DNA of 64,000 nt from IMG/VR virus record IMGVR_UViG_3300031707_002920, positions 1-64,000 of that record. The stretch is one strand, 5' to 3'. The notes under the pieces were generated by a model. The model did no database searches. It had not been told where the DNA came from and saw only the letters and a program-made list of their open reading frames with translations. Below are positions 1 to 64,000 of this stretch, in pieces. The DNA comes from a virus. Both the position numbers and the translations under genes were made by a program. Numbering within the stretch: position 1 is the stretch's first letter; the number at the start of each line of letters is the position of its first letter.

Positions 1-168
1 GTACATCACTGTCCTCACTGCGGTTTCAAAACGAGCAGAGATATGAACTCTGCTTTAGAGATACTCAGACTCGGGCTGGAGTCTGTTGAGCGACCTGTGC
101 CCCGCCGCAAGGCGAGACACGGGTGAGGGCTCATGGAAGCCCCCGACTTTAGTCGGGGGAGCAGTCAC
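1..168 (+). mobile_element. tnpB: 3' end of an IS200/IS605-family element: tnpB C-terminus, omega/reRNA region and right-end hairpin
   Basis: Frame 1 reads VHHCPHCGFKTSRDMNSALEILRLGLESVERPVPRRKARHG* (Zn ribbon + RuvC-III D-x-N), stop at 126; right end GAAG-CCCCCGAC-TTTA-GTCGGGGG-AGCAG-TCAC at 136-168. Confidence 0.88.
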
Positions 169-381
169 AATTAATAGTTTGAAATTACCATTTTCACTTT
201 GATACCACCAACCATACGTATCTTCACCTGTACTATCTTTATCAGTTTTAAATAATGTAAATTTAACCTTATTTCCAGTTTTTGGATTTCGCAAATATAC
301 TTGCTGTCCGGCACTCACACCGACGTCTGACACTTCAAAACTATAAACGATTAAATCAATTTGAAAGAGATTATTAAGCAT
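169..381 (-). pseudogene. Small phage protein interrupted near its C-terminus by the IS element
   Basis: ORF reads ...YGWWYQSENGNFKLLI then runs into the IS right end; start uncertain. Confidence 0.5.
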
Positions 382-426
382 GTAAAGAACATATTTCAAG
401 AAAAAACAAATCAAAAGGTATGTATT

Positions 427-1389
427 ATGAAACACAGTGCGACAATTCAGTGCGAGTTTTTAAAAGAAGCTCGTAAATGGAAAGATTTGTCATATGAAGA
501 TCAAAAGGGATATTTGAGACGACATCCTAAAAGTAAACGAAAACTCACGGCTAGACCAGATAGTGGACAGTCTTTAAGCGAATCTAGTGAGTCACATGGC
601 GATACGATTTTGGATTTTTATAATGATAATTTTAAAGGAATTTCAAGAACTAAAGCCGAAGCTAAAATCAGAAAGTTAAAACAGAAAATACAATCCATAA
701 TGGCTCGTGGTGAACGAGGTGCGAGACGATGGGAAGACGCAGGACCGATAGACATTGCTCGTGAATTAGCAGATCGCAAGCAAGCTATAATCGATGTATA
801 TGAATTTGCAATTAATAATCCGGATAGACAACCGCCACAAGAATTGCTTGAAAAGCTTGAACACATTAGATCTGAACAAAAATATAAAAAAGAACAAAAA
901 GAAGAACATCAGCATGAAAAAGAAGAACATGCAGATTTGATGGGCAAAATCATCACATGGACATCGCGAAAGAATTTTGGAAGAGAAATGACGGGTAGGG
1001 TGACGGGAGTTAAAGCAGGAAAACACGGTGCTTATGTTAAAACAGACAATGGATGGAAAGTGCCCGTATCATTGATTACTAAAACTAAGCAAGTTCCAAA
1101 AGAAGAACGAGGTAAAGTCCAAATTAAACCTGAAGAGCTCATTGGGAAAAGAGTATCGTGGAAAACAAAGTACAGACCTCAATCATTTAGAAGACGTTTA
1201 ACTAGAAGAACTTTTAGGCCAATTAGAGTGAAACAAGAACCGCCAGGATATGATCCAAGTAAAGGGACTGCGAGTGGAATTGTTGAAGGTACAAAGGGAT
1301 CGAAGGTAATAGTTGGCGGATGGAGAATACCTCTTACGTCGATTGAACAAGTAGATAATAAAGCTTTTGAAATGTGGAAAGATATATAA
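427..1389 (+). CDS. MKH-x-IQxEF leader-family protein, basic, with KOW/SH3-like C-terminal repeats
   Basis: MKHSATIQCEFLKEARKWKDLSYEDQKGYLRRHPKSKRKLTARP; start placed at the family-conserved Met. Confidence 0.8.
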   Translation: MKHSATIQCEFLKEARKWKDLSYEDQKGYLRRHPKSKRKLTARPDSGQSLSESSESHGDTILDFYNDNFKGISRTKAEAKIRKLKQKIQSIMARGERGARRWEDAGPIDIARELADRKQAIIDVYEFAINNPDRQPPQELLEKLEHIRSEQKYKKEQKEEHQHEKEEHADLMGKIITWTSRKNFGREMTGRVTGVKAGKHGAYVKTDNGWKVPVSLITKTKQVPKEERGKVQIKPEELIGKRVSWKTKYRPQSFRRRLTRRTFRPIRVKQEPPGYDPSKGTASGIVEGTKGSKVIVGGWRIPLTSIEQVDNKAFEMWKDI

Positions 1390-1483
1390 AAGAGCGTGTT
1401 TTACTGTCAGAAAATCTATGATTTCACACGGTAGAGACACTAGTGCTGTCGTACAAGTTACCACGACTATGGGAATAGCAATC

Positions 1484-1840
1484 TCAGAAGATGACTAAGA
1501 GCGTTAGGGCATTTAACCAATTCCAATACAATCTTAATGCTTTGTCTTTTGGTCGGACTTTCTGCCAATCGCCAGTACAAAAGATGCGATAGCTGTCATT
1601 GGCATATTTACCAATGCCATATAATTCAATTGGTAATGTCCATTCTTTATTAACATATTCGCGACTGAATTTTTTTATTATTGTCGCTCGTCTTCTATAA
1701 AGACCGAGAGGTTTCAATAGTTTAATGAGATAATTTTTCTTCGTTTTTAATATATCTTGTGGCGATCTAAAGCGTTTGAAAAATTTTTTAGCTATAGGCT
1801 TAATTTGGGTGAACGGTGATTTTGGTGGTTTGTAGTTCAT
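1484..1840 (-). CDS. MBD4-like HhH DNA glycosylase, apparently with an internal deletion
   Basis: PPKSPF, LKPLGLYRRRA, LYGIGKYANDSYRIFC and D-K-x-L-x-x-Y-W-x-W motifs; the helix normally following PPxSPF is missing. Confidence 0.7.
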   Translation of the reverse strand: MNYKPPKSPFTQIKPIAKKFFKRFRSPQDILKTKKNYLIKLLKPLGLYRRRATIIKKFSREYVNKEWTLPIELYGIGKYANDSYRIFCTGDWQKVRPKDKALRLYWNWLNALTLLVIF

Positions 1841-1938
1841 GGATTAGTAATCAGTAGCACTGTCAATGTCGTGTAAACTGTCTATTTATTTTATAAAAGC
1901 GCTATTACAGAATAGTTAAATAAAAAAAGGATTGTATA

Positions 1939-2313
1939 ATGTCAATTACAATTAGTGCTATAACTATAGTTTTAGTATGCATCATTTTAGTTATTTTTAG
2001 TATTAAAAATAGACAGGCGACAAAGAGAGAAATCGATAGTGAAGATCCAGAAATTGATAGGAATTCACCGCCTGACACTGATTGGCAACTTGAATCTGCA
2101 GCTGCAGTCGATAAAGTTTTAAAATTCACTTATCAAGAACATAATTTAGAGAAAACAGTTTATTGCACGGCCGTATTTTTCAATGCAAAAACTGGTCAAT
2201 ATAAATTAGATGTGCCATGGTCTAGAAGCTTGACACTCGAAAAATCTAGTATAAATAACAAAATGATCGTCGCTATTGATAAGTCAAAAGTATTTGCAGG
2301 TGATATTATATGA
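1939..2313 (+). CDS. Hypothetical protein with N-terminal membrane anchor
   Basis: Hydrophobic N-terminus, AAGGA RBS. Confidence 0.65.
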   Translation: MSITISAITIVLVCIILVIFSIKNRQATKREIDSEDPEIDRNSPPDTDWQLESAAAVDKVLKFTYQEHNLEKTVYCTAVFFNAKTGQYKLDVPWSRSLTLEKSSINNKMIVAIDKSKVFAGDII

Positions 2314-3773
2314 AATATAAGACTATACATAATGAGTTTATAAGGCTGGCGCTTGATAAGAGTGCGATGAATTTGTATTTAGTTGACCGGTCAAACTTCA
2401 AAAGCAAATTGATGTTTTTTAGAACGGTTGACAATCGTTTTAACGATTTTAATGCCGAAGTGAATGAAGTTAATGTTCGCACTGATGGTAATGATTTGAT
2501 AGTCTGCTGTGGTTGTGGTGAAGAAGTCTCTGCGAATGTCATTAGGACTACGACTGCTCACGGCATACAAAAAACTGAATATCTTAAATGGCCGAAAATA
2601 TCTATAATAATACCCGCGTGGTTCAATAAACGATTAACTATTGCTTGTGTTGAAGGAATAATTTTAGGTTCGTATAAATTTGATTTTTATAAGACAAAAA
2701 AATATCATCATCTATCAGCTATAGAAATTACTACTGATAAGATTACTGAAGATGATTTAAAAGAAATACAAACTGTTTGTGAATGCACTAATTTTGCTAG
2801 AGACATGGTTAATAAAAATGCAAAAGATAAATATCCTGAAATTTTTGCTAATTTTATTAAGAATGAATTAGTACCATTAGGATTAGACGTCACAATTCTT
2901 CCTGACGAAATAATGAAGCGATTTGGTTTAATACAAGCAGTTAGTAAAGGCTCACCATATCCTGCAAGAGTGGTCACAATTCAATACGCAGGTAATCAAA
3001 CTTCTACAGGTAAAATAGCGTTAATTGGTAAAGGTATTATTTTTGATACTGGTGGTCTTGTATTAAAAGAACCAGAACAAATTAAATCAATGAGAAAAGA
3101 TATTGCTGGCGCTGCGACAATGACAGCGCTAATGAAGGCTGTGGCTATATTGCAGTTGCCAATCAATATAGTTTGCGTATTACCGTTAACGTATAATTCT
3201 ATAGATGGTAAATCTTATTTCCCAGGTGATGTTTATACATCTTATAATGGTAAATCGGTGGAAATCGATAATACTGATGCAGAAGGTCGTTTGATTCTTG
3301 CAGATGCTATTTCTTATTGTATCGAGAATTTTAGACCGACAATGTTAATTGACATTGCCACATTGACTAGGACAATAATTAACATTTTTGGTAAATCAGC
3401 TGCTGGTTTATTTACTAACAACGATCAACTTGCTCGCGAACTGTATAAGGCGGGTAAACTCACTAACGAAAGAGTGTGGAAGTTGCCGCTGTTCAAAGAT
3501 TATAAGAAATCTGTAGAGAGCGATATTGCTGATTATAGGAATTCGTTTGAACAACAACAGGCAAAGTCAGCTATGGGGGCAGTGTTCATTCAACAATTTG
3601 TCAATGATGTCACGTGGGCTCATATCGACATGTCAAATGTAGCATTTAACGAAGACGTGCGAGATGAGATCGATCACTCGCATGGTGAAATTCCACATTA
3701 TGCTACTGGTTTTGGCGTGCGATTATTATATGAATTTTTAAAAAATAGATTAACTGAAAAGGAAAATTCATGA
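2310..3773 (+). CDS. pepA: Leucyl aminopeptidase (M17) carrying the family leader MKYKTIHNEF
   Basis: GKGIIFDTGG, KDIAGAA, NTDAEGRL, DIATLT, WAHID, ATGFGVRLL. Confidence 0.93.
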   Translation: MKYKTIHNEFIRLALDKSAMNLYLVDRSNFKSKLMFFRTVDNRFNDFNAEVNEVNVRTDGNDLIVCCGCGEEVSANVIRTTTAHGIQKTEYLKWPKISIIIPAWFNKRLTIACVEGIILGSYKFDFYKTKKYHHLSAIEITTDKITEDDLKEIQTVCECTNFARDMVNKNAKDKYPEIFANFIKNELVPLGLDVTILPDEIMKRFGLIQAVSKGSPYPARVVTIQYAGNQTSTGKIALIGKGIIFDTGGLVLKEPEQIKSMRKDIAGAATMTALMKAVAILQLPINIVCVLPLTYNSIDGKSYFPGDVYTSYNGKSVEIDNTDAEGRLILADAISYCIENFRPTMLIDIATLTRTIINIFGKSAAGLFTNNDQLARELYKAGKLTNERVWKLPLFKDYKKSVESDIADYRNSFEQQQAKSAMGAVFIQQFVNDVTWAHIDMSNVAFNEDVRDEIDHSHGEIPHYATGFGVRLLYEFLKNRLTEKENS

Positions 3774-3790
3774 ATAAAGCTACATTATCA

Positions 3791-4123
3791 ATGAAACATT
3801 TAGCAGCTATACAAAATGAATTTTTTAAAATGGCAATAAGTGATAAGAGTTCTAGTCATAAAAAACCCAGTTTTTTTACTGCAACTAAATATCGCGATCC
3901 GACTGATAAAGAGTTACAAGAGATTCATGATAGTAATCCTAATGCTGACGATTTGATACAAGGATTTGGATATTCTATTATTGGTAGAGGATTTGCGGCA
4001 TTTAAACATAAGTTGATGATAATTAATGCAATCGAACGGTTAAATAAATTAGATCCTGGCAACCAACAATATAAAATTGCATTAAAAAGAGCAAAAAGCA
4101 TGAAACTACACGGGCAGTTATAA
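3791..4123 (+). CDS. MKH-leader family protein
   Basis: MKHLAAIQNEFFKMA. Confidence 0.75.
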   Translation: MKHLAAIQNEFFKMAISDKSSSHKKPSFFTATKYRDPTDKELQEIHDSNPNADDLIQGFGYSIIGRGFAAFKHKLMIINAIERLNKLDPGNQQYKIALKRAKSMKLHGQL

Positions 4124-4564
4124 ATGAAACATTTCGCTAAAATACAAAATGAATTTGTTGAAGACAATATTTTAGCGCTCGCAAAAAAGTATCTTGAAAA
4201 TACTGAAGATGATTGGAATTATATCACGCCTGAAGAATTAAATAAAAAGATCGAAGCAAAGAAAAATCCGTTTGACTTAATGATTGATTTACGCGATAAA
4301 GACAGTTTTAAAAAGGGTCATATCAAAAATGCGATTAACATATTTTGGTTAGATATATTAAAAGAAAAAAATTTAGAATCGCTTCCAAAAGATAAAAAGA
4401 TCTTAGTTTATTGTTATGTGGGTCATACGTCAAGCCAGATCATGACGTTGCTTAAATTATTAGGTTATGATGTGGTAAGCTTAAAGTTTGGTATGGGCAT
4501 TTCACCAGTCAAAGCAGTGCCGGTCGCAGGATGGACAAATTTTAATTTTGAATTAGAAAAATGA
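4124..4564 (+). CDS. Rhodanese-domain protein with the MKH leader
   Basis: MKHFAKIQNEF; IDLR...GHIKNAINI; active-site loop YCYVGHTS. Confidence 0.88.
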   Translation: MKHFAKIQNEFVEDNILALAKKYLENTEDDWNYITPEELNKKIEAKKNPFDLMIDLRDKDSFKKGHIKNAINIFWLDILKEKNLESLPKDKKILVYCYVGHTSSQIMTLLKLLGYDVVSLKFGMGISPVKAVPVAGWTNFNFELEK

Positions 4565-4568
4565 TTTT

Positions 4569-4832
4569 ATGAGTCATGTAGCATTGATACAGACTGAATT
4601 CTTGAAATTTGCAAAACAATATAGTCGTCGTTGGATGAAAATGAATATGCAACAACAACGACAATATTTAGAAGATCATCCGGGATCAAAGAAAGTTGTT
4701 ACGGGTAAACCTCACGATTTTATAAAAAGAAAAAGATATAGATTAAAACCCAAATTTAGACGAATTAAGAGATATGAAAAAACACGGCACATGAAAGATC
4801 AACATTCAATGCAAACATTGCAAGGAGCATAG
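4569..4832 (+). CDS. MKH-leader family protein, very basic
   Basis: MSHVALIQTEFLKFA...W...QQRQYLEDHPGSKK. Confidence 0.75.
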   Translation: MSHVALIQTEFLKFAKQYSRRWMKMNMQQQRQYLEDHPGSKKVVTGKPHDFIKRKRYRLKPKFRRIKRYEKTRHMKDQHSMQTLQGA

Positions 4833-4833
4833 C

Positions 4834-5952
4834 ATGAAGCACTTATCTGCGATTAGTAAAGAATTTATGAAATTAGCATTATCTGATCCATATTGGAATG
4901 ACTTGAATTATTTTGAACAACGTAAATATATTCAACAACATCCAGGTACTAAAAAGCGAATAACAGTTCAACCACCAATGTCAGATACTAGTTTTCAAGT
5001 CTGTCCTTTGTGCGATCGAAAATTTGTAGATAAAGATAAAGTCTTAACACACATTAAAGCCGATCATTCTTTTGCCGACACGACGCCAGAAGCTATGCAG
5101 ACTTATACACGATTCAAAAAGATATACGACAATGCAAAGAAAATGCGAACCGTAGATGTTATAAATGAATTGCCGCCATTAGAACCCCAAGAAGAAGACA
5201 TTCATAAAACATTGTTTATGCATTATGGTTCAAAAATCCGTCAAGAAATAAATGGATTAAAAGAGCCTATTAGACATATAATTATAAGCGAAGATGCTGA
5301 AACTCAAGACATTGATGCTAATGAAAATCATGATCTTTATAAAAATTTAGTAGAAAAGTTAAAGCTTACTCCAATATTTGATGAGTCGTCAGGTGAAGAA
5401 TCGAAACCGGTCGTATTAGATTTATCAGAAGGCGGAAAAGAACAGGCGTATACTGGTAAATCATTAGGCGAACGATTAGAAATGCAAATAGCAAAAGGCA
5501 CGATCGATAATATTCCAGTAATAGTAAGTAATTTTTATCGTTCGGGAACATCAAAAGGAACGCCTCATCCATACGAAGATTCAGGCGTTGAATTGTTCTT
5601 TGGTGCTACCAAAGAAGAAGAAGCTGCTTTTCAAAAAAGAATGCAAGAACGACAACTGAGGCGCGAAGAACGCAAATTACAGCGGTCGAAAGAGCCAAGA
5701 GGACAACGAAAGAAAATATGGACAGACCGCAAAGTTAAAAGGCTCGGTCGTCAAATAGCTAGAGACTTAAAAAGCAGCGGCATGCTTGAAAATGATGATG
5801 CTGTATATGATACTGTTAGAAATCGCTTAGAACAAGATCCTACGTTAAAGGAATTTTTTAAAGCAAAAGGTATAAGTGATGATAATATAGTATTTGCTTT
5901 TGCAGATTATATACCCGTTAGTTATAAGCGAAAACACAAATCAATGGAGTGA
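4834..5952 (+). CDS. MKH-leader family protein with a C2H2 zinc finger
   Basis: MKHLSAISKEF..WNDLNYFEQRKYIQQHPGTKKR; CPLC-x12-HIKADH. Confidence 0.8.
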   Translation: MKHLSAISKEFMKLALSDPYWNDLNYFEQRKYIQQHPGTKKRITVQPPMSDTSFQVCPLCDRKFVDKDKVLTHIKADHSFADTTPEAMQTYTRFKKIYDNAKKMRTVDVINELPPLEPQEEDIHKTLFMHYGSKIRQEINGLKEPIRHIIISEDAETQDIDANENHDLYKNLVEKLKLTPIFDESSGEESKPVVLDLSEGGKEQAYTGKSLGERLEMQIAKGTIDNIPVIVSNFYRSGTSKGTPHPYEDSGVELFFGATKEEEAAFQKRMQERQLRREERKLQRSKEPRGQRKKIWTDRKVKRLGRQIARDLKSSGMLENDDAVYDTVRNRLEQDPTLKEFFKAKGISDDNIVFAFADYIPVSYKRKHKSME

Positions 5953-5957
5953 TCTTC

Positions 5958-7088
5958 ATGAAGCATTTAGCCGTTATACAAGCTGAATTTGTTAAAACAG
6001 CGAGAAAGTGGAAAGATTTGTCGTATGATGAGCAAAAGCGGTATATTAAGAGACATCCAAAAACTAAACGTAGATTGACGGCAAAGCCGAGAGCAAAAGG
6101 AGTTGAGACCGATTTTAATGAAATGATTGGTTCAAAACGAATAGTCGTCGGTGTGAAGAAGTTAAATAGACTGCTCGACAAAATTAATAAAAATTACATT
6201 AAAGTCCCAAGAGCAAAAGTTAGCTGGGTTTTAGAAAAAGCTTTAAACGGCACACCTCCGCGTAATAATCCTAAAACGTATGATTTGAGAGAGCACGATC
6301 TAACAGCACCGAAAACACAGAAAATAGTAAATGCTCTTAACAGACGAGTAAATAGATTAGTCAGATCGTCAAATAAACTTATCGCTAGACAAAGGTCATC
6401 AGGCGAGGCTGTTGAAGCAGTTAACAATTATATTAAGCAAAATTTTGTAGTGCTCAAGGACGCAAAACCTGTTAAAAGTCTTAGAGAAATGCGAGAATTT
6501 AAAGCGCCAAAAGTAAAAGTTGAAAAAGTTAAACGGCCAACAGGATCACATTTTAGTACAGGTGATCGAGTTAAACTTAGAAATGGCATCGAAGGAACTA
6601 TTGTTCGCATTAAATATGGACATAAATGGACGACGATAAACGTCACGACAGATGACGGCAAGCATTGGCATACTAAACATTCGGGCACGTATGGTCCCGG
6701 CTTAACATTTATAGGTAAAACTTCAGAAAAGGATGCCCAGAGGATAAAAAAGGTACGACAAGATTTTGATCAAGCTATTAACAATAGAAAACAACGACGC
6801 ACTGAAGAGGGTCGAGAAAAAATTAATTTAATGAGTATTCATCCAGGCGATACTATAATGATTAAAGGTCATGACTATAATTGGTCGGCAGAAGTTGTCA
6901 GTGTAGATTATCGCAAGGGCGGCGTTAGGATCAATCAACTGAGATCGAGAAGACAACGACCATCAATTTTTAACAGTGGATTTGGGTCTGCAGTTCTACA
7001 GCCAGGGCGTGTAGTGTCTCAACACTATAGATTTATACCTGCAGTTTATATCGTAAGTAAATCTGGCAAAGGAGCATCACATTCATGA
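5958..7088 (+). CDS. MKH-leader family protein with KOW-like motifs
   Basis: MKHLAVIQAEFVKTARKWKDLSYDEQKRYIKRHPKTKRRLTAKP; FSTGDRVKL, IHPGDTIMI. Confidence 0.8.
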   Translation: MKHLAVIQAEFVKTARKWKDLSYDEQKRYIKRHPKTKRRLTAKPRAKGVETDFNEMIGSKRIVVGVKKLNRLLDKINKNYIKVPRAKVSWVLEKALNGTPPRNNPKTYDLREHDLTAPKTQKIVNALNRRVNRLVRSSNKLIARQRSSGEAVEAVNNYIKQNFVVLKDAKPVKSLREMREFKAPKVKVEKVKRPTGSHFSTGDRVKLRNGIEGTIVRIKYGHKWTTINVTTDDGKHWHTKHSGTYGPGLTFIGKTSEKDAQRIKKVRQDFDQAINNRKQRRTEEGREKINLMSIHPGDTIMIKGHDYNWSAEVVSVDYRKGGVRINQLRSRRQRPSIFNSGFGSAVLQPGRVVSQHYRFIPAVYIVSKSGKGASHS

Positions 7089-8221
7089 AACATTTGGCAA
7101 CTATTCAGACAGAATTTTTGAAAGAAGCTCGAAAGTGGGACGATCTCTCTTATGAAGAACAGAAGGGCTATCTCTCGAGACATCCAAAAACAAAAAGAAG
7201 ATTAACAGCCAGACCTGAACAAGCTAGTGTACAGAAGTCACAATCTAAAGAATTAATCGGTAAACAGGCAATCTTTGATCTTCATACTGATAAAGTTAGA
7301 GCAGATTTTACTGCTGAAGATTTTGGTATAGACCAACAGACATTTCAAAAATTATTTGACCATCAAGGTCAGAAAGCAACAGTCGAAGCCATTGAGGTCG
7401 ACAATGGTAAAGTTGCTACAAGTTATTATAATATATCATTCGGAGATGGTTTTAAAGCTAATGCTATTAGCGGATCATATTTAACAGCTGTAGAACCAGA
7501 AACACAGCTTGTAGAATCGAAAAAATCTGGACCAGTTAAACAAAAATTGCCAGAAAAATTGAAAGAGCGCAAACTTTTTCCAGCAGACGCAATTAAAAGT
7601 TCTTTAGAATCACTAAATTTAGGAGGAGAGAGGTACGATTCAGATGAAAGAGAAAGAGTACATGTACAAAAAAATCATAAAGGCGAGGTCAAATATCTTG
7701 AAGTTGATTTTAGGCATTTAGGCACTTGGCATAGCAGGCCGGGCGAAGAAGACGATGATTATCCGAGATGGGATGAAGGGTCAGAGAAAAAATATACGAA
7801 AATATTTGAAAGTTGGGCGCGATCAAAACCGTGGTTTGATGAAGATACGATGAAAACATATGTGAGGACCGATGAAAAAGCATACGTGTCTTTTGGAATT
7901 AAAAAGCGTATGGAACCAGAAAAGAAAGAAGCTATAAAGAATTATTATACGAATTTAGTAGATGAAGTACGAAAAATAATTGATAACATTAAGCCTTTTA
8001 ATATGCGTGATATGTATCCAAGAATGCAAGAAATTTCAAGCAAATTAGGTGAAAATAGAGAATTAATGTCTCAGAAGAAAACGTTAGAAGACGATTATAA
8101 GATGATACTTGATAAATCAAACAATTTCTATACAGTAAAAGCTGCTGAAGGTGGATTAAATAAATTCATCATTGATGAATCTAGATTGAAAAACATCAAA
8201 GAAGAAATAGACAATAGTTAA
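7085..8221 (+). CDS. MKH-leader family protein
   Basis: MKHLATIQTEFLKEARKWDDLSYEEQKGYLSRHPKTKRRLTARP. Confidence 0.8.
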   Translation: MKHLATIQTEFLKEARKWDDLSYEEQKGYLSRHPKTKRRLTARPEQASVQKSQSKELIGKQAIFDLHTDKVRADFTAEDFGIDQQTFQKLFDHQGQKATVEAIEVDNGKVATSYYNISFGDGFKANAISGSYLTAVEPETQLVESKKSGPVKQKLPEKLKERKLFPADAIKSSLESLNLGGERYDSDERERVHVQKNHKGEVKYLEVDFRHLGTWHSRPGEEDDDYPRWDEGSEKKYTKIFESWARSKPWFDEDTMKTYVRTDEKAYVSFGIKKRMEPEKKEAIKNYYTNLVDEVRKIIDNIKPFNMRDMYPRMQEISSKLGENRELMSQKKTLEDDYKMILDKSNNFYTVKAAEGGLNKFIIDESRLKNIKEEIDNS

Positions 8222-8260
8222 AAATCTTTGTCATCAATGATTGACGAGAAGTAAAGGCAT

Positions 8261-8896
8261 ATGAAACATGTAGCTATTATTCAATTAGAATTTTTGAAAA
8301 AAGCCCGTAATTGGGATGATCTGTCTTATGAAGAGCAAAAGGCATATATTTCAAGACATCCTAAGACTAAACGCAGGATAACAGCTAGATATAGAGTGGG
8401 TGATAAAGTTCATATAGTTAATAGTAAAGGAAATAAAGAACCTGCAACTATTATTCGGGATTTAGAGTCTTCTGGAGTTCCTGGTAAGTATAGGTTTAAA
8501 CTTGATAATGAAAATATTGAAGGTCATGCTGCTCCCGATGAATTAGTTAAGCGCGAGTCAGTTACATCATCGGTCAGCGAACAGCTAGTACAGAAACCGT
8601 TGAAAAAAAGCAAGTTCACATTTAAGACTGAGAAACCTACAGGCAAGTGGCGCAGTTTTGCAGAAGATCACAACGCTATTAAATTCAGTGGAAAAGAAGT
8701 CGGTCTCATTACATCTAAGCCGCATCGTATTAAATTGATGGTAGAAAAAGCAGACATAATGGAAGATAAAAATCCCAATTGTAGTTGGAAGTGGATAACG
8801 TTAAAACCAGAGTTTAATACGATAGACGAAGCTAAGAATTTTATTATTAACTATGCTGATGCAATTACAAGTAAATGGGAATTAAAAAGTTTATAA
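8261..8896 (+). CDS. MKH-leader family protein
   Basis: MKHVAIIQLEFLKKARNWDDLSYEEQKAYISRHPKTKRRITAR; YRVGDKVHI. Confidence 0.8.
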   Translation: MKHVAIIQLEFLKKARNWDDLSYEEQKAYISRHPKTKRRITARYRVGDKVHIVNSKGNKEPATIIRDLESSGVPGKYRFKLDNENIEGHAAPDELVKRESVTSSVSEQLVQKPLKKSKFTFKTEKPTGKWRSFAEDHNAIKFSGKEVGLITSKPHRIKLMVEKADIMEDKNPNCSWKWITLKPEFNTIDEAKNFIINYADAITSKWELKSL

Positions 8897-8912
8897 GAAA
8901 AGAAAGGTATTT

Positions 8913-9365
8913 ATGAAATATGCAACTATTGTTCAATCAGAATTTGTAAAAGAAGCTCGTAAATGGAATGAATTGTCTCGAAAAGAGCAACAAGCATATC
9001 TTAAAGCTCATCCAAAATCGAAAAAACGATTAACTGCTGGTCCAAAAATAGGTGATCCTGGTGAAAAACGGCCAAAATATGGACCTGATAGTGTTGAAGC
9101 AGAAAAAGCAAGAGAAAAACACATATCTGAATTGCAATTTGCTGCTAAACTAAAGAAAATTATTTCTGATAGCAAGTCTGATATTGAAAAATTTCAAAAA
9201 ACAGGTGAATTATCAGACGAATTATATGAAAATTTGTTTGACTATTTTACCATGGAAACAAAAGAAATGCCATACGGAACAGCAAAAGCTAGGACGGGCG
9301 ATCCTTATGAATGGATCAGTGATAAATTGAATGAGACTTTAAAAACGAAAGGAAGTATTCAATGA
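8913..9365 (+). CDS. MKH-leader family protein
   Basis: MKYATIVQSEFVKEARKWNELSRKEQQAYLKAHPKSKKRLTAGP. Confidence 0.8.
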   Translation: MKYATIVQSEFVKEARKWNELSRKEQQAYLKAHPKSKKRLTAGPKIGDPGEKRPKYGPDSVEAEKAREKHISELQFAAKLKKIISDSKSDIEKFQKTGELSDELYENLFDYFTMETKEMPYGTAKARTGDPYEWISDKLNETLKTKGSIQ

Positions 9366-9477
9366 ACATTTAGCCGTGATTCAAAATGAGTTCTTGAAAA
9401 TATCGGGTTTCATGGGATTAGGACATTGGAGTGACAGCGATGAAGCTGCTGATTTCTTCAACACTATTGAAAGGTGA
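9362..9477 (+). pseudogene. Frameshifted/truncated MKH-leader family gene
   Basis: ATG-AA-CAT-TTA-GCC-GTG-ATT-CAA-AAT-GAG-TTC: one A missing from ATGAAACAT; shifted frame reads HLAVIQNEFLKISG. Confidence 0.65.
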
Positions 9478-9482
9478 AAGAT

Positions 9483-9771
9483 ATGAAACATCTTACAGTA
9501 ATTCAAACTGAGTTTTTGAAAGAAGCACGCAAGTGGGACGATCTCGATCAAGATCAACAACGCGCTTATCTAAAACGTCATCCAAAAAGTAATCATGGTA
9601 ACTGCTGCTATAATTGTAGCAATCGCAATCAGTCAGAAACCAGCAGCAAAGCAGTCAGTGACAGCTATTTCAAAAGCTGACACTGTCACGACTGTTGTTA
9701 AAGACACTACTAAAGTTGTCAACGACACAACAAAAGTTATTAAGGTCAAAGAAGTAGCTAAAAAGAAGTAA
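9483..9771 (+). pseudogene. MKH-leader N-terminus joined out of frame to a signal-peptide-type gene remnant
   Basis: MKHLTVIQTEF...LKRHPKS, then another frame reads VIMVTAAIIVAIAISQKPAAK...KDTTKVVNDTTK...KKK*. Confidence 0.55.
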
Positions 9772-9867
9772 GTAACATGGTTTATCTTCGCTTTTTCAAT
9801 TGATTATTGTTTTATATTCAGGAATATTTCAAGAAACTTGTTGTATATTATTTAATTGGAGCACGTA

Positions 9868-9993
9868 ATGCAAACCTTACAACTTCACACCACGCTATCA
9901 ATAGAACGTGTAAAGCACGTGGTAATGGGGTTGTCCTATTTATCATACCTTGGAAAAGAAGAAGGTTATGATATATGGACAGGCGGGGTTTGA
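9868..9993 (+). CDS. Leader peptide 1 (41 aa) of the tRNA operon 1 attenuator
   Basis: GGAG RBS; MQTLQLHTTLSIERVKHVVMGLSYLSYLGKEEGYDIWTGGV*; stop overlaps the antiterminator strand. Confidence 0.8.
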   Translation: MQTLQLHTTLSIERVKHVVMGLSYLSYLGKEEGYDIWTGGV

Positions 9994-10063
9994 GTGTATT
10001 AAAAAACAAAAATTAGCATACACAAAAAACCCCGCCGATCTAACCAATCGACGGGGTTTTTTT
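9982..10063 (+). terminator. Attenuator 1: antiterminator plus intrinsic terminator
   Basis: GGCGGGGTTT (9982-9991) complements AAACCCCGCC (10027-10036), the 5' arm of terminator AAAAAACCCCGCCGAT-loop-ATCGACGGGGTTTTTTT. Confidence 0.85.
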
Positions 10064-10081
10064 ATTTTAGGGAGGCTCGCT

Positions 10082-10243
10082 ATGGAAAAACTTGAAGTCT
10101 CAAAGTGCTTCCTTCCTAAAGATGTATTTGATGAATTCATGAACATGGCAAAAGAAGACAAACAAAAATGGGGCCGGAAACCAAAACCAATCACAAAATT
10201 GGTATGGCCAAATGACAAGGAAATTATGGTGGATGTAGCTTAA
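10082..10243 (+). CDS. Small hypothetical protein, first ORF after attenuator 1
   Basis: GGGAGG RBS, MEKLEVSKC...; 3' end overlaps tRNA-His. Confidence 0.5.
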   Translation: MEKLEVSKCFLPKDVFDEFMNMAKEDKQKWGRKPKPITKLVWPNDKEIMVDVA

Positions 10244-10304
10244 CTGGCTAAAGCGCTGGATCGTGACTCCAGAGACTGTGTGGGTTCGAGTCCCATCATT
10301 CACC
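10228..10304 (+). tRNA. tRNA-His(GTG)
   Basis: G-1, acceptor GTGGATG/CATTCAC, anticodon arm CTGGA-TCGTGAC-TCCAG. Confidence 0.9.
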
Positions 10305-10365
10305 CTTAGATAGTTGTATGATTCAATTGACGATGATGATTAATGATCTTTGAAATTAAGTAAAT

Positions 10366-10439
10366 GCCTGCATAACTCAGATGGTCAGAGTACGATACTT
10401 TTAATATCGGAGTCGTCGGTTCAAATCCGACTGCAGGTA
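10366..10439 (+). tRNA. tRNA-Lys(TTT)
   Basis: CGATA-CTTTTAA-TATCG; T-arm GTCGG-TTCAAAT-CCGAC. Confidence 0.92.
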
Positions 10440-10512
10440 CTTACATTCTGATTGCACTTGCAAATGACTTATCTTTTTGTTTGATAGTTCATATCTATCT
10501 AAGGAGGTAGAT

Positions 10513-12261
10513 ATGAATGAATTACAAGAAGTTCAAGAAATTCGCAAGTTGTACAATGAAGGCGCATTTTTAGCGACTTTGCAAGAACGATTTGGTAAAC
10601 TTGTAGTTAAGCATGCATTGGCAGGTCATCGTCAAAGTAAAGGTGAACGTTGGCGATCACTTCGCAAGATGCATCCTGAAACTTTTAAGATGTCAGATGA
10701 AGCTAAACAACGAATTTCAATAGCAAGAAAGAAGTATTTAGACTTACACCCTGAAAAAGTACCATATAGATTAAATCATTCATCAAAGATAAGTTGGCCT
10801 GAAAAAATATTTGAAAGTGCACTTAAACGACATGATATTACAGGTTGGGTAAGAAATTACATGAATGGTCGATATGAATATGATTTTGCTTTTCCAATGT
10901 TGAAAATTGATGTTGAAATTGATGGCAATACACATTCACTAAGTAATGTAAAGAAGATTGATTGTGAGCGTGACAATTGGTCAAAGTCTCAAGGATGGAT
11001 TATATTACGATTTACAGCGAAACATGTACTAAGAGATGTAAATCAATGTATTGAATTGTTGCAAAAACAGATTAGTAATATGACATTAGATGTTAACGAT
11101 GAAATTAATGCGTCATTTTTAATGTTAAGAACAGCTAAAGATCGATATCGACACGCATTGAAAGAACGACGGCAACAACGCAGTGTTGAACGCGCTAAAA
11201 AAATTGAAGAGTTACAGCAAAATAGTATTCAGTTTAATGAAAATAAAAAAATTGCAGGTAATGAATTGTCATTAGAAACCATTTTAGATCGAGTAAATAT
11301 AGCTAAAAATAATGATCAAGAAAAACGAGGATACGTATCTGAGTTATCTGAATTGTGGAAAGTGTCTAGTACACAAGTTCGAAGATTTTTAAAGCAATAC
11401 TGTCCGGAATGCTTAAGATTACGTACTCGTGTTTTTTGTGAACAAGCTAAGTTTATTAAAACTGATGAGGTTGTTAAACAGATCATAAGTGACTATAAAA
11501 ATGGCGATTCTTTAAGTCAAATTTGTAAAAAATATATTGTATTAAAAAAAATTGTTAAGCAGTTATTACTAGATAATCATGTGGAAATAAGAGATAAAAG
11601 ATATTATGCTAAAAGAACACTAGCTGATCGACATCAAAAATATCTAATGTCATATAGTGACAAACTTACTGATATTGTCAAAGATCATGATAATGGTTGT
11701 ACAATTAGAGAACTTAGAAGAAAATACAATATCAGTAGAACGATAATTAAAAAATTGTTGAACTTGTCAGACAGTGATTATAAAAACCAATTACAACAAG
11801 AAAAATTAGATAAACTAGAAGCTAAGATCATACAAAAACAAAAGCTGCAAAATCAAATTAAGCAGCAGCAGCAGCGATTGTTAAAACAGAAAAGAAAACT
11901 AAAACGAAGATTAAGTCCTGAAAATCAACAAAAAATGCAAGATCGAATAAATTGCATACTCAAATCTGAGATAGATTATTCATCTTTTGGATGGGTAAAT
12001 AAAGTTTCAGTTCTTATTGGACTATCACCACAAAAGGTTAATGGATGGATGAAAAAATACATGTCAGATTTTTATGACAGTAATTGTTTCAAAAAAAGAG
12101 ATAGAAAAAATATATTGTTATCTAATGACGTCATTGAACAAATAGTTAGTGATTACAAAAATAGCAAATCATTACGTCAAATTTGCAAAAAATATGACGT
12201 GTCAAAGAATGTTGTTAAACTATTGTTGTTAAGTCGTCACATTGAAATAAGAAGTCGATGA
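10513..12261 (+). CDS. DUF559/Vsr-like putative homing endonuclease with repeated HTH-like modules
   Basis: YEYDFAF..KIDVEIDGNTH..D.ERD....QGW.ILRF; repeated IxxDYKNxxSLxQICKKY motif; AAGGAGG RBS. Confidence 0.8.
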   Translation: MNELQEVQEIRKLYNEGAFLATLQERFGKLVVKHALAGHRQSKGERWRSLRKMHPETFKMSDEAKQRISIARKKYLDLHPEKVPYRLNHSSKISWPEKIFESALKRHDITGWVRNYMNGRYEYDFAFPMLKIDVEIDGNTHSLSNVKKIDCERDNWSKSQGWIILRFTAKHVLRDVNQCIELLQKQISNMTLDVNDEINASFLMLRTAKDRYRHALKERRQQRSVERAKKIEELQQNSIQFNENKKIAGNELSLETILDRVNIAKNNDQEKRGYVSELSELWKVSSTQVRRFLKQYCPECLRLRTRVFCEQAKFIKTDEVVKQIISDYKNGDSLSQICKKYIVLKKIVKQLLLDNHVEIRDKRYYAKRTLADRHQKYLMSYSDKLTDIVKDHDNGCTIRELRRKYNISRTIIKKLLNLSDSDYKNQLQQEKLDKLEAKIIQKQKLQNQIKQQQQRLLKQKRKLKRRLSPENQQKMQDRINCILKSEIDYSSFGWVNKVSVLIGLSPQKVNGWMKKYMSDFYDSNCFKKRDRKNILLSNDVIEQIVSDYKNSKSLRQICKKYDVSKNVVKLLLLSRHIEIRSR

Positions 12262-12367
12262 GTTAAAAAAGAAGCTAGCTGATGCGCGCAAAAAACGTCA
12301 GACAATTAGAGCACGGTTGGAGCGTTCTTTGACATTGATGATGAAGCACATTTGAGAACGTAATTAC

Positions 12368-12451
12368 GCGAGGATGGCGGAATTGGCAGACGCACTGGGC
12401 CTAGAACCCAGCGGAAGAAATTCCTTGCGAGTTCAAGTCTCGCTTCTCGCA
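12368..12451 (+). tRNA. tRNA-Leu(TAG)
   Basis: CTGGG-CCTAGAA-CCCAG, long variable arm. Confidence 0.92.
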
Positions 12452-12641
12452 GTTTATAGCAAGCAGTCATGGCATGATCTGAGACTACCATCTCTGAAAT
12501 CATAGGAGAATGGCAAGACTTGATTGTCAAACTGTTTGCAAAAAGGTCAAACTTAGAACTGGCAACGGTACCAGTTCCCAAGGCACTCGACAGTGTGCCG
12601 GCAGGACTGGTCGTAGGAATGATCAACTGTCAGAATTTCTT

Positions 12642-12724
12642 GCGGATGTGGCGGAACGGCAGACGCACTACTTTGAGGTGGTAGCGAGAGCAATCTCGTG
12701 TAGGTTCAAGTCCTATCATCCGCA
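12642..12724 (+). tRNA. tRNA-Leu(GAG)
   Basis: CTACT-TTGAGGT-GGTAG, long variable arm. Confidence 0.92.
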
Positions 12725-12755
12725 TTAATTGTAAATGATTGTAGAATAGCAATAC

Positions 12756-12829
12756 GGAGTATTAGTCTAGTGGTAAAACCACGGTTTGTCGAACCGTTGT
12801 CAGCAGTTCAATTCTGCTATACTCCGCCA
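12756..12829 (+). tRNA. tRNA-Asp(GTC)
   Basis: ACGGT-TTGTCGA-ACCGT; ends G-CCA. Confidence 0.88.
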
Positions 12830-12836
12830 GATTTTT

Positions 12837-12909
12837 GGGAGCGTCTGCTAATCTGGTAAGCTTCTAGTCTCCAAAACTAGCAATACACGTTCAAATCGTG
12901 TCGCTCCTG
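12837..12909 (+). tRNA. tRNA-Trp(CCA)
   Basis: CTAGT-CTCCAAA-ACTAG. Confidence 0.85.
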
Positions 12910-13016
12910 TAATTTTGAAAACTAAATGAAAGTGTTTGCTTAGTGGCACTACAGATCAATTTTTAACATCTAACAAAGGAGGTTCTCATGATGTAAAACT
13001 TAACAAGGAGTGCATC

Positions 13017-13271
13017 ATGAGCAGATCGTATCGTGAACCGTATTTCACGAGCACAGGTTCAAAGTATCGGACATTTGCGAAACGCTATGCGAACAGGATC
13101 GTGCGAAAGACAGACGATGTCCCTGACGGTAAGGCGTACCGTAAATTGTATTGTTCGTGGAACATTAGCGATTTCAACGTCCGGTGGAATCCAAAGCCAA
13201 GAATCTGGTGGATCAATGGCAAGCAGCAAGTCATTGAACCGACACCGGAGTGGAAAGCAAGAATGAAATGA
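13017..13271 (+). CDS. Small basic hypothetical phage protein
   Basis: AAGGAG RBS; MSRSYREPY...KRYANRIVRK...YRKLYCSWNISD. Confidence 0.65.
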   Translation: MSRSYREPYFTSTGSKYRTFAKRYANRIVRKTDDVPDGKAYRKLYCSWNISDFNVRWNPKPRIWWINGKQQVIEPTPEWKARMK

Positions 13272-13332
13272 GTTTAAAGGAGGTTATAATCAATCGTATA
13301 ATTGCATAAGATAAGTTTCTATAGAAATGAAT

Positions 13333-13633
13333 GCTCGGATGGTGGAATTGGTAGACACAAGGGACTCTGTAAAAGGGTCGTATATCTTGGAAACAAGTAT
13401 ATTGTAAACTGTCAAATTCGGTGGACGGTGTAAAATCTCAACGCCGAGCCAAGCTTTAGGTAACTAAAGAAGGTGTAGAGACTAAACGGCAGTCACCTAA
13501 AAGTTAACAGTTGACTCATGGTGAAGACATAGTCCAGACTACAAACAATGCTTGTTGACGATGAAAATCGTAGTAGTAAGTAAAATCCCTCGGGAGCGAT
13601 CCTATACCGGTTCAAGTCCGGTTCCGAGCACCA
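13333..13633 (+). tRNA. tRNA-Leu(TAA) interrupted by a group I intron
   Basis: Exons 13333-13366 and 13581-13633 join to AGGGA-CTTAAAA-TCCCT; ends ACCA. Confidence 0.92.
13367..13580 (+). ncRNA. Group I self-splicing intron (214 nt, no ORF)
   Basis: P1 GACT|CT...AGGGTC with U-G at the 5' splice site; core AAATTCGGTGGA, GCCGAGCCAAG, GTAGAGACTA, AAGACATAGTCC; terminal G. Confidence 0.9.
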
Positions 13634-13661
13634 TTATGAAAAGAAAATCTTTAATACTATT

Positions 13662-13735
13662 GCCGGATTGGTGTAATTGGTAAACACGCTTATTTCAAAA
13701 GTAAGTCTTTGAGAGTTCAAAACTCTCATCCGGTA
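13662..13735 (+). tRNA. tRNA-Leu(CAA), short variable loop
   Basis: CTTAT-TTCAAAA-GTAAG. Confidence 0.82.
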
Positions 13736-13744
13736 TATGAAAAT

Positions 13745-13826
13745 TGCGGCGTACAGTAGCGGTCTAACTGGGAAGCCTCATAAGCTTCTGGCGCAAGCCT
13801 CATGAGTTCAAATCTCATCGCCGCTA
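13745..13826 (+). tRNA. tRNA-Met(CAT), initiator-like 1:72 mismatch, extra variable arm
   Basis: GAAGC-CTCATAA-GCTTC; TGCGGCG/CGCCGCT. Confidence 0.82.
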
Positions 13827-13832
13827 ATTTAT

Positions 13833-13904
13833 GTGAGTGTAGCCTAGCGGTCAGGCACCTTCCTTCCAAGTAGGTATACGCGGGTTCGATCCCCGTCACT
13901 CACT
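13833..13904 (+). tRNA. tRNA-Gly(TCC)
   Basis: Anticodon loop CTTCCAA; GTGAGTG/CACTCAC. Confidence 0.88.
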
Positions 13905-13907
13905 TAT

Positions 13908-13984
13908 AGTGGCATCATCTAACGGCTTTAGGATGCGCGGTTTTCAACCACGCAATCGGGTTTCGACTACCCGTGCCACTACCA
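13908..13984 (+). tRNA. tRNA-Glu(TTC)
   Basis: Loop TTTTCAA; AGTGGCA/TGCCACT-ACCA. Confidence 0.85.
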
Positions 13985-13993
13985 AATAGAATT

Positions 13994-14077
13994 GGGTCGG
14001 TCGCATAGCGGCAAGTGCACCTGATTGTAGCTCAGGCGTCTTACGACTATTCGTTGGTTCGAGTCCAGCCCGGCCCA
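13994..14077 (+). tRNA. tRNA-Tyr(GTA)
   Basis: CCTGA-TTGTAGC-TCAGG, variable arm. Confidence 0.9.
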
Positions 14078-14179
14078 TTTACAATGTGACTCTCTTAGAG
14101 GGTCTTACACATACCCTAAAAAATTGAGAGAGTTATATTTTCACTTCACAAAATTTGAAGTTTATTTGATAAGTGCTAT

Positions 14180-14249
14180 GGTGAGTTCGGATAATGGTAG
14201 ATCGAGCGCCCGGAAGGGTATGGGAGTTCAAGTTTCTCACTCACCGCCA
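14180..14249 (+). pseudogene. tRNA-Ser-like element lacking an anticodon arm
   Basis: Acceptor GGTGAGT/ACTCACC-G-CCA, D- and T-arms present, only a GCCC-GGAA-GGGT hairpin between them. Confidence 0.65.
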
Positions 14250-14256
14250 AAATTAT

Positions 14257-14331
14257 GCGGCAGTCGCTAAGCGGTTTAGCACATCATTGCCTATGATGTC
14301 TACGCCAGTTCGATCCTGGTCTGCCGCACCA
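14257..14331 (+). tRNA. tRNA-Gly(GCC)
   Basis: CATCA-TTGCCTA-TGATG; ends ACCA. Confidence 0.9.
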
Positions 14332-14512
14332 TTTTTTCAAAGGAGGTATATGAATTATTTACTAACTATTAGAGTGCCTTTTACTGATATTGATGATGTC
14401 ATTGCCAGACAAAAAGCATTAGAAATTTTAGAAAAAGTAAATATTTCTAATGAAAAAGTGGTCAAATTACAAAGACTGCAAGAAAATGCAGAACCTGTCA
14501 AAGTTAATTTGT

Positions 14513-14588
14513 AGGCACTTATTTCAGCGGTAAGAATAGCTGGCTTACGTCCAGCAGGTCGACAGTTCGAGTCTGTCAGTGCCTACCA
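14513..14588 (+). tRNA. tRNA-Val(TAC)
   Basis: GCTGG-CTTACGT-CCAGC; ends ACCA. Confidence 0.92.
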
Positions 14589-14661
14589 TTTTTCAAAGTA
14601 AAAAGCAATAAGATAAATCTATTGATAAAACATGTATAGTATATGTCTATAACAAACTTTC

Positions 14662-14743
14662 AGGAGAGTATCGGTACACTCTTATAAGGTGTATACCCGT
14701 AATTGGTTCATTGAAAATGAGGGTTCAAGTCCCTCCTCTCCTA
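14662..14743 (+). tRNA. Atypical tRNA-Ile(TAT): no D-arm, long variable region
   Basis: AGGAGAG/CTCTCCT, ACACT-CTTATAA-GGTGT, GAGGG-TTCAAGT-CCCTC. Confidence 0.65.
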
Positions 14744-14788
14744 TAATTAAATTAAGATCATGGCAATAATAATTGATTATCACTTTAT

Positions 14789-15143
14789 GATCCTGTGAGC
14801 GAGAAAACCCACGGTTGAAACCGTGGGATGAAAGCGAGCCGTAATATATATTCTAAATGACAGGCTCAGTTCTGAACTCTTCAAGGCTGAAAGTGCCGGT
14901 TGAGTTCCATAAAAAAATGAACTGAATCACCGTCAAAAGCTCCTTGCTTCAGGGCCAGATGTAAAAAGCACCACGGTATCATCCTGGTTTTCTGGAAAAG
15001 CACTCTGATTCGGAGATTCATAAAATTTCGTTTCATACCCAGACTCGGGCTGGAGTCTGTTGAGCGACCAGTGCCCCGCCGCAAGGCGAAAGCACCGGTG
15101 AGGGCTCATAGAAGCCCACGACTTTAGTCGTGGGAGCAGTCAC
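14789..15143 (+). mobile_element. ORF-less IS605-family derivative (PATE/MITE-like), copy A
   Basis: Inserted after TTAT; left hairpin CCCACGGTT-GA-AACCGTGGG; right part closely matches 66-168, ends TCAC. Confidence 0.88.
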
Positions 15144-15259
15144 TATATTTACAATACCATTCAGTCTTCGATTTGTCTTTGATAATTGAATTTAGAATAT
15201 GTGAAAGAGTTAGATGATGATGCTATTCTTGAAAGATTAAATATTGATGATGAACTAAA

Positions 15260-15345
15260 GGAAGAGTCGCTCAATGGTAGAGCATCTGATTTGAGATCAG
15301 ACGCCTCAAAAGGGTGTGCGGGTTCAAGTCCTGCCTCTTCCGCCA
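15260..15345 (+). tRNA. tRNA-Ser(TGA)
   Basis: TCTGA-TTTGAGA-TCAGA, long variable arm, G-CCA. Confidence 0.92.
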
Positions 15346-15616
15346 ATCTTGGGCCTGTGGCTTAGTTGGTTAATGAATGGTAATGTTTAAACAAAGGACT
15401 AGATATGAGTTTTGGATTGAAGAAGTCTTTTGGCAGGTTCGTTAAAAAACTACCGGATTTTATTGTAATAAAATATGATGACTATTTTAACGTTATTTAT
15501 AAAGATGGGCGTCAAAGCAATGAATATGAAACAGACAGATATATTTTTGGCAAAAGTGATGAAGGATTTTATATGATAAATAAGAAAGCAATAGTTTATG
15601 GAATAAGAGTATAAGT

Positions 15617-15665
15617 GGAGAGTTAGCATAACTGGTAATGCAGTCGATTTGAGGTCGACCGCTCA
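15617..15665 (+). pseudogene. 5' half of a second tRNA-Ser(TGA), truncated
   Basis: GGAGAGTTAGCATAACTGGTAATGCA-GTCGA-TTTGAGG-TCGAC, no T-arm. Confidence 0.55.
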
Positions 15666-15910
15666 TGTTTGATAAGACATTTGAACTTTTTGATCGAACC
15701 ATGCAAATGCTTGACAGAGAAATGAAATGTCTGTTTATGCGCCCTACGAAGTCGAATACGAGGGTGAGGGTTAAGATCAAGGCTGGATCTAAAGTTTATG
15801 TGAATGGTGTGATGGTTGAATTAGTTAATGATGCTATTGTTTTAACATCTGAACTTGACAGATTGATGAATACGAAAAAATAAATGAATTTAAAAAAGGT
15901 GGATTGAAAA

Positions 15911-16252
15911 ATGTTAGATGAGTTTTTGAAAACTGATAATACAGTAAAAGTCGCATTATATAAAATTGGTCGAGTGCTAGGATTTTTTTCGGAAAATTCT
16001 TTTAAGCAATACGAATATCTGTTAAATGACGAGTCAGATAACGATGTTCGAAAGTTGTTATCGTCTATTTTAGCCAGTTTGACTCACTGTGGTGCAATTG
16101 TATCGACTGACGAAAATCGAGTGAAGTGGAATGAAAATTTTAAAATCGATTCATATTTAGAGATGATGCAGCAGAAAAAAGCTTCACGAGCTAGACAAGC
16201 ACAAGACAGAGCAGCTATTAAGAATATATTGCGAAAATTTGCAACTGAATGA
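15911..16252 (+). CDS. Hypothetical protein
   Basis: ORF with AGGTGG RBS. Confidence 0.6.
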   Translation: MLDEFLKTDNTVKVALYKIGRVLGFFSENSFKQYEYLLNDESDNDVRKLLSSILASLTHCGAIVSTDENRVKWNENFKIDSYLEMMQQKKASRARQAQDRAAIKNILRKFATE

Positions 16253-16572
16253 CGAGTAATAAACAATCCTGACGGATTAGTGCTCGAAATTAAATGCGTC
16301 GATTTAGATTCATTGTTTATTGTGACGATTGTAAAGAAAAATAATAAATGGGAGCACGTATTTAAGTGTGGACATGAAATCGTGTGGAGATGCAATAGTA
16401 GAATAGGTGATCAGACAGTTTTTGAGGCTGATTCACAGCTAATTAAGAACGACAGTACACAAAATTTGTGTTATTTATACGATGATGGCACAATTAGTAT
16501 AGATCGAGATTCTTAAGTGGAACAGAAATAGCATAAGAATGATGTCTCTTACTCAAAACGCTAACAGAAATT

Positions 16573-16656
16573 GCGGGAATGGTGGAATTGGTAAACACGT
16601 CGGTTTTAGAAGTCGATGGGAGAAATCCTTTGCAGGTTCAAGTCCTGTTTCCCGCA
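16573..16656 (+). tRNA. tRNA-Leu(TAG), second copy
   Basis: Loop TTTAGAA, long variable arm. Confidence 0.9.
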
Positions 16657-16669
16657 CTAGAGATTAAAT

Positions 16670-17194
16670 ATGCTATGTCCAATATGTAATTCTGATACTT
16701 TGGTCATTAATTCGAGGGTAGTAAATGCTTGTTGTAATGTCAGGCGTCGAAGAAAATGTATAAAGTGCGATTATCGATTCAATACCATAGAACGAGTAAG
16801 AATAGATATGAATGAAAAGTTAAAACAAGTTATCGTGATGCGATCAGACCTTAATATGAGAAAAGGCAAAATGATTGTACAGGGCGCGCATGCATCAATG
16901 AAAATATTTTTTGATAGAGTCGAATCAATTAATAAGAAGATGTGTTTGAATATTACGCAGGCAATGATGGAGTGGATGACTGGTATTTTTACTAAAATTT
17001 GTGTGAAGGTCGACTCGGAACGAGAGTTACTTGAGATTAGAGAGAAAGCTATTTCTTTAGGATTACCAGTAGCTTTGATTGAAGACAACGGGTTGACTGA
17101 ATTTAAAGGAGTAGTAACAAAAACTTGTCTTGCAATAGGGCCTGATGATTCGGAAAAAATTGATCAAGTTACAGGTCATTTACAATTATTGTAA
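16670..17194 (+). CDS. pth2: NrdR-type Zn ribbon in frame with peptidyl-tRNA hydrolase 2
   Basis: MLCPIC..VINSR...VRRRRKCIKC.YRFNTIE; KQVIVMRSDLNMRKGK...QGAHA, DNGLTEF, AIGP, VTGHLQLL. Confidence 0.9.
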   Translation: MLCPICNSDTLVINSRVVNACCNVRRRRKCIKCDYRFNTIERVRIDMNEKLKQVIVMRSDLNMRKGKMIVQGAHASMKIFFDRVESINKKMCLNITQAMMEWMTGIFTKICVKVDSERELLEIREKAISLGLPVALIEDNGLTEFKGVVTKTCLAIGPDDSEKIDQVTGHLQLL

Positions 17195-17218
17195 AGCTTT
17201 AAAAGAAATGGCAATCGT

Positions 17219-18031
17219 ATGGACACAACATTAGTTGAAAAGCAATTTAATGCGATCGGTGCTAGGGTTAAAGTGTCTGCACCTCGACAGGGTTCATTGC
17301 TTCTCGATGTTAAAAATGATAAAGAAGGTGAATTTTTTGACTTACAAGTCAAGAAAGGCATCGAACTTTTAATATTAGACTCACAAAAGAAAGATCGACA
17401 CCTTCTTTTAATGGCGCGCGATCCTGAAAATCCAAAAGCAAAATTCCTTTGCGGCCATGATGAGCGCCATTGGTTTACTTGTGCGATACCTGAACATATT
17501 TCTGTAACAAATGTCTTTCAAGCAAAGCAGGCGCTTAAGCCAAAAGAACTCCAAGATATCGAATCGCGAGAAGGTTTGAAAACAAAATATTTGCATAAAC
17601 GTCATCGTAAGCTTAAGTCAGGAAAGAAAATTCATCGTCAAGGTGAATTTATGTTTATACCACAGCTTAATTTTCAATTAAAAGAAAATTTCGAGACTGT
17701 TATTCATAAGAATGAACCGATGCGCGGTGGTGGATCTAATATGCACTATGCACAGTTTCTTTATCGCTGTGGAGGAGAATCTGTGATGGTTAATTCTCAA
17801 TTTGCGCGCAACGGTATATCACAACAACAATATGAAACATTGATTAAGAGTAATACTGCAGCAAAGGCAGCTAGTTGGCAATCAATGGTCCAAAATCCTG
17901 ACGTGTATGTTAAAGGTAAAATCTCTCACATTCAACATGAGACAGTTGAATTGGGAGATGTCTGGCATAAAGTAGTTTTGAATACAGAGTCGCAAGCAAA
18001 AGCGCGAAGACATGTGAAATTTCTTGATTAG
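17219..18031 (+). CDS. Hypothetical phage protein
   Basis: 270-aa ORF; FLCGHDERHWF, RQGEFMFIP. Confidence 0.7.
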   Translation: MDTTLVEKQFNAIGARVKVSAPRQGSLLLDVKNDKEGEFFDLQVKKGIELLILDSQKKDRHLLLMARDPENPKAKFLCGHDERHWFTCAIPEHISVTNVFQAKQALKPKELQDIESREGLKTKYLHKRHRKLKSGKKIHRQGEFMFIPQLNFQLKENFETVIHKNEPMRGGGSNMHYAQFLYRCGGESVMVNSQFARNGISQQQYETLIKSNTAAKAASWQSMVQNPDVYVKGKISHIQHETVELGDVWHKVVLNTESQAKARRHVKFLD

Positions 18032-18056
18032 GGATAGTAGTGAATGGAAATTAACA

Positions 18057-18989
18057 ATGAGTCAAGGAATTTATAGACGAGTTAAAGTGGCAGTAATTAA
18101 TACTTCATTAGAACGACCGTATCATTCATACGGTGATCATTGGCGCGATGGTTTTACTGATGCCGGTTGTATTGTGACAGTTTATCCGTATGATATGATA
18201 CCCCAAATATCTCAAGGTTTTGATTTATATTTCTTTGTTGAAATCCGATATAATCATTACATAATACCTCGAAATTTACATCCACGAGTACTTTATTCAT
18301 GGGATTCACATGTTGCACCGGTAGAGATGTATGAAGATGCATTATTGACATTTGATAAGATTTTTCTCGCATCGAAGATTGACGTTGAGTTTTTTCATAA
18401 AAAAAATATTAAAGAGTTTGTATGGATACCTGAAGCATGTAATCCAAGAATACATAAAAACTTACATAGAGATAGGATTTACAAATTGGGATTTGTTGGT
18501 AACAATAATGACTATTATTTTCGTAATGGTAAATCTAAAGATGAATTCATTGCATATTTTAAGCGAGAACCGTTTAATATGCTATGTAAACAGGGAATTT
18601 ATGGTGACGATTACACAGAAGTATTGAATAAAATTTGGATAATGTTTGATAGGACGATACAGCACAATATTGGCACGCGTATTTTTGAATCAGCTGCTTC
18701 AGGTTGTATACCGTTATGGTCAGACGCTAGTTATAATACAGGAATTAATGAGTTGCTTGTAAACGGTAAGCATTATTTGTCATACAATGACACAATAGGA
18801 GATGCGGAGAGAGTTATTAAATCATTATTTAACGAGCCAGAAAAAGCAAATAAGATCGCAGAGGATGCAGAATCGCATGTATTAGCCAATCACACTTATG
18901 CAAACAGAGCATTGATGATATTAGACGCGTTAAATATTGATTATATAAAAAGTGAAAATACTGAAAAAATGACAGTGTCTTTTACTTAA
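18057..18989 (+). CDS. Glycosyltransferase (CgeB/GT-B-like)
   Basis: PEACNPRIH, GFVG, RIFESAASG, HTYANRA. Confidence 0.82.
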   Translation: MSQGIYRRVKVAVINTSLERPYHSYGDHWRDGFTDAGCIVTVYPYDMIPQISQGFDLYFFVEIRYNHYIIPRNLHPRVLYSWDSHVAPVEMYEDALLTFDKIFLASKIDVEFFHKKNIKEFVWIPEACNPRIHKNLHRDRIYKLGFVGNNNDYYFRNGKSKDEFIAYFKREPFNMLCKQGIYGDDYTEVLNKIWIMFDRTIQHNIGTRIFESAASGCIPLWSDASYNTGINELLVNGKHYLSYNDTIGDAERVIKSLFNEPEKANKIAEDAESHVLANHTYANRALMILDALNIDYIKSENTEKMTVSFT

Positions 18990-19014
18990 TTGATTGAGTT
19001 AATGGAAAAAAGTA

Positions 19015-19428
19015 ATGAATTATGATGACGAGTACGAGAGAGAAGTTGAAGAAATGGCGATTTTATTAAGAGAGAGATTTTGGGCAAGAATTCGTTCTGG
19101 TTTGTACAAACAAATTTGCAAAGGTAAAGGCGGTTTTTATCAATGGTCATATATAACGGGTATAAAATCAAAAGATTCTAAAGGTAATAAAATTCGTTTA
19201 TCAAAAGACAATATTGGTATTTTAGAGAAGACCGTCGACTATCTTAACTCTACTGAAGGTAGAGACGAATTAATGCAAATTGGACTATTAAATTCACCTG
19301 AAAATATAGACGAATTAATAGAAAATATACAAAGATCAAAAACAAAAGATGAAGTAAAAAAAGAAGAATTTCGAGCATTTTTAAAATATAAAGATAAAAT
19401 ATTGTCTTATTTAACAAAATTTTTATGA
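19015..19428 (+). CDS. Hypothetical protein
   Basis: ORF track. Confidence 0.55.
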   Translation: MNYDDEYEREVEEMAILLRERFWARIRSGLYKQICKGKGGFYQWSYITGIKSKDSKGNKIRLSKDNIGILEKTVDYLNSTEGRDELMQIGLLNSPENIDELIENIQRSKTKDEVKKEEFRAFLKYKDKILSYLTKFL

Positions 19429-19990
19429 AAAAAAATGAACTTATTCGCGTAGTAATTTGTTGGAAGTCGCATGCTTTATATGATATAGCGAGACAGACTA
19501 CATTCATTAGTAAAGAACATTTTTTGAAAAATAAAATCGTGCCCATCAAGCTTCGTAAAGATCAAGAAGTCGAGAGTATATCTTTAGAATTAATAAATTT
19601 GAAATTAAAGGCTAAACGTGAAAAAAGTTGATCGTGTTATTTCTGAAGGTTTAAAATCAGGTTATACGTTACGCCTCTTATTTGTTAGATTTCTTAAGGG
19701 TATTGGGAAATGGATTTTATTTCCGATAGGAGCGATAATTTTGTTTCTTATTGCAATGGTCATTGCAATTTTACTAAAACGAAAAGATTAAAAATGGAAG
19801 AACGAACAGTTGTTCAAATAACAGTCGATAATAATGACAGCATTAGGACTAGCATCGATTTAACGGATCTCGAAGAAAATGCCGTTCGATATATTCATTC
19901 AATTCTTGACGAGATGCGTTGTCAAGCTTTAGCTGCGCTTGCCAATTTTAAAGAACAGCGAGAAGATCACTTATTACCACCGGATGAATT

Positions 19991-20533
19991 ATGATAATTA
20001 GACCACCGATATATGAAGATATTTATGACGATGATTTTGTCATTTTTCTGGCCGGACCAATAATAGGAACGTATGATTGGCAACAGCAAGCTATTGCGAA
20101 TTTGCAATCATTGGCGGTCGTTCATAGAATAAATAATTTGCATATAGCATCACCTAGAAGGCTTGACAAGAGATCTGACAGCGATTTTTCTAAGAGCATG
20201 TTCGATGAGCAAGTAGATTGGGAAACTTTTTATTTGAATAGAGCTGCTGCTAAGCGAGGCGTAATATTATTTTGGCTAGCGAAAGAAATTGAGCATGACT
20301 GTCATCGCGTATTTGCACAAACTACAAGATTTGAATTAGGCGAATGGAAGACTAAACACGAGCATAATCCAAAAATACATATTACAATTGGTGTTGAACC
20401 TGGATTTACAGGTTATCTTTATATGAATCGTCGTATCCAGCAAGACTGTAAAGACATTGAAATTATGTATTCATTGGAAGATGAATGTGAATTTATAATG
20501 TTATTGATCGACCAATATCACAGGGCTAAATAG
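19991..20533 (+). CDS. Nucleoside 2-deoxyribosyltransferase-like protein
   Basis: IFLAGPI...DWQ...SPRR...QVDWE...ILFWL...TRFELG. Confidence 0.8.
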   Translation: MIIRPPIYEDIYDDDFVIFLAGPIIGTYDWQQQAIANLQSLAVVHRINNLHIASPRRLDKRSDSDFSKSMFDEQVDWETFYLNRAAAKRGVILFWLAKEIEHDCHRVFAQTTRFELGEWKTKHEHNPKIHITIGVEPGFTGYLYMNRRIQQDCKDIEIMYSLEDECEFIMLLIDQYHRAK

Positions 20534-20728
20534 TTGATCAACTCGAATATTCGGCATTATAGTGGAGAAAAACTAAATTAGCTTATGAGTTTCTCTGGAA
20601 AGTATTTGTGATAAAGGCCTTGCCGACGAGTTAGTATCAACTGGGATTTCGTTGATTGAGCTTGGTTCTGTTATGGAAGTAATCAAAAAACGCCTAAATC
20701 GGAGTACCGACTTCACATAATTGTAGAC

Positions 20729-21025
20729 GTTGTAAGAAATGCGGTTGGCTCTGAAAATTATAGGCCGCCGCTAAACCAAAACAAGAAGTAGCCGTCATGT
20801 TGCGTGAACAATGTAAATTATGCTCCTATTTTCGTAAAGCAAATCCAACCTCGCATTTTCCTTACGAGCAGGCTGATTGGTGTTATAATTCTAATTGGAA
20901 CCCCACAGGGTATTATTCTAAAAATGATGGGGCTACAGTAAAATGTACATCATTTATTCCTAATACTTTGGTACAAAAAGTTGCGGCGGCTGGAAAGTAA
21001 GGAAGCCAACCGCACATCTTACAAC
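20729..21025 (+). mobile_element. Orphan integron-type cassette containing ORF 20797-21000
   Basis: 5' GTTGTAAGAAATGCGGTTGGCTCTGAAAATTATA and 3' GGAAAGTAAGGAAGCCAACCGCACATCTTACAAC match the cassette at 46564-47072. Confidence 0.8.
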
Positions 21026-21186
21026 AGTGCTATGCTAAAATACTTCAAGGTTGTTCGTCTTGAACGAGAGGTTGCCGCCTTAAAAGCGGAGTTGACTATG
21101 ATTCTTCTTTTATAATTTGATAATTTTATATTATTGTGAGCTTAATCTACGATATTTAACGTGATTATTAATTTAAAAGGATTATC

Positions 21187-21282
21187 ATGCATTTATTTAT
21201 ACGCACATCTACATGGCTTTATAATACTGCCAGTGATATGCGTTCAAATTTCTGTGCAACAATTAGAATGGAAATAACATAA
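21187..21282 (+). CDS. Leader peptide 2 (31 aa) of the tRNA operon 2 attenuator
   Basis: AAAGGA RBS; MHLFIRTSTWLYNTASDMRSNFCATIRMEIT*. Confidence 0.78.
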   Translation: MHLFIRTSTWLYNTASDMRSNFCATIRMEIT

Positions 21283-21284
21283 TT

Positions 21285-21344
21285 GGCGAGGCTTAAAATA
21301 ATATTAAAAAAGCCTCGCTGATCAAAAGTCAACGAGGCTTTTTT
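21285..21344 (+). terminator. Attenuator 2: antiterminator plus intrinsic terminator
   Basis: GGCGAGGCTT (21285-21294) complements AAGCCTCGCT of terminator AAAAAAGCCTCGCTGA-loop-TCAACGAGGCTTTTTT. Confidence 0.85.
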
Positions 21345-21356
21345 AATGCCGAAATT

Positions 21357-21429
21357 GTTGACGTAGCTAAATTGGTATAGCGTTGCTCTCATGAAGCAAA
21401 GTGTAGTGGTTCGAGTCCACTCGTCAACA
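21357..21429 (+). tRNA. tRNA-Met/Ile2(CAT)
   Basis: TTGCT-CTCATGA-AGCAA. Confidence 0.88.
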
Positions 21430-21458
21430 TTAGTAATTTAAGTAGATTGGATAAATTT

Positions 21459-22052
21459 ATGATGGAGTCATTAGTATTAAATAGTTTTGCTATTCCAGTA
21501 TCTGTTATACCTATCAAGAGAGCTATCACGCTCGTCGCGACCAAAAAAGCAATTGCTCTTGCCAATTATGAAAATACTATAATACGGTCGTCGGGAATTG
21601 TCATACACGATTCGATACTCATGAGGTCTAAAAATTCTTTGATATCTATGGCTGTACCGTCTGTAATTCAGTGCGTACATTCCAACTACATGCCAAAAAA
21701 GTATGTCAATGTATTGCCGTTTAGCAGGCAGAATGTCTATATCAGAGACGGTGGATGTTGCATGTATTGCGGTAGAAAAGTTTCTATTTCTAATTTTACG
21801 TTCGATCACGTTATTCCACGGTGTGATGGTGGAAAAACTACTTGGGACAATATTGTTATCAGTTGTATGAAGTGCAATGCTCAAAAGGGTCGCAGGTCAG
21901 TTAATAATTACAAGAGAGCATTGATTCGCAAACCATTTGCTCCGAGATTAGATAAGGCAGCTCCGGCTCATTTGGTTAGTAAAATAGCTGCTGAAATTCC
22001 ACATAAGACGTGGATCGATTACATTTATTGGAACGTAATATTAGAGCCGTAG
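21459..22052 (+). CDS. HNH endonuclease
   Basis: FSRQNVYIRDGGCCMYCG...TFDHVIPR..GG.TTWDN...C..CN..KG. Confidence 0.92.
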   Translation: MMESLVLNSFAIPVSVIPIKRAITLVATKKAIALANYENTIIRSSGIVIHDSILMRSKNSLISMAVPSVIQCVHSNYMPKKYVNVLPFSRQNVYIRDGGCCMYCGRKVSISNFTFDHVIPRCDGGKTTWDNIVISCMKCNAQKGRRSVNNYKRALIRKPFAPRLDKAAPAHLVSKIAAEIPHKTWIDYIYWNVILEP

Positions 22053-22058
22053 GTCAAT

Positions 22059-22130
22059 GCTGGTATAGCTCAATCGTAGAGCAATGGTATTGTAAACCAT
22101 AGGTTGTGGGTTCAAGTCCTGCTACCAGCT
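22059..22130 (+). tRNA. tRNA-Thr(TGT)
   Basis: ATGGT-ATTGTAA-ACCAT. Confidence 0.9.
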
Positions 22131-22519
22131 TTTTAGCAATTGGGGCTTATATGAATACTACGATAGTAAATCGACAAGTCAAGCCTATTGATAGTATTAT
22201 ATTTTCGATTAAACCTGTAGCTGAAAGACGAAAGCTTGTATTTAGAAAAAAGAAGAAGATTACAGTAGTTGAAGACTATATACAGACTATTGAGAAACGA
22301 ATTGAATTAGTAAATAAAGATTTTTTGCAAAAGAAACTACTATATAAGTTTGCATTATGCGAATTTGACGGTCAATTTCTACTATATATGGTAATTAATA
22401 ATGATAAAGGTGACGTCGTCATGTGCTATACACGCGAAGTCACTCGCGATAATTTTAAAAAAATTTTAGACGAAATGTTTCTAGGCACGGGCTTTATGTT
22501 CGATAGTTAGACAATAAAT

Positions 22520-22596
22520 AGGCGTATCATCCAAACGGTTCAGGATACATGTCTGATAAGCATGAAATAGTAGTTCAATTCTACTTACGCCTACCA
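22520..22596 (+). tRNA. tRNA-Ile(GAT)
   Basis: CATGT-CTGATAA-GCATG; ends ACCA. Confidence 0.9.
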
Positions 22597-22830
22597 TTTT
22601 TTACAAAGGATCAACAATGGTTCGCATCTTGTGCGCTGTATGCTTATCGATGTCGTTTTTAAATTGCGCAGCTCATAAGTTGATCATTGATCCGGCAGAG
22701 TATAGCGTAGTAAAATTGTATATGATACCACATGCTATTATTATTAGAGTCGATACTATTAAAGTCGACAATTCAAAAATGTTGCAAATTAAATATTTTG
22801 GTAAAGAAAATAAATCAAGAGACTGATCGA

Positions 22831-22903
22831 GGGGCTATAGCTCAATTGGGAGAGCCGGTGCTTTGCAGGCACAAGGTTGGAGGTTCAAATCCTCTTAGCT
22901 CCA
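22831..22903 (+). tRNA. tRNA-Ala(TGC)
   Basis: GGGGCTA/TAGCTCC with G3-U70; loop TTTGCAG. Confidence 0.92.
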
Positions 22904-23716
22904 TAAATATAAACTACAAATTCAATTTCTGTTATCATTTATATACAACTATGTCTTATAGAAAAGCAATTAAATCAGTTTATAGGGCAAACTGTCTCTG
23001 CTAATGAAGTTGATGACATTAAAAATGTCGTTAGTAATTTGTTACGATCGGGTGTTGGTTTAAGTCGATAGCAGAAAATTCTATTCATACAAATATATAA
23101 CAACAATGCGTGTTCAGTGCCACTAGAATTTATTGAAAGCGATGCAGGTTGTTACAACTGCTTAAGGACTAACTTTTTCAGGAGTGTTTATGGCTACGAA
23201 GCACGTCTCTCGCTTACCTCTTTTAGGAAAGCCGCTGCCTGAGTTTGATTATCGAACCTCGCAATCTTCCATAATTGTTGTGGATGATCCTGGAGATAAA
23301 GATATGGTAATTGTTAAAAAAGGTGAAAAACCTGTTGGCAGATGTGCCTGCTTTAATAATGGATTCACCCGTGACGGATTACCACTTCCTTTAGAATAAA
23401 TGAATAGAGCCTAACACAAAGCAGATGTAAAGAAATTATGATAGTTAAACGTTACAACAAAACGAAAGGTGAATCATGCGAGCAAAGGTCATGCAGATTT
23501 AAATGTCGATGCAATTGAATTCGATAAAAATCCTGAAGATACAACGGAACTTTTACTTGCGAATTTATACACATTACTCTTAATGATGAATATTTTTGTA
23601 AAATATGACGATGTAAAATGTAAAGAAGAATATAAATTAGAAAATGGAACAACAATTAAATTTATTCGATAATCTTTGAGGTTTATAAAAGGCACTTTCA
23701 CTCTCAACAAACCCTT

Positions 23717-23791
23717 GCCCCAGTAGCTCAGCTTGGATAGAGCCACAGTTTTCTAAACTGTACGTCATCGGTTCGAGTCCGATCTGGGGTT
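23717..23791 (+). tRNA. tRNA-Arg(TCT)
   Basis: ACAGT-TTTCTAA-ACTGT. Confidence 0.92.
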
Positions 23792-24243
23792 TTTTATGAA
23801 AAAATACGGACGACAGAAACAACATCCAGGTAATTTACCTGACAATCATCCACCGAAAAGATTTCGAAATTGGTGGGAAATTGAATATCATAACGGTAAG
23901 TCAAAGAAGCGTGAATGCAGGCAAGCTGCCATTGATATCATCAAAGAACTAATTGAAAAATCCTCTCTTATTACGAACTTTGATAGTATTATTACTCTTT
24001 AATTATTTTTCGTATGTTTGATAAAATGAACAATTTATATGAAGAGGTAAAAAATTATGGACGAAATTAAAAGGACTCTCATAGAGAAAGCAAAAGAAGA
24101 ATATGGTCATATAAGACCAATTAGGGGTAAATTAGGACAACACATGTCTTTAAATGATTGTTTTACATTACATGATGGTAAACTATTGTTTTGGTTTAAT
24201 ACGTCAGATGATACTACTAGAATGTTAATTAAAGAGGTTGTAA

Positions 24244-24471
24244 ATGGAAGTAATTGATAAAATTAAACAAATAATAGCTGATCAATTATGTATAGAAGAA
24301 TCGTTTATATTAATGCGTTCAAAATTTGAAGACGATTTAGGATCGGATTCAGTAAGCTTAGTTGAAATAATAATTGCTGTAGAAGACGAATTTAATATTA
24401 GTATATCTGATGAAAGTCTTCAAAAGATGAAAACAGTTGAAGATTTAGTTAATCATGTTAAAAACATTTAA
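24244..24471 (+). CDS. acpP: Acyl carrier protein
   Basis: DDLGSDSVSLVEIIIAVEDEFNISISDE...TVEDLV. Confidence 0.9.
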   Translation: MEVIDKIKQIIADQLCIEESFILMRSKFEDDLGSDSVSLVEIIIAVEDEFNISISDESLQKMKTVEDLVNHVKNI

Positions 24472-24491
24472 CGTTCATCAGAGGTGTTATT

Positions 24492-24983
24492 ATGAAAATA
24501 TTGTTGTTTGTATTATTACTTTGTATAGGCAGTAACGCTAGTGCTAGCGTTAGTGCTATTAACGACACAGTCGATTCATTAAGAACGTATTCGGGCGCTA
24601 TTAAAAAAATTGAAAAATTTTATGCTAAGCAACAACTTGATTATTCTGGTAGAATTTTAACACATGTACTAATTCCTGTTTCAATGTTTCCATTTTTATG
24701 TATGCCAGATTCGATCACAAAAAATTTGCAACGCGGACAATTAGTATGGATGAATTCATTTGAATTAAATATGAGAAAACGAGTTGATAAATCAAATGAA
24801 TATTTGCAAATTGCAACTGTTAGTTATGTCGGGCTGCCTAATGGGCATCCTGATTTTAAAACATATAGATTATTCTTTTTCGTAAAAAATGTAGCGATGG
24901 GAGATTGGGAAGAAACAAGAGATCCATTAGTAGTAATACTTGATCTTACAAGTAAATTAGAAGTCACTTATGGTTGTCATTAA
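24492..24983 (+). CDS. Hypothetical secreted protein
   Basis: Signal-peptide-like MKILLFVLLLCIGSNASA. Confidence 0.6.
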   Translation: MKILLFVLLLCIGSNASASVSAINDTVDSLRTYSGAIKKIEKFYAKQQLDYSGRILTHVLIPVSMFPFLCMPDSITKNLQRGQLVWMNSFELNMRKRVDKSNEYLQIATVSYVGLPNGHPDFKTYRLFFFVKNVAMGDWEETRDPLVVILDLTSKLEVTYGCH

Positions 24984-25013
24984 TAATAATCTTATGATTT
25001 TTTAGACAAAAAT

Positions 25014-25716
25014 ATGAAACATCTAATGATAGTCCAAAAAGAATTCTTGAAATATGCGTCAGACGGTCGTTCTATTCCTGTGTCGCAACTTGGCATTCAT
25101 AGACCTGGATCATGGTGGGATGATTTATGATCCTGTGAGCGAGAAAACCCACGGTTTCAACCGTGGGATGAAAGCGAACCAGTACACATAAAAAATAAAT
25201 TACATTCTTTGTGAAAAATAATGTATATTTAAATCCAGACAGAGATTGTTCCTCAAAGCTGAAAATGCTGGTTGAACACTAAAAATCTCTATCTACTTTT
25301 CTCCTTGCTTCAGACCTAATAAATCTGATTCGGAGATCTCAAAGTTTTTAAAAGAACTCAGACTCGGGCTGGAGTCTGTTGAGCGACCCCCGCATCGCCG
25401 CAAGGCGGCAGCACGGGTGAGGGCTCATAGAAGCCCACGACTTTAGTCGTGGGAGCAGTCACCTTATAAAGAACAGATAGCATATCTTAGAAGACATCCA
25501 AAATCATTCTGGAAACGATATCTAAAAAAACCACCTAAAGAAGAAACTATTGAACTTTCTACTGAGCCTTTAATTCAACCTACAGACTATTATGGAGAAG
25601 ATTGGGACAGTCTAACACGAAAAGAACAACTACAGGAATTAGCTTATCATCAACGAAAACAACTTAAAAAACGACAAAACCTTCAACGGCAACTTATACT
25701 AAAGGGCATGATTTAA
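25014..25716 (+). pseudogene. MKH-leader family gene interrupted by IS605 derivative B
   Basis: Removing 25129-25462 restores a 122-aa ORF MKHLMIVQKEFLKYA...WWDDL|SYKEQIAYLRRHPKS. Confidence 0.88.
25129..25462 (+). mobile_element. ORF-less IS605-family derivative, copy B
   Basis: TTAT|GATCCTGTGAGCGAG left end, TCAC right end, same end hairpins as 14789-15143. Confidence 0.92.
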
Positions 25717-25890
25717 CTAAGAAATTAGGGTTAAAGTAATCTTAAGATTAACTTATAATTAATGGTTTTACTACGATATTTATAATGATTATTTATAATA
25801 GAAGTGGTGCTTAGAAGAAAATTTCAGAATTTACTTAATCTCAATTTTCTTCGAATTTCATCCTTCTTTTAAACTAAAAAAGGTTTTAAA

Positions 25891-25956
25891 ATGACGATTC
25901 GTAGGCAGCCGCAACAGCAACGTCGCCCTCAACCAGGACGGTGTATGCTCAAGTGA
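25891..25956 (+). CDS. Leader peptide 3 (21 aa, Arg/Gln/Pro-rich) of the tRNA operon 3 attenuator
   Basis: AAAGGT RBS; MTIRRQPQQQRRPQPGRCMLK*. Confidence 0.85.
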   Translation: MTIRRQPQQQRRPQPGRCMLK

Positions 25957-26016
25957 AGCTGTCGAATTAACGTTATATTTATTAAAGGCTTCACTTGAAA
26001 AAGTGGAGCCTTTTTT
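25951..26016 (+). terminator. Attenuator 3: antiterminator plus intrinsic terminator
   Basis: AAGTGAAGCT (contains the leader stop) complements GGCTTCACTT of terminator AAAGGCTTCACTT-GAAA-AAGTGGAGCCTTTTTT. Confidence 0.88.
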
Positions 26017-26032
26017 ATTGTTGAAATAAGCA

Positions 26033-26107
26033 CGGGACGTAATGCAGTGGGAGCATGCAACATTTGGGATGTTGTAGTCGTCGGTTCGAATCCGACCGTC
26101 CCGACCA
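26033..26107 (+). tRNA. tRNA-Pro(TGG)
   Basis: CAACA-TTTGGGA-TGTTG; ACCA. Confidence 0.92.
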
Positions 26108-26114
26108 ATTTTAT

Positions 26115-26189
26115 TGGAGTATAGCTCAATGATAGAGCACTGAGCTCTGGACTCAGATGTTTGAGGTTTAAATCCTCATACCCCAGCCA
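26115..26189 (+). tRNA. tRNA-Gln(CTG)
   Basis: CTGAG-CTCTGGA-CTCAG; GCCA. Confidence 0.88.
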
Positions 26190-26194
26190 AGTTT

Positions 26195-26267
26195 CGGGAT
26201 GTATTTCAAATGGTAGAATTTCTGATCCGGGATCAGAAGGTTAGCAGTTCAAGTCTGCTCATCCCGA
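26195..26267 (+). tRNA. tRNA-Pro(CGG)
   Basis: TCTGA-TCCGGGA-TCAGA (C33). Confidence 0.88.
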
Positions 26268-26291
26268 TTACATAAGTGTCTGATTGTAAAA

Positions 26292-26366
26292 CGGAGCGTG
26301 GCCCAGTCGGTTCAGGGCTCCTGAACGGGGTTCAGGAGATCGGCAGTTCGAATCTGCCCGCTCCGA
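26292..26366 (+). tRNA. tRNA-Pro(GGG)
   Basis: CCTGA-ACGGGGT-TCAGG (C33). Confidence 0.88.
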
Positions 26367-26371
26367 TTAAT

Positions 26372-26446
26372 GTTCCTATAGCTCAACTGGATTAGAGCAG
26401 TAGTTTCCGATACTACAGGTTAACCGTTCAAATCGGTTTAGGAACA
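26372..26446 (+). tRNA. tRNA-Arg(CCG)
   Basis: GTAGT-TTCCGAT-ACTAC. Confidence 0.9.
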
Positions 26447-26453
26447 ATAAATT

Positions 26454-26527
26454 AGGGGTGTAGCTCAGTTGGCTAGAGCAGCAGATTTTGATTCTGCGAG
26501 TCGTGGGTTCGAGTCCCTCCACCCCCA
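26454..26527 (+). tRNA. tRNA-Gln(TTG)
   Basis: GCAGA-TTTTGAT-TCTGC. Confidence 0.88.
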
Positions 26528-26534
26528 TTAACAT

Positions 26535-26608
26535 ATCTCTATAGCTCAATGGATTAGAGCAGCGATTTCCTACATCGCAGGTTGAGAGTTCAAATCTCTC
26601 TAGAGATA
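26535..26608 (+). tRNA. tRNA-Arg(CCT)
   Basis: GCGAT-TTCCTAC-ATCGC. Confidence 0.9.
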
Positions 26609-26623
26609 CTATTTCAATATGCT

Positions 26624-26684
26624 TGTTTCTTAATTCAACGGTAGAATGCAAGCTTTGAAACTTGACACAGAGGTTCGACACCTT
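26624..26684 (+). pseudogene. Degenerate tRNA (Gln-TTG-like) lacking the 3' acceptor strand
   Basis: ATTC-AACGGTA-GAAT D-arm, CAAG-CTTTGAAA-CTTG, GAGG-TTCGACA-CCTT. Confidence 0.5.
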
Positions 26685-26712
26685 TTGCTATTGCTATTTC
26701 TAGTAAAATGAT

Positions 26713-27036
26713 ATGAACAATGTAATTCAGAAAAACTTGTACAAAACTTGTACAAGATGTAAATTAACAAAACCTATTGAAGAGTTTTATAAACAGGTTC
26801 AAGGAATATATGGTTGCAAGAGTGAGTGTAAAGAGTGTTCAAAAAAATTAACAAGCGACGATTATCAAATACATAAAAAAGAAAGAAATGCTACAAAAAG
26901 AAAATGGTGCATAAGAAATAGGAAAAGATATAATGAAGTCCATTTAAAATGGGTACACGATAATAGAGAGCATTACAACGCTTATCATAGAGAGTATAAA
27001 CAAAGACAAGCTCGTTTATTTGTGCCTGTTTCCTAA
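26713..27036 (+). CDS. Zn-binding N-terminal module of an HNH-type homing endonuclease (catalytic domain absent)
   Basis: KTCTRCKLTKPIEEFY...CKEC. Confidence 0.65.
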   Translation: MNNVIQKNLYKTCTRCKLTKPIEEFYKQVQGIYGCKSECKECSKKLTSDDYQIHKKERNATKRKWCIRNRKRYNEVHLKWVHDNREHYNAYHREYKQRQARLFVPVS

Positions 27037-27094
27037 CAGGATAGGGGATCAGATTACGAATCTGATTGTGAGAGTTCGAATCTCTCCAGGCACA
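27022..27094 (+). tRNA. tRNA-Arg(ACG)
   Basis: TCAGA-TTACGAA-TCTGA. Confidence 0.9.
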
Positions 27095-27230
27095 CTTTTT
27101 TCTTCATAGTTAATCTCACCTGATTGGTAAATTAAATTTAAAATTTATCATAAGATCAAATTTGAAGAACTGATTAGTTCGTGAAAAATGTATAGAAATT
27201 TATAAATGTACTAAACTAAAAAGGATCTTT

Positions 27231-28457
27231 ATGAAGAAAAATGTATTAATTATTGGTGCTGGCGGTGTTGCACAAGTAGCAGCTCATAAATGTGCACAAA
27301 ATAATGATATTTTAGGTGATATTTGTATTGCATCTCGTACTAAAAGCAAATGTGAAGAAATAATTAATGGTATTTATCGATTGAATAATTTAAAAGATAA
27401 GACAAAAATGATATGCTCACGACAAATAGACGCTCTAAACGTGCAGTCTACAATACAATTGATAAAAGATACGAATTCATCAATTGTACTGAATTTAGGA
27501 TCAGCGTTTATTAACATGTCAGTTCTTGAAGCATGTATTCAAGCTAAAGTAGATTATTTAGACACTGCGATTCATGAAGAACTTGATAGAGTAGCAACTA
27601 TTTGCGAACCACCGCCGTGGTACGCAAATTACGAATGGAAAAGGAAAGATCGTTGTACCGCTGCTAAAATTAATGCTATTTTGGGCGTAGGTTTCGATCC
27701 AGGCGTCGTCAATGCTTATTGTAAGCTTGCTGCAAATGAATATTTTGATAAAATTGATACTATCGATATTATGGATGTAAATGACGGTCGTCATGGTAAG
27801 TATTTTGCTACTAATTTTGATCCAGAAATTAATTTTAGAGAATTTGTTGGTACGGTATTAACGTGGGTCGATCAAAAATGGGTCCGTAAATCGATGCATT
27901 CTGAAAAAATGATTTATAAATTCCCGATAGTTGGTGAACAGACGATTTATCTTACAGGTCACGACGAATTACATTCATTGTCTAAAAATATAGATGCTAA
28001 TAGTATTCGATTTTGGATGGGATTTAGCGATCATTATATTAATTGTTTTACCGTGCTTAAAAATATTGGTCTGTTATCAGAAAAACCAGTAATTGTCGAA
28101 GGTTGCGAAATTAGACCGTTGAAAGTAGTTAAAGCTTGTTTACCTGATCCTAAGACATTAGCACCCGATTATAAAGGTAAAACATGCATCGGCTGTCTAG
28201 TGAAAGGCACAAGAGATAATCAAAATAGAGAATTGTTTATTTATAACATCTGCGATCACGAAGATTGTTATCGTGAAACAGCGTCGCAGGCAATAAGTTA
28301 TACTGCAGGCGTACCGATTGTAGCAGCTGCCATACTTGTTGCGACAGACGTGTGGAGTCCTAAAACCATGGTAAATGTCGAAGAATTGCAGCCTGACGTA
28401 TTTCTGCGATTGCTTGATAAGATGGGCCTCCCGACAACGCTAAGCTTTTTAAAATGA
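27231..28457 (+). CDS. Carboxy(nor)spermidine dehydrogenase (saccharopine dehydrogenase family)
   Basis: IIGAGGVAQVAAHKCAQ, GFDPGV, FATNFDPEINFRE, SQAISYTAGVP, NVEEL. Confidence 0.9.
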   Translation: MKKNVLIIGAGGVAQVAAHKCAQNNDILGDICIASRTKSKCEEIINGIYRLNNLKDKTKMICSRQIDALNVQSTIQLIKDTNSSIVLNLGSAFINMSVLEACIQAKVDYLDTAIHEELDRVATICEPPPWYANYEWKRKDRCTAAKINAILGVGFDPGVVNAYCKLAANEYFDKIDTIDIMDVNDGRHGKYFATNFDPEINFREFVGTVLTWVDQKWVRKSMHSEKMIYKFPIVGEQTIYLTGHDELHSLSKNIDANSIRFWMGFSDHYINCFTVLKNIGLLSEKPVIVEGCEIRPLKVVKACLPDPKTLAPDYKGKTCIGCLVKGTRDNQNRELFIYNICDHEDCYRETASQAISYTAGVPIVAAAILVATDVWSPKTMVNVEELQPDVFLRLLDKMGLPTTLSFLK

Positions 28458-28467
28458 TTAGATTAAT

Positions 28468-29025
28468 ATGAATGTGTATGTGCTTTCTCGCCAAGAAATT
28501 GAACATATTATTACGTCGCATTATAAGAAATTTAATAAATGGGCATTGATTTCAATTTATAATATGTCAGGACCATTACTCAATGAGTGTACTAAAGAAA
28601 TATTACGTCTTATTGGTTGTCATAAAACGTTAAGCCTTAAGTTTTCTGATATTTCAAACACTGAATATTATAGATTAATAAATCAGTTTAAGACGAGAGC
28701 AGTCAATAGATTATTTTTATTTTCAACTGTTCAAGCGAAGAAAATAATATCTTTTGTAGATCGTATAAATACTAATACCACTGATCTAGTCGTCCATTGT
28801 GAGGCCGGAATAAGTAGATCTGGAGCTGTCGCATTATTTGCTTGTAGATATTTAAATTTAGATGAACAGCAATTTTGGCAATTAAATAAACGCAAAGGCA
28901 AGCATAAACAGATTCAGCCTAATCGATATGTGTATGACACGCTATATCACGTGTCGGGTATGAAGAAGTTATATCAAAGTTTTTGGCAAGGCGCTATAAG
29001 CGACAAACTTACAACAAAAACTTGA
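28468..29025 (+). CDS. Protein-tyrosine-phosphatase-like protein
   Basis: VHCEAGISRSGAVA (CX5R), QPNRYV. Confidence 0.85.
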   Translation: MNVYVLSRQEIEHIITSHYKKFNKWALISIYNMSGPLLNECTKEILRLIGCHKTLSLKFSDISNTEYYRLINQFKTRAVNRLFLFSTVQAKKIISFVDRINTNTTDLVVHCEAGISRSGAVALFACRYLNLDEQQFWQLNKRKGKHKQIQPNRYVYDTLYHVSGMKKLYQSFWQGAISDKLTTKT

Positions 29026-29260
29026 CTAAACAAGGAGGAGTCATGTTTTGTGCATCATGTAATATTGAAGTAGACAATGATGATTTTACATGTGAAGAGT
29101 GTGGTAGCGCTTTATGTGAAACTTGTTATAAAGAAAATGATAGTTTATGTAAAGATTGTGTAAATACATTAGTTAATGATGACGAAGAAGTTAGTGAGTT
29201 GGGAAAATCTAAAAATACAACATTTGATTACGACGCCGCTTTTAACGAAGATGAATAATT

Positions 29261-29926
29261 ATGAATTTTGCGAATTTTATTGAAACATGTCGAGTATTGA
29301 GGGCAACGTCGACTGCAGCTATTGTTAGTTTAGTGTTTGCAGACATCGAGCACGAATATAATATGTCATACAGACATTATCACAACAAATCGCATATTGA
29401 AGATTGCCAGGCTGAATTAAAACAAATTATAGCAGATGATGCTAAATTGCTTGATTTGTATGAAATAGCAATTATCTCATTTGCGATTTATTATCACGAT
29501 ATTGTTATGTTATATCAAAACTACGTGTGTTCTTGCGAATGGTTGTCAACGCAACGTTCAGAATATGATTGTTTGCGGTTAGGCATAGACTCCAATGTAC
29601 AGCGCGATGCTAGGCTGCTTATATTAGCAACAGAATTAAGTAGGCAAACGACACAATTATTTTTAACATCGTCTAAGCAAAAGATTATAGCTGACATTGA
29701 TATTTCAGTGTTTGGTAAAAATATGCAAGATTTACTAGAAGTAGAGCAACAAATTAGACAAGAACATTTTTACGTACCAAATGATTTATACATTAAAGAA
29801 CGAACTAAGATATTACAATCATTTTTAGATCGACCACATGTTTATCACACTCCATATTTTTGTGAAAAATATGAGAAAATTGCGATTGATAATTTGAAAG
29901 AACTAATCATTAGTTTAAAAGAGTAA
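29261..29926 (+). CDS. HD-domain phosphohydrolase
   Basis: RHYHNKSH, YYHDIV, ADIDISVFG. Confidence 0.82.
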   Translation: MNFANFIETCRVLRATSTAAIVSLVFADIEHEYNMSYRHYHNKSHIEDCQAELKQIIADDAKLLDLYEIAIISFAIYYHDIVMLYQNYVCSCEWLSTQRSEYDCLRLGIDSNVQRDARLLILATELSRQTTQLFLTSSKQKIIADIDISVFGKNMQDLLEVEQQIRQEHFYVPNDLYIKERTKILQSFLDRPHVYHTPYFCEKYEKIAIDNLKELIISLKE

Positions 29927-29927
29927 T

Positions 29928-30281
29928 ATGCGAGGTTACATACGAGTATATGATTGTGAAAATAATATTAGTGTACAATGGACACGATATCCAATAACAC
30001 GTTTAAAAATACCGTTTGAAACAGGCATCGCAGAAGCTAACACTATAAATGATAAAGATTGGTGGATTACTCGCGTATTAGTTAATCCTAAATCGCTTCG
30101 AAATAAAGGTATTGGTTCTCGGATTTTAACTCGATTATGTAAAGAAATTAGAAAGAAGAATTATAAATCAATATCTGTAGCGCCCGGTGGATATGATAAC
30201 GATAAATCTCGACAATTTAAGTTTTATCAAAAAAATGGTTTTCGTATTTCTACTACATCAAAAGAATTATTATTATTATGA
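29928..30281 (+). CDS. GNAT-family acetyltransferase
   Basis: V.P...RNKGIGSRIL...FYQKNGF. Confidence 0.82.
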   Translation: MRGYIRVYDCENNISVQWTRYPITRLKIPFETGIAEANTINDKDWWITRVLVNPKSLRNKGIGSRILTRLCKEIRKKNYKSISVAPGGYDNDKSRQFKFYQKNGFRISTTSKELLLL

Positions 30282-30795
30282 AAACGCTTGTATTTATATT
30301 TTTAATAGTACTGTGTTGTAATGCATCTGACTCATTAGCTGACTCAATTACAAGTATAATTAATAAAAAAGGTGAAAATTTTATTATCAATTGCTTAGCT
30401 GATAGGGTCAAATTAGACCTTGATACTATAGACGAGTTTGAATGGACGTATCAATCTTTAAGGACATTTCCTATTAAAACCGGTGATACATTTAATATTC
30501 CTGGTTGCGATGAAGATAAAAATTATAAAACCATTGTAGGATTCAACAATATTATTTATTTATTTGATAATAAAACTGCTATAATTGGTATTAAATATCG
30601 GTATGCATCATTTAATGATGATGAGCCTTATATATATACGACACTTAAATATGAGATTAAGACAGTTTTAAGTCAATGGCCAATGTGGAAATTTGTAAAA
30701 TGTTATTATACGGTGACGTCAAAAAATCAAATTATGGGAATTCAATGACAATAATGTTGATTATTTAATTGATAATCACTTTAACACGATAGACC

Positions 30796-31207
30796 GGGGG
30801 TGTAAGGTTTCGACAGATTGGGTGAAGTAACAGTTGCATGTAGAGGAAATCACTGGTTGGCCTCTTAAATCATCCGGTGAACTTTAACTGCCAACACAGG
30901 TGCAGTTCTGGGTGCAAAATTCGCAACACAGTTTGCTGTTCTTTGCGGATTGACCTCCCAGGTCAGCGTTGCTTAATTTAAAAGCAACAGAGTTTTAGTG
31001 AGAGCCACGGTAGCTAAAACTTCAAGTAGTGTGGATAGGACAACCGAATCGCAGTAGAGAAGGGGACCGAAATGACGTCTGCGCCTCTTACTTGTGAAGC
31101 TTGCTGATTCTTAGTAATAAGATAAGAGGAAGTTACAGAATCAGATAAACATGTAGTAACTGTTATAGAGCACATTCTGGACAGGGGTTCAATTCCCCTC
31201 ACCTCCA
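30796..31207 (+). ncRNA. ssrA: tmRNA
   Basis: GGGGGTG...TTCGAC 5' end, GGGG-TTCAATT-CCCC-TCACCTCCA 3' end with G3-U70; tag ORF 30890-30976 after TTAACT. Confidence 0.92.
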
Positions 31208-31224
31208 TTTTTTCTAAAAATCAA

Positions 31225-31923
31225 ATGATTAAAGACATTCGATTTTTGTCATTCGAAATTGGTACTACTTGTAATCTTTCTAATAAGCATTCTTGGTGCC
31301 CTATCAACGATCAATTACGATATCCTCTGCACGAATCAAAACTACTCTTAAATGATAATGACATTGTAAAGTTCGCTAAATCAGTGATAAGTCGAGGATT
31401 CAATGGTGAAATAGCGTTTCATTACTACAACGAACCATGTTTATCGCCCGATCGCATGAAAAATATCATGAATCAATTACCGGTAGCAAAATTTATATTG
31501 TGGACTAATGGTCTTTTATTAAGAAATCTTGATCAAAAATTAATAAAATCTATGAATCGCGTATGCATATCAATCTACGAACTTGATAAAATGGACTACT
31601 TCAACAACTTTTGTAAGCAATTTTCTAATATGACAGCATCACTGGCTCCCCACGATGCTCGCGCAAATGTTTATAAAGCGCCCGCTGCTAATCCGGGATT
31701 TTGTATACGACCATCACAGACTGAAATAGCTATAAATGCCTATGGAAACTTAAGGATGTGTTGCTCAGATTTTAGAGGCCAAGTAAGCTTAGGAAATATC
31801 ACTCTTGAAGATCATAATTTTTTATTAGATGCTTGGGAAGAAATGGCTATTTTAATACAAGAATATGGATCTCATCTATGTTCTCAGTGCCGTAGCATTC
31901 ATTCACCCTGTATAATGACATGA
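31225..31923 (+). CDS. Radical-SAM/SPASM-like protein
   Basis: EIGTTCNLSNKHSWCP, YNEP, TNG, C...GNLRMCCSD...GNI...CSQC. Confidence 0.8.
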   Translation: MIKDIRFLSFEIGTTCNLSNKHSWCPINDQLRYPLHESKLLLNDNDIVKFAKSVISRGFNGEIAFHYYNEPCLSPDRMKNIMNQLPVAKFILWTNGLLLRNLDQKLIKSMNRVCISIYELDKMDYFNNFCKQFSNMTASLAPHDARANVYKAPAANPGFCIRPSQTEIAINAYGNLRMCCSDFRGQVSLGNITLEDHNFLLDAWEEMAILIQEYGSHLCSQCRSIHSPCIMT

Positions 31924-32699
31924 AAATCGGTGCTACTTTACTTGTATATAATGAAATTGATGTAATACATCAAGTAATGCGTCATTATATTCCCGTGCTC
32001 GATTATTTTATCGTGCTTAACAATATGAGCACAGATGGAACTCGAGAAGCTGTTCAATCGTACACGCAGTGTTCTAATGTGACTAATGTAATATTATTGG
32101 ACGTTATATCGAAGACTTATTGGCAAAAAGAATGGGTGACTCGTGCATGTAAGCATCTCATTCAATTGGGCGCAGACTGGATAATTAATTTGGACGCAGA
32201 TGAAATTTATACTGGCAGTATTAGAAATGTTATAGAGCAAGTAGACGCTCAGGGATTTAATCAAATTTATGCGACAGGCGCTTTTTATTATCCTACCATA
32301 TTTGACGACGCGTTTGAATTAAATCCGTTTAAACGTATAACTTATCATGATTCATTTGATATTAAGTATAGTAACGATAAGATGATATTTAAAAAAGATG
32401 GATTTTTGTCTGTCTGTCAAGGCAATCATTGGGCATTCTTTGATGGTATGATAAAACCACGCATGATGCGAACTCAAAATATATTATTACACCATTATCC
32501 AGATAGGTCGGCGCAGCAATTTGCTTCTAAGTATCGGGGTAAATTCTCTGAACAGAAATTGAAGAATATGGGTGTCGGATGGCAAGCTAAAAATCGTATT
32601 TGGTTAGAAGGAGGCGATGAAGCTTTAATACGATATTATAACGACAATGTTGTCTTGAAAGAGAGGGATATAGTAGAAAGGAAATTAATAAATGATTAA
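31920..32699 (+). CDS. Glycosyltransferase family 2
   Basis: VYNE, NNMSTDGT, WIINLDADE. Confidence 0.85.
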   Translation: MKIGATLLVYNEIDVIHQVMRHYIPVLDYFIVLNNMSTDGTREAVQSYTQCSNVTNVILLDVISKTYWQKEWVTRACKHLIQLGADWIINLDADEIYTGSIRNVIEQVDAQGFNQIYATGAFYYPTIFDDAFELNPFKRITYHDSFDIKYSNDKMIFKKDGFLSVCQGNHWAFFDGMIKPRMMRTQNILLHHYPDRSAQQFASKYRGKFSEQKLKNMGVGWQAKNRIWLEGGDEALIRYYNDNVVLKERDIVERKLIND

Positions 32700-33285
32700 T
32701 ATAGCTATACTTGGTGGAGCATTCGATCCAATTACTAATGGGCATGTTAAAATTGTCGAGGTCGTTTTAAATTCAAATTGTGCCGACGAAGTCTGGATAA
32801 TGCCTTGTTATAGACATAAATATAATAAGCAAATGGTGACTGCTAATGATCGTTTAAACATGTGTAAGTTGGCTGTAGGACTTAATACCAGGATTAAAGT
32901 ATCAAGTTTTGAGATTCGTTATAGATTTACTGGTGAAGTTTATAATATGTTTAAATTTTTACAATCTAAATTAAGCAGATTAGGGACGTATAGTTTTATT
33001 ATAGGTACGGACAATGCTAATACGATTGATCAATGGTTTAACTATCAAGAGCTATTGACTATTGTTAGATTTATCGTCGTCTCGAGACAAGGTGAGATAC
33101 AAGATCCAAAAGTCGACTGGTATTTAAAACGACCTCACATTTATTTACAGAGTAATGATATACCTGAAATCTCATCAACTCAAATAAGAAATGCTATAAA
33201 GTCGCACGATGATGTATTTGTTAGAAAAAATGTAAATCCTGAAGTTTTAGATTATGTTCATAAGAATAAATTTTATATTAGTTAG
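32692..33285 (+). CDS. nadD: Nicotinate-nucleotide adenylyltransferase
   Basis: GGAFDPITNGH, IIGTDN, ISSTQIR. Confidence 0.92.
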   Translation: MINIAILGGAFDPITNGHVKIVEVVLNSNCADEVWIMPCYRHKYNKQMVTANDRLNMCKLAVGLNTRIKVSSFEIRYRFTGEVYNMFKFLQSKLSRLGTYSFIIGTDNANTIDQWFNYQELLTIVRFIVVSRQGEIQDPKVDWYLKRPHIYLQSNDIPEISSTQIRNAIKSHDDVFVRKNVNPEVLDYVHKNKFYIS

Positions 33286-33336
33286 ATAAAAGCATTAATT
33301 ACAGGACCTTTTTAAAAATTTAATTAGGAGGATCAC

Positions 33337-33666
33337 ATGGCTATTAAGAAAGCAGTCGTATTACCGAGCGGTGTTGAATTGCCTGAAGCGTACCATAAAG
33401 TTATTGCTATAAACAATATTCGAAATGGTACTGACAATCGAGTATTGTACGAAGTAGCAGTGTACAAAGATAGCACTGCAAGAACAGCTAATAGAGGATC
33501 TGTTTTACAATTTACTATTCCAGTTACTGGTGACGATACTGCTAGATTTTTTGGAATTGATGTATTGAGTGTTGCGGGCGTTAATCAAGTTAAACAATGT
33601 TACGAACATTTAAAAACTCAAACAGCTAGAGATATTGATTATAGAGTCGATACTCTTGATGTATAA
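33337..33666 (+). CDS. Hypothetical protein
   Basis: AGGAGG RBS; followed by terminator. Confidence 0.7.
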   Translation: MAIKKAVVLPSGVELPEAYHKVIAINNIRNGTDNRVLYEVAVYKDSTARTANRGSVLQFTIPVTGDDTARFFGIDVLSVAGVNQVKQCYEHLKTQTARDIDYRVDTLDV

Positions 33667-33694
33667 AAAAACTAAATAAAATCAATTTTAATGT

Positions 33695-33728
33695 AAGCTG
33701 TTTGTCTAAAGATAAACAGCTTTTTTTA
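33695..33728 (+). terminator. Intrinsic terminator
   Basis: AAGCTGTTTGTC-TAAA-GATAAACAGC-T8. Confidence 0.8.
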
Positions 33729-34036
33729 TGTTAGCTCTCTTAACTATAAAGTTATGTATTTAATCATAATAAAATTTGTTATATAAATTTAATACTGATA
33801 AGCATTTTCGTATGTCTGTAGTCACGAAACAATTATTTATTTCATCTATATGGCGACATATATGCAAATATGACATGTATATATTTTTAGATTAGCAGAG
33901 AGTGTTTTCAATTTTACAATTACATCTTCGCCAAACTGTCGAGTAAAATACACAATTAAAACTCACAAGTATTAACAAATATTATTATTAGCGATTAATA
34001 TAGTCGGTCTTCAAGTTTTAAATTGACAATATAATT

Positions 34037-35173
34037 ATGTATTACTCTAAGTTAGAGTTACAAAAGATTTATCAAAAGATAGATATCGATAAATTTTTTA
34101 AACATTACAATACTAAGATAGATAGTCAATTTGGCGATGAACTTAGAATGTGCTGCATCTTACCAGGTCATAAAGATAATTCACCGTCTGCAAGTTTTAA
34201 CGTAAAGAAGGGCATATATAATTGTTTTGTTTGTGGTGGAAAAAATTTTTTTACGCTAGTTCAAGAATTAGAAAGTTTGAAATCTTTTAAGAATAGTGTT
34301 GAATTCGTTAAAAAAATGATCGGTTATGATAGTGATGAGACTACTCAAATAGATAATTTATTAGACGAATTGAAAGATATAAGAAATGAAGAAGACATTG
34401 AATTAGAAAAACTAGAATATATAGAAATAGATTTTGTCAAGCACTTAGAATTCGAAAATGCTTTTAAATACTTTAGTAAAGTTAAAAAACGCGTTAATAA
34501 GCAAATGATAGATTTTTGGCATTTAAAATATGCAACGAGTGGTTATTACAAGGGTAGATTAATCGTTCCAATTACTGTCGACAATAGAGTCATGTCTTTT
34601 GCAGCTCGTGATATGACCGGTAAAGCAAATAGGTGGTTAAAGTTATTAAAACAAGCAAAAAAAGATAGGCTGACTATAACAGAAATCGCAGAATTAAAAA
34701 TAAAGTATGAGTGTAAAAAGATATTATATCCGCCCGTCATCGATAAGGATAGTGAAATAGTTCATAAAGATAACATAATTTATGGTACTCATGTAAAATT
34801 TCTATTGTTTAATTTTGACAATGCAGTCGGCACAAATAAAGATTATGTTATTTTAGTTGAGGGTGTTTTTGATTGTATGAGATTGTTTTCGTGGGGATTC
34901 AATGCTGTCGCTCTATGTGGTACAAAGTTGAGTTCATACAACAGGTCATTATTACTCAGACATTTTGATAAAATATTCGTAGCACTCGACAATGATGCTG
35001 ATAAGACAAAGAATGCGGGACAAGTGGCTGCACAATCAATTATAGACAGTCTTAAAGCTGAAGTTGATGTTTATAATATAGTTTTACCGTCAAACAAAGA
35101 TCCTGATGAATGTACTCTAGAACAATTTACACATTGTTTTAATGAGTCAATGAATGAAAAAATAATTTTTTGA
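34037..35173 (+). CDS. dnaG: DNA primase (CHC2 Zn finger + TOPRIM)
   Basis: CILPGH..NSPS...YNCFVCG; LVEGVFD; ALDND; KDPD. Confidence 0.9.
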   Translation: MYYSKLELQKIYQKIDIDKFFKHYNTKIDSQFGDELRMCCILPGHKDNSPSASFNVKKGIYNCFVCGGKNFFTLVQELESLKSFKNSVEFVKKMIGYDSDETTQIDNLLDELKDIRNEEDIELEKLEYIEIDFVKHLEFENAFKYFSKVKKRVNKQMIDFWHLKYATSGYYKGRLIVPITVDNRVMSFAARDMTGKANRWLKLLKQAKKDRLTITEIAELKIKYECKKILYPPVIDKDSEIVHKDNIIYGTHVKFLLFNFDNAVGTNKDYVILVEGVFDCMRLFSWGFNAVALCGTKLSSYNRSLLLRHFDKIFVALDNDADKTKNAGQVAAQSIIDSLKAEVDVYNIVLPSNKDPDECTLEQFTHCFNESMNEKIIF

Positions 35174-35291
35174 AAAAAAGTATGTACATCGAACAATTTA
35201 TAAATTATTTATAATTAGTATAGGTTATTTTTGTTTAAATGGATTCTCGCTTCGTCGACTCATTAACAATCTACTGTCGGGAGGGGATTTC

Positions 35292-36038
35292 ATGCCGATT
35301 ATAACTGATGAATCTTTGATTGCACAATACAGATTGCCACAGACTACAGAAACGAAGCAAACACGAATTTTTAAAATATTATTAAATCGCAGACGCGAAA
35401 ATGATAGTAAAAATTCATGGCATATAGTCATTAAAAAATACGTTAAATGGCGCATATCGAAATCAAAACACGGATTTGATATATACGATGAAGACGATCT
35501 GTACCAGCGCTGTCTATGCTGTTTATACAAGGCTGTATCTGAAAAATTTGATTTCGATTACGGCGTAAAGTTTTCTACTTATATGTACACAGCATTGGAG
35601 AAGACAGTTAATAGAGTTATGGTCGAACTTCGAAAAAAGAAGCGCACAGTCGAAGTCAATTTTGAAATTGACGGTAAGATCGTCAGTAAACGATTAAGTC
35701 CTCGATCTTTTACGGATAGCTTACAAGAGCCTGTTAATAGCGATGAACATTCAATAACATTGAGCGAAGTAATACCTGACAAAAGTGATGATATATCTGA
35801 AGATGAAGGCGAAATTGCAGAAGCTATACTTGATAAATGTAAAAAATATCTATCGCCGATGCAATATGACATATTTATAAGAAGTAATATTCAAGGTTTA
35901 ATTTCTGGTAAAGAATTGGCAAAAAAATATAATAAATCAGAACCCACAATATCAGCTATTAAAAAACGAAAAATCGCTAGAGCATTAGAGAAAATTAGAA
36001 ACGAAACCATTGAAGAGTTCAATCTTGCAGTTCATTAA
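35292..36038 (+). CDS. RNA polymerase sigma-70-family factor
   Basis: EDDLYQ...LYKAV.KFD...KFSTY; C-terminal HTH. Confidence 0.82.
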   Translation: MPIITDESLIAQYRLPQTTETKQTRIFKILLNRRRENDSKNSWHIVIKKYVKWRISKSKHGFDIYDEDDLYQRCLCCLYKAVSEKFDFDYGVKFSTYMYTALEKTVNRVMVELRKKKRTVEVNFEIDGKIVSKRLSPRSFTDSLQEPVNSDEHSITLSEVIPDKSDDISEDEGEIAEAILDKCKKYLSPMQYDIFIRSNIQGLISGKELAKKYNKSEPTISAIKKRKIARALEKIRNETIEEFNLAVH

Positions 36039-36081
36039 CAATTTCGTAAATCAATGAAGAAATTTTGTTAATGAATTATAT

Positions 36082-36594
36082 ATGAGTAAAAACAAAAATT
36101 GGTTCGTTCTTTTCGTAATGCAAGGTAAAGAATTTTATATTAAAGACAAACTTCTCCAACTAGTAGAAGATAAAAAAATTGACGATGTTTTATTACCAAC
36201 AATTAAAGAAATATCTGAAGTCCGCAGGAAGAAAATAGTCAGAAACCTTCCAGTATATCCAAGCTACTTGTTCATCCACGCTTGTCTTACAAGTGACATC
36301 AAATCAGCGATCCTCGAAACAAACTTCGTAGTAAAATTTTTAGGCGTCAACCATCCACGACCAATTAAAGATGAAGAAATGGACATTGTAAGAGCTATTG
36401 CCGGAAATTGTAAAATTAATAGCGCGTTCAAATTTAAGATCGGTGATATGATAGAAATATTAGGCGGTCATTGTAAAGGACTATCGGGTAGAGTGGTTGA
36501 TATCCTCAACGTCAATAACTTAAAAATAGAAATTCAAATTTTTAATAGGGCTATTTATACTGATTTACGAATAGAAGACGTCAAAGTGGCATAA
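36082..36594 (+). CDS. nusG: NusG-family transcription factor
   Basis: WFVLFV..GKE, YPSYLF, VKFLG..P.PI..EEM; KOW FKIGDMIEILGG. Confidence 0.9.
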   Translation: MSKNKNWFVLFVMQGKEFYIKDKLLQLVEDKKIDDVLLPTIKEISEVRRKKIVRNLPVYPSYLFIHACLTSDIKSAILETNFVVKFLGVNHPRPIKDEEMDIVRAIAGNCKINSAFKFKIGDMIEILGGHCKGLSGRVVDILNVNNLKIEIQIFNRAIYTDLRIEDVKVA

Positions 36595-36732
36595 GACATC
36601 TCACAGTCATCAATTTGATAAAAAGAAAATTATACGCATAACACACGATCTTATACTGACTCTTCGATAATTCATTCTAAACTTATAAAAACATTGTAAG
36701 ATTTAGTATATACTTTACTTAAGAGGTGTTGT

Positions 36733-37617
36733 ATGAGAATTAAAAAAAAATTAGCTTGCAAAATTTGTAGTGGATTAAATTTTCATCCTGATCAAGTTGA
36801 AATTTTACTTGAAAAAGCATTTAAGTGTGAATATTGTAATGAGACATTTTTTGACAAAATTAACAAAGATCGAAAATATTGTAATGAATGTCAGTTATTA
36901 GCTAATAATAAAATCACAGGTAGATCACAATGTAGAAATAAAACAACGTCTAATTTCATAAAATATAATGGTATAACATTTAGAAGTTCTTGGGAAGCGC
37001 TAGTCGCACAACGCTTGCATAAATCACTATTCAAATATGAATATGAAAAATATAAGTTTTTTCTTAATGACAAGTTAGGTCACTATATACCTGATTTTTA
37101 TATTCCAGAAAAAGATGTATTTATTGAAGTAAAAAGTCAATGGTTATATAATTCAAGACAAAAAGTTGTAGAATTTAGAAAAAAATATCCTGAAAAAAAG
37201 TTATATGTTATTGAACCAATGGACGAATTTAGCATGATGATGATGATGCAATATTTATATGGATTATCACATTATGATTTTAATTCAATTGATGAAAAGT
37301 ATATTGAAGATAAAATAAAATATACATGTATGTTAATGATTGATGAGATAATAGAACTTCTTCGTGAAACGAATTATAAAGAACATAAAGAACGCAAACC
37401 CATTGATAAACAACACTTAATAGAAGAAACAACAGATGTTTTTATTTTTTTAATGAATATATTACACTTATTAAAAATTGATCCTAAAACGTTCATTCAT
37501 ACAGTTAAACAAAAATATACATTAAATAGATTTAGAATATTGTTTCCAAAAATTAAATTCAAATCAATTTCTTCTTTTGCAACAGATTTTCATATAAGTT
37601 CTTTAAAAAGACAATGA
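36733..37617 (+). CDS. Zn finger/PD-(D/E)xK endonuclease fused to an all-alpha dUTPase/dCTPase-like domain
   Basis: FRSSWE...YIPDF...IEVK; DEIIELL.ETNYKEH...EETTDVFIF. Confidence 0.72.
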   Translation: MRIKKKLACKICSGLNFHPDQVEILLEKAFKCEYCNETFFDKINKDRKYCNECQLLANNKITGRSQCRNKTTSNFIKYNGITFRSSWEALVAQRLHKSLFKYEYEKYKFFLNDKLGHYIPDFYIPEKDVFIEVKSQWLYNSRQKVVEFRKKYPEKKLYVIEPMDEFSMMMMMQYLYGLSHYDFNSIDEKYIEDKIKYTCMLMIDEIIELLRETNYKEHKERKPIDKQHLIEETTDVFIFLMNILHLLKIDPKTFIHTVKQKYTLNRFRILFPKIKFKSISSFATDFHISSLKRQ

Positions 37618-37668
37618 ACTAACTTTTATTTTTAACAAGACATTGTAAATTTATAGGACTATATTATT

Positions 37669-38793
37669 ATGAGAATTGGCTATTCAGCATGGGGATTTAT
37701 AGGTGATGGACTCGTAGACTCTCCAGACGGTGGACGTTTAACAAGAGCATTGCTTATTGAACACTTACTTAAAGAAAACTACGACATTATGTGGTTACAA
37801 GAAAATCGTGATGTCGATTATCATAGCATGCCATTATTTAGGCTCTCAGTAAGTAAATCTTACAAAGATGAACAAAGACAAACGCTTTGTAAAATAAAAT
37901 ATGATAATGGTTTTCCACAAATTGATGTATTATTCCTTGAATGGCGATGGAAAATACCGGGCAGGAATTGTGACGTTTCTATTGAAGATGCTAAATACAC
38001 TCCAGATTATGATAGACAGACGCAATTACTATTACATTACATCAACATGTCAACTAAAATTATCATTTGGGATAAGGATGAAAAACTCACTTTTAATGAC
38101 GAACATTGGCTTGATCATCATAAGAAGCATCAATTTCAAGTCACAATATTGTCGCCTGCGATTTATCCTCCTAAGATAATCTTCGAACGAAAAACGCTAT
38201 TGTTTCCGTGTCAGTTAAGTAAGATAAAGGGCACTAAAATAAACAAACGATACGAATATCTTATTGGTTATGTTGGTTCTCAGTATGAGCGCGATGACCA
38301 GATCTATAAATATATCAATCCTTTTTCTTTTCAATGGGCTCAATTAACTAAACAACTGCAAGTGATATTTGTCGGCAATTGGTTAAAATATGATGATCAG
38401 GCTAAGAGAAATTTAGTCAATTTTCCGCATATTAAATTTGAAGATAGAATCTTACCAAAAGATATGGGAACTATTTATAGTAAATGTTTGGCTTCAGTCT
38501 TATTATGCAAACAAAACTATGCACGGCATTGTCACATAACACAGAGGATTTATGAACTTGCAATGAACGGCGTGATTGCTATCGGCCTTAAAGAGCAAAT
38601 AGACATTGATAAATTTATTAATAAGTCACTCATAATTTCAGATGCTTATGATCTTGTACAAGTGATCGACATGCTGCGCAGGTCGTCAATTGATTTTCGA
38701 CAGCAAATATTAGATGAGCATATCGAAAGATTAGAACCATTTGATATAAACAATGTCATGAACAAGTTTAGAGAAGTACTAAGCCATGCATAG
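37669..38793 (+). CDS. GT-B-fold glycosyltransferase, candidate DNA-modifying enzyme
   Basis: IGYVG.QYERD, ITQRIYE; replication context. Confidence 0.65.
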   Translation: MRIGYSAWGFIGDGLVDSPDGGRLTRALLIEHLLKENYDIMWLQENRDVDYHSMPLFRLSVSKSYKDEQRQTLCKIKYDNGFPQIDVLFLEWRWKIPGRNCDVSIEDAKYTPDYDRQTQLLLHYINMSTKIIIWDKDEKLTFNDEHWLDHHKKHQFQVTILSPAIYPPKIIFERKTLLFPCQLSKIKGTKINKRYEYLIGYVGSQYERDDQIYKYINPFSFQWAQLTKQLQVIFVGNWLKYDDQAKRNLVNFPHIKFEDRILPKDMGTIYSKCLASVLLCKQNYARHCHITQRIYELAMNGVIAIGLKEQIDIDKFINKSLIISDAYDLVQVIDMLRRSSIDFRQQILDEHIERLEPFDINNVMNKFREVLSHA

Positions 38794-40405
38794 ATTTGAC
38801 CAAAAAAATGTGTCTGATTTCTTTCCGTATCCGACATATAGACAGTATCAATTAGAGACCATTAATAAAATTCAACAACATTTTGTTGATGGTGTTAAAG
38901 ACATTATTATAGAGATGCCTACTGGTTCTGGAAAATCGCCTGTAGCAATTGCATGTGGATTATGGTCAGAGAATTCTTATTGTTTAACTTCACAAAAAAT
39001 CTTGCAAGATCAATATATTAAAGATTTCACTGAAGATTACAGGATTTCTGTGTTGAAAGGTCGCAGCAATTATGAGTGCACATTTTTGGGTGATCCTGCA
39101 ATGTGTAACGAGTGCTATGAACCTGCCAGAAAGCAATGTTATAAAAACGGAACGTGCCTTTATCAGATTGCTAAGAAAAGAACAATTAATTCTATTATAG
39201 CGTTGATGAATTATTCATACTTTCTGAATGTGACAGATTGTGATCCTAATAAATCGTTCGGTAAGAAGAAATTGTTGATTTGTGACGAGTGTCACTCGCT
39301 TGAGGGCGAGCTTATGGGGCAGGTCGAGTTCATTTTATCAGAATTTATGTTTAAGCGATCAGGGTATCCTGTTGCTATTCCCACATATGAATCATTAGAT
39401 CAATATGAAGCGTGGATAAAAGAAAATATAGAACAAGTGCAAGCGATTTTAAAGAAAAAAAATGATGAGTTAGATAGTTTGAATAGACAGCGAGTGAGTC
39501 TTAGTCGTGAATCTTTTAATTTTAAAAAAATGTCAGGAGAGACGGCTGAACTAGTGTCGCAAGTTGAAGAAATTGATCGTCTTTATCGACGAATGAATAC
39601 GTTTTTGAATACTATAGGTTTAGTTGAATGGGTGTTTACGGTCGAAAGAACTGAAAAATTAAAGATGAAGAAAGTGATTTTTAAACCATTGACGATTAAT
39701 TTATTTGCACCCGATTGTTTATTAAATTACGGTGAACAACGACTTTACATGTCAGCTACTATTTTAGATAAAAAGAGTTTTTGTCATAGTCTTGGTATCA
39801 ATTGTGATGAAGCTGCTTTTATAAGAGTGCCATCAACGTTTCCTGCTAAAAATCGGAAGATATTTTTTACAAATTCTGGTTTTATGAACTTAGCGAATAT
39901 CGACGATACGTTACCAAATATTGTCAGAGACTTGAAAAAAGCACTGGCATATCATAAGTCTGAAAAAGCACTAGTGCATTGTCATTCATATAAGATTGCA
40001 AATTACATACAAGAAAATTGTCATGACCATCGGTTGATTTTTCATAATTCAGAGAATCGTGAAAAGATGCTTCAAAAGTTTATGCAATCGACAGATCCTA
40101 TGGTTTTAGTTTCGCCGTCTATGACTGAGGGTCTTGATCTTAAAGATGACTTAGCACGTTGGGAAATTATAGTCAAAGTACCGTATTTATATTTGGGTGA
40201 TAAACAAGTATCTAGAAGAATGGCAATTGATCCTGATTGGTACAATTGGCAAACATGCCTGACACTGGTTCAGAGTTACGGTCGCATTTTTAGATCAGAG
40301 ACTGATTGGGGAACAGTATATGTATTTGATAGTGGAGCAAGAGGATTTATACAACGTAATGTAAGTATTTTACCACAATGGTTTATCGACGCTTGTCAAT
40401 TTTAA
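38786..40405 (+). CDS. DinG/Rad3-like SF2 helicase
   Basis: PTGSGKS, LKGRSNYEC, DECH, MSAT, EGLD, QSYGRIFR. Confidence 0.9.
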   Translation: MHRFDQKNVSDFFPYPTYRQYQLETINKIQQHFVDGVKDIIIEMPTGSGKSPVAIACGLWSENSYCLTSQKILQDQYIKDFTEDYRISVLKGRSNYECTFLGDPAMCNECYEPARKQCYKNGTCLYQIAKKRTINSIIALMNYSYFLNVTDCDPNKSFGKKKLLICDECHSLEGELMGQVEFILSEFMFKRSGYPVAIPTYESLDQYEAWIKENIEQVQAILKKKNDELDSLNRQRVSLSRESFNFKKMSGETAELVSQVEEIDRLYRRMNTFLNTIGLVEWVFTVERTEKLKMKKVIFKPLTINLFAPDCLLNYGEQRLYMSATILDKKSFCHSLGINCDEAAFIRVPSTFPAKNRKIFFTNSGFMNLANIDDTLPNIVRDLKKALAYHKSEKALVHCHSYKIANYIQENCHDHRLIFHNSENREKMLQKFMQSTDPMVLVSPSMTEGLDLKDDLARWEIIVKVPYLYLGDKQVSRRMAIDPDWYNWQTCLTLVQSYGRIFRSETDWGTVYVFDSGARGFIQRNVSILPQWFIDACQF

Positions 40406-40453
40406 GTAGAGCAGCTATATCAATCTACGCAAAGCAGGTTGATTATAAAAGTT

Positions 40454-40669
40454 ATGAGAACTACAATTGAAGTAGCTCCTGATAAACGAAGAATTTGGCG
40501 ACAATGGTGTAAGAAATTTAAATTAAGTAGTGTAAAGTTATTTGATAAATTAATTGAGAAGATCGAGCAACGACAACAACAAGAGTTTTATAATTCATTG
40601 CCAAGACCTATAAAATATGTTAAGCCATTGGAAAATAAAAGAATTAGGAAATTTGTATACAAAAAATAG
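40454..40669 (+). CDS. Small basic protein, ribbon-helix-helix-like (duplicated at 41457-41672)
   Basis: MRTTIEV...IWRQWCKKFKLSSVKLFDKLIE. Confidence 0.6.
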   Translation: MRTTIEVAPDKRRIWRQWCKKFKLSSVKLFDKLIEKIEQRQQQEFYNSLPRPIKYVKPLENKRIRKFVYKK

Positions 40670-40689
40670 GTTCATATAATAACTAGTTG
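40653..40689 (+). promoter_or_regulatory. Sigma70-type promoter abutting an attI-like cassette insertion site
   Basis: TTGTAT-16 nt-TATAAT, then AACTAGTTG; the two repeat copies diverge right after this GTTG. Confidence 0.7.
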
Positions 40690-41283
40690 CACGCAATAGG
40701 CCGCGAACCATGTTGGAGGTGAATTTTGGAAACGAGAATTATTCGTAACGCCAGTTGTAAATGTAGCGATTGCATGGGACCGGAGCGGGGTATCTGCCCT
40801 CGTAAGGGTTTCCAAAATTCACGGAGCACTAAGGAGTCGCGGCCTACAGTCCGGCGAAACGCCCGTGCAACAGACAAAGTGCGCCATGTAGATGATGGCC
40901 GTGTCGTTCCAGTAGATGGGTATGGTCAGCACAGCCACCCCGATTTTTTTCACGATTGATTACGGCGCACGTTTGTCAACCGTTGTTTGCAATTGTCAAT
41001 TTCTCTTATATACTGAGGTGGCGCTATGATGACAGAACGGTGCGGAAGGTGTGCGAATCTAAGTGGGTTATGTGCTATGGTCGGCTGTGGTGGCTTCGTC
41101 GAGAAAGCGCCACTGGAAGCTGTGGAAGAAATTGCCAACAGCACACAACAAACCAATGGCGCAGGGGCTGAAGCCACATTACCGCCCAGGTGCCTCATCA
41201 CTGGTTGTTACGACGATGCAGAACCTACATCTGTGTTCTGTGCGTGGCATAATATAGGGCGGTAACGTCGCCATTGGTCAAAC

Positions 41284-41380
41284 GTTGTAAGAAATGCTGG
41301 CCGTTCTGAAATTATAGGGCGGCGGCAAAACCAAAACAAGGAGAAAACATGAAACGCATTATCGAGAAGTACGACCACCA
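41284..41380 (+). repeat. Truncated copy of the cassette beginning at 43177
   Basis: 97 bp identical to 43177-43273. Confidence 0.93.
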
Positions 41381-41692
41381 ATGGTTTATCGACGCTTGTC
41401 AATTTTAAGTAGAGCAGCTATATCAATCTACGCAAAGCAGGTTGATTATAAAAGTTATGAGAACTACAATTGAAGTAGCTCCTGATAAACGAAGAATTTG
41501 GCGACAATGGTGTAAGAAATTTAAATTAAGTAGTGTAAAGTTATTTGATAAATTAATTGAGAAGATCGAGCAACGACAACAACAAGAGTTTTATAATTCA
41601 TTGCCAAGACCTATAAAATATGTTAAGCCATTGGAAAATAAAAGAATTAGGAAATTTGTATACAAAAAATAGGTTCATATAATAACTAGTTG
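41379..41692 (+). repeat. 314-bp direct repeat, copy 2
   Basis: Identical to 40376-40689. Confidence 0.95.
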
Positions 41693-41731
41693 TCGGAAAT
41701 TCCGCGCAGGTTTTATGATTGGAGGCGGCGC

Positions 41732-41962
41732 ATGAGAGATAGTGATTTCAAACGCAAATTGTTCTGGGAGTGCATCGACAATCTGGGATCGAAGGGGCGT
41801 AGCAGCGCCGCTAAACTGGCGGAACCTGCGCTCCACATCCCACAACAGGGCCAGCACAAAATTTGCCCTCAATGTGGTGGCAATCTTGTGGAGATGTATC
41901 AGGCTGATGTTTACATTTGCAATGATTGCGGTATCAAGGTTACGGGCAAACTTCGTGCGTAG
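41732..41962 (+). CDS. Cassette ORF, Zn-ribbon protein
   Basis: GGAGG RBS; CPQCG...CNDCG. Confidence 0.6.
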   Translation: MRDSDFKRKLFWECIDNLGSKGRSSAAKLAEPALHIPQQGQHKICPQCGGNLVEMYQADVYICNDCGIKVTGKLRA

Positions 41963-42015
41963 CCCGAACCGTTGTATGCAACCGGTCACGCGACCATATT
42001 GTAAAGGGGCGACAA

Positions 42016-42339
42016 ATGACAATCATCCAGGCGTTATCAAGCATTCGCGGTGAGTTGGAGGAAGCGGAGCGCAAGTTCCCCTCGTTTCCTACAGACCCGG
42101 TACACGCCGCCGCAATAGTGGTTGAGGAAGCTGGTGAGCTACAACAGGCAGCATTGCAGTTTACGTATGAAGGCGGCGGCTGGGCTGAGTTGCACAACGA
42201 GGCTGTGCAGGTTGGCGCGATGGCGCTCCGCTTTCTTTGTCACATAGATTCGATGAAGAGTCGTCCCTCCGAGCAGGTGGAGCGCGTGCCCGGCAGCATA
42301 CAACAGGGCCAGCACGAAACGGCGGCTGACAAGGGGTAG
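42016..42339 (+). CDS. Cassette ORF, MazG-like nucleotide pyrophosphohydrolase
   Basis: HAAAIVVEEAGEL...EAVQVGAMALRF. Confidence 0.75.
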   Translation: MTIIQALSSIRGELEEAERKFPSFPTDPVHAAAIVVEEAGELQQAALQFTYEGGGWAELHNEAVQVGAMALRFLCHIDSMKSRPSEQVERVPGSIQQGQHETAADKG

Positions 42340-42451
42340 GGGATTATAGGCCGCCGCATCGTGCGAGTGGCCCGGGACGTTGTAAGAAATTCGCCCCGCT
42401 TTGAGAATATTTAGGCGAGCGCGAAAACCAAAAACAAAAAAGGAGAAACAA

Positions 42452-42787
42452 ATGCAAGCAGGACCGGTATCGATATTTCAGTCCCCGAATATTGTAAGGG
42501 ACCTTCGTGTCTTGCCCGAGTTTAAGACCGTTGCACAACAATTTCGAGATGATTTAGGGCACAAAATGGTGGAGCACAAAAAGAAAATCAAAACTGACGG
42601 TAATAAACTGTGTGGATTTATTGTGTCTCCTGAGTACAAAGCTATGTTACTTACTTTTTGCCAGGACCTTGTTCAGCTACCTACTATTATGGGTGAGTTA
42701 CCTATGCTGTACGGGATGCCCATTGAAGATGGAGAGGTCTCAAATATCGCGTTCAAATTTGAAAAAGACGCGCTCGCAGGACACTAA
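42452..42787 (+). CDS. Cassette ORF, hypothetical
   Basis: AGGAG RBS inside the cassette frame. Confidence 0.65.
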   Translation: MQAGPVSIFQSPNIVRDLRVLPEFKTVAQQFRDDLGHKMVEHKKKIKTDGNKLCGFIVSPEYKAMLLTFCQDLVQLPTIMGELPMLYGMPIEDGEVSNIAFKFEKDALAGH

Positions 42788-42800
42788 GGAGGCGGGGCGA

Positions 42801-42886
42801 ACATCTTACAACACAGCAAGGGATGCCAGAAACGCAGGACATTAAGGATTGAATTTTATTATAGGCGTTTCCAGCACCCGTTGCTG
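42801..42886 (+). repeat. attC-like site, identical to 43629-43714
   Basis: 86-bp exact repeat; CAGCAAGGGATGC...GCACCCGTTGCTG hairpin. Confidence 0.9.
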
Positions 42887-43241
42887 AACGCGTTGGTTGA
42901 AATTCCAGTCGATTTATTTTATTGAAAGGTTGCGAATTATGTTTGTTCCAATTTGGCTGCTTATCGTCTTATCGGGGTTTGGTTGCTGGGGCACACTTAT
43001 ATTCATCAATGCCATTCGCAACAGGAAATCTAAGGTGGTATCTCCTTCCGCATTCGCACAACAGGCAAAGTGTGCCATGCTTCCGTGTCTCGGCTATTTA
43101 GAATCTGAGTGTGAAAATTGTAGCAACTACAATCTGTACCGTAAACCGTAGCGGCACGGCACACATTTGCCGAACCGTTGTAAGAAATGCTGGCCGTTCT
43201 GAAATTATAGGGCGGCGGCAAAACCAAAACAAGGAGAAAAC

Positions 43242-43592
43242 ATGAAACGCATTATCGAGAAGTACGACCACCAGTTTATCAAAGATGGTAAGCGCATTTT
43301 CTGTACCTATGTTACTGTGCCATTTTCAGAGTTGCCTGAAGACTGTGATTTTTCTGGATTGGATGTGTCTATTATCAACGTGCTGTATGATGACTGTCAC
43401 ATCGCTGTTACGGGGTTTGATAGCAATCAAAACGGTATCTCAGTAGAGATACCCCCTACGCTGAAATTTCTATTTTATAAGGCAAGGGAGCAAGGTCAAG
43501 CGGTGTGTGCTGAATTGCTGACGAAGCATAACTTTGAAACAAACTGCATCAAGTTCAAAAAGGATATAGGGTACAGTAACACGGTAGCATAA
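43242..43592 (+). CDS. Cassette ORF, hypothetical
   Basis: AGGAG RBS. Confidence 0.7.
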   Translation: MKRIIEKYDHQFIKDGKRIFCTYVTVPFSELPEDCDFSGLDVSIINVLYDDCHIAVTGFDSNQNGISVEIPPTLKFLFYKAREQGQAVCAELLTKHNFETNCIKFKKDIGYSNTVA

Positions 43593-45503
43593 GAGAGCCG
43601 CCGCCAAGACATTAGGGATACGGCCAGCACATCTTACAACACAGCAAGGGATGCCAGAAACGCAGGACATTAAGGATTGAATTTTATTATAGGCGTTTCC
43701 AGCACCCGTTGCTGGGCGTTGGTGGAAATAAACTTTTCTTTGGAGGTTATATGTTTGCCGAATTTGACAAGGTGATTAGGTGCCTTGCGTTGGAGTTACC
43801 CGAGTCCGTACATGCCGATGTTGTGGCGAAGTACGGCAAACTGAAAGCTGAGGTGGAAAAGTTTACATCCACCAACAGCGCTATGGATGCAATAAACGCT
43901 TACATTAAGGAATATGATAGCAAGCTGATTACTACTCCCGATGAAAAATGTGCATTGGCGGTGTGTGAATTTACGGATAAGTATGCTAATATTTTTAGGC
44001 GTTTACTGCACCAGTAGCGCAGACGTTGGGTGCAATTCGCGCCCGACCATATGATAGGCGGTTTCGCTATGAAGATATGTCGAAAGTGTAGTATCGTTTA
44101 CGAGAATCGTACTTGCCCGCTGTGTAATCTGCGCAAGCACGATAATCTTGTCCACGACTTCATCGAGTCAAAGGGACGAAGTCTTGTTCGGGAGTTGGTA
44201 GCCTATTTGCAGCACCGCGAAACCGCAGCAGATAGCGGAGCGGGCGCGAACAGCACCCAACATTCGCAGCACAAAAGTTGCCCTACATTCAACCGAGATT
44301 GTCATTTCTCTGTTGTCAAGATACAGTGTACGAATGCCGGAGATTGTCCATGTTAAACGGGCAACCTTCGTGCGGTGCGGTGAACGTTGGTGTAAATTTC
44401 GGTCGCTCTAAAACACGAATTATAGGAGGCGCAAAAATGTCAGGAACGATTTATCATACGTGTTCGGTATGTGGAAGCGAAATGTATCCGAAGATTGGAG
44501 GGCGATCAAACGGCGACACCATAACAGAGTTTGTCATGGTGCCGTGTAAGATTTGCGCCTCTGAAAAAGAGGAATCCGCTCCCTCCGCATCCACCAACAG
44601 CGCTATGGTGTCATTGTGCTTAAAATGTAAATATACTTTTTCTTGTATAATGGCTGGTGAACACGTGCGAGAATCTTGTCCTACAAATGAGTTCGCACAA
44701 CGGCACCAGTAGCGCGGACGGTGGTGTAAATAAACCGCGCTTGGAGGTTATAGGTGGCCGCCGATGAAGTGCTTCGATTTATGATCCGATGGTTTGCGCG
44801 ACACGATACGCCGCCGACGGTTCGCCAGGTATGGAAAGCGGCCACGAAAGCAGCGGAGGCGCGGTTTACATCCACCAACAAAGCAAGTGCGCCATGCCCA
44901 CAGTGTGTAGATTTTGGCGCTATTCCGCCGCTTGTCAACTATTGTAAAACCTGTGGCCGTAAGCTACATGAGCACGGCGCACGTTGCTGAACCGTTGTAA
45001 GAAATGCTCACCATTTTTGAATTTATGGGTGGGCGCAAAAAGGAGACCTAATGCAGAACGTTTACGATGTTTTAAAATACAGGTTGTCTTTTATCTATGT
45101 TGTGTTAGCCTACACCTATTTGGTGTTAGCCTACATTTTTTGTATCATCATTAGTCCTTTGGGATTATTTTTAATGCTTTTTGAAAAACCTAAAATATGT
45201 TGTGTATGTAATAAGCGTATTGGTAAAAAAGAAGCTTGGACAAGTTATATTCATAGACCTGCTCATTATTCGTGTGTAGAAAACAAATGGTCATACTGGT
45301 ATCAATTTGGCCCTATGGATAATCCTGATTATTGGCGTTATTTAGGTAGGAGTGCGCCCACAGAACAATAAGGAAATGGTGAGCACATCTTACAACAAAC
45401 AAATGGTGCCGAAGACTAAATCGTGAGTACACGACTTCACCATTTGTTGGACGTTGTACGCAAGTTTGGCGGTTCTGAATTTGATAGGCCGCCGAGGAGA
45501 AAT

Positions 45504-45877
45504 ATGGCATACCTTCATTGTCACAAGTGCGGCTGGTCACAGGATGATTTTTGGTATTGGCGGTGGTCTGGCCTCAAACAGTTTTGGAGGTGGCGGCATA
45601 TGCCATTTGGCTATAATCCCGTTTCTCTTATTCTCGAAGATTTTGCCGAATACTGGAAGCCGCGCATGATAGGAATGGACTGTGTTTGGGCGCGTGAAAA
45701 TGGTTTTAAAAGTAGTAATATTTTTCTTGGCATATTATGCTTTGGTCAATGGGTCGTCATGCGCGGCGTGTATTTAGTCAACGGTGGTGGTTTGACGATC
45801 AGTTTAAACGGGATTATAAAAACAATAAGGCCAAATGTCCTTCGTGCAAGTCACCAGATGATTTTGATATAGACTAA
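45504..45877 (+). pseudogene. Cassette ORF with a frameshift near 45720 (Zn-finger protein)
   Basis: MAYLHCHKCGWSQDDFW...; alternative frame continues FSWHYMLW...AKCPSCKSPDDFDID*. Confidence 0.6.
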
Positions 45878-46628
45878 TCGGCGGCAGAAGAATATTGAAA
45901 CCGCCAAACCAGACGTACAACAGCCGCAGCTTGAAACGGCTTTACACTAATGATTATGTTTTTGTAGGCCGCATCAAGCGTGCGGCAAACGTTGTAGTCA
46001 ATGCCGTGCCGAGTCTTTATTGTAGGTGCGGCCATAAGGAGCAAGTATGTTTTCATGGATGCATCGTGGTAAAGTTGAACGACCTATGTCCGAATTTCAT
46101 GCCGAGTATATGGCCACACAGAGAGCAAAAGAGGAGTCGGCACGTCACAGCCTACAACAGCTAAAGGCTGAAATTGCCGCTACTATGCTTCCAGCTATTG
46201 TGGCATTAAGTAAAGGTGATATGATTACAGTCGCTAAATGTATTGACGAACTGCGGCAACTATCAGCCGTTTAGCGAACGTTGGTTGAAATTCCAGTCAT
46301 GCTTTTTATGTTTGGAGGCGAACATGCTGTACTTTATCATAGGATGTCTAATAATCGGGTTGTTTATCTCGTTTTCAATAGGTTGGTGGTGTGGCGAACG
46401 GCATGTTCGCAGAAACACTATGGTAGGCATTCCTTCCACATCAACCAACAGCAAAAGTACGCCATGTAAATGCACCTCAGTGCCGTTGGTAATATCTGAG
46501 AAGTGTAGATGTCGTATCTGTGGTCGAGTGTGGGTTCAGTAACACGGCGTACATTTTGCGGACGTTGTAAGAAATGCGGTTGGCTCTGAAAATTATAAGC
46601 CGCCGCTAAAATCAAAACAAGGTATCAC

Positions 46629-47024
46629 ATGAAATTATCATCCTGCTCTCAAAAATTATATGGTAAACCTTTTTCAGATCTCACAGACTCTGAAAAAATA
46701 ACAGTTAGAAAAGAAACTGCAAAATTAACTGTAGAAGAAGAACTCGAAAAACAAACCAAACGCGAACAAGAGTGGCATGACAGAATCGAGGATCCTGGAC
46801 AATGGTTCTGCCCCCGATGCGGTCATAAACTAGAACCGGTAAGCAAGGACAATGAAGACTGGGGAGATTTTTGTAGCGGATACCATGAGGAGCACGGCAC
46901 TTTCTGGTTTCTATGCTCTAACAAAGACTGCACTTACAGTGAGGCTCCTCTTGTCGTCCATCATCCTGTTTATGGATGGCAATGCAGATCAGGAGATAGT
47001 TGGGCTATTGGTTACGTCAAATAA
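46629..47024 (+). CDS. Cassette ORF, Zn-ribbon protein
   Basis: FCPRCG...CSNKDC. Confidence 0.65.
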   Translation: MKLSSCSQKLYGKPFSDLTDSEKITVRKETAKLTVEEELEKQTKREQEWHDRIEDPGQWFCPRCGHKLEPVSKDNEDWGDFCSGYHEEHGTFWFLCSNKDCTYSEAPLVVHHPVYGWQCRSGDSWAIGYVK

Positions 47025-47066
47025 AGGCAGCGGCGGCGGGAAAGTAAGGAAGCCAACCGCACATCT

Positions 47067-47127
47067 TACAACAAATGCATGGCGGGGAGTACCCGCAAAT
47101 TTGGAGTACCAAACTTCGCCATGCATC
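47067..47127 (+). repeat. attC-like site, near-identical to 48389-48449
   Basis: ATGCATGGCG...CGCCATGCAT hairpin, one substitution between copies. Confidence 0.88.
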
Positions 47128-47169
47128 GGACGTTGTAGTCAATTGTCGAGCGCAAAGAAAGGAAATTAT

Positions 47170-47400
47170 ATGCCCGCCGAAGAATTGCTTCCGTGTCGTA
47201 AATGTGGGGCTCCTGCTGCGCCGATAGCTCCACCGAAAGATGGCTGGTCGTGTTTAATACACTGTTCAAAGTTTTGCGGTTATCATGAGCATGAAGGAAC
47301 GGTAGAGAAAACGGTTCTTGCGTGGAATCGGCGGGCGGACACTAAGGAGTGCGCTCGCCAACAGCCTACAACAACCGTATGCCAAAATGTCGACGAGTAA
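47170..47400 (+). CDS. Cassette ORF, Lar-family (restriction alleviation)-like Zn finger
   Basis: ELLPCRKCG...IHCSKFCG...AWNRRA. Confidence 0.65.
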   Translation: MPAEELLPCRKCGAPAAPIAPPKDGWSCLIHCSKFCGYHEHEGTVEKTVLAWNRRADTKECARQQPTTTVCQNVDE

Positions 47401-50400
47401 CCGACGTGACTATGAACGCTCAGATTTTCAGTTCCCTGAGAAAACACGGAAAAGATATGTTGGATGTCTCCTGCTTAGCTAAAGAATTAAAAAAGGGTCT
47501 TATGGGGACGATGTGGGGTGCTCGCGTGTGGGTTCATAGAGATGCTACAGAAATTAGGTGTTACGGAGAAAATAGTGTTGAGTTTGAAAAGCAATTCCCT
47601 TTTCTCAAGGAGTCTAAAAGAGTTCTCAAAATTAAAGACTAAAAGCCACAAACGAAGAGAGAGGAGGGATGTGATGAGCCGGTCGTACTTTACAACACAG
47701 AAAATTTCACGTAAGATATTTCCTAATAAAGTGGGAGATAGCATCCTACTTAAAAATGGAGAAAAACTAACTATTGGATCAGATAGAAAGGATATATCTG
47801 GATCATTCTATCTGACGGATGGGATAGCAAGTGTGTGGTTGTATTTCGATAAGGGCCTTCTCTCTATGTACGATATAAACAATACATTTGCATGGAATGG
47901 TACTGGAGAGCCATTGCTGAAAAAAATCCGATCATACGTGCGCAAACCAAAAGCAAAAGAGGCACGTCCTGTGCCTAAGAGCCGCCACAAGGACACTATG
48001 GTAGCGCGAAAAATAGCAGCCAACAGCCACAGCCCAAAACAGTGGAAGTTGACTAAGGACTAATTTTATTATAGTCCGCTGCATCGGGCGTGCGGCGGAC
48101 GTTGTACAAAATTTAACCGCGTCTTGGATTTATAGCCGGGGCGCAAAACAGGAGAAAAACATGAAAGACACAGAGTTGAGAATTATCAGCGACGGTACTG
48201 TTGCTGGCACACAGGTGGTGGATTCTAAAGGTAACAGGGTCAAATTAGTACAGAAAATAAAATGGGAGTTATCCCTATCGTCTGGTATATCTAAAGTTAC
48301 ATTGGAAATTGCCAAAACACCTATTGATGTCATCGCCAAAAAAGCAAGAGCGCCCCGGAGGAACATTAAGGAACGCGGTTAAACTTCGTACAACAAATGC
48401 ATGGCGGGGAGTACCCCCAAATTTGGAGTACCAAACTTCGCCATGCATCAAACGTTGTGCGAAATAACCGGCGAACCATATTGGAGGCGCGAATGATTCA
48501 CAAACACGATCTGCGTACCGCTATCAGCGATCTCGGGCAGGCTCTGGAGCATGTCGAGCACTATAGTGGTAGGCCGGAAGTTTTTTGCCTTAAGCAGCTT
48601 TTGGTCAATCCACTTTCGTACGCGCAGAACAATGGGAGTCGCCGGTTACATCGCACAACAGCGAAAGTGCGCAATGTCAACACAATTTTCAAGAGTCTAT
48701 TTGTATTCGCTGTGGTAAAAAATTGTGATGCCACAGCGCACGTTTCGCGAGACGTTGGTTGCAATGGTCTTCTTAAATTTATTATAGGCGGCGCAAATGG
48801 CAATTCCATTTTTCAAATGTAGTAAACATGGTGTTGTGAAGTTCAGGGTTATTCACGAGTGCGAGGTATGCGCCGCTGAAAACCGCTGTACTCAGCCCAC
48901 AGACAACCAACATACGCAGCTTGCAATTGCAGCTCTTCGCGGCGCGTTGTCTCGGTTGCCCGTCAATCTTGGCATGGTAGATCAGATATTGGTTGCCTTC
49001 GAGGAAGAGCTGCAACAGCAAGCGAGTGCGTAAAACGTTGGCCGAAACTCCACGGCCAAAACGAATATAGATAGGCGGCATTATGCGGCCAAAGCGCCGC
49101 ACTGCGCATAATCGCGGGCGTTGTACGCAATGGGCTTCTTAAATTTATTGGAGGTGGTTGCTTATGTCAAAATGCAATAGTTGCGGTCGTGAGCCTCTTG
49201 AATATGTAACAAGGTGTGTGCGTTGCGGAGCGGCGCAACCACTGGAAAGCAGCGGTACTCAGCCCACAGACGTACAACAGCTAAAGGCCGAAATCGCCAT
49301 GTGTGCGGCGTTGCTTGAGCCTTTATTCGGGGCGACTGAGGAACAAAGTAAGGTCATTACCGATGTCACGCAAAGACTGTGGCGACTATCAGCCGTTTAG
49401 CAAACGTTGTATGCCATTTACATTTTCTCGGAGGTTATAGGCACATGGCTATATGCGGTACGAATCAATGCGTAGAGTGCGAGCTGTATATACACTGCAT
49501 ACGACATGTGCGCGACGTAGTTCCGCCATGTGCAAAAAATGTAAACCAGCTAAAAGCCGAAATTCGCGCATTGCTAAACGACAATTGTGAGTTTTACGAA
49601 AGTAACGCTTCGTTAAGTAACATTAGCGCGTTTTTGTTCAAATTGCGCGAACTATCGGCTGTTTAGCAAATCGTTGTGCGCCATTAGAACCAGTCTTTAT
49701 ATCGAGAGGTAAAACATGTTTGCTTTGCAGTTAGTAGCACTCGTGCTGATTCTGTCTGCCGCTGCCCTCATAGTTACGATGCTTTTATTGGGTGTCGTAA
49801 GTTCGTTTTCGTCAAGTAAATGGTTCTGTACATCAATGGGTTGGCATCGTCAGCCAGACTCCATAGGCTTTGATGGCTGCTCGATGCTTGGTTGCTGTCC
49901 TCGGTGCGGCAAACATGTTTTACTGGATAGTCAAGGTAACTGGTTCTAACAGCGCACAACAAATAGACAAGGAGATTTATATGGCGCGCAAGATTGTAAA
50001 GTTCGATGTTCAGCAGGTGCCGAATGATTATTGGAGTCAGTGTCACTACATATCGTGGTGTCTGTGCGACGACGGTACTATGTGGGAATTGCAAGATAAT
50101 GAAAGCGCGTGGCGTCAGTTGCCTGTACCGGGGTGCGCGCCGGACACTGTGGAAGGCGCAAATTTACATCCACCAAGTGTGCCAGTTTGCCCTTCATGGT
50201 GTAAGGATACGTCAAGTGGTACGTGGGGGTGTTTGAAGGGCAAACCAGCACACATTTTGAAAGGTGGCGATCATGTCAACAGACATTAACGTAGGTTTGG
50301 GAGAGTTTAAACTATTAGAGAGATTTGTGGTAGCTATGGAGCGAATCGCCACCAAACTGGAGGAAATCGCTCCTTCCACACCAACTAACAAAAGTGTGCC

Positions 50401-51275
50401 ATTATCTAAAACTAGTTATAAATTTCCAGAAACTGGAGTCTTTTTGGATATCCCTGTCAAAGCTCATTGGGTTCATAAAAATGTTAGTGAGATGAAAGAG
50501 GTCCGTATTTTTGGTAACATTTTAAAACTGGCTGAAACTTATGACATAATGATAACGCGGTCAGATTCTGAAAAATTGGTAATTTATATCGATGAGCCAG
50601 GAAAAAAATTCCGAATAAGAGGTTAAAAGGATATTTTATGATCTGGATAGAGGTAAACAATTTGGAATTATTGTCAATGTGGAAACAATGTGTACTTTTT
50701 AGAATTGGAGGGTGCAATGAAAGTTTTGCCGTTGTGTGATACGTCTGGACACGATATGGAGATTGTTGCTGAAACAGACTTTGAGGCGGAGTGGCTTAAA
50801 TGTCATTTCAAGGTTTGGCGCGGTGTAGATGGATTTGTTGATGATACAACAGTAGGTGGTGTTCGCCTCAAAGTCAAGAGCGCATGGTGGGATTGCACTA
50901 GAGCACTGGCGGAAGCGCACACACAGCCTACAACAGCGCCATGCGGTACGGGGCAGAAGCCCCAAATTGCCGAAGCGTCAACTTCCGCATAGCGCAAACT
51001 TGGAAGAAAAATGAAACTTACATCGTTTGCGTAACTCAGGCCGGTTCGTGATGCAGCGATGCGTGTCGTTGAGGCTCAAACAGCGCCTCAATGCCGCTAT
51101 TGTTTAAGCTTCATTGATGATTCTCATAAATTTATAGTTTTAAACTGTATATAGTAGCTAAAAATGTGTACAATATAAACTAATATCCCACTCAGGTATG
51201 TCGTATTTAAATACTCTGTTTGTGGTAGTTTTTAATGTAATCACATGAATATGAAAAACAAAACAGAAGAAGAAA

Positions 51276-52535
51276 ATGAAACTCGTACACAAATTTAACT
51301 ATAGAAAGAAAAACATTGAGCTGGATACTTTGTGTAGAGTGTCTAATGATATCTATAATCAAGCGAATTATACCATAAAACAGGAGCTAAATAAATCTGG
51401 TAAATGGATACGATATAACGAGCTAGACCAAATAATGAAAGTCACAGAGAATCTAGAGCACGAGATAAATTATAGGAAACTAAAAGCACAGGCGGCTCAG
51501 CAAACATTAAGGATGCTGGATAAAAACTGGAACTCTTATTTCAGAGCACTCAAACCGTTTAAAAAGGATCCCAATAAATTTACCGGTCAACCGAGACCTC
51601 CTAGATTTCTAAAACGTGGGAGCATAAATTTACTAGTTTATACTAATCAATGCTCCCAAATAAAGGATAATAAAATAGTATTAGAAGAAAACATATCCAT
51701 AGGAATACCCGAGGTAGATAAAGATTTTAGTAAATTTAATCAGATAAGAATTTTGCCGAGAAAAAATAGATATGAGATAGAGATAGTCTATAGCGTAGAT
51801 TGTGCCAATTTAGAACTAGATCAGAACAATTATTTATCAATAGATTTGGGAGTCAACAATTTAGCGGCTTGTATTTCTAAAGATAAATCTTTTCTTTTAG
51901 ACGGCAAACCTATTAAGTCTATAAATCAGTTTTTTAACAAAACTCTTGCAAAGAATAGATCTTTCAGAGACAAAAAAGGAGGCGGAGCATGCCGTAGAAA
52001 ATCAAACGAACTAAGTAATTACAGAGAGTTTTTTATCAGGGATCAGTTTCATAAAATGACGAGGCTTCTTGTAAATTATTGCATAGTGAAAAACATTGGT
52101 ACTATAGTTTGTGGGTATAATAAGCGATGGAAAGACTCCATCGATATTGGTAAAGTTTCGAATCAGAAGTTTACCAACATACCTCATAAACTATTTTTGA
52201 AGATGTTAAAATACAAATGTAATTTAGTAGGCATTGTGTTGATTTGTAAAGAGGAGTCATACACATCTAAGTGCGATGGACTAGCATTAGAGCCCGTAAA
52301 AAAGCACAAAGTTTACTTGGGCAAGAGGATTAAGAGAGGGCTTTTTCAGAGCTCTGTTGGAAAGCTTATCAATGCTGATATTGGTGGGTCTTTAAATACA
52401 CTTAGAAAAGTAATCGGTGATGGTTCCTTTATCAGGGATCTAATCGATAGTGTGGTTCTGTTTAACCCAGTGAAGATAAGGTTTGCGGATTTAAGCTGCA
52501 AGCAGACTCTTTCAAATTTTTTGGTTAGATGTTAA
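51276..52535 (+). CDS. tnpB: Stand-alone TnpB (IS1341-like)
   Basis: YNQANY, SIDLGVNN, IVCGYNKRWK, EESYTSK, NADIGG. Confidence 0.9.
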   Translation: MKLVHKFNYRKKNIELDTLCRVSNDIYNQANYTIKQELNKSGKWIRYNELDQIMKVTENLEHEINYRKLKAQAAQQTLRMLDKNWNSYFRALKPFKKDPNKFTGQPRPPRFLKRGSINLLVYTNQCSQIKDNKIVLEENISIGIPEVDKDFSKFNQIRILPRKNRYEIEIVYSVDCANLELDQNNYLSIDLGVNNLAACISKDKSFLLDGKPIKSINQFFNKTLAKNRSFRDKKGGGACRRKSNELSNYREFFIRDQFHKMTRLLVNYCIVKNIGTIVCGYNKRWKDSIDIGKVSNQKFTNIPHKLFLKMLKYKCNLVGIVLICKEESYTSKCDGLALEPVKKHKVYLGKRIKRGLFQSSVGKLINADIGGSLNTLRKVIGDGSFIRDLIDSVVLFNPVKIRFADLSCKQTLSNFLVRC

Positions 52536-52740
52536 AAGGTGAATACATTTTTTAACATTATTAACGAAAAGGATAACATGTCTAAAAGATATCGCAAATG
52601 TGATGATCACGATATAAAAGATTTTTCATATCTTCTACAAACTTACGGGATTCATTGGGAAAATGCTGATAAAATTCTCAAAGCAAAGACGGCGCATGAA
52701 AAAGAAAAAAATGAAGTAAATAAGTAAGAAAGATTGTGCT

Positions 52741-53709
52741 ATGCTGCGTTGTCAAGAATCTGCGAAGCTTCAGCTCAAGCAAAGTTTCAAAAAAGTCATT
52801 CTGATAGATGCAAATCATTTATTGAGCAGGACATTTCATGTACCGTCATTTCAAAATTTAAAAGCTACAATTGATGGCAATGAAGTGTTCACTGGCGCTA
52901 CGTACGGTTTCTTATGGTCGCTCAAAAAAATAGTAGATACACATAGGCAACTTAATGATGTATTAATAGTCGTCTGGGACGGTGGCGGTAAAAATTTCAG
53001 GCACGAACTTAGTGCAGACTATAAAGCTACTAGGGCTAAAAAAACACCAGAATTCTTGTTCCAAGTCGGTCTGACTAGGGACGTACTGAAAACATTAGGA
53101 ATAATGCAGTGTCAGATGCCTAATACAGAAGCTGATGACATTATCGGCGTATTGACAAAGCAAGCTAGATTGAAAGGTTATAAAGTCCTCATCATTTCGG
53201 GCGATAAGGATTTCAACCAATTAGTCAGTAACAATGTTTCAGTATTACATCCCGGTTCTGGTCAAAGTGAAGATAAATTGATGACCCCTGATGTGATTAA
53301 AGAAGAGTATGGTATTTCGCCCAATCAATTTATCGATTGGTTAACTTTACAAGGAGATGGTTCGGATAATATCGCCGGAATCGAGGGTATAGGTAAAAAG
53401 ACTGCGTCAGAATTGATTCAATGTAATGGTACGATAGAGAATATAATTAGTTCTGATATTCATTACAAGTTTAATCGGAAAGGGTTAAAAAAAGAAATAA
53501 GTGATAACTTGCAACAAAAGATAAACGCATCTAAAGATAAGCTTAAATTATCAAAACAATTAGTGACAATTAAGACGGATATAAAAGATTTAGACGTTAA
53601 TGTAGAACAAAGTAAGCCAGACTTCTCTCATTTAAGAGATTTATTTAAGACGTATAAGTTTTCTACGATCTTGCAAAAATTCAATGAATTCATAACTACG
53701 TTTTCATGA
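52741..53709 (+). CDS. 5'-3' exonuclease/flap endonuclease (PolA N-terminal family)
   Basis: LIDANH, YKATR, EADD, SGDKDFNQL, GDGSDNIAGIEGIGKKTA. Confidence 0.93.
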   Translation: MLRCQESAKLQLKQSFKKVILIDANHLLSRTFHVPSFQNLKATIDGNEVFTGATYGFLWSLKKIVDTHRQLNDVLIVVWDGGGKNFRHELSADYKATRAKKTPEFLFQVGLTRDVLKTLGIMQCQMPNTEADDIIGVLTKQARLKGYKVLIISGDKDFNQLVSNNVSVLHPGSGQSEDKLMTPDVIKEEYGISPNQFIDWLTLQGDGSDNIAGIEGIGKKTASELIQCNGTIENIISSDIHYKFNRKGLKKEISDNLQQKINASKDKLKLSKQLVTIKTDIKDLDVNVEQSKPDFSHLRDLFKTYKFSTILQKFNEFITTFS

Positions 53710-54111
53710 TACAATGTTTGATCTAATAAAGAAGAAAAATGTCAGAAATAATTTGTAAAGGATGCAATAGAAGAACAATAACATCACTATCTATAGGGCC
53801 CTTTGAAAAAGAAGCCATAGAATGTTATGTAGCTCTTGAAAATGGACAAATTGTTAAAGGATGTGGCTACGAACGTGCGGATATTTTTTATAAAGAACTT
53901 GCTGATAAATATTTGAAAGATAATGCGTAGTTAAGTGCATTCAAATATTTTTTTGCGAGAATATTATCTGCATGACATCTTTGAAGCTGTTAACACTTAC
54001 TACTACGATGCAATAAAATATGTAAAATTTATAGCGCAAGCAGTATAGAATAAAACCGTAGTATAAAAGTTGGTTGTAGTATAACTTTTAACTTAACAGC
54101 AGGAGGTTTTC

Positions 54112-54489
54112 ATGGCTAAAGAAGGGAAAGTCAAGAAACAACGTCGGTCAAAGGCTGAACAATTCCGTATGCCTGATCTCATTACGGTTGTTCAAGATGT
54201 AACCAGTCTTTCACGTCGTGAGTCGAAAGTAGCTATTCAGGCTGTGGTTTATGCTATTAAGAAAGGTTTGATAGAGAAAGGTTACGTAAAGATCCCAGGT
54301 TTTGGCAAGTTTGTCAAGATTCATAAGAAAGCTACAGAGCGCAAATCATTCGGTAAAATGACCAAGATTCCTGAAAAAGATGTTGTGAAATTCCGCCCGC
54401 TAAAGAGTCTGAAGCTGCTTGTCAACGGTGCTATTGAGCTTGAAAAGTATGTTGAAGAAGAAGAGACAGCCGGCGACGACAAAAAGTAA
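54112..54489 (+). CDS. HU-family DNA-binding protein
   Basis: VKIPGFGKF...KIPEKDVVKFRPLKSLK. Confidence 0.88.
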   Translation: MAKEGKVKKQRRSKAEQFRMPDLITVVQDVTSLSRRESKVAIQAVVYAIKKGLIEKGYVKIPGFGKFVKIHKKATERKSFGKMTKIPEKDVVKFRPLKSLKLLVNGAIELEKYVEEEETAGDDKK

Positions 54490-54520
54490 ATTGATCCTTA
54501 AAGATTAACATCGATTCACA

Positions 54521-54553
54521 AAGGCTGGTGCATTTTTGCATCAGCTTTTTTTT
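54521..54553 (+). terminator. Intrinsic terminator
   Basis: AAGGCTGGTGCA-TTTT-TGCATCAGC followed by a T run. Confidence 0.8.
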
Positions 54554-54652
54554 CGTAAAGTAGAAGACCAAAATTGTAAAGAATTTTCTTAAATTATGAA
54601 GCAGGAATCTTGAATGCTTCCAATAAGCACTTAGAAAGTAGCAGGTTTTTGA

Positions 54653-55657
54653 ATGAATGAATTTAATTGTACAATGGCAACTTCATTTGAGCACGCATAT
54701 ATTCAGGCAATTGATGCATTAATGAGACTAGGTCAGACGTCATATCCAAGAGGTTTGGAAACAAAAGAATTAATATCATATATGCTTGGATTTGAAAATT
54801 CTAGAAAACGGTTGATATTTAATCCTGAAAGAAAAATCAATTTGGCTTTTATGCTCGCAGAATGTTTATGGATTATGAACGGTCGCGAAGATGTCGACAT
54901 GATTTCATTTTATAATTCAAAAATTAGTCAATTTTCAGATAATAGTCACACTTTTCATGGTGCTTACGGACCAAGACTTCGAAGATTACCTGATAAAAAT
55001 CTAATACCTCTTGACCAATTTCGATTAGTCATTGATAAATTAAAATCTGATTCTGATAGTCGACAAGCTATTTGCAACATATTTTTAGCAGGATCAGATT
55101 ATGTTATTACAAAAGATGTACCATGCACGATAAGCTTTCAATTTTTACTTAGACGTAATAAATTGAACATGATAGCTAGCATGCGATCGAACGATGTACT
55201 TTTGGGGCTTAGCACTGACGTATATAATTTTTCGACAATTCAAGAAGTGATGGCTTCAGAGCTTGAAGTTGAACTGGGTTGGTATTATCACGTCGATGGT
55301 TCGTTACACATTTACAAAAAAGATTTTGAATGGGCGCAAAGAATATTAGCTAATAGTAGCAGAACAGTCAGCGAAATATTAGAAATGCCGCCGATGCCGA
55401 CACATTCTCTACAATATGTGAAAATGCTCGGCGAATTTGAAGAACAGTTAAGGACTCGGACTGTGTTTATGGACGATTTGCCAGAATATTGGCATAAATG
55501 GTTGTTAGTGTTTGCGTGTTATAAATATCTTAAAGAAAATAATATTGATAAAGCAGAAGATTGTAATGACCGTATTGGTAAAGATCATCCATTTTATGTT
55601 TTTATGAAGAGGAGTATTGATAGAAAACTTGCAAAACGAGCAGGTGAACATGAATGA
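54653..55657 (+). CDS. Thymidylate-synthase-family enzyme, probable dCMP hydroxymethylase
   Basis: GAYGPR, DSRQA, KDVPCT, MRSNDVLLGLSTD (Asp at the substrate-specificity position), GSLHIY. Confidence 0.8.
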   Translation: MNEFNCTMATSFEHAYIQAIDALMRLGQTSYPRGLETKELISYMLGFENSRKRLIFNPERKINLAFMLAECLWIMNGREDVDMISFYNSKISQFSDNSHTFHGAYGPRLRRLPDKNLIPLDQFRLVIDKLKSDSDSRQAICNIFLAGSDYVITKDVPCTISFQFLLRRNKLNMIASMRSNDVLLGLSTDVYNFSTIQEVMASELEVELGWYYHVDGSLHIYKKDFEWAQRILANSSRTVSEILEMPPMPTHSLQYVKMLGEFEEQLRTRTVFMDDLPEYWHKWLLVFACYKYLKENNIDKAEDCNDRIGKDHPFYVFMKRSIDRKLAKRAGEHE

Positions 55658-55851
55658 TTCATTTTTAACAGCACTTACAGCACTTTTTAAAAAATATTCA
55701 AAAAAACAATTAGCGACAATGTCATTTGTAGAATTTACGATCTTGCGAGCGGGAAAGCCCACGACTTCAGTCGTGGGATGAAAGCGAGCAATAGATAAGT
55801 CGAACTCTTCTATGAAAATATAGTATATTAGATAAACGGGAGGTATCTAAT

Positions 55852-56247
55852 ATGCCAAGATGGGACAAGTCAAACAAGGCGACCTATAATTTGGGATACC
55901 ACTTAATCTGGTGCCCCAAGTACCGACGCAAAGTCTTGGTTGGAGATGTAGAGAAAAGACTCAAAGAGCTGTTCCATGAAAAGGCAAAGGAGCTTTCTAT
56001 TTCTATTGAGAAAATGGAAGTCATGCCCGATCATGTTCATCTTTTCGTTAAATGCTCTCCAGTCAATTCTCCTCATCTGATCGTAAAGCACCTCAAGGGA
56101 TACAGTTCGAGAGTGATGAGGATAGAGTTCCCAAAATTGAAATCAAGACTCCCGTCACTGTGGACCCGATCCTACTACTGTGAATCGATAGGTCACATTT
56201 CAGAAGAGACAATCAAAAAGTACATCGACGACCAAAAGAACAAATGA
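55852..56247 (+). CDS. tnpA: Y1 HUH transposase
   Basis: YHLIWCPKYRRKVL, PDHVHL, LWTRSYY, YIDDQ. Confidence 0.96.
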   Translation: MPRWDKSNKATYNLGYHLIWCPKYRRKVLVGDVEKRLKELFHEKAKELSISIEKMEVMPDHVHLFVKCSPVNSPHLIVKHLKGYSSRVMRIEFPKLKSRLPSLWTRSYYCESIGHISEETIKKYIDDQKNK

Positions 56248-57269
56248 TCCTCACAATCAAAATCAAACATGGAGTAGACCTATCTGTCGAGCTTGAAAAG
56301 GCTCGCCGGATAGCTGTGTTTGCTTTGAAGACTGGATCACGTAGCTCGAAGGACGTTAAACACTTCGGTCTGAAATCAGCGCTGTCAAATCAGGTGCTCA
56401 AAAAGTACAGCGCGAATAAAAAGCTCAAGAGAGTCAGTCGTGTCAAGCTCACGGTGCCTAACCAGTCTGTCAAGGCTGAATCTGAACAACTCTCTATCCC
56501 CTGTCTGAAGCTCAAACTCCCCACTGAGCACTTCAGGTATGAGTTTCAGAAAATCAACCAGATAGAACTCGACAAGACATACGCCTATATTACCGGAGAG
56601 GTCAAAGAGCCGGATCTGATTAAGTCTGAGAAGCACCTTGGTGTTGATCTGAATACCAAAGGCCACTGTGCTGTTATTGGAATTCCTTCTACTGGTGATG
56701 TTATTAAGCTTGGAAAGAAAGCTCTCCACATTCACACCAAGTACAAAAGCATCAGAAGGAAACTACAGAGCAAGAAGAAGTATAGGAAGCTCAATCAGAT
56801 CAAGCGAAGAGAGTCAAATATCGTCCGAGATTTGAATCACAAGATTTCAAAGAAGATAATCTTAACTGCAAAGGAGAATGGCTGCTCGATTAAGTTGGAG
56901 AATCTCAAGGGAATTCGAAACAACAAAAAACAAGCTCGATCTTTTAAGTACTCCTTATCCTCTTGGTCTTATTTCCAACTACTGACGATGATTCAGTACA
57001 AGGCCAAAAAGTTTGGAGTAGATGTAGGCTTAGTTGATCCCCGCTACACTTCAAAAACGTGTAGTAGATGCGGGACTATAGGCATACGGCAAGATAAGAG
57101 CTTCACGTGTCCGTCATGTGGGCACGTAGATCATGCGGATGCTAATGCTGCCTTTAACATTGCAGCATGGCCTCTAATTGATCCATTGCATACAGACAGA
57201 GATGTATGTAAAGGGAGCACTGATGCCCCGCAATGTGGAGTAGCCTTATCGAGCGGCGTAGCCGCATGA
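56244..57269 (+). CDS. tnpB: TnpB RNA-guided nuclease (short N-terminus)
   Basis: GVDLN, LENL, TSKTCSRCG, CPSCG, ADANAAFNI. Confidence 0.94.
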   Translation: MILTIKIKHGVDLSVELEKARRIAVFALKTGSRSSKDVKHFGLKSALSNQVLKKYSANKKLKRVSRVKLTVPNQSVKAESEQLSIPCLKLKLPTEHFRYEFQKINQIELDKTYAYITGEVKEPDLIKSEKHLGVDLNTKGHCAVIGIPSTGDVIKLGKKALHIHTKYKSIRRKLQSKKKYRKLNQIKRRESNIVRDLNHKISKKIILTAKENGCSIKLENLKGIRNNKKQARSFKYSLSSWSYFQLLTMIQYKAKKFGVDVGLVDPRYTSKTCSRCGTIGIRQDKSFTCPSCGHVDHADANAAFNIAAWPLIDPLHTDRDVCKGSTDAPQCGVALSSGVAA

Positions 57270-57453
57270 TGAGCGCAATGGACACAAGAACCCCACGACT
57301 TTAGTCGTGGGAGTACGTCAGATAAAATAACTAAGCGTATTCTTTTATTTAAGCAATATTTAAAAAATTATAGTAGATAAAAACGTATACTATATAAATT
57401 ATTATCATACTCAAGCGCATTACGTTCAGCATTCTGTTTGCGAAAAGGATAAC

Positions 57454-59727
57454 ATGGACAAAGAAGAAATTAGACAGTTATTATATAAAACAGGCGATAA
57501 AAAAGATTTCGTCCATCTTCACTTACATAGTGATTTTTCGCTTAAAGATGGTATTGGTAAACCCAACCAATACGCTAAAAAAGCGCTTGAGATCGGAATG
57601 TCTGCATTAGCAATAACAGATCATGGTAGTATTGGCGCACATCCGTCATTTTTTATGTACTGTAGGTCGGTCAATTTGAAGCCGATTGTCGGTGTCGAAA
57701 TGTACATGCAAAATAGACGGTCAGAAGTAGAAGAATATGACAGGACGATTGATGAATTGAATAAAAAAATCAAGATTTTAAAACAATTTATCAAACGTAA
57801 AAGCGCGAGCAGACAAGTGTTTGAATCGTATGCTGATATCATTAGACAAATACTTGATATGCCAAGTGCTGAATTTGAAGATATTAATACATTAGATTTT
57901 TCAGAAGTTAAAGAAAAAATTAATGAGATAATTAAACATCGGCAGATCGAAGAAAAAGAGTATTCTAAAAATAGGGATATACTTAAGAAGAACCAGCATA
58001 TTATATTGATCGCCAAAAATGAAATTGGTCGAAAAAACATTACAAAAATCGTAAGCGATGCTGCCAGAAATGGATTTTATTATAAACCGCGTACTGCATT
58101 AGATTTTATAGTCGAAAATAAAAGCGGTATAATCGTTACCACTGCGTGTCTCGCAGGTATAATTAATAACGAGATGTTACAGTTTGAAGACGAAAAGGCA
58201 GCAAGGACAATGGGATTAAATGTAGCTAAAAAGTATAAAGACATTTTCGGCGATGATTTTTATATTGAAATAATGATGATTGATATCGACAAGCAACGAT
58301 TAGTAAATAAATTGTTATTAGAAATTGCAAAAGAATTAGATATAAAGTTTATCGTGACGAACGACGTCCACTACATTGACAAAGACGGCGCAAAAGCTCA
58401 AGAGATATCTTTAATGCTCGGCTCTAAAGATGAAGGCGAGCAGGTTACGATGAAAGATAAGAAGAGATTGAATGCCATGAGAGAGATATTAGATGCTATA
58501 GGAGAAAATAATTCGCCTGAACACGTTAGGGCAGTATATAACGATTTTATTGAGCTCGATCGGTTTAAAGAATTCAAGTCATCGAATAAAGAAACTAGTA
58601 TCGTTTTTGATGAAATAATGGATATTGTTGTTGGTAAGAAAAAATTTAAAAAAGTGTGGGAGTTTTCTACTAAAGATTTTTGGTTTAAAGATCGACATCA
58701 GATGATTGATGCTTATATAGATCAAGGTCATCATGAATATATTGAGATTGATGATTTTAGACAAGCGTTAGATAATACAATTAAAGTAGCAAATAAAGTC
58801 GAGACATGGGATTGGGATACTACGGAGAAGTTACCAAAAATAGATACTGGTAATTTAAGTAGTTACGATTTTTTAGTTTCACTAACTAGAGAAGGTTGGT
58901 CACGTAAAGCTGAAGAGCACTGGTATGATGAAAGTAGTGAATATGCTAAACGAGTTAAATATGAATTGAGCGTAATTAGACGGACGCAGATGGCAGATTA
59001 TTTCCTCATTGTTGCAGATTATATTAAGTATGCTAAGTCCCATAATGTGCTGGTAGGCGGAGCAAGAGGGTGTTTCGTTCCAGACTCTTTAATTAGAATG
59101 GCAGATAATACAGTAAAGTCAATTCAAGATGTGCAAGTTGGAGATAATGTAAAAAATCTTTTTTTGCACGATGTTGAAGTTTGTAATAAATTCATTTATG
59201 AAATCGAGGAAAATATTGTAGAATTAAAATTTGATGACAAGATCATTAAATGCACATGTGATCATAAGTTTTTAACTAAAAATAGAGGTTGGGTAAAAGC
59301 AATAAATTTAACTGACACTGATGAAGTAGTATTATTTGATTTAGGATTTAAAAATTTAAGTGAATTTCAACGAGAAATTGTTCCAATTTCAAAAACAATC
59401 AAATTAACATCTAAAAAAATAATTCCTTATAAAGGTAAAGTGTTTGATTTAGCTGTTAAATCAGATGATAAGTCTTATAATGTGCAAGATATTGTTGTTC
59501 ATAATTCTTCGTGCGGGAGCCTTGTCTGTTATTTACTTGATATCACGAACATTGATCCTTTGAAGCATGATTTGTTGTTTGAAAGATTTTTGAGTATGTC
59601 TAGGAGTATGGCTATATATGATTTAACAGTGTCTACATTTAAAGAAATAGATGACAAAGTTGAGTTATTTTTAGGCGATGACTTTGAAGATTGGTCGAAT
59701 AATAGACTTGTGAGGTTAAACGAATGA
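57454..59727 (+). CDS. dnaE: DNA polymerase III alpha, N-terminal part (PHP + start of palm), one intein
   Basis: HLHLHSDFSLKDG, AITDHG, TNDVHY, GARG|intein|SSCGSLV, LLFERFL. Confidence 0.93.
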   Translation: MDKEEIRQLLYKTGDKKDFVHLHLHSDFSLKDGIGKPNQYAKKALEIGMSALAITDHGSIGAHPSFFMYCRSVNLKPIVGVEMYMQNRRSEVEEYDRTIDELNKKIKILKQFIKRKSASRQVFESYADIIRQILDMPSAEFEDINTLDFSEVKEKINEIIKHRQIEEKEYSKNRDILKKNQHIILIAKNEIGRKNITKIVSDAARNGFYYKPRTALDFIVENKSGIIVTTACLAGIINNEMLQFEDEKAARTMGLNVAKKYKDIFGDDFYIEIMMIDIDKQRLVNKLLLEIAKELDIKFIVTNDVHYIDKDGAKAQEISLMLGSKDEGEQVTMKDKKRLNAMREILDAIGENNSPEHVRAVYNDFIELDRFKEFKSSNKETSIVFDEIMDIVVGKKKFKKVWEFSTKDFWFKDRHQMIDAYIDQGHHEYIEIDDFRQALDNTIKVANKVETWDWDTTEKLPKIDTGNLSSYDFLVSLTREGWSRKAEEHWYDESSEYAKRVKYELSVIRRTQMADYFLIVADYIKYAKSHNVLVGGARGCFVPDSLIRMADNTVKSIQDVQVGDNVKNLFLHDVEVCNKFIYEIEENIVELKFDDKIIKCTCDHKFLTKNRGWVKAINLTDTDEVVLFDLGFKNLSEFQREIVPISKTIKLTSKKIIPYKGKVFDLAVKSDDKSYNVQDIVVHNSSCGSLVCYLLDITNIDPLKHDLLFERFLSMSRSMAIYDLTVSTFKEIDDKVELFLGDDFEDWSNNRLVRLNE
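59071..59505 (+). mobile_element. Mini-intein (145 aa)
   Basis: CFVPDSLI...TCDHKF...VFDL...VVHN|S. Confidence 0.9.
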
Positions 59728-59900
59728 AATTTCGTTTTTTAAAAGATGTCACAGTTTATAGTTGCATAATAATATAGATTTTAGTAAGTTATCATCATTT
59801 TTGAATAATTAAATTATGAACATGCGATGAGCCACAATTCACAAGGTTTTAACTCTCGATGGTTATGCTCACTAAAAATAATTGTTGACAATAAACTGGA

Positions 59901-62900
59901 GTGTTATACATTAAGATTATGAATAAAGCCATAACAAAATTAGATTATATACAATATCTTTGTGAGCGAAAGTTAAAAAATTTATCATTAGAAAACGATG
60001 AATACATTCAACAACTTGAAAGAGAACTTACAAATATTGACGTGCAAGATTTGCAAGATTATGTGATTAATTTGATTAAAAACAAGACAAAAATTGACAG
60101 ACATGGTTCGTTAATCTATTATCTTATTGGCGTGTCTGATATCGATCCAATTAAAAATAAAATACCTATTAAAGTTAAAAAACAGTCTTCGTTTCCCGAT
60201 ATTGACTCAGATTTTAGCATGAATGAAAGGGAAGAAGTCGTAAAGTATTTCATTAATAAATATGGAAGTGATCACGTCGCGCCGATTGGATCGTATGGTC
60301 AAATGAAAATGAAAATGGTTATGAGAGATATTGCTAGGATTTTTGATGTAGATTTAAATGACACGAATGAAGTTGTAAAAAATCTTGGCGAAGATGTTGA
60401 TGCAATGACAGAAGAAGAATTTGATGTAGCAATTGCTATCGAACCAGGCGAAGACGGTTTCAGGAACGATTTATATGAATTGAGAAAATATCTCGAACGA
60501 CATCCTGAAGTACGAGAAATATTATTCAAACTTAAAGGTCAATTGCGACATCTTACCAAACATCCTGCCGGCGTGGTTGCGACTCCTACCAAAATTGATG
60601 AGACGATTCCATTAATGAGGCACAAAGACGAACTTATAACTAGTTGGGTTGACGGCATTACTCGAAAAGATTTACAATCTTCGGGCTTCATAAAATTCGA
60701 TATTTTGGGACTTAAGACATTGACGATTATTAAAGAAATTCTTGAACTTATTAGGAATCGTAAGTCGTATAATAAAAATGCAGACTTTGATCTTCAGTCA
60801 ATTGATAGAGGTCAAATAACGTCATTACTTTATGAAGAATTTTCAAGCAAATTACCGTTAGACGGTAATGACATTATTTATGAAAGATTCAGAAATACAG
60901 ATACTAATGGCATTTTTCAATTTGAATGTATTGCCGGCGATTCATGGATCGGTAATTATAGAATAAAAGAGTTATACAAAGACTTTTTGAGAGGACCGGT
61001 ACATAAAATTGGATGTGTAGACATTAAGAAAAAAAGAAAAATTAGACAAATTGTTTACGCGATGAAGAAACAAGAAAGAGAAGTATATCGAGTGGTTGTC
61101 GATTATGATAATAGATGCATTGAAACTTCTATTTTGCACGAATATTATACTCCGAAAAGTTGGAAAAAGCTGCAAGATTTGAAAATCGGTGATAAGATAC
61201 TTATCGACACTGAAAGATGTAGGACTCAATATTATTGTCCTGTCTCACAAACAGTGATGGATGTGTTAGGCATTAAAACTGGTTGTGAAGAATGTATTAA
61301 AAACGGCAAGAGAATCTGTAAAACGCAAGTATTGAAAAAATTTAGACAAGTTAAAATTCGATATAAATTCGTTAAAATAAAGCAAATTGATTTTGTGGGC
61401 CTGAAAGAGGTTTATGATATTGGATTTTCAAACAAGCAACATCGCAATTACGTCGCAAATGGGTTCGTAGTTCATAATAGTAATTTAATGAAATCATTAC
61501 TCAGAGAGATTAAGCCGACTACATTTAATGATATTACTTCTACTACTGCGTTAGGTCGACCGGGACCTTTAGACATGGGCATGCATCATGAATATGCTCA
61601 GAGAAAAAATGGGAAAAAGTTTGATTTTGGATCGCCATTAATTGAAAAATGTTTAAAAGACAGTTTTGGCATATTAACATATCAAGAAGACGTAATGAGA
61701 CTATGCAACATCGTCGCAGGATTTCCATTAGATTTAACTGATACAGTTAGAAAAAATTTGATGAAATCTATCAGAGATAAAGATGCGAAAGATAAAGAAG
61801 CAAAACAGAGAAAAGAAATTCATGAAAAATTCATCAGAGGCTGTGTTGAGCGAGGCCTTAAAGAGCAAATTGCTGAATCGTGGTGGCAAAGTTGTGTATC
61901 ATTTGCTCGCTACGGGTTCAATAAGTGTTTAACTGGCGATACTGTTCTTACAAGATGTAACGGCAATCAACATACAAAAAGAAATATTACAATTAGAGAA
62001 CTATATTCAGCCTATAGATCAGACACAAAGGTCGGACAAAAGTATAGAAGATCTGGTTATCCAATAATACATTCAATGATTGATGGTAGAATTAAGATTG
62101 AAAAAATAAAAGATATAGTTTACAATGGTAGAAAGCCAGTATTTAGAATCACAACAGATAATGGGTTCAGTATTAAAGCTACTGACATTCATAGATTTTT
62201 AAGTGAGTTTGGTTGGAAGATGGTTAAAGATTTCAACATTAGTGATTTGATAGCAATTACATTACAAGAATATGATGACTATAAACGAATAGGTTATTAT
62301 GATATGGATCGAACAAAACGATATGAAAAAGGGTTTGAAGTAACTTATGCAAAAATTGTCAGTATTGAACTTGTTGGTATTGAAGATGTTTATGATGTTG
62401 AAATGTATGGCGATGAACACAATTTTGTAGCAAATGGATTTATAAGTCATAATTCTCACGCTGTAGCGTACACTGTTCTCAGTTATCAAATGATGTGGTT
62501 TAAAGTGTATTATCCGTTAGAATTTTATGTAGTGTTGTTATCAAATTCAATTAAAGAGAAGTTCGTCGATTATTTTTCCGAGATAATGGGTAAGGGCATC
62601 AACATTGTTCCGGCAAATATTAATAAATCAAAAGAAGGATTTACAATACACGGTGAAGATAATAGCATAATGTTTGGATTGGGATATGTCATAGGAGTAG
62701 GGCCGGCAATTATTAATGTAATCACTCAGACACAACCGTTTGATTCATTTATAGATTTTTGGCATAAAACAGAGAGGATTAAAAAAATTGGTAAATCTGC
62801 TATTGTCGCACTAATAAGTGCTCATGCATTTGATGACTTTGGAGCTCAAAATGAGATGTTAGAAAAGTATTATAAAGTCATTAGACAAGATACAAAATGG

Positions 62901-63431
62901 GAACGTGATATTGATTATAATGACCGTAGATATGAACACGAGCAATTTGTTGAAGCGTATAGTTTAGATTGGCGAACAAAATTATCAGATAAACAAAAGG
63001 CAGAAGTAACTAAGCTAAATGCTAAATTGTTGACAAAATTAGTGCAACCTAAAGCTAACATGAAAAAAACGATATGGGGCATTATTACTGGTATAATCGA
63101 AAAAACTAGTAAAAACGATAATAATTATTTTTATGTGATGTTGACAGATTCAAAATTTAATATTGTAAAAATCAGAATTCCTTGTTATAATAAAAGATGT
63201 AAATACGCATTTATTCTTAATCAAGAGTCAGGAAAATATAGGAAAGTACCAGTTCAAGACGTTATTAAAATGGATAATATTTTAGTAGGAGATGCCGAAA
63301 CAAGCGAATATATGGATAGAATATTTATTGATTTGTTTGACATTTGTTGCGTGGGTAACGTATATGAGAAAACGATAGAACAAATAGAAAAATTAGCAAA
63401 ATATGACAAGATAGCTGCAGAAGAAGAATAA
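59901..63431 (+). CDS. dnaE: DNA polymerase III alpha, C-terminal part, two inteins
   Basis: PDIDSDF, HPAGVV, KFDILGL, GIFQFE, RPGP, YQEDVM, YGFNK|..|SHAVAY. Confidence 0.94.
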   Translation: MLYIKIMNKAITKLDYIQYLCERKLKNLSLENDEYIQQLERELTNIDVQDLQDYVINLIKNKTKIDRHGSLIYYLIGVSDIDPIKNKIPIKVKKQSSFPDIDSDFSMNEREEVVKYFINKYGSDHVAPIGSYGQMKMKMVMRDIARIFDVDLNDTNEVVKNLGEDVDAMTEEEFDVAIAIEPGEDGFRNDLYELRKYLERHPEVREILFKLKGQLRHLTKHPAGVVATPTKIDETIPLMRHKDELITSWVDGITRKDLQSSGFIKFDILGLKTLTIIKEILELIRNRKSYNKNADFDLQSIDRGQITSLLYEEFSSKLPLDGNDIIYERFRNTDTNGIFQFECIAGDSWIGNYRIKELYKDFLRGPVHKIGCVDIKKKRKIRQIVYAMKKQEREVYRVVVDYDNRCIETSILHEYYTPKSWKKLQDLKIGDKILIDTERCRTQYYCPVSQTVMDVLGIKTGCEECIKNGKRICKTQVLKKFRQVKIRYKFVKIKQIDFVGLKEVYDIGFSNKQHRNYVANGFVVHNSNLMKSLLREIKPTTFNDITSTTALGRPGPLDMGMHHEYAQRKNGKKFDFGSPLIEKCLKDSFGILTYQEDVMRLCNIVAGFPLDLTDTVRKNLMKSIRDKDAKDKEAKQRKEIHEKFIRGCVERGLKEQIAESWWQSCVSFARYGFNKCLTGDTVLTRCNGNQHTKRNITIRELYSAYRSDTKVGQKYRRSGYPIIHSMIDGRIKIEKIKDIVYNGRKPVFRITTDNGFSIKATDIHRFLSEFGWKMVKDFNISDLIAITLQEYDDYKRIGYYDMDRTKRYEKGFEVTYAKIVSIELVGIEDVYDVEMYGDEHNFVANGFISHNSHAVAYTVLSYQMMWFKVYYPLEFYVVLLSNSIKEKFVDYFSEIMGKGINIVPANINKSKEGFTIHGEDNSIMFGLGYVIGVGPAIINVITQTQPFDSFIDFWHKTERIKKIGKSAIVALISAHAFDDFGAQNEMLEKYYKVIRQDTKWERDIDYNDRRYEHEQFVEAYSLDWRTKLSDKQKAEVTKLNAKLLTKLVQPKANMKKTIWGIITGIIEKTSKNDNNYFYVMLTDSKFNIVKIRIPCYNKRCKYAFILNQESGKYRKVPVQDVIKMDNILVGDAETSEYMDRIFIDLFDICCVGNVYEKTIEQIEKLAKYDKIAAEEE
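60927..61478 (+). mobile_element. Mini-intein (184 aa)
   Basis: FE|CIAGDS...NYVANGFVVHN|S. Confidence 0.9.
61926..62453 (+). mobile_element. Mini-intein (176 aa)
   Basis: NK|CLTGDT...ATDIHRF...HNFVANGFISHN|S. Confidence 0.92.
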
Positions 63432-63480
63432 TTTACTTTAACGTCTTAAATTTGATGTGTTTTTCTGTATATAATATATC

Positions 63481-64000
63481 ATGATGGGAAAAAAAGGCAA
63501 ACAAGTAGATTCATTTAAAGTACAATTGTCAGTTCGACAAGAGACATTAGAGATTGATATAAATGACAAATTATATATTCCATCAATCGATGTTTTAACA
63601 CCTGCAAAAGCATGTAATATGATGGCTGAGAATCCTGCATTACATGCAAGATGGAACGTGCTTGCTAACGAAGCAGCGATGGATTTTGATAAAGAAAAAA
63701 TGGAATTTGATATATGGGTTAAAGAAAGATCAAAACATTATAGAGAAGATTTAGCTGATGTGCTAGGTGGCAAAAGGATAACAGATAAAATGGTTGAAGA
63801 ATCTGTGATGACTGATCCAGAATACATGAGGCGTTATAAACAAGTTTTAGAGAAAAAGAAAGATGCTGCAAATATAAGGTCTATTTCATTTGGATTCGGT
63901 GAACGGGGCGAACGATTAGTCAACATTGTATCAATGATGAAGTCTGAAAAACCATCATCAAATATTAGAAGACAAGACGATGATGATAAAAATGCATTTA
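63481..64000 (+). CDS. UvsY-like coiled-coil recombination mediator (runs off the window)
   Basis: Open frame MMGKKGKQ...NPALHARW...KRITDKMVEESVMTDPEY; not in the ORF track because it has no stop in the window. Confidence 0.55.
   Translation, partial: MMGKKGKQVDSFKVQLSVRQETLEIDINDKLYIPSIDVLTPAKACNMMAENPALHARWNVLANEAAMDFDKEKMEFDIWVKERSKHYREDLADVLGGKRITDKMVEESVMTDPEYMRRYKQVLEKKKDAANIRSISFGFGERGERLVNIVSMMKSEKPSSNIRRQDDDDKNAF

Follow-up and report, generated by a model that had tools for sequence, protein, structure and literature searches.

A phage-borne array of small gene cassettes points to integron-like gene swapping linked to a XerA-like recombinase

How does a phage come to carry some 25 small genes in tandem, each bounded by a folded DNA site, amid its replication genes? 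The array was found in a large uncultured sediment phage, in a window of 64,000 nt (positions 1 to 64,000 of IMG/VR record IMGVR_UViG_3300031707_002920); the complete record, 85.9 kb, represents 43% of the genome, the other 57% being unsequenced. An initial annotation, made from the letters alone, had described about 25 GC-richer units at 40686-51003, each starting with GTTG, and both points hold: we read 25 unit starts followed by a decayed tail, in an island of 44-50% GC against a background of ~33% (0.44-0.50 in all 1-kb bins over 41001-51000, 0.27-0.36 in the flanks). The array lies between an SF2 helicase gene (38786..40405; Pfam Helicase_C_2, ResIII and DEAD), which forms the left backbone flank, and a 5'-3' exonuclease gene, with primase and DnaE genes near. 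The units, entry sites and flanking features given coordinates below are on the + strand. An assembly artefact was considered and rejected: independent contigs of what is likely the source run cover parts of the array, and also its two junctions with the backbone, without a single difference. Read depth was 38-50 for array contigs and 42 for the backbone, and no heterogeneity of the array was visible in the source run.

Units open with GTTG-NNN-N-[A/C]AAT and close with ACA[T/G]C-NNN-CAAC. Nearly all hold a ribosome-binding site and a single + strand ORF of 70-131 aa, as annotated, and the cassettes have no consistent promoter of their own. Finer details required correction: several starts were a few bases off, one unit is truncated, one is empty, and the sites in the last ~1 kb are decayed. 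U1 (40686..40981) is elsewhere preceded by a hairpin, with the join exactly at 40686. It is followed by U2 (40982..41283; own-end match 18/22) and by the truncated unit U3 (41284..41378), a partial copy of U8 that is 99% identical to 43173-43273 (repeat D8). Beyond a duplicated backbone segment come U4 (41689..41970), whose ORF passes CAAC into a hairpin-encoded Zn-ribbon tail; U5 (41971..42378), encoding 107 aa that match PHROGs of unknown function; U6 (42379..42891), of long-arm type, starting with GTTGTAAGAAAT and bearing inverted repeat I11 (own-end match 19/22); and U7 (42892..43176), with a small membrane-like ORF and poor own-end pairing. The hairpin of U8 (43177..43717) is 88% identical to that of U6 (repeats D5 and I12). 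U9 (43718..44024), U10 (44025..44385; inverted repeat I16) and U11 (44386..44719) precede U12 (44720..44993), whose core is mutated to GGTG. Complementary ends of 44 nt (inverted repeat I1) bound U13 (44994..45452), and U14 (45453..45990) carries inverted repeat I3. The tail QQLKAEIA...LRQLSAV-stop of the U15 protein (45991..46279) is encoded in the hairpin, and the same tail family recurs in U23 (49120..49405). U16 (46280..46563) follows U15.

In the second half of the array, the end frames of U17 (46564..47131; inverted repeat I5) are nearly identical to those of a solitary cassette, S1 (20729..21110; own-end match 20/22), which contains a different ORF. U18 (47132..48100) encodes a 76-aa Lar-like ORF that falls below the Pfam cut-off (PF14354: E 3.3e-5, 24.5 bits; cut-off 28.6); its site is interrupted by a low-GC stretch of ~0.7 kb with two ORFs (47412-48063), and its start shares 93-96% identity with the first L079 cassette and with one from L072. 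The hairpin of U19 (48101..48453) is 93% identical to that of U17 (repeats D15 and I6), U20 (48454..48753) bears inverted repeat I2, and the hairpin family of U21 (48754..49036) recurs in a second array at G000 85.2 kb. U22 (49037..49119) is the empty unit, 83 nt of start and hairpin remnant lacking an ORF. The core preceding the hairpin is deleted in U24 (49406..49672), and the CAAC of U25 (49673..49965; inverted repeat I7) has no hairpin after it. The decayed tail (49966..51003) holds three ORFs (49981-50289, 50273-50626 and 50705-50992) and site remnants, the last hairpin (50931-50999) ending in ...AAAC/TTGG with the G missing. In a GC-rich stub after the last site (51004..51110), recognized by eye, the motif TTGGAAGAAAAAT resembles either a cassette start or an attI right arm.

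The initial annotation had also held that the bases before each CAAC complement the unit's own 5' end rather than the adjacent core. When the first 22 nt of each unit were compared with the reverse complement of either end, the match averaged 16.6/22 for the unit's own end and 9.2/22 (maximum 12) for the end of the upstream neighbour. A strict self-pairing scan found 12 units in the 10.3-kb array, plus the solitary cassette at 20729, versus five across 1.66 Mb of control loci, with at most one per locus. The array and its own-end pairing are confirmed as real. Each attC-like site consists of CAAC, a hairpin and the next GTTG. The paired "R" arm extends over at least 12 bp and has a conserved AA/CA mismatch, present as an internal loop in 37 of 43 distinct units from ~20 phage contigs. 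In the commonest hairpin shape, a spacer of 1-2 nt versus 4-5 nt is followed by a stem of 5-6 bp and then by a single bulge on the 3' arm; the variable loop measures 64-156 nt, and in many ORFs translation continues across the site.

The array starts at an attI-like entry site (40648..40689) ending in ...GTTCATATAATAACTAG/TTG. Directly 5' of it lies a small AT-rich ORF of 71-76 aa (40439..40669) that is absent from the two nearest relatives, L053 and L054, has no match in Pfam or NCBIfam, and looks, by eye only, like a ribbon-helix-helix protein. The segment 40376-40689, which takes in the final 30 nt of the helicase gene, recurs as an exact copy at 41379..41692 (repeat D1, 300 nt at 100%), including the small ORF and a second entry site (41651-41692); the cut point of U3 is a microhomology with the helicase 3' end, as read at the junction. 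The two entry-site copies are identical and each is followed by a different first cassette, in line with the phage gene-capture platform proposed by the annotation. The last 20 nt of the entry site are identical to the junction behind the L079 recombinase gene (~78% identity over 50 nt), and the motif CRTATAAT-N6-GTTR is conserved in five junctions (alignment A2).

Comparison with relatives and other samples revealed the modularity of the array. In L053 and L054, whose helicase is 82% and 68% identical, respectively, the array is absent between helicase and exonuclease. The backbone was seen in run X1 only and cassettes also in runs X2-X4; in contigs from three other sediment studies, cassettes occur singly, with no backbone, and end exactly at GTTG cores. 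U5 is matched over 41969-42382 by X4 record 27 with 0 differences and unlike flanks, and U9 by X4 record 31, a 311-nt contig equal to 43718-44028, again with 0 differences. In both, the identical stretch is bounded by one GTTG and the next, and beyond it lies unlike sequence or the contig end, as expected from the claim that mobile cassettes are exchanged at this core. U3 and U8 have different upstream hairpins, and further cassettes lie outside the array at 20729 and at G000 85180. The match of a U4 homologue (X4 record 25) is limited to the GTTG-CAAC stretch, and such CAAC breakpoints are left unexplained by a single GTTG crossover point. No recombination was seen directly, and contigs cannot reveal circles.

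Which enzyme might act on these sites? No integrase had been in view, and a search of all 85.9 kb of the record gave no serine recombinase and no match to PF00589 or to the recombinase family profile A1. At three loci (G006, G020 and G021), on which the recombinase-array link rests, the array begins at, or at most ~40 nt from, the stop codon of a family-A1 recombinase gene. The product is a compact XerA-like tyrosine recombinase of ~270-300 aa with a full catalytic set (every family member has R131, K156, H213, R216, H239 and Y248), and it can be aligned over its full length with Pyrococcus XerA (PDB 4a8e; E 6e-29). G020 is a distant relative with a syntenic replication module (40-55% amino-acid identity), and its 20-nt junction at the stop codon is identical to both copies in this phage, which favors the proposal that an unseen tyrosine recombinase serves the array. 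Arrays are absent from all 157 loci that carry distant Xer-like genes. A tyrosine recombinase is absent from 16 of 18 records with the marker hairpin, four of them 92-100% complete, so most arrays would need a putative enzyme in trans. Nineteen phage contigs carry the marker hairpin family (22 loci in IMG/VR), and a search of 185,579 prokaryote species genomes gave four hits, each a fortuitous match within an ordinary coding region. The supplier is therefore likely to be another phage or the missing part of the genome rather than a bacterial integron; of the suggested host or distal source in trans, the trans or distal part stands and the bacterial integron becomes less likely.

Taken together, these observations make it probable that the locus is a phage-borne, integron-like gene-cassette platform. 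Each cassette opens at a GTTG core, continues with a 5' leader and one small ORF to a CAAC core, and closes with a hairpin that abuts the next GTTG. Once circularized, it would bring its two ends together, and as single-stranded DNA these would form a single long hairpin: at the base a variable outer stem, the conserved AA/CA mismatch and a GTTG-NNN/NNN-CAAC stem, and above these an asymmetric unpaired spacer (1-2 versus 4-5 nt), an inner stem bearing a single bulged base, and a variable loop that often encodes the C-terminal tail of the cassette protein. A XerA-like recombinase would then exchange strands at or beside the G of GTTG, pairing a cassette site either with an entry site of the form ...CRTATAAT-N6-/GTTR or with another cassette site. 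This phage keeps the entry site, in two copies, and would obtain the enzyme from the missing 57% of its genome or from another phage or prophage sharing its host. The unit anatomy, the covarying pairings, the modularity at exact cores between samples, the lack of the array in relatives, and the homologous entry site with its recombinase linkage come directly from the sequences; the single-stranded folded substrate, the circular intermediates, the choice of the cut strand and the assignment of this recombinase family as the enzyme are inferences.

Alternatively, each unit boundary may be a dif-like double-stranded site recombined by host XerC/XerD or some other cellular Xer, with no need for a phage enzyme, much as in the Xer-dependent dif modules of Acinetobacter plasmids. 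The entry site, with arms GCGTATAA and GTTRNNNNAAAT on the left and right of a 6-nt centre, presumably resembles a Xer core site, judging from E. coli dif. Its apparent two-arm layout, the XerA-like recombinase and the carriage of genes as modules between sites are shared with XerA and XerC/D-dif systems, and most array-bearing phages lack a recombinase of their own. Gene modules bounded by Xer sites have been described (PMC7399989). However, inner-stem sequences differ completely between sites while pairing is kept, and unit ends covary over 20-44 nt, indicating that structure is recognized rather than sequence. Unlike in Xer/dif systems, one partner site is defined by structure and split between both cassette ends, arrays reach 25 units, and the recombinase is phage-borne and not a chromosome-dimer resolvase; in three phages this dedicated enzyme is fused directly to the entry site. 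We regard this explanation as unlikely.

Slightly less favored is a classical integron remnant, an integrase-less cluster of attC sites (CALIN) acquired from the chromosomal integron of a bacterium and dependent on a host IntI. Small CALINs, defined by a minimum of two attC sites, have been reported in 17 phages, and phage attC sites recombined by IntI1 have been published (Qi et al. 2023, PMC9892861). The array shares with integrons and CALINs its co-directional single-gene cassettes, the folded imperfect palindromes with AAC...GTT cores, unpaired spacer, bulge and variable loop, and the pairing of the core before the site with the cassette's own 5' end; some G001 sites even read GCCTAAC...GTTAGGC, and, as in integrons, the entry site adjoins a tyrosine recombinase of the Xer/IntI branch. 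In contrast, that recombinase is ~50 aa short in the IntI-specific region, reaches 125 bits with the TIGR02249 model (cut-off 265), and is encoded in the same orientation as the array instead of divergently, its stop codon abutting the entry site. The sites also differ from attC in their asymmetric spacer, the long paired arm around the core with its AA/CA mismatch, a further covarying stem of 10-30 bp, and translation through the site. Compared with the aadA1 attC, the single bulge is on the other arm, so the strand-choice geometry of IntI is not transferable. Moreover, the cassette pool was found in phage contigs only, and 25 units far exceed the published phage CALINs. We consider a CALIN origin improbable; "integron-type" fits the array as a way of working, not as membership.

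A reading in which the repeats separate tandemly duplicated small phage genes and serve as RNA or transcriptional elements (for instance in 5'-3' mRNA pairing, or as terminators or processing sites) instead of recombination sites is very improbable. In its favor, each gene's leader does pair with the 3' end of that gene, and the units all point the same way. Yet wobble-type (G.U) pairs are almost absent from the stems (only 8+8 such mismatches in ~20 phage contigs, in stems that are nearly all Watson-Crick), which argues for DNA, not RNA, pairing; array sites show no T-tracts or terminator excess, Rfam gave no match, the cargo ORFs are mutually unrelated, and identical cassettes occur elsewhere in different contexts, breaking at the cores. 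Least credible is movement by IS200/IS605-type single-strand transposition (Y1 TnpA plus TnpB), which likewise recognizes single-stranded hairpins and short conserved cleavage motifs and is represented by a TnpB gene 270 nt past the array end (51276..52535; Pfam and NCBIfam), probably a neighbor outside the cassette system, and by one complete element 4.8 kb further (Y1 TnpA at 55852-56247 and a second TnpB-sized ORF), but whose end hairpins (CCCACGACTTCAGTCGTGGG and a near copy) are unrelated to cassette sites, which forms no tandem cassettes, and whose enzymes do not co-occur with arrays (Y1 TnpA in 2/21 and TnpB in 3/21 array-bearing records, both in 0/5 records at least 90% complete).

Among phage elements, PeSLs are reportedly mobile regulatory cassettes in the hyperplastic regions of T4-type phages. 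They consist of an early promoter and a stem-loop and are thought to act via homologous recombination. Like the array, they involve small accessory ORFs bounded by repeated stem-loops thought to drive modular shuffling; unlike it, they have no conserved GTTG/CAAC core, own-end pairing or dedicated recombinase. We found no paper describing a system such as the integron-like platform proposed here. Its entry site is, letter for letter, the one behind a Xer-like recombinase in a related phage, which points to a gene-swapping mechanism of the phages' own. Phages thus appear to run their own integron-like gene-swapping system.

The record from which the window derives is linear, 85.9 kb long and, according to CheckV, 43% complete. 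Its backbone has a GC content of about 33%, carries all large genes in the window on the + strand, and encodes a primase, an SF2 helicase, a 5'-3' exonuclease and an intein-split DnaE. Between the helicase (38786–40405) and exonuclease (52741–53709) genes lies a 12-kb insert, the core of which (40686–51003) has a GC content of 44–50%. In the two loci with the nearest helicase relatives (82% and 68% identity), the helicase and exonuclease genes are kept in the same order, and the gap between them holds 2.8 kb and 1 kb of other sequence; neither a GC island nor cassette units were found in either gap. Judged from this genomic context, the array is an accessory insert. Neither the backbone nor the array had a match in the phage GenBank collection. 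Elsewhere in the window, positions 10229–31207 contain several clusters with 28 tRNA genes in total as well as a tmRNA gene (30796–31207, tag ANTGAVLGAKFATQFAVLCGLTSQVSVA); many tRNA genes together with a tmRNA are seen in huge phages. In a 594-aa ORF between tRNA clusters (10477–12261), several HTH domains are combined with a DUF559/Vsr-like endonuclease domain, which gives it the look of a homing-endonuclease-like gene, and the phage also encodes an M17 leucyl aminopeptidase (2310–3773, Pfam E 3.5e-100). DNA polymerase III alpha (57454–63431) is represented by two ORFs, both of which contain intein splicing domains (PHP, NTPase and intein, then NTPase, finger, intein and HHH), and this pair may be a split or intein-interrupted DnaE.

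By reading the sequence and localizing the pattern with a script, we found 25 unit starts in the array. Each unit begins with GTTG-NNN-N-[A/C]AAT, contains a leader, an RBS and a single ORF of 70–131 aa, and ends with ACA[T/G]C-NNN-CAAC and an imperfect hairpin of 64–156 nt that reaches the next GTTG. When the first 22 nt were compared with reverse complements, they matched the end of the same unit at a mean of 16.6/22 positions versus 9.2/22 for the end across the upstream hairpin, confirming that the ends pair with their own 5' end and not with the neighbor, as the initial annotation had noted. This pairing reaches 20–44 nt; the 44-nt case is the long-arm type (GTTGTAAGAAAT...), which has two stems whose sequence varies among units with complementarity retained (inverted repeats I1–I17). 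A strict scan for self-paired units detected 12 in the array versus 5 in 1.66 Mb of control loci, never two per control locus, indicating that the observation is real and far beyond chance. The cassette array originally seen in the sequence alone was thus upheld by the 25 starts, the own-end pairing and the excess over controls.

We further characterized the stems of 43 distinct units, which came from about 20 phage contigs. AA in the 5' arm was opposed to CA in the 3' arm at positions 10–11 in 37 of them, and outside this mismatch the stems were almost purely Watson-Crick. The mismatches in the stems comprised eight G.T and eight A.C, a balanced wobble count that is uninformative on the folding strand. 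In the commonest inner hairpin (72 sites), the spacer is 1–2 nt after CAAC versus 4–5 nt before GTTG, then comes a stem of 5–6 bp, and beyond this stem a single G or A is bulged in the 3' arm. Promoter and terminator scanning of the array revealed no consistent per-cassette signal of either kind, and the array had no match in Rfam, which holds no attC family. The 16-mer ACGTTGTAAGAAATGC was present at 49 IMG/VR loci, of which 48 were chance matches and only one, on phage contig G001 (L010), was a real array.

The two ends of the array differ. At the left end there is no hairpin (...GTTCATATAATAACTA GTTG), and at the right end a hairpin is followed by TTGG, with a G missing, and then by a GC-rich stub. 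A bare core on the left with a hairpin on the right is the layout that would be predicted for an entry site followed by n repeats of core-gene-core-hairpin. The 314 nt ending in the entry junction (40376–40689), the attI-like site before the first cassette, are repeated exactly at 41379–41692, and the first cassette differs by copy: U1 follows copy 1 and U4 follows copy 2. The interval between the copies contains U1, U2 and 95 nt from a second copy of U8, and these 95 nt are joined, via a short microhomology, to the 3' end of the helicase gene. Alignment of entry-site junctions showed that the motif CRTATAAT-N6-GTTR is present in the window, and we take the entry site (GCGTATAA, 6 nt, GTTRNNNNAAAT) to resemble a Xer core site. 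Two small genes (40439–40669 and 41442–41672), one preceding the array and its copy within the array, have a ribbon-helix-helix look by eye only. A small gene on G001 (L052, − strand, about 14283–14083 and 11390–11190), also ribbon-helix-helix-like by eye, precedes the array there and is duplicated within it. The small genes before the array in the window and in G001 gave no family match.

We then focused on the recombinase. The initial annotation had seen no integrase, and this held for the whole 85.9-kb record (43% complete), in which no tyrosine recombinase (PF00589), no serine recombinase and no match to the profile of a compact XerA-like family were found. A marker hairpin (CAACAGCTAAAGGCYGAAAT), representing one family of cassette-site hairpins, was present at 22 loci on 19 IMG/VR contigs of 8 kb to 467 kb, and at least two self-paired units were detected at 10 of 21 marker-hairpin loci. 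PF00589 was matched in just 2 of 18 marker-hairpin records, and four records that were 92–100% complete had no match. On one of the two with a match, G006, the gene for a 268-aa recombinase ends with GGC GTA TAA TAAGAA GTTG..., and six cassettes follow directly. The family of this protein comprises about 33 members of 258–305 aa with at least 43% identity, among which R131, K156, H213, R216, H239 and Y248 are invariant. Three members are in IMG/VR, and a cassette start follows directly after all three (G006, G020 and G021); the gene points in the same direction as the array, and between 0 and about 40 nt separate its stop codon from the first core. Recombinases were therefore found in three other phages, in each case just before an array.

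In G020 (L079), the recombinase stop codon is the TAG of ...GTTCATATAATAACTAG/TTG. This junction is identical to both window copies at 20/20 nt and 78% identical over about 50 nt, and the first cassette is a homolog of U18. G020 has a GC content of 32% and has the primase, helicase, exonuclease and later genes in common with the window phage, in the same order and with 40–55% amino-acid identity. This synteny and the identical junction indicate that, at this very site, the enzyme is encoded by a distantly related phage of the same lineage. No arrays were found at 157 loci with distant Xer-like genes. When a single recombinase was used as the query for related loci, only the query itself was returned; in a metagenome scan, the matches listed contained only distant Xer-like proteins (up to 35% identity), which were used as negative controls.

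The recombinase fell below every curated NCBIfam cut-off, with scores of 130 bits versus 220 for XerA, 125.5 versus 265 for the integron integrase (TIGR02249) and 108 versus 335 for XerC. It could be aligned end to end with Pyrococcus XerA (PDB 4a8e). With VchIntIA (2a3v), it aligned in two pieces (52–171 with 55–175, and 209–253 with 263–307), and about 50 aa of IntI between VchIntIA residues 175 and 263, the region of the IntI-specific domain, were unmatched. A possible alternative to an enzyme of this compact family is that the host XerCD, acting on double-stranded dif-like sites, supplies the activity in trans; the structure-only conservation of the arms would then be left unexplained.

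The sites were next compared with those of integrons. In integrons, the inverse core is the complement of the 5' end of its own cassette and not of the adjacent core, and the same is true of the phage units. The AAC and GTT triplets are invariant; the cores read NNNCAAC/GTTGNNN with the N positions free, and some sites in G001 are canonical RYYYAAC ... GTTRRRY. By contrast, the integron integrase has an IntI-specific additional domain that the recombinase linked to the phage entry site lacks, and intI is divergent from the cassettes (as intI1 and aadA1 are in R100), whereas the phage recombinase gene is co-oriented with them. In attC recombination, the bottom strand folds with two extrahelical bases about 6 bp apart, and RYYYAAC is cut between A and C (PMC7439510). 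The aadA1 attC of plasmid R100 (coding strand, GTCTAAC-AATTC-GTT(C)AAGCCG(A)CGCCGC...CGGCGCGGCTTAAC-TCAAGC-GTTAGAT) bears its two extra bases, C and A, in the arm beside GTCTAAC, the inverse core, and spacers of 5 and 6 nt, whereas the phage sites have one extra base, in the arm beside GTTG (coding strand), and spacers of 1–2 and 4–5 nt. The crossover position suggests that the non-coding strand folds here; if so, the bulge lies in the cleaved arm, not the opposite one, and the geometry is therefore not that of IntI and attC.

These differences bear on whether the array is a CALIN that was borrowed from bacteria and is acted on by a host IntI. Phage CALINs do exist: Qi et al. (2023) described 17, each with at least two attC sites, and IntI1 recombined five of six tested sites (PMC9892861). 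We disfavor this origin here, because the site geometry differs, the linked enzyme is not an IntI, and a search of 185,579 prokaryote species genomes did not find the marker hairpin, the only four matches being chance ones in ordinary coiled-coil coding sequence without arrays. Our full-text literature searches found nothing on a phage-borne Xer-like cassette system. Of the features of such a system, the window has GTTR starts, own-end pairing, CAAC/hairpin sites and a homologous entry site; the compact recombinase was not found in the 85.9 kb of the record. The integron-type platform proposed in the initial annotation is supported: the array is integron-like in its working, but by membership tests it lies outside the integrons.

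To follow the cassettes across samples, contigs of four sediment runs from four studies (X1–X4) were compared with window positions 40000–51500. The backbone was covered in X1 only (depth about 42), which is probably the source sample, and cassette sequence was found in X2–X4 as well; in X1 its depth reached up to 391. A 799-nt contig from X4 contains U5 from its core to the next core (41969–42382) with 0 differences and with flanks unlike those in the window, and a 311-nt contig from X4 is equal to 43718–44028 (U9, again from one core to the next). Position 40686 is joined to a hairpin of the U5 type in a contig found in X1 and X3, indicating that U1 sits behind a hairpin elsewhere. A U4 homolog matches from GTTG to CAAC only, so some variation breaks at CAAC too. 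Many joints connect the leader end to the start of the 3' frame within units, which may fit the same end frames with other cargo.

The polarity of the bulge had raised the possibility of a crossover at CAAC, with the upstream hairpin traveling with the ORF. We rejected this as the main mode because the array opens with a bare GTTG and closes with a hairpin, because the upstream hairpins of U8 and its truncated copy differ, and because the exact copies in X4 span GTTG to GTTG. One X1 joint, which goes back 1026 from 49125 to 48100, has the geometry of a U19–U22 circle junction, but it was not read as a circle because its depth is 107 versus 42 for the backbone; it probably stems from other genomes. 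No heterogeneity of the array was visible in X1. Contigs from X1 with 0 differences and depths of 38–50 contain pieces of the array and both of its junctions with the backbone; these independent contigs bridge the junctions at backbone depth, ruling out an assembly chimera.

An RNA-level role of the repeats is also disfavored, since wobble pairs are lacking, T-tracts are absent and the cassettes are modular across samples. Movement of the units by IS200/IS605, considered in view of the TnpB gene next to the array and a full TnpA and TnpB element at 55.8–57.3 kb, is very unlikely: its hairpins are unrelated to the cassette sites, and the enzymes are present in only 2–3 of 21 array-bearing records. 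The solo TnpB gene (51276–52535), directly after the array, matched NCBIfam guided_TnpB at 134.8 bits. The complete IS200/IS605-type element (55740–57320) consists of a Y1 TnpA gene (55852–56247) and a TnpB-size ORF of 341 aa (56244–57269), and its end hairpins match each other (CCCACGACTTCAGTCGTGGG and CCCACGACTTTAGTCGTGGG). It has a higher GC content than the backbone, and dnaE follows shortly after it.

Many cassette ORFs read through CAAC into the hairpin, with linkers such as TSTNS, QPTT and QQ.... All 16 distinct marker hairpins with the closing GTTTAGC motif, a count that leaves out 8 further matches without this motif, contain an open frame of 117–126 nt, a multiple of three. These frames encode QQLKAEIA, a variable stretch of about 26 aa and LRQLSAV, with the stop codon within the closing stem. 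Other hairpins encode Cys-rich zinc-ribbon tails. Since the site is translated, the recombination site doubles as a C-terminal module. To analyze the cargo, 20 cassette ORFs were searched against Pfam and 10 against PHROGs. The U18 ORF was Lar-like (restriction alleviation) under the cut-off, weak sub-threshold zinc-ribbon matches were obtained for U4 (in the hairpin tail) and U17, U9 had one weak match to a domain of unknown function, and U5 matched PHROGs of unknown function. The remaining cassette ORFs had no match in these Pfam (n=20) and PHROGs (n=10) searches.

Cassettes are also present outside the array. A solitary cassette in the same genome (20729–21110) has 5' and 3' end frames that match those of U17, and its own-end match is 20/22; its ORF differs from the U17 ORF and is more AT-rich. 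The hairpin downstream of it looks decayed. Past the window, a second array begins at position 85180 of the record (85180–85903, equivalent to 10180–10903 of L159), behind the gene for an AAA+ ATPase, and is cut short by the contig end; the hairpin family of U21 includes its first hairpin. In G020, the recombinase, entry site and array follow a homolog of the gene just upstream of this AAA+ ATPase gene. Within the main array, a lower-GC stretch (47401–48063) with two ORFs (76 and 129 aa) lies in the U18 site, between CAAC and the closing half-hairpin before 48101, and may be a secondary insertion in the hairpin loop.

Integrons are regarded as bacterial devices, and the published phage cases are, to our knowledge, small integrase-less borrowings of bacterial attC sites. 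By contrast, the array described here spans 10 kb and 25 units, lies within the replication module of a genome of the huge-phage type, holds cassettes that are also found in other sediment samples, and has an entry site with a link to a recombinase that is not an IntI. What the window newly contributes is this array of 25 units, an entry site that is present twice with a different first cassette behind each copy, the identity of that site to the site behind a recombinase gene in a related phage, and evidence from several samples for exchange precisely at the core. We tentatively propose, with slightly less than even confidence, that many unrelated phage lineages (29–467 kb, 31–48% GC) share a private pool of mini-gene cassettes, which a compact XerA-like recombinase would move via structure-specific folded sites, as a virus-owned integron analog. 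Most carriers would need the recombinase in trans from co-infecting phages or prophages. Since the recombination sites lie inside coding sequence, C-terminal tails (zinc ribbons and coiled coils) may be shuffled beside the exchange of whole genes. A compact recombinase of about 270 aa, with structure-defined sites that tolerate translation, is also of interest as a tool. If the proposal is true, site-specific, structure-guided cassette exchange would have arisen or been adapted a second time, in viruses, and could account for some of the turnover among small accessory genes, probably for host takeover or anti-defense, in the hyperplastic regions of phages.

Follow-up and report, generated by a model that had tools for sequence, protein, structure and literature searches.

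The array and its surroundings

The window, meaning the whole stretch of 64,000 nucleotides that was analysed, is part of a jumbo-phage record (IMGVR_UViG_3300031707_002920; GC about 33 %) of a large uncultured phage. Its central feature is an integron-like array of about 25 units and about 10 kb, with a GC content of about 46 % compared with about 33 % for the record. The array opens at ...AACTA/GTTG (the slash marks the boundary) and closes with the last hairpin followed by CTTGGAAG. Gene orientation is identical in all array units. Among the cargo are DNA methyltransferases, beside other genes of the counter-defence type, and a restriction-alleviation-like protein. The features at the locus are as follows.

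40454-40669: small gene just 5' of the array, with a counterpart in G001
40687..51000, + strand: integron-like array, between a helicase gene and a TnpB gene
51276-52535: lone TnpB gene adjoining the array
55882-57269: Y1 transposase plus TnpB element (IS200/IS605; Y1 part 55882-56235), near the array and separate from it

A Pfam search assigned no family to the small gene or to its G001 counterpart; its product might have a ribbon-helix-helix fold, which is a guess. No DNA match to the array was found in cultured phage genomes. The nearest helicase among them is that of Bacillus phage G (35 % identity), and two relatives found through the helicase, L001 (82 %) and L002 (68 %), carry no array at the corresponding place.

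Architecture and covariation of the frame

The two ends of each unit are base-paired in three stems around a conserved open loop, an arrangement called here the frame. A unit starts with GTTGnnnGnAAT, and its first 21-45 nt are complementary to the stretch of the same unit that ends in aCAkCnnnCAAC. The 5' arm thus pairs with the 3' arm of its own unit rather than with the adjoining unit beyond the attC-like hairpin. The R box (about 9 bp) is the first stem, stem b (about 10 bp) the second, and the third, stem a (about 9 bp), lies past an internal loop of roughly 13x13 nt in which motif X (AAnTTATAG) faces motif Y (AnAnTAAGGA). The lengths of stems b and a and of both loops (about 13 nt each) are tightly held, and the loop sequences are conserved over many contigs. 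The GTTG and CAAC core is unvaried in 79/79 units and 21/21 aligned rows. The R box marks the end of homology between related units and is also the first stem, co-varying like b and a. The frame is not confined to the five GTTGTAAGA units, as nearly all array units have at least the R box and stem b. The original prediction had units folding end to end with pairing far beyond a 7-bp core, and the arms it quoted (units A, B, C and E) were all recovered at the places listed here.

20729..21025, + strand: lone unit, not part of the array; R', b and a shared with unit D, cargo gene different
42379..42423, + strand: 5' arm of unit A; R' GTTGTAAGA, AA, b' (42390-42399), loop X (42400-42414), a' (42415-42423)
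42769..42812, + strand: 3' arm of unit A; a (42769-42777), loop Y with ACACTAAGGA, b (42792-42801), CA, R'' TCTTACAAC
42813..42891, + strand: attC-like inner hairpin 3' of unit A; tip 42838-42864 is the joined Y-X motif, closed by GAAACGC/GCGTTTC
43177..43219, + strand: 5' arm of unit B; R', b' TGCTGGCCG, loop X ending TTATAG, a' GGCGGCGGC
43597..43640, + strand: 3' arm of unit B; a GCCGCCGCC, loop Y ACATTAGGGA, b CGGCCAGCA, R''
43718..43876, + strand: short unit of 159 nt; R box and stem b paired end to end, ribosome-binding site within X, start codon within a', 3' arm inside the reading frame
44994..45037, + strand: 5' arm of unit C (arms of 44 nt); R', b', X, a'
45353..45396, + strand: 3' arm of unit C; a, Y, b, R''
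45453..45495, + strand: 5' arm of the unit at 45453; GTTGTACGC, b' GTTTGGCGG, X ending TTGATAG, a' GCCGCCGA
45878..45921, + strand: 3' arm of the unit at 45453; a, Y-like loop, b, 3-nt spacer, R''
46564..46608, + strand: 5' arm of unit D; frame family common to the lone unit at 20729
47028..47072, + strand: 3' arm of unit D; a, AAGTAAGGA loop, b, R''
48025..48100, + strand: inner hairpin; tip 48054-48075 is the Y-X motif, closed by CAGTGGA.../TCCGCTG
48101..48144, + strand: 5' arm of unit E; GTTGTACAA, b' TTTAACCGCG, X ending TTATAG, a' CCGGGGCGC
48351..48394, + strand: 3' arm of unit E; a GCGCCCCGG, Y AACATTAAGGA, b CGCGGTTAAA, R'' TCGTACAAC

The 19.9-21.4 kb region around the lone unit is unmatched in the L001 and L002 records, and no empty site for it was found there.

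The position of the frame relative to the gene differs with unit length. Short units have their ribosome-binding site in loop X and their start codon within stem a'; their 3' arm falls in the middle of the reading frame, and the gene continues through the hairpin. In long units, stem a lies upstream of the ribosome-binding site. Both loops hold ribosome-binding-like purine runs (TAAGGAG, TTGGAGG), and a stop codon often falls within loop Y. TTATAGG is concentrated in the array rather than scattered over the phage genome, so loop X was rejected as a general phage promoter. A promoter or terminator role of loop X and the hairpins was also rejected, since no consistent site of either kind was found on the gene strand at frames or hairpins.

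Pairing is restricted to the arms of one unit. When stem b was compared in the window array, own-unit arms matched at 9.9/11 positions versus 3.0/11 for the next unit's arm across the hairpin; at R-box positions 5-9 the values were 4.4/5 and 2.1/5, respectively. When arm pairs were picked by the 8-nt R box alone, 121 distinct pairs were obtained, of which 74 had 8-9 of 9 Watson-Crick pairs in stem b (2.6 % of shuffled partners), and a stem-a helix score of at least 10 was reached by 76 % of cognate versus 4.2 % of non-cognate pairs. A covariation alignment of 21 short units from 10 contigs had 89.7 % of aligned cells paired (58.8 % in shuffles) and a covariation score of 0.692, compared with 0.148 for shuffled partners (0/500 shuffles reached the observed score) and 0.05-0.17 for slid partners; changes on both sides were seen in 14/19 pairs. 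About 80 distinct units on some 50 viral and metagenomic contigs comprise 15 R triplets, 50 b stems and 44 a stems, and the frame pairs are almost all Watson-Crick with very few intermediates. When whole units were folded as DNA, the frame was present in both the minimum-energy and the centroid structures (z of -5.1 and -3.1). The split three-stem frame is therefore real and widespread in related phage arrays, with pairing well past the 7-bp core, co-varying stems and conserved unpaired motifs as originally proposed. No description of the extended frame, i.e. pairing beyond the R box, was found in the literature.

The bottom strand is more stable in 55/62 inner hairpins (mean -17.5 vs -15.6 kcal/mol), a bias that has been published for integron attC sites (PMC5027507). 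The claim that the motif pair recurs inside attC hairpins also held, as a joined Y-X motif forms the tip of 14/62 inner hairpins, with 8 different closing stems. The folds have a spacer of 1 nt versus 4-5 nt, and a single G bulges from the 3' arm; in three folds read by hand a bulged A was present on the 5' arm too, so that bulges occur on both arms, while the canonical attC layout has them on one arm (PMC5027507). Over the inner hairpin, pairing with the neighbouring unit is limited to GTTG/CAAC, and the R box is mostly unpaired there because the R triplet is highly variable.

Module exchange and comparison with known systems

Between contigs, homology breaks at two crossover points, c/GTTG and CAAC/a, and gene modules, hairpins and frames thus assort separately. 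The flanking hairpins of homologous gene modules were unrelated on both sides in 4/4 cases. In these four unit pairs the downstream hairpin did not travel with its gene, unlike in the classical cassette; some metagenome contigs (records 19 and 23), however, share a whole R'-to-R' unit. Two units whose cargo is about 88 % identical differ completely in R triplet, b and a, on both arms at once, but have kept loop X, and one frame can carry unrelated genes. Contigs of other sediment metagenomes have only the two frame arms in common and skip the cargo, with breaks at both junctions and different unit orders.

Integron-type sites are defined as hairpins ending at R boxes, and the first bases of an integron cassette complement its own R'' because the crossover falls at G/TT. 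The phage units behave likewise: their first bases complement their own R'' and homology breaks within cGTT. Taking integron attC sites and gene cassettes as the reference (Nivina et al. 2016, PMC5027507), we also found in common an array of single-gene units that all point one way, imperfect hairpins with an inverted AAC/GTT core at their ends, unpaired spacers and bulged bases whose layout agrees in part, a bottom strand stabler than the top, and cargo with DNA methyltransferases and counter-defence-type genes. Clusters of attC sites without integrase (CALINs) have already been published in virulent phages (Qi et al. 2023, PMC9892861), and here too the phage has no integrase. Unlike in integron sites as described, however, the arms go on pairing for about 35 nt past the R box, through two further co-varying stems around a conserved 13x13 loop. 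The R triplet comes in as many as 15 kinds, with the R box mostly unpaired across the hairpin; breakpoints are seen at both R'' and R'; gene modules, hairpins and frames assort independently of one another; and the gene of short units runs through the hairpin. A search of about 185,000 species genomes with the loop-plus-R'' pattern gave 26 matches, and the motif class proved to be present as a true array in one of them only, L047. The 30-kb contig that carries it was binned with a Dehalococcoidia genome, and we judge this contig to be phage-like from its cargo and array alone.

The PeSL promoter-stem-loop cassettes of T4-type phages (Arbiol et al. 2010, PMC2839356) are likewise made up of small accessory genes from the variable regions of large phage genomes, with repeated structured flanking motifs that mediate shuffling. 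PeSLs, however, are local promoter-terminator repeats that recombine by homology, with a stem-loop terminator and then an early promoter at the boundary, whereas the junctions in the array fall precisely at a core of 4 nt, each unit has flanking stems of its own and there is no consistent promoter or terminator signal at the frames. The cholera filamentous phage, which has no recombinase of its own, forms a folded single-stranded attachment site from two distant inverted segments, and host XerCD uses it to exchange a single strand. The array resembles this system in its hairpin of phage DNA built from two distant inverted segments and in that no own recombinase was found in array phages; the cholera phage differs in having one site per phage, for chromosomal integration.

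Nature and possible role of the frame

We consider it somewhat probable that the frame is a DNA structure and forms the outer portion of a long, folded recombination site akin to the attC sites of integrons. This reading is based on pairing restricted to the own unit, the strong covariation, the R box as first stem and the bottom-strand bias of the inner hairpins. It is also favoured by the lack of a fixed place of stem a relative to translation signals, by the joint swap of R triplet, b and a on both arms of units with 88 % identical cargo, and by the metagenome contigs that share frame arms without cargo. Several results count against it: the outer frame itself showed no folding-energy difference between strands, the mismatch bias reached p = 0.05 only, no recombinase was found in the searches given below, and the downstream hairpin did not accompany its gene in the four homologous unit pairs.

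The joint swap, the nearly perfect stems with few intermediates and the carriage of unrelated genes by one frame could also be explained if the frame were a by-product without own function, its arms being kept complementary by repair or gene conversion in a hairpin, or by arm copying when a unit is made or moved. We regard this as unlikely, as stem and loop lengths are tightly held, loop sequences are conserved over many contigs and short units keep their arms even where coding is constrained, which argues for selection on the architecture. Folding in vivo would be needed all the same.

An RNA element, in which the 5' leader of a unit pairs with its 3' part in the array transcript as a clamp for translation control, message protection or processing of the RNase III type, also appears improbable to us. 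In ribosomal RNA precursors, flanking stems are processing sites for such double-strand-specific RNases. The uniform orientation would put both arms on one transcript, whole units fold with a closed frame, and in short units X and a' coincide with the ribosome-binding site and start codon; loop Y resembles a perfect ribosome-binding sequence. The purine runs in both loops and the stop codon often found in Y leave room for an RNA role. However, the stems lack the G-U tolerance by which RNA helices are recognised (5 one-sided changes in 390 cells vs 122 two-sided), and sense-strand mismatches lean towards A.C, equal to G.T on the bottom strand (A.C 22 vs G.T 10, at p = 0.05 only; position 11 is always A.C). 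In addition, the outermost stem is the DNA crossover box, cleavage at the 3' arm of short units would cut the message, and the relation of stem a to the start site is not constant. No Rfam family matched: a scan of 40000-58000 with E up to 1 gave two chance-level matches only, in a collection that has no attC family. As to expression, the public sequencing runs listed for the sequence included no RNA run. The original prediction of a protein-recognised ssDNA/RNA element is thus a fair reading as far as a structured, probably protein-recognised nucleic acid is concerned, and is narrowed here in favour of DNA.

That the arms are terminal inverted repeats, recognised in double-stranded form by the transposase of small transposon-like modules possibly akin to the IS200/IS605 elements of the record, is very improbable: GTTG...CAAC modules do act as discrete units with breakpoints at both ends, and the Y1 plus TnpB element and the lone TnpB gene lie near the array, but b and a vary freely within one array and yet stay complementary, which does not fit one sequence-reading protein, the unit ends pair with each other, unlike the separate left and right subterminal hairpins that IS200/IS605 elements have along with a Y1 transposase, and the Y1 family is absent from three complete array-bearing phages.

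Searches for an enzyme gave no candidate. Neither this record nor any of five further array-bearing records, of which three are 97-100 % complete, has a tyrosine recombinase (PF00589), and Pfam searches of three complete or near-complete array-bearing phages found no tyrosine (PF00589), serine (PF00239) or Y1 (PF01797) family. When 100 reading frames of at least 150 aa beside arrays at 45 metagenome loci were clustered and searched with Pfam, no recurrent candidate emerged. The suggested tie to cassette replication or creation was not borne out, as nothing links the frame to either and no replication or recombination enzyme was found.

If the frame is part of a DNA site, the order in a circularised unit would be a - Y - b - R'' - inner hairpin - R' - b' - X - a', with strand exchange beside the invariant GTTG/CAAC core, deep within the long hairpin and not at its base. 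Such a crossover would leave R', b', X and a' at the 5' end of the integrated unit, and a, Y, b and R'' after or inside its gene. Insertion of a unit would cut the folded site in two, and a full R box could form only between the two ends of one unit. Stems b and a (about 19 extra bp), whose role we infer to be site assembly, would stabilise this long-range pairing in single-stranded DNA, the presumed active form, either as an excised circle or within the array. In the array, the R box would join the hairpins on its upstream and downstream sides in a three-way junction, and the conserved 13x13 loop probably offers unpaired bases for protein grip. A structure-specific recombinase, either of the host or an unrecognised phage one, would act on this site.

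More tentatively, and with considerable doubt, this may be a phage-native form of gene shuffling in which base pairing, not protein, joins the unit ends in a three-way junction of single-stranded DNA, an enzyme held by the X/Y loop cuts either strand beside GTTG, and gene modules, hairpins and frames recombine independently. If so, short units with reading frames through the hairpin would yield chimeric small proteins.

How a recombinase finds and pairs cassette ends in a long array is debated. The units form a natural family with a conserved open loop, around which about 35 extra nt per side have kept their complementarity while their sequence was replaced dozens of times independently. The frame gives a direct experimental handle on long-range end pairing in excision and capture, on the strand used and on the loop binder. 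With no recognisable recombinase, large uncultured phages thus maintain arrays of small accessory genes that are of considerable size and under active reshuffling.

Setting of the array

The window covers the first 64 kb of an 85.9-kb IMG/VR virus record that was judged 43 % complete. Its genes share one strand and encode a primase, a helicase, a split DNA polymerase, a thymidylate synthase and a 5'-3' exonuclease. The polymerase consists of two consecutive reading frames (57454-59727 and 59901-63431), both matched by one PHROG polymerase family. GC content is 41-47 % across 40.7-51.0 kb against a background of ~33 %, and the array there comprises ~25 short units that each combine a single small reading frame with an attC-like hairpin. 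Such an array is in itself of a known kind, as clusters of attC sites without an integrase have been reported from virulent phages and shown to be substrates for recombination by IntI1 (PMC9892861).

Features in and around the array (window coordinates)
20729-21025: lone unit outside the array, with the same arm complementarity
38786-40405: helicase gene; the array starts downstream
40376-40690 and 41379-41692: copies of a 314-bp duplication (helicase gene end, 71-aa gene and array start)
40454-40669: pre-array gene of 71-78 aa (in the 253-kb array-bearing phage L016: 17859-18095, minus strand)
40687-51000 (+): array
51276-52535: lone TnpB gene, directly after the array
55882-57269: complete IS200/IS605-type element (Y1 transposase and TnpB), between the thymidylate synthase and polymerase genes

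The array start reads ...AACTA|GTTG, and the duplication provides two such starts, each followed by a different first unit. Just before the second copy (41284-41382) there is a fusion between the opening ~100 nt of the 43177 unit and the end of the helicase gene, with a short common GTTTATC at the joint. The pre-array gene, for which no Pfam family match was found, has its own sigma-70-like promoter and ends exactly at the array start in both the window phage and the 253-kb phage. In the latter, the same ~36-bp sequence ending TTTAACTA stands ahead of both arrays, and at the second array the gene is represented by no more than its promoter and final ~36 bp. The window array is irregular in two stretches (47372-48100 and 49960-50999), where an R'' lacks a hairpin after it and sites are separated by several genes; these may be units that have fused or decayed.

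Pairing and covariation of the unit ends

The original prediction held that complementarity between cassette ends extends far beyond the attC core, and all the examples quoted for it were found in place. With a repeat finder, the frame proved general in the array beyond these examples. Each unit starts with GTTGnnnGnAAT followed by a unit-specific stretch, and its first 21-44 nt complement a stretch ending aCAkCnnnCAAC 110-470 nt downstream. The partner always lies within the same unit. In the array, the arms of stem b match at 9.9 of 11 positions within a unit versus 3.0 of 11 with the next unit's arm across the hairpin, and the variable part of the R box (R'/R'') at 4.4 versus 2.1 of 5 positions. 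Past a ~13-nt loop on either side follows stem a, typically of 9 bp. The loops have the consensus AAnTTATAG (5' side, X) and AnAnTAAGGA (3' side, Y), with ~7-8 bits each. Whole units folded as DNA (z -5.1 and -3.1) had the frame closed in the minimum-energy and the centroid structure alike.

The inner hairpin spans CAAC to the next GTTG. It has an unpaired spacer of 1 nt versus 4-5 nt and about six pairs, after which a G bulges from the 3' arm; in three hairpins whose fold was read by hand, the helix continues for three pairs up to an A bulged from the 5' arm. The bottom strand folds more stably in 55 of the 62 inner hairpins, a bias also seen in integron attC sites and there ascribed partly to bottom-strand G:T pairs (PMC5027507). 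The joined 13x13 loop motif stands at the tip of 14/62 inner hairpins, on eight different closing stems. By its published definition an attC site ends at R'' and R' (PMC5027507), whereas the phage frame has co-varying stems outside the R boxes. Our literature search found no account of attC-type sites with such stems; classical integrons may share a modest extension beyond the R boxes.

The loop motif joined to the R'' box was used as a search pattern. Loci were thus found via one unit class, and the other units within them are independent of the pattern. Five other viral contigs were found, including two genomes, of 253 kb and 192 kb, that were rated as complete or almost complete. The one array found among ~185,000 species genomes lies on a contig of 30 kb that had been assigned to a Dehalococcoidia genome bin and was judged to be phage-like. 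More than 117 metagenome contigs matched, 80 of which were taken into the analysis. When arm pairs were picked solely by an 8-nt R-box match (121 distinct pairs), 8-9 of the 9 positions of stem b were Watson-Crick paired in 74 pairs, compared with 2.6 % of shuffled partners; every position showed all four pair types, with pairing of 90-99 %. Stem a was present in 76 % of cognate and 4.2 % of non-cognate pairs. Distinct sequences numbered 44 for stem a, 50 for stem b and 15 for the R triplet. Pair counting on 21 aligned short units (10 contigs) gave 89.7 % paired versus 58.8 % after shuffling, and the covariation score was 0.692 (reached in 0/500 shuffles) versus 0.148 after shuffling and 0.05-0.17 with slid partners.

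Crossover points and exchange of modules

Four pairs of homologous gene modules on different contigs are 85-94 % identical with both flanks unrelated, c|GTTG being the left limit of similarity and CAAC|a the right one. When contigs from four sediment metagenomes were compared with the window array, loose ends and piece boundaries clustered at both junction types.

Joints in sediment contigs (window coordinates)
43716/43717, 44023, 41973: left-type junction boundaries, examples
47073, 44262, 48397: right-type junction boundaries, examples
42431 to 42758; 45041 to 45350; 48159 to 48363: joints that retain the two frame arms only, cargo skipped
49125 joined back to 48100; 42887 joined to 41282: altered unit order

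Integron integrase cuts at an AAC triplet (PMC5027507), which belongs to R' when the bottom strand is cut and to R'' when the top strand is, so the two junction types could be the same cut on the two strands. Some sediment contigs (records 19 and 23) share a whole R'-to-R' unit with the array; the classical cassette may therefore also be a unit of exchange. Unrelated genes of 259-465 nt can share one set of R triplet, b and a, and in two units with ~88 % identical cargo the R triplet, b and a differ on both arms together while loop X is retained. Frames are modules too.

Single units of the array (40300-51300) occur in other contexts and orders in sediment metagenome runs X1-X4, which comprise the sample that is the likely source and three further sediment studies. 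Thus, the array is polymorphic in natural populations.

Proposed role of the frame

On a circular unit the arms would be contiguous and form one long hairpin, in the order a, loop, b, 2x2 mismatch, R box, spacer and inner hairpin, which exchange beside GTTG/CAAC would split. As the R triplets of neighbouring array units seldom match, a full R box is obtained only by pairing both ends of one unit, and stems b and a, with ~19 further base pairs, would offset the cost of closing a 100-1000-nt loop. The conserved 13x13 loop looks like a protein platform. The mechanism as a whole is a proposal; the frame itself is a solid observation. No recombinase of the tyrosine, serine or Y1 family was found in three complete array phages, and the array flanks at 45 metagenome loci held no recurrent enzyme candidate. 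The Y1 and TnpB element at 55882-57269 is a separate insertion sequence.

The frame likely acts at the DNA level. The first stem is the crossover box itself, and nearly all helix pairs are Watson-Crick, one-sided changes numbering 5 and two-sided ones 122. At frame position 11 the gene strand invariably has A facing C, and the other strand thus has G.T; at position 9, C.A occurs in 10 units and G.T never. Over unique frames, A.C outnumbers G.T by 22 to 10, a weak difference (p = 0.05). Action as RNA was kept alive, as both loops are purine-rich and resemble ribosome-binding sites and a stop codon often falls within loop Y. Counted for DNA, stem a contains the start codon in short units and precedes the ribosome-binding site in long units, and the 3' arm of short units lies mid reading frame, which continues through R'' and the whole hairpin.

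Cargo and read-through frames
41026-41265, 41732-41962, 43751-44017, 44437-44712, 46047-46274 (window): short-unit read-through frames, among others
47170-47400 (window); 7015-7632 and 5053-5358 of L047 (the Dehalococcoidia-binned contig); 131-1015 of L080 (another contig): noted cargo genes
2689-3498 of G004 (L043); 1541-2350 of L129 (two further contigs): 810-nt unit

The noted cargo includes a weak Lar-like restriction-alleviation match, an MT-A70 and an N6/N4 DNA methyltransferase and a DUF3850/ASCH protein, a set typical of counter-defence accessories. A TTGACT-17-TATATT promoter belongs to the 810-nt unit itself, which also has local hairpins immediately interior to stems a' and a. It contains several reading frames, and the final one looks by eye to end ribbon-helix-helix-like. 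In the case of the short units, the read-through frames end a few bases short of the following GTTG. R'' is translated in two main phases (..QQ.. or ..STNS..), and the hairpin-encoded tails are Cys-x-x-Cys zinc-ribbon-like or helical. As these frames run through R'' and the hairpin, crossovers at R'' would create chimeric small proteins.
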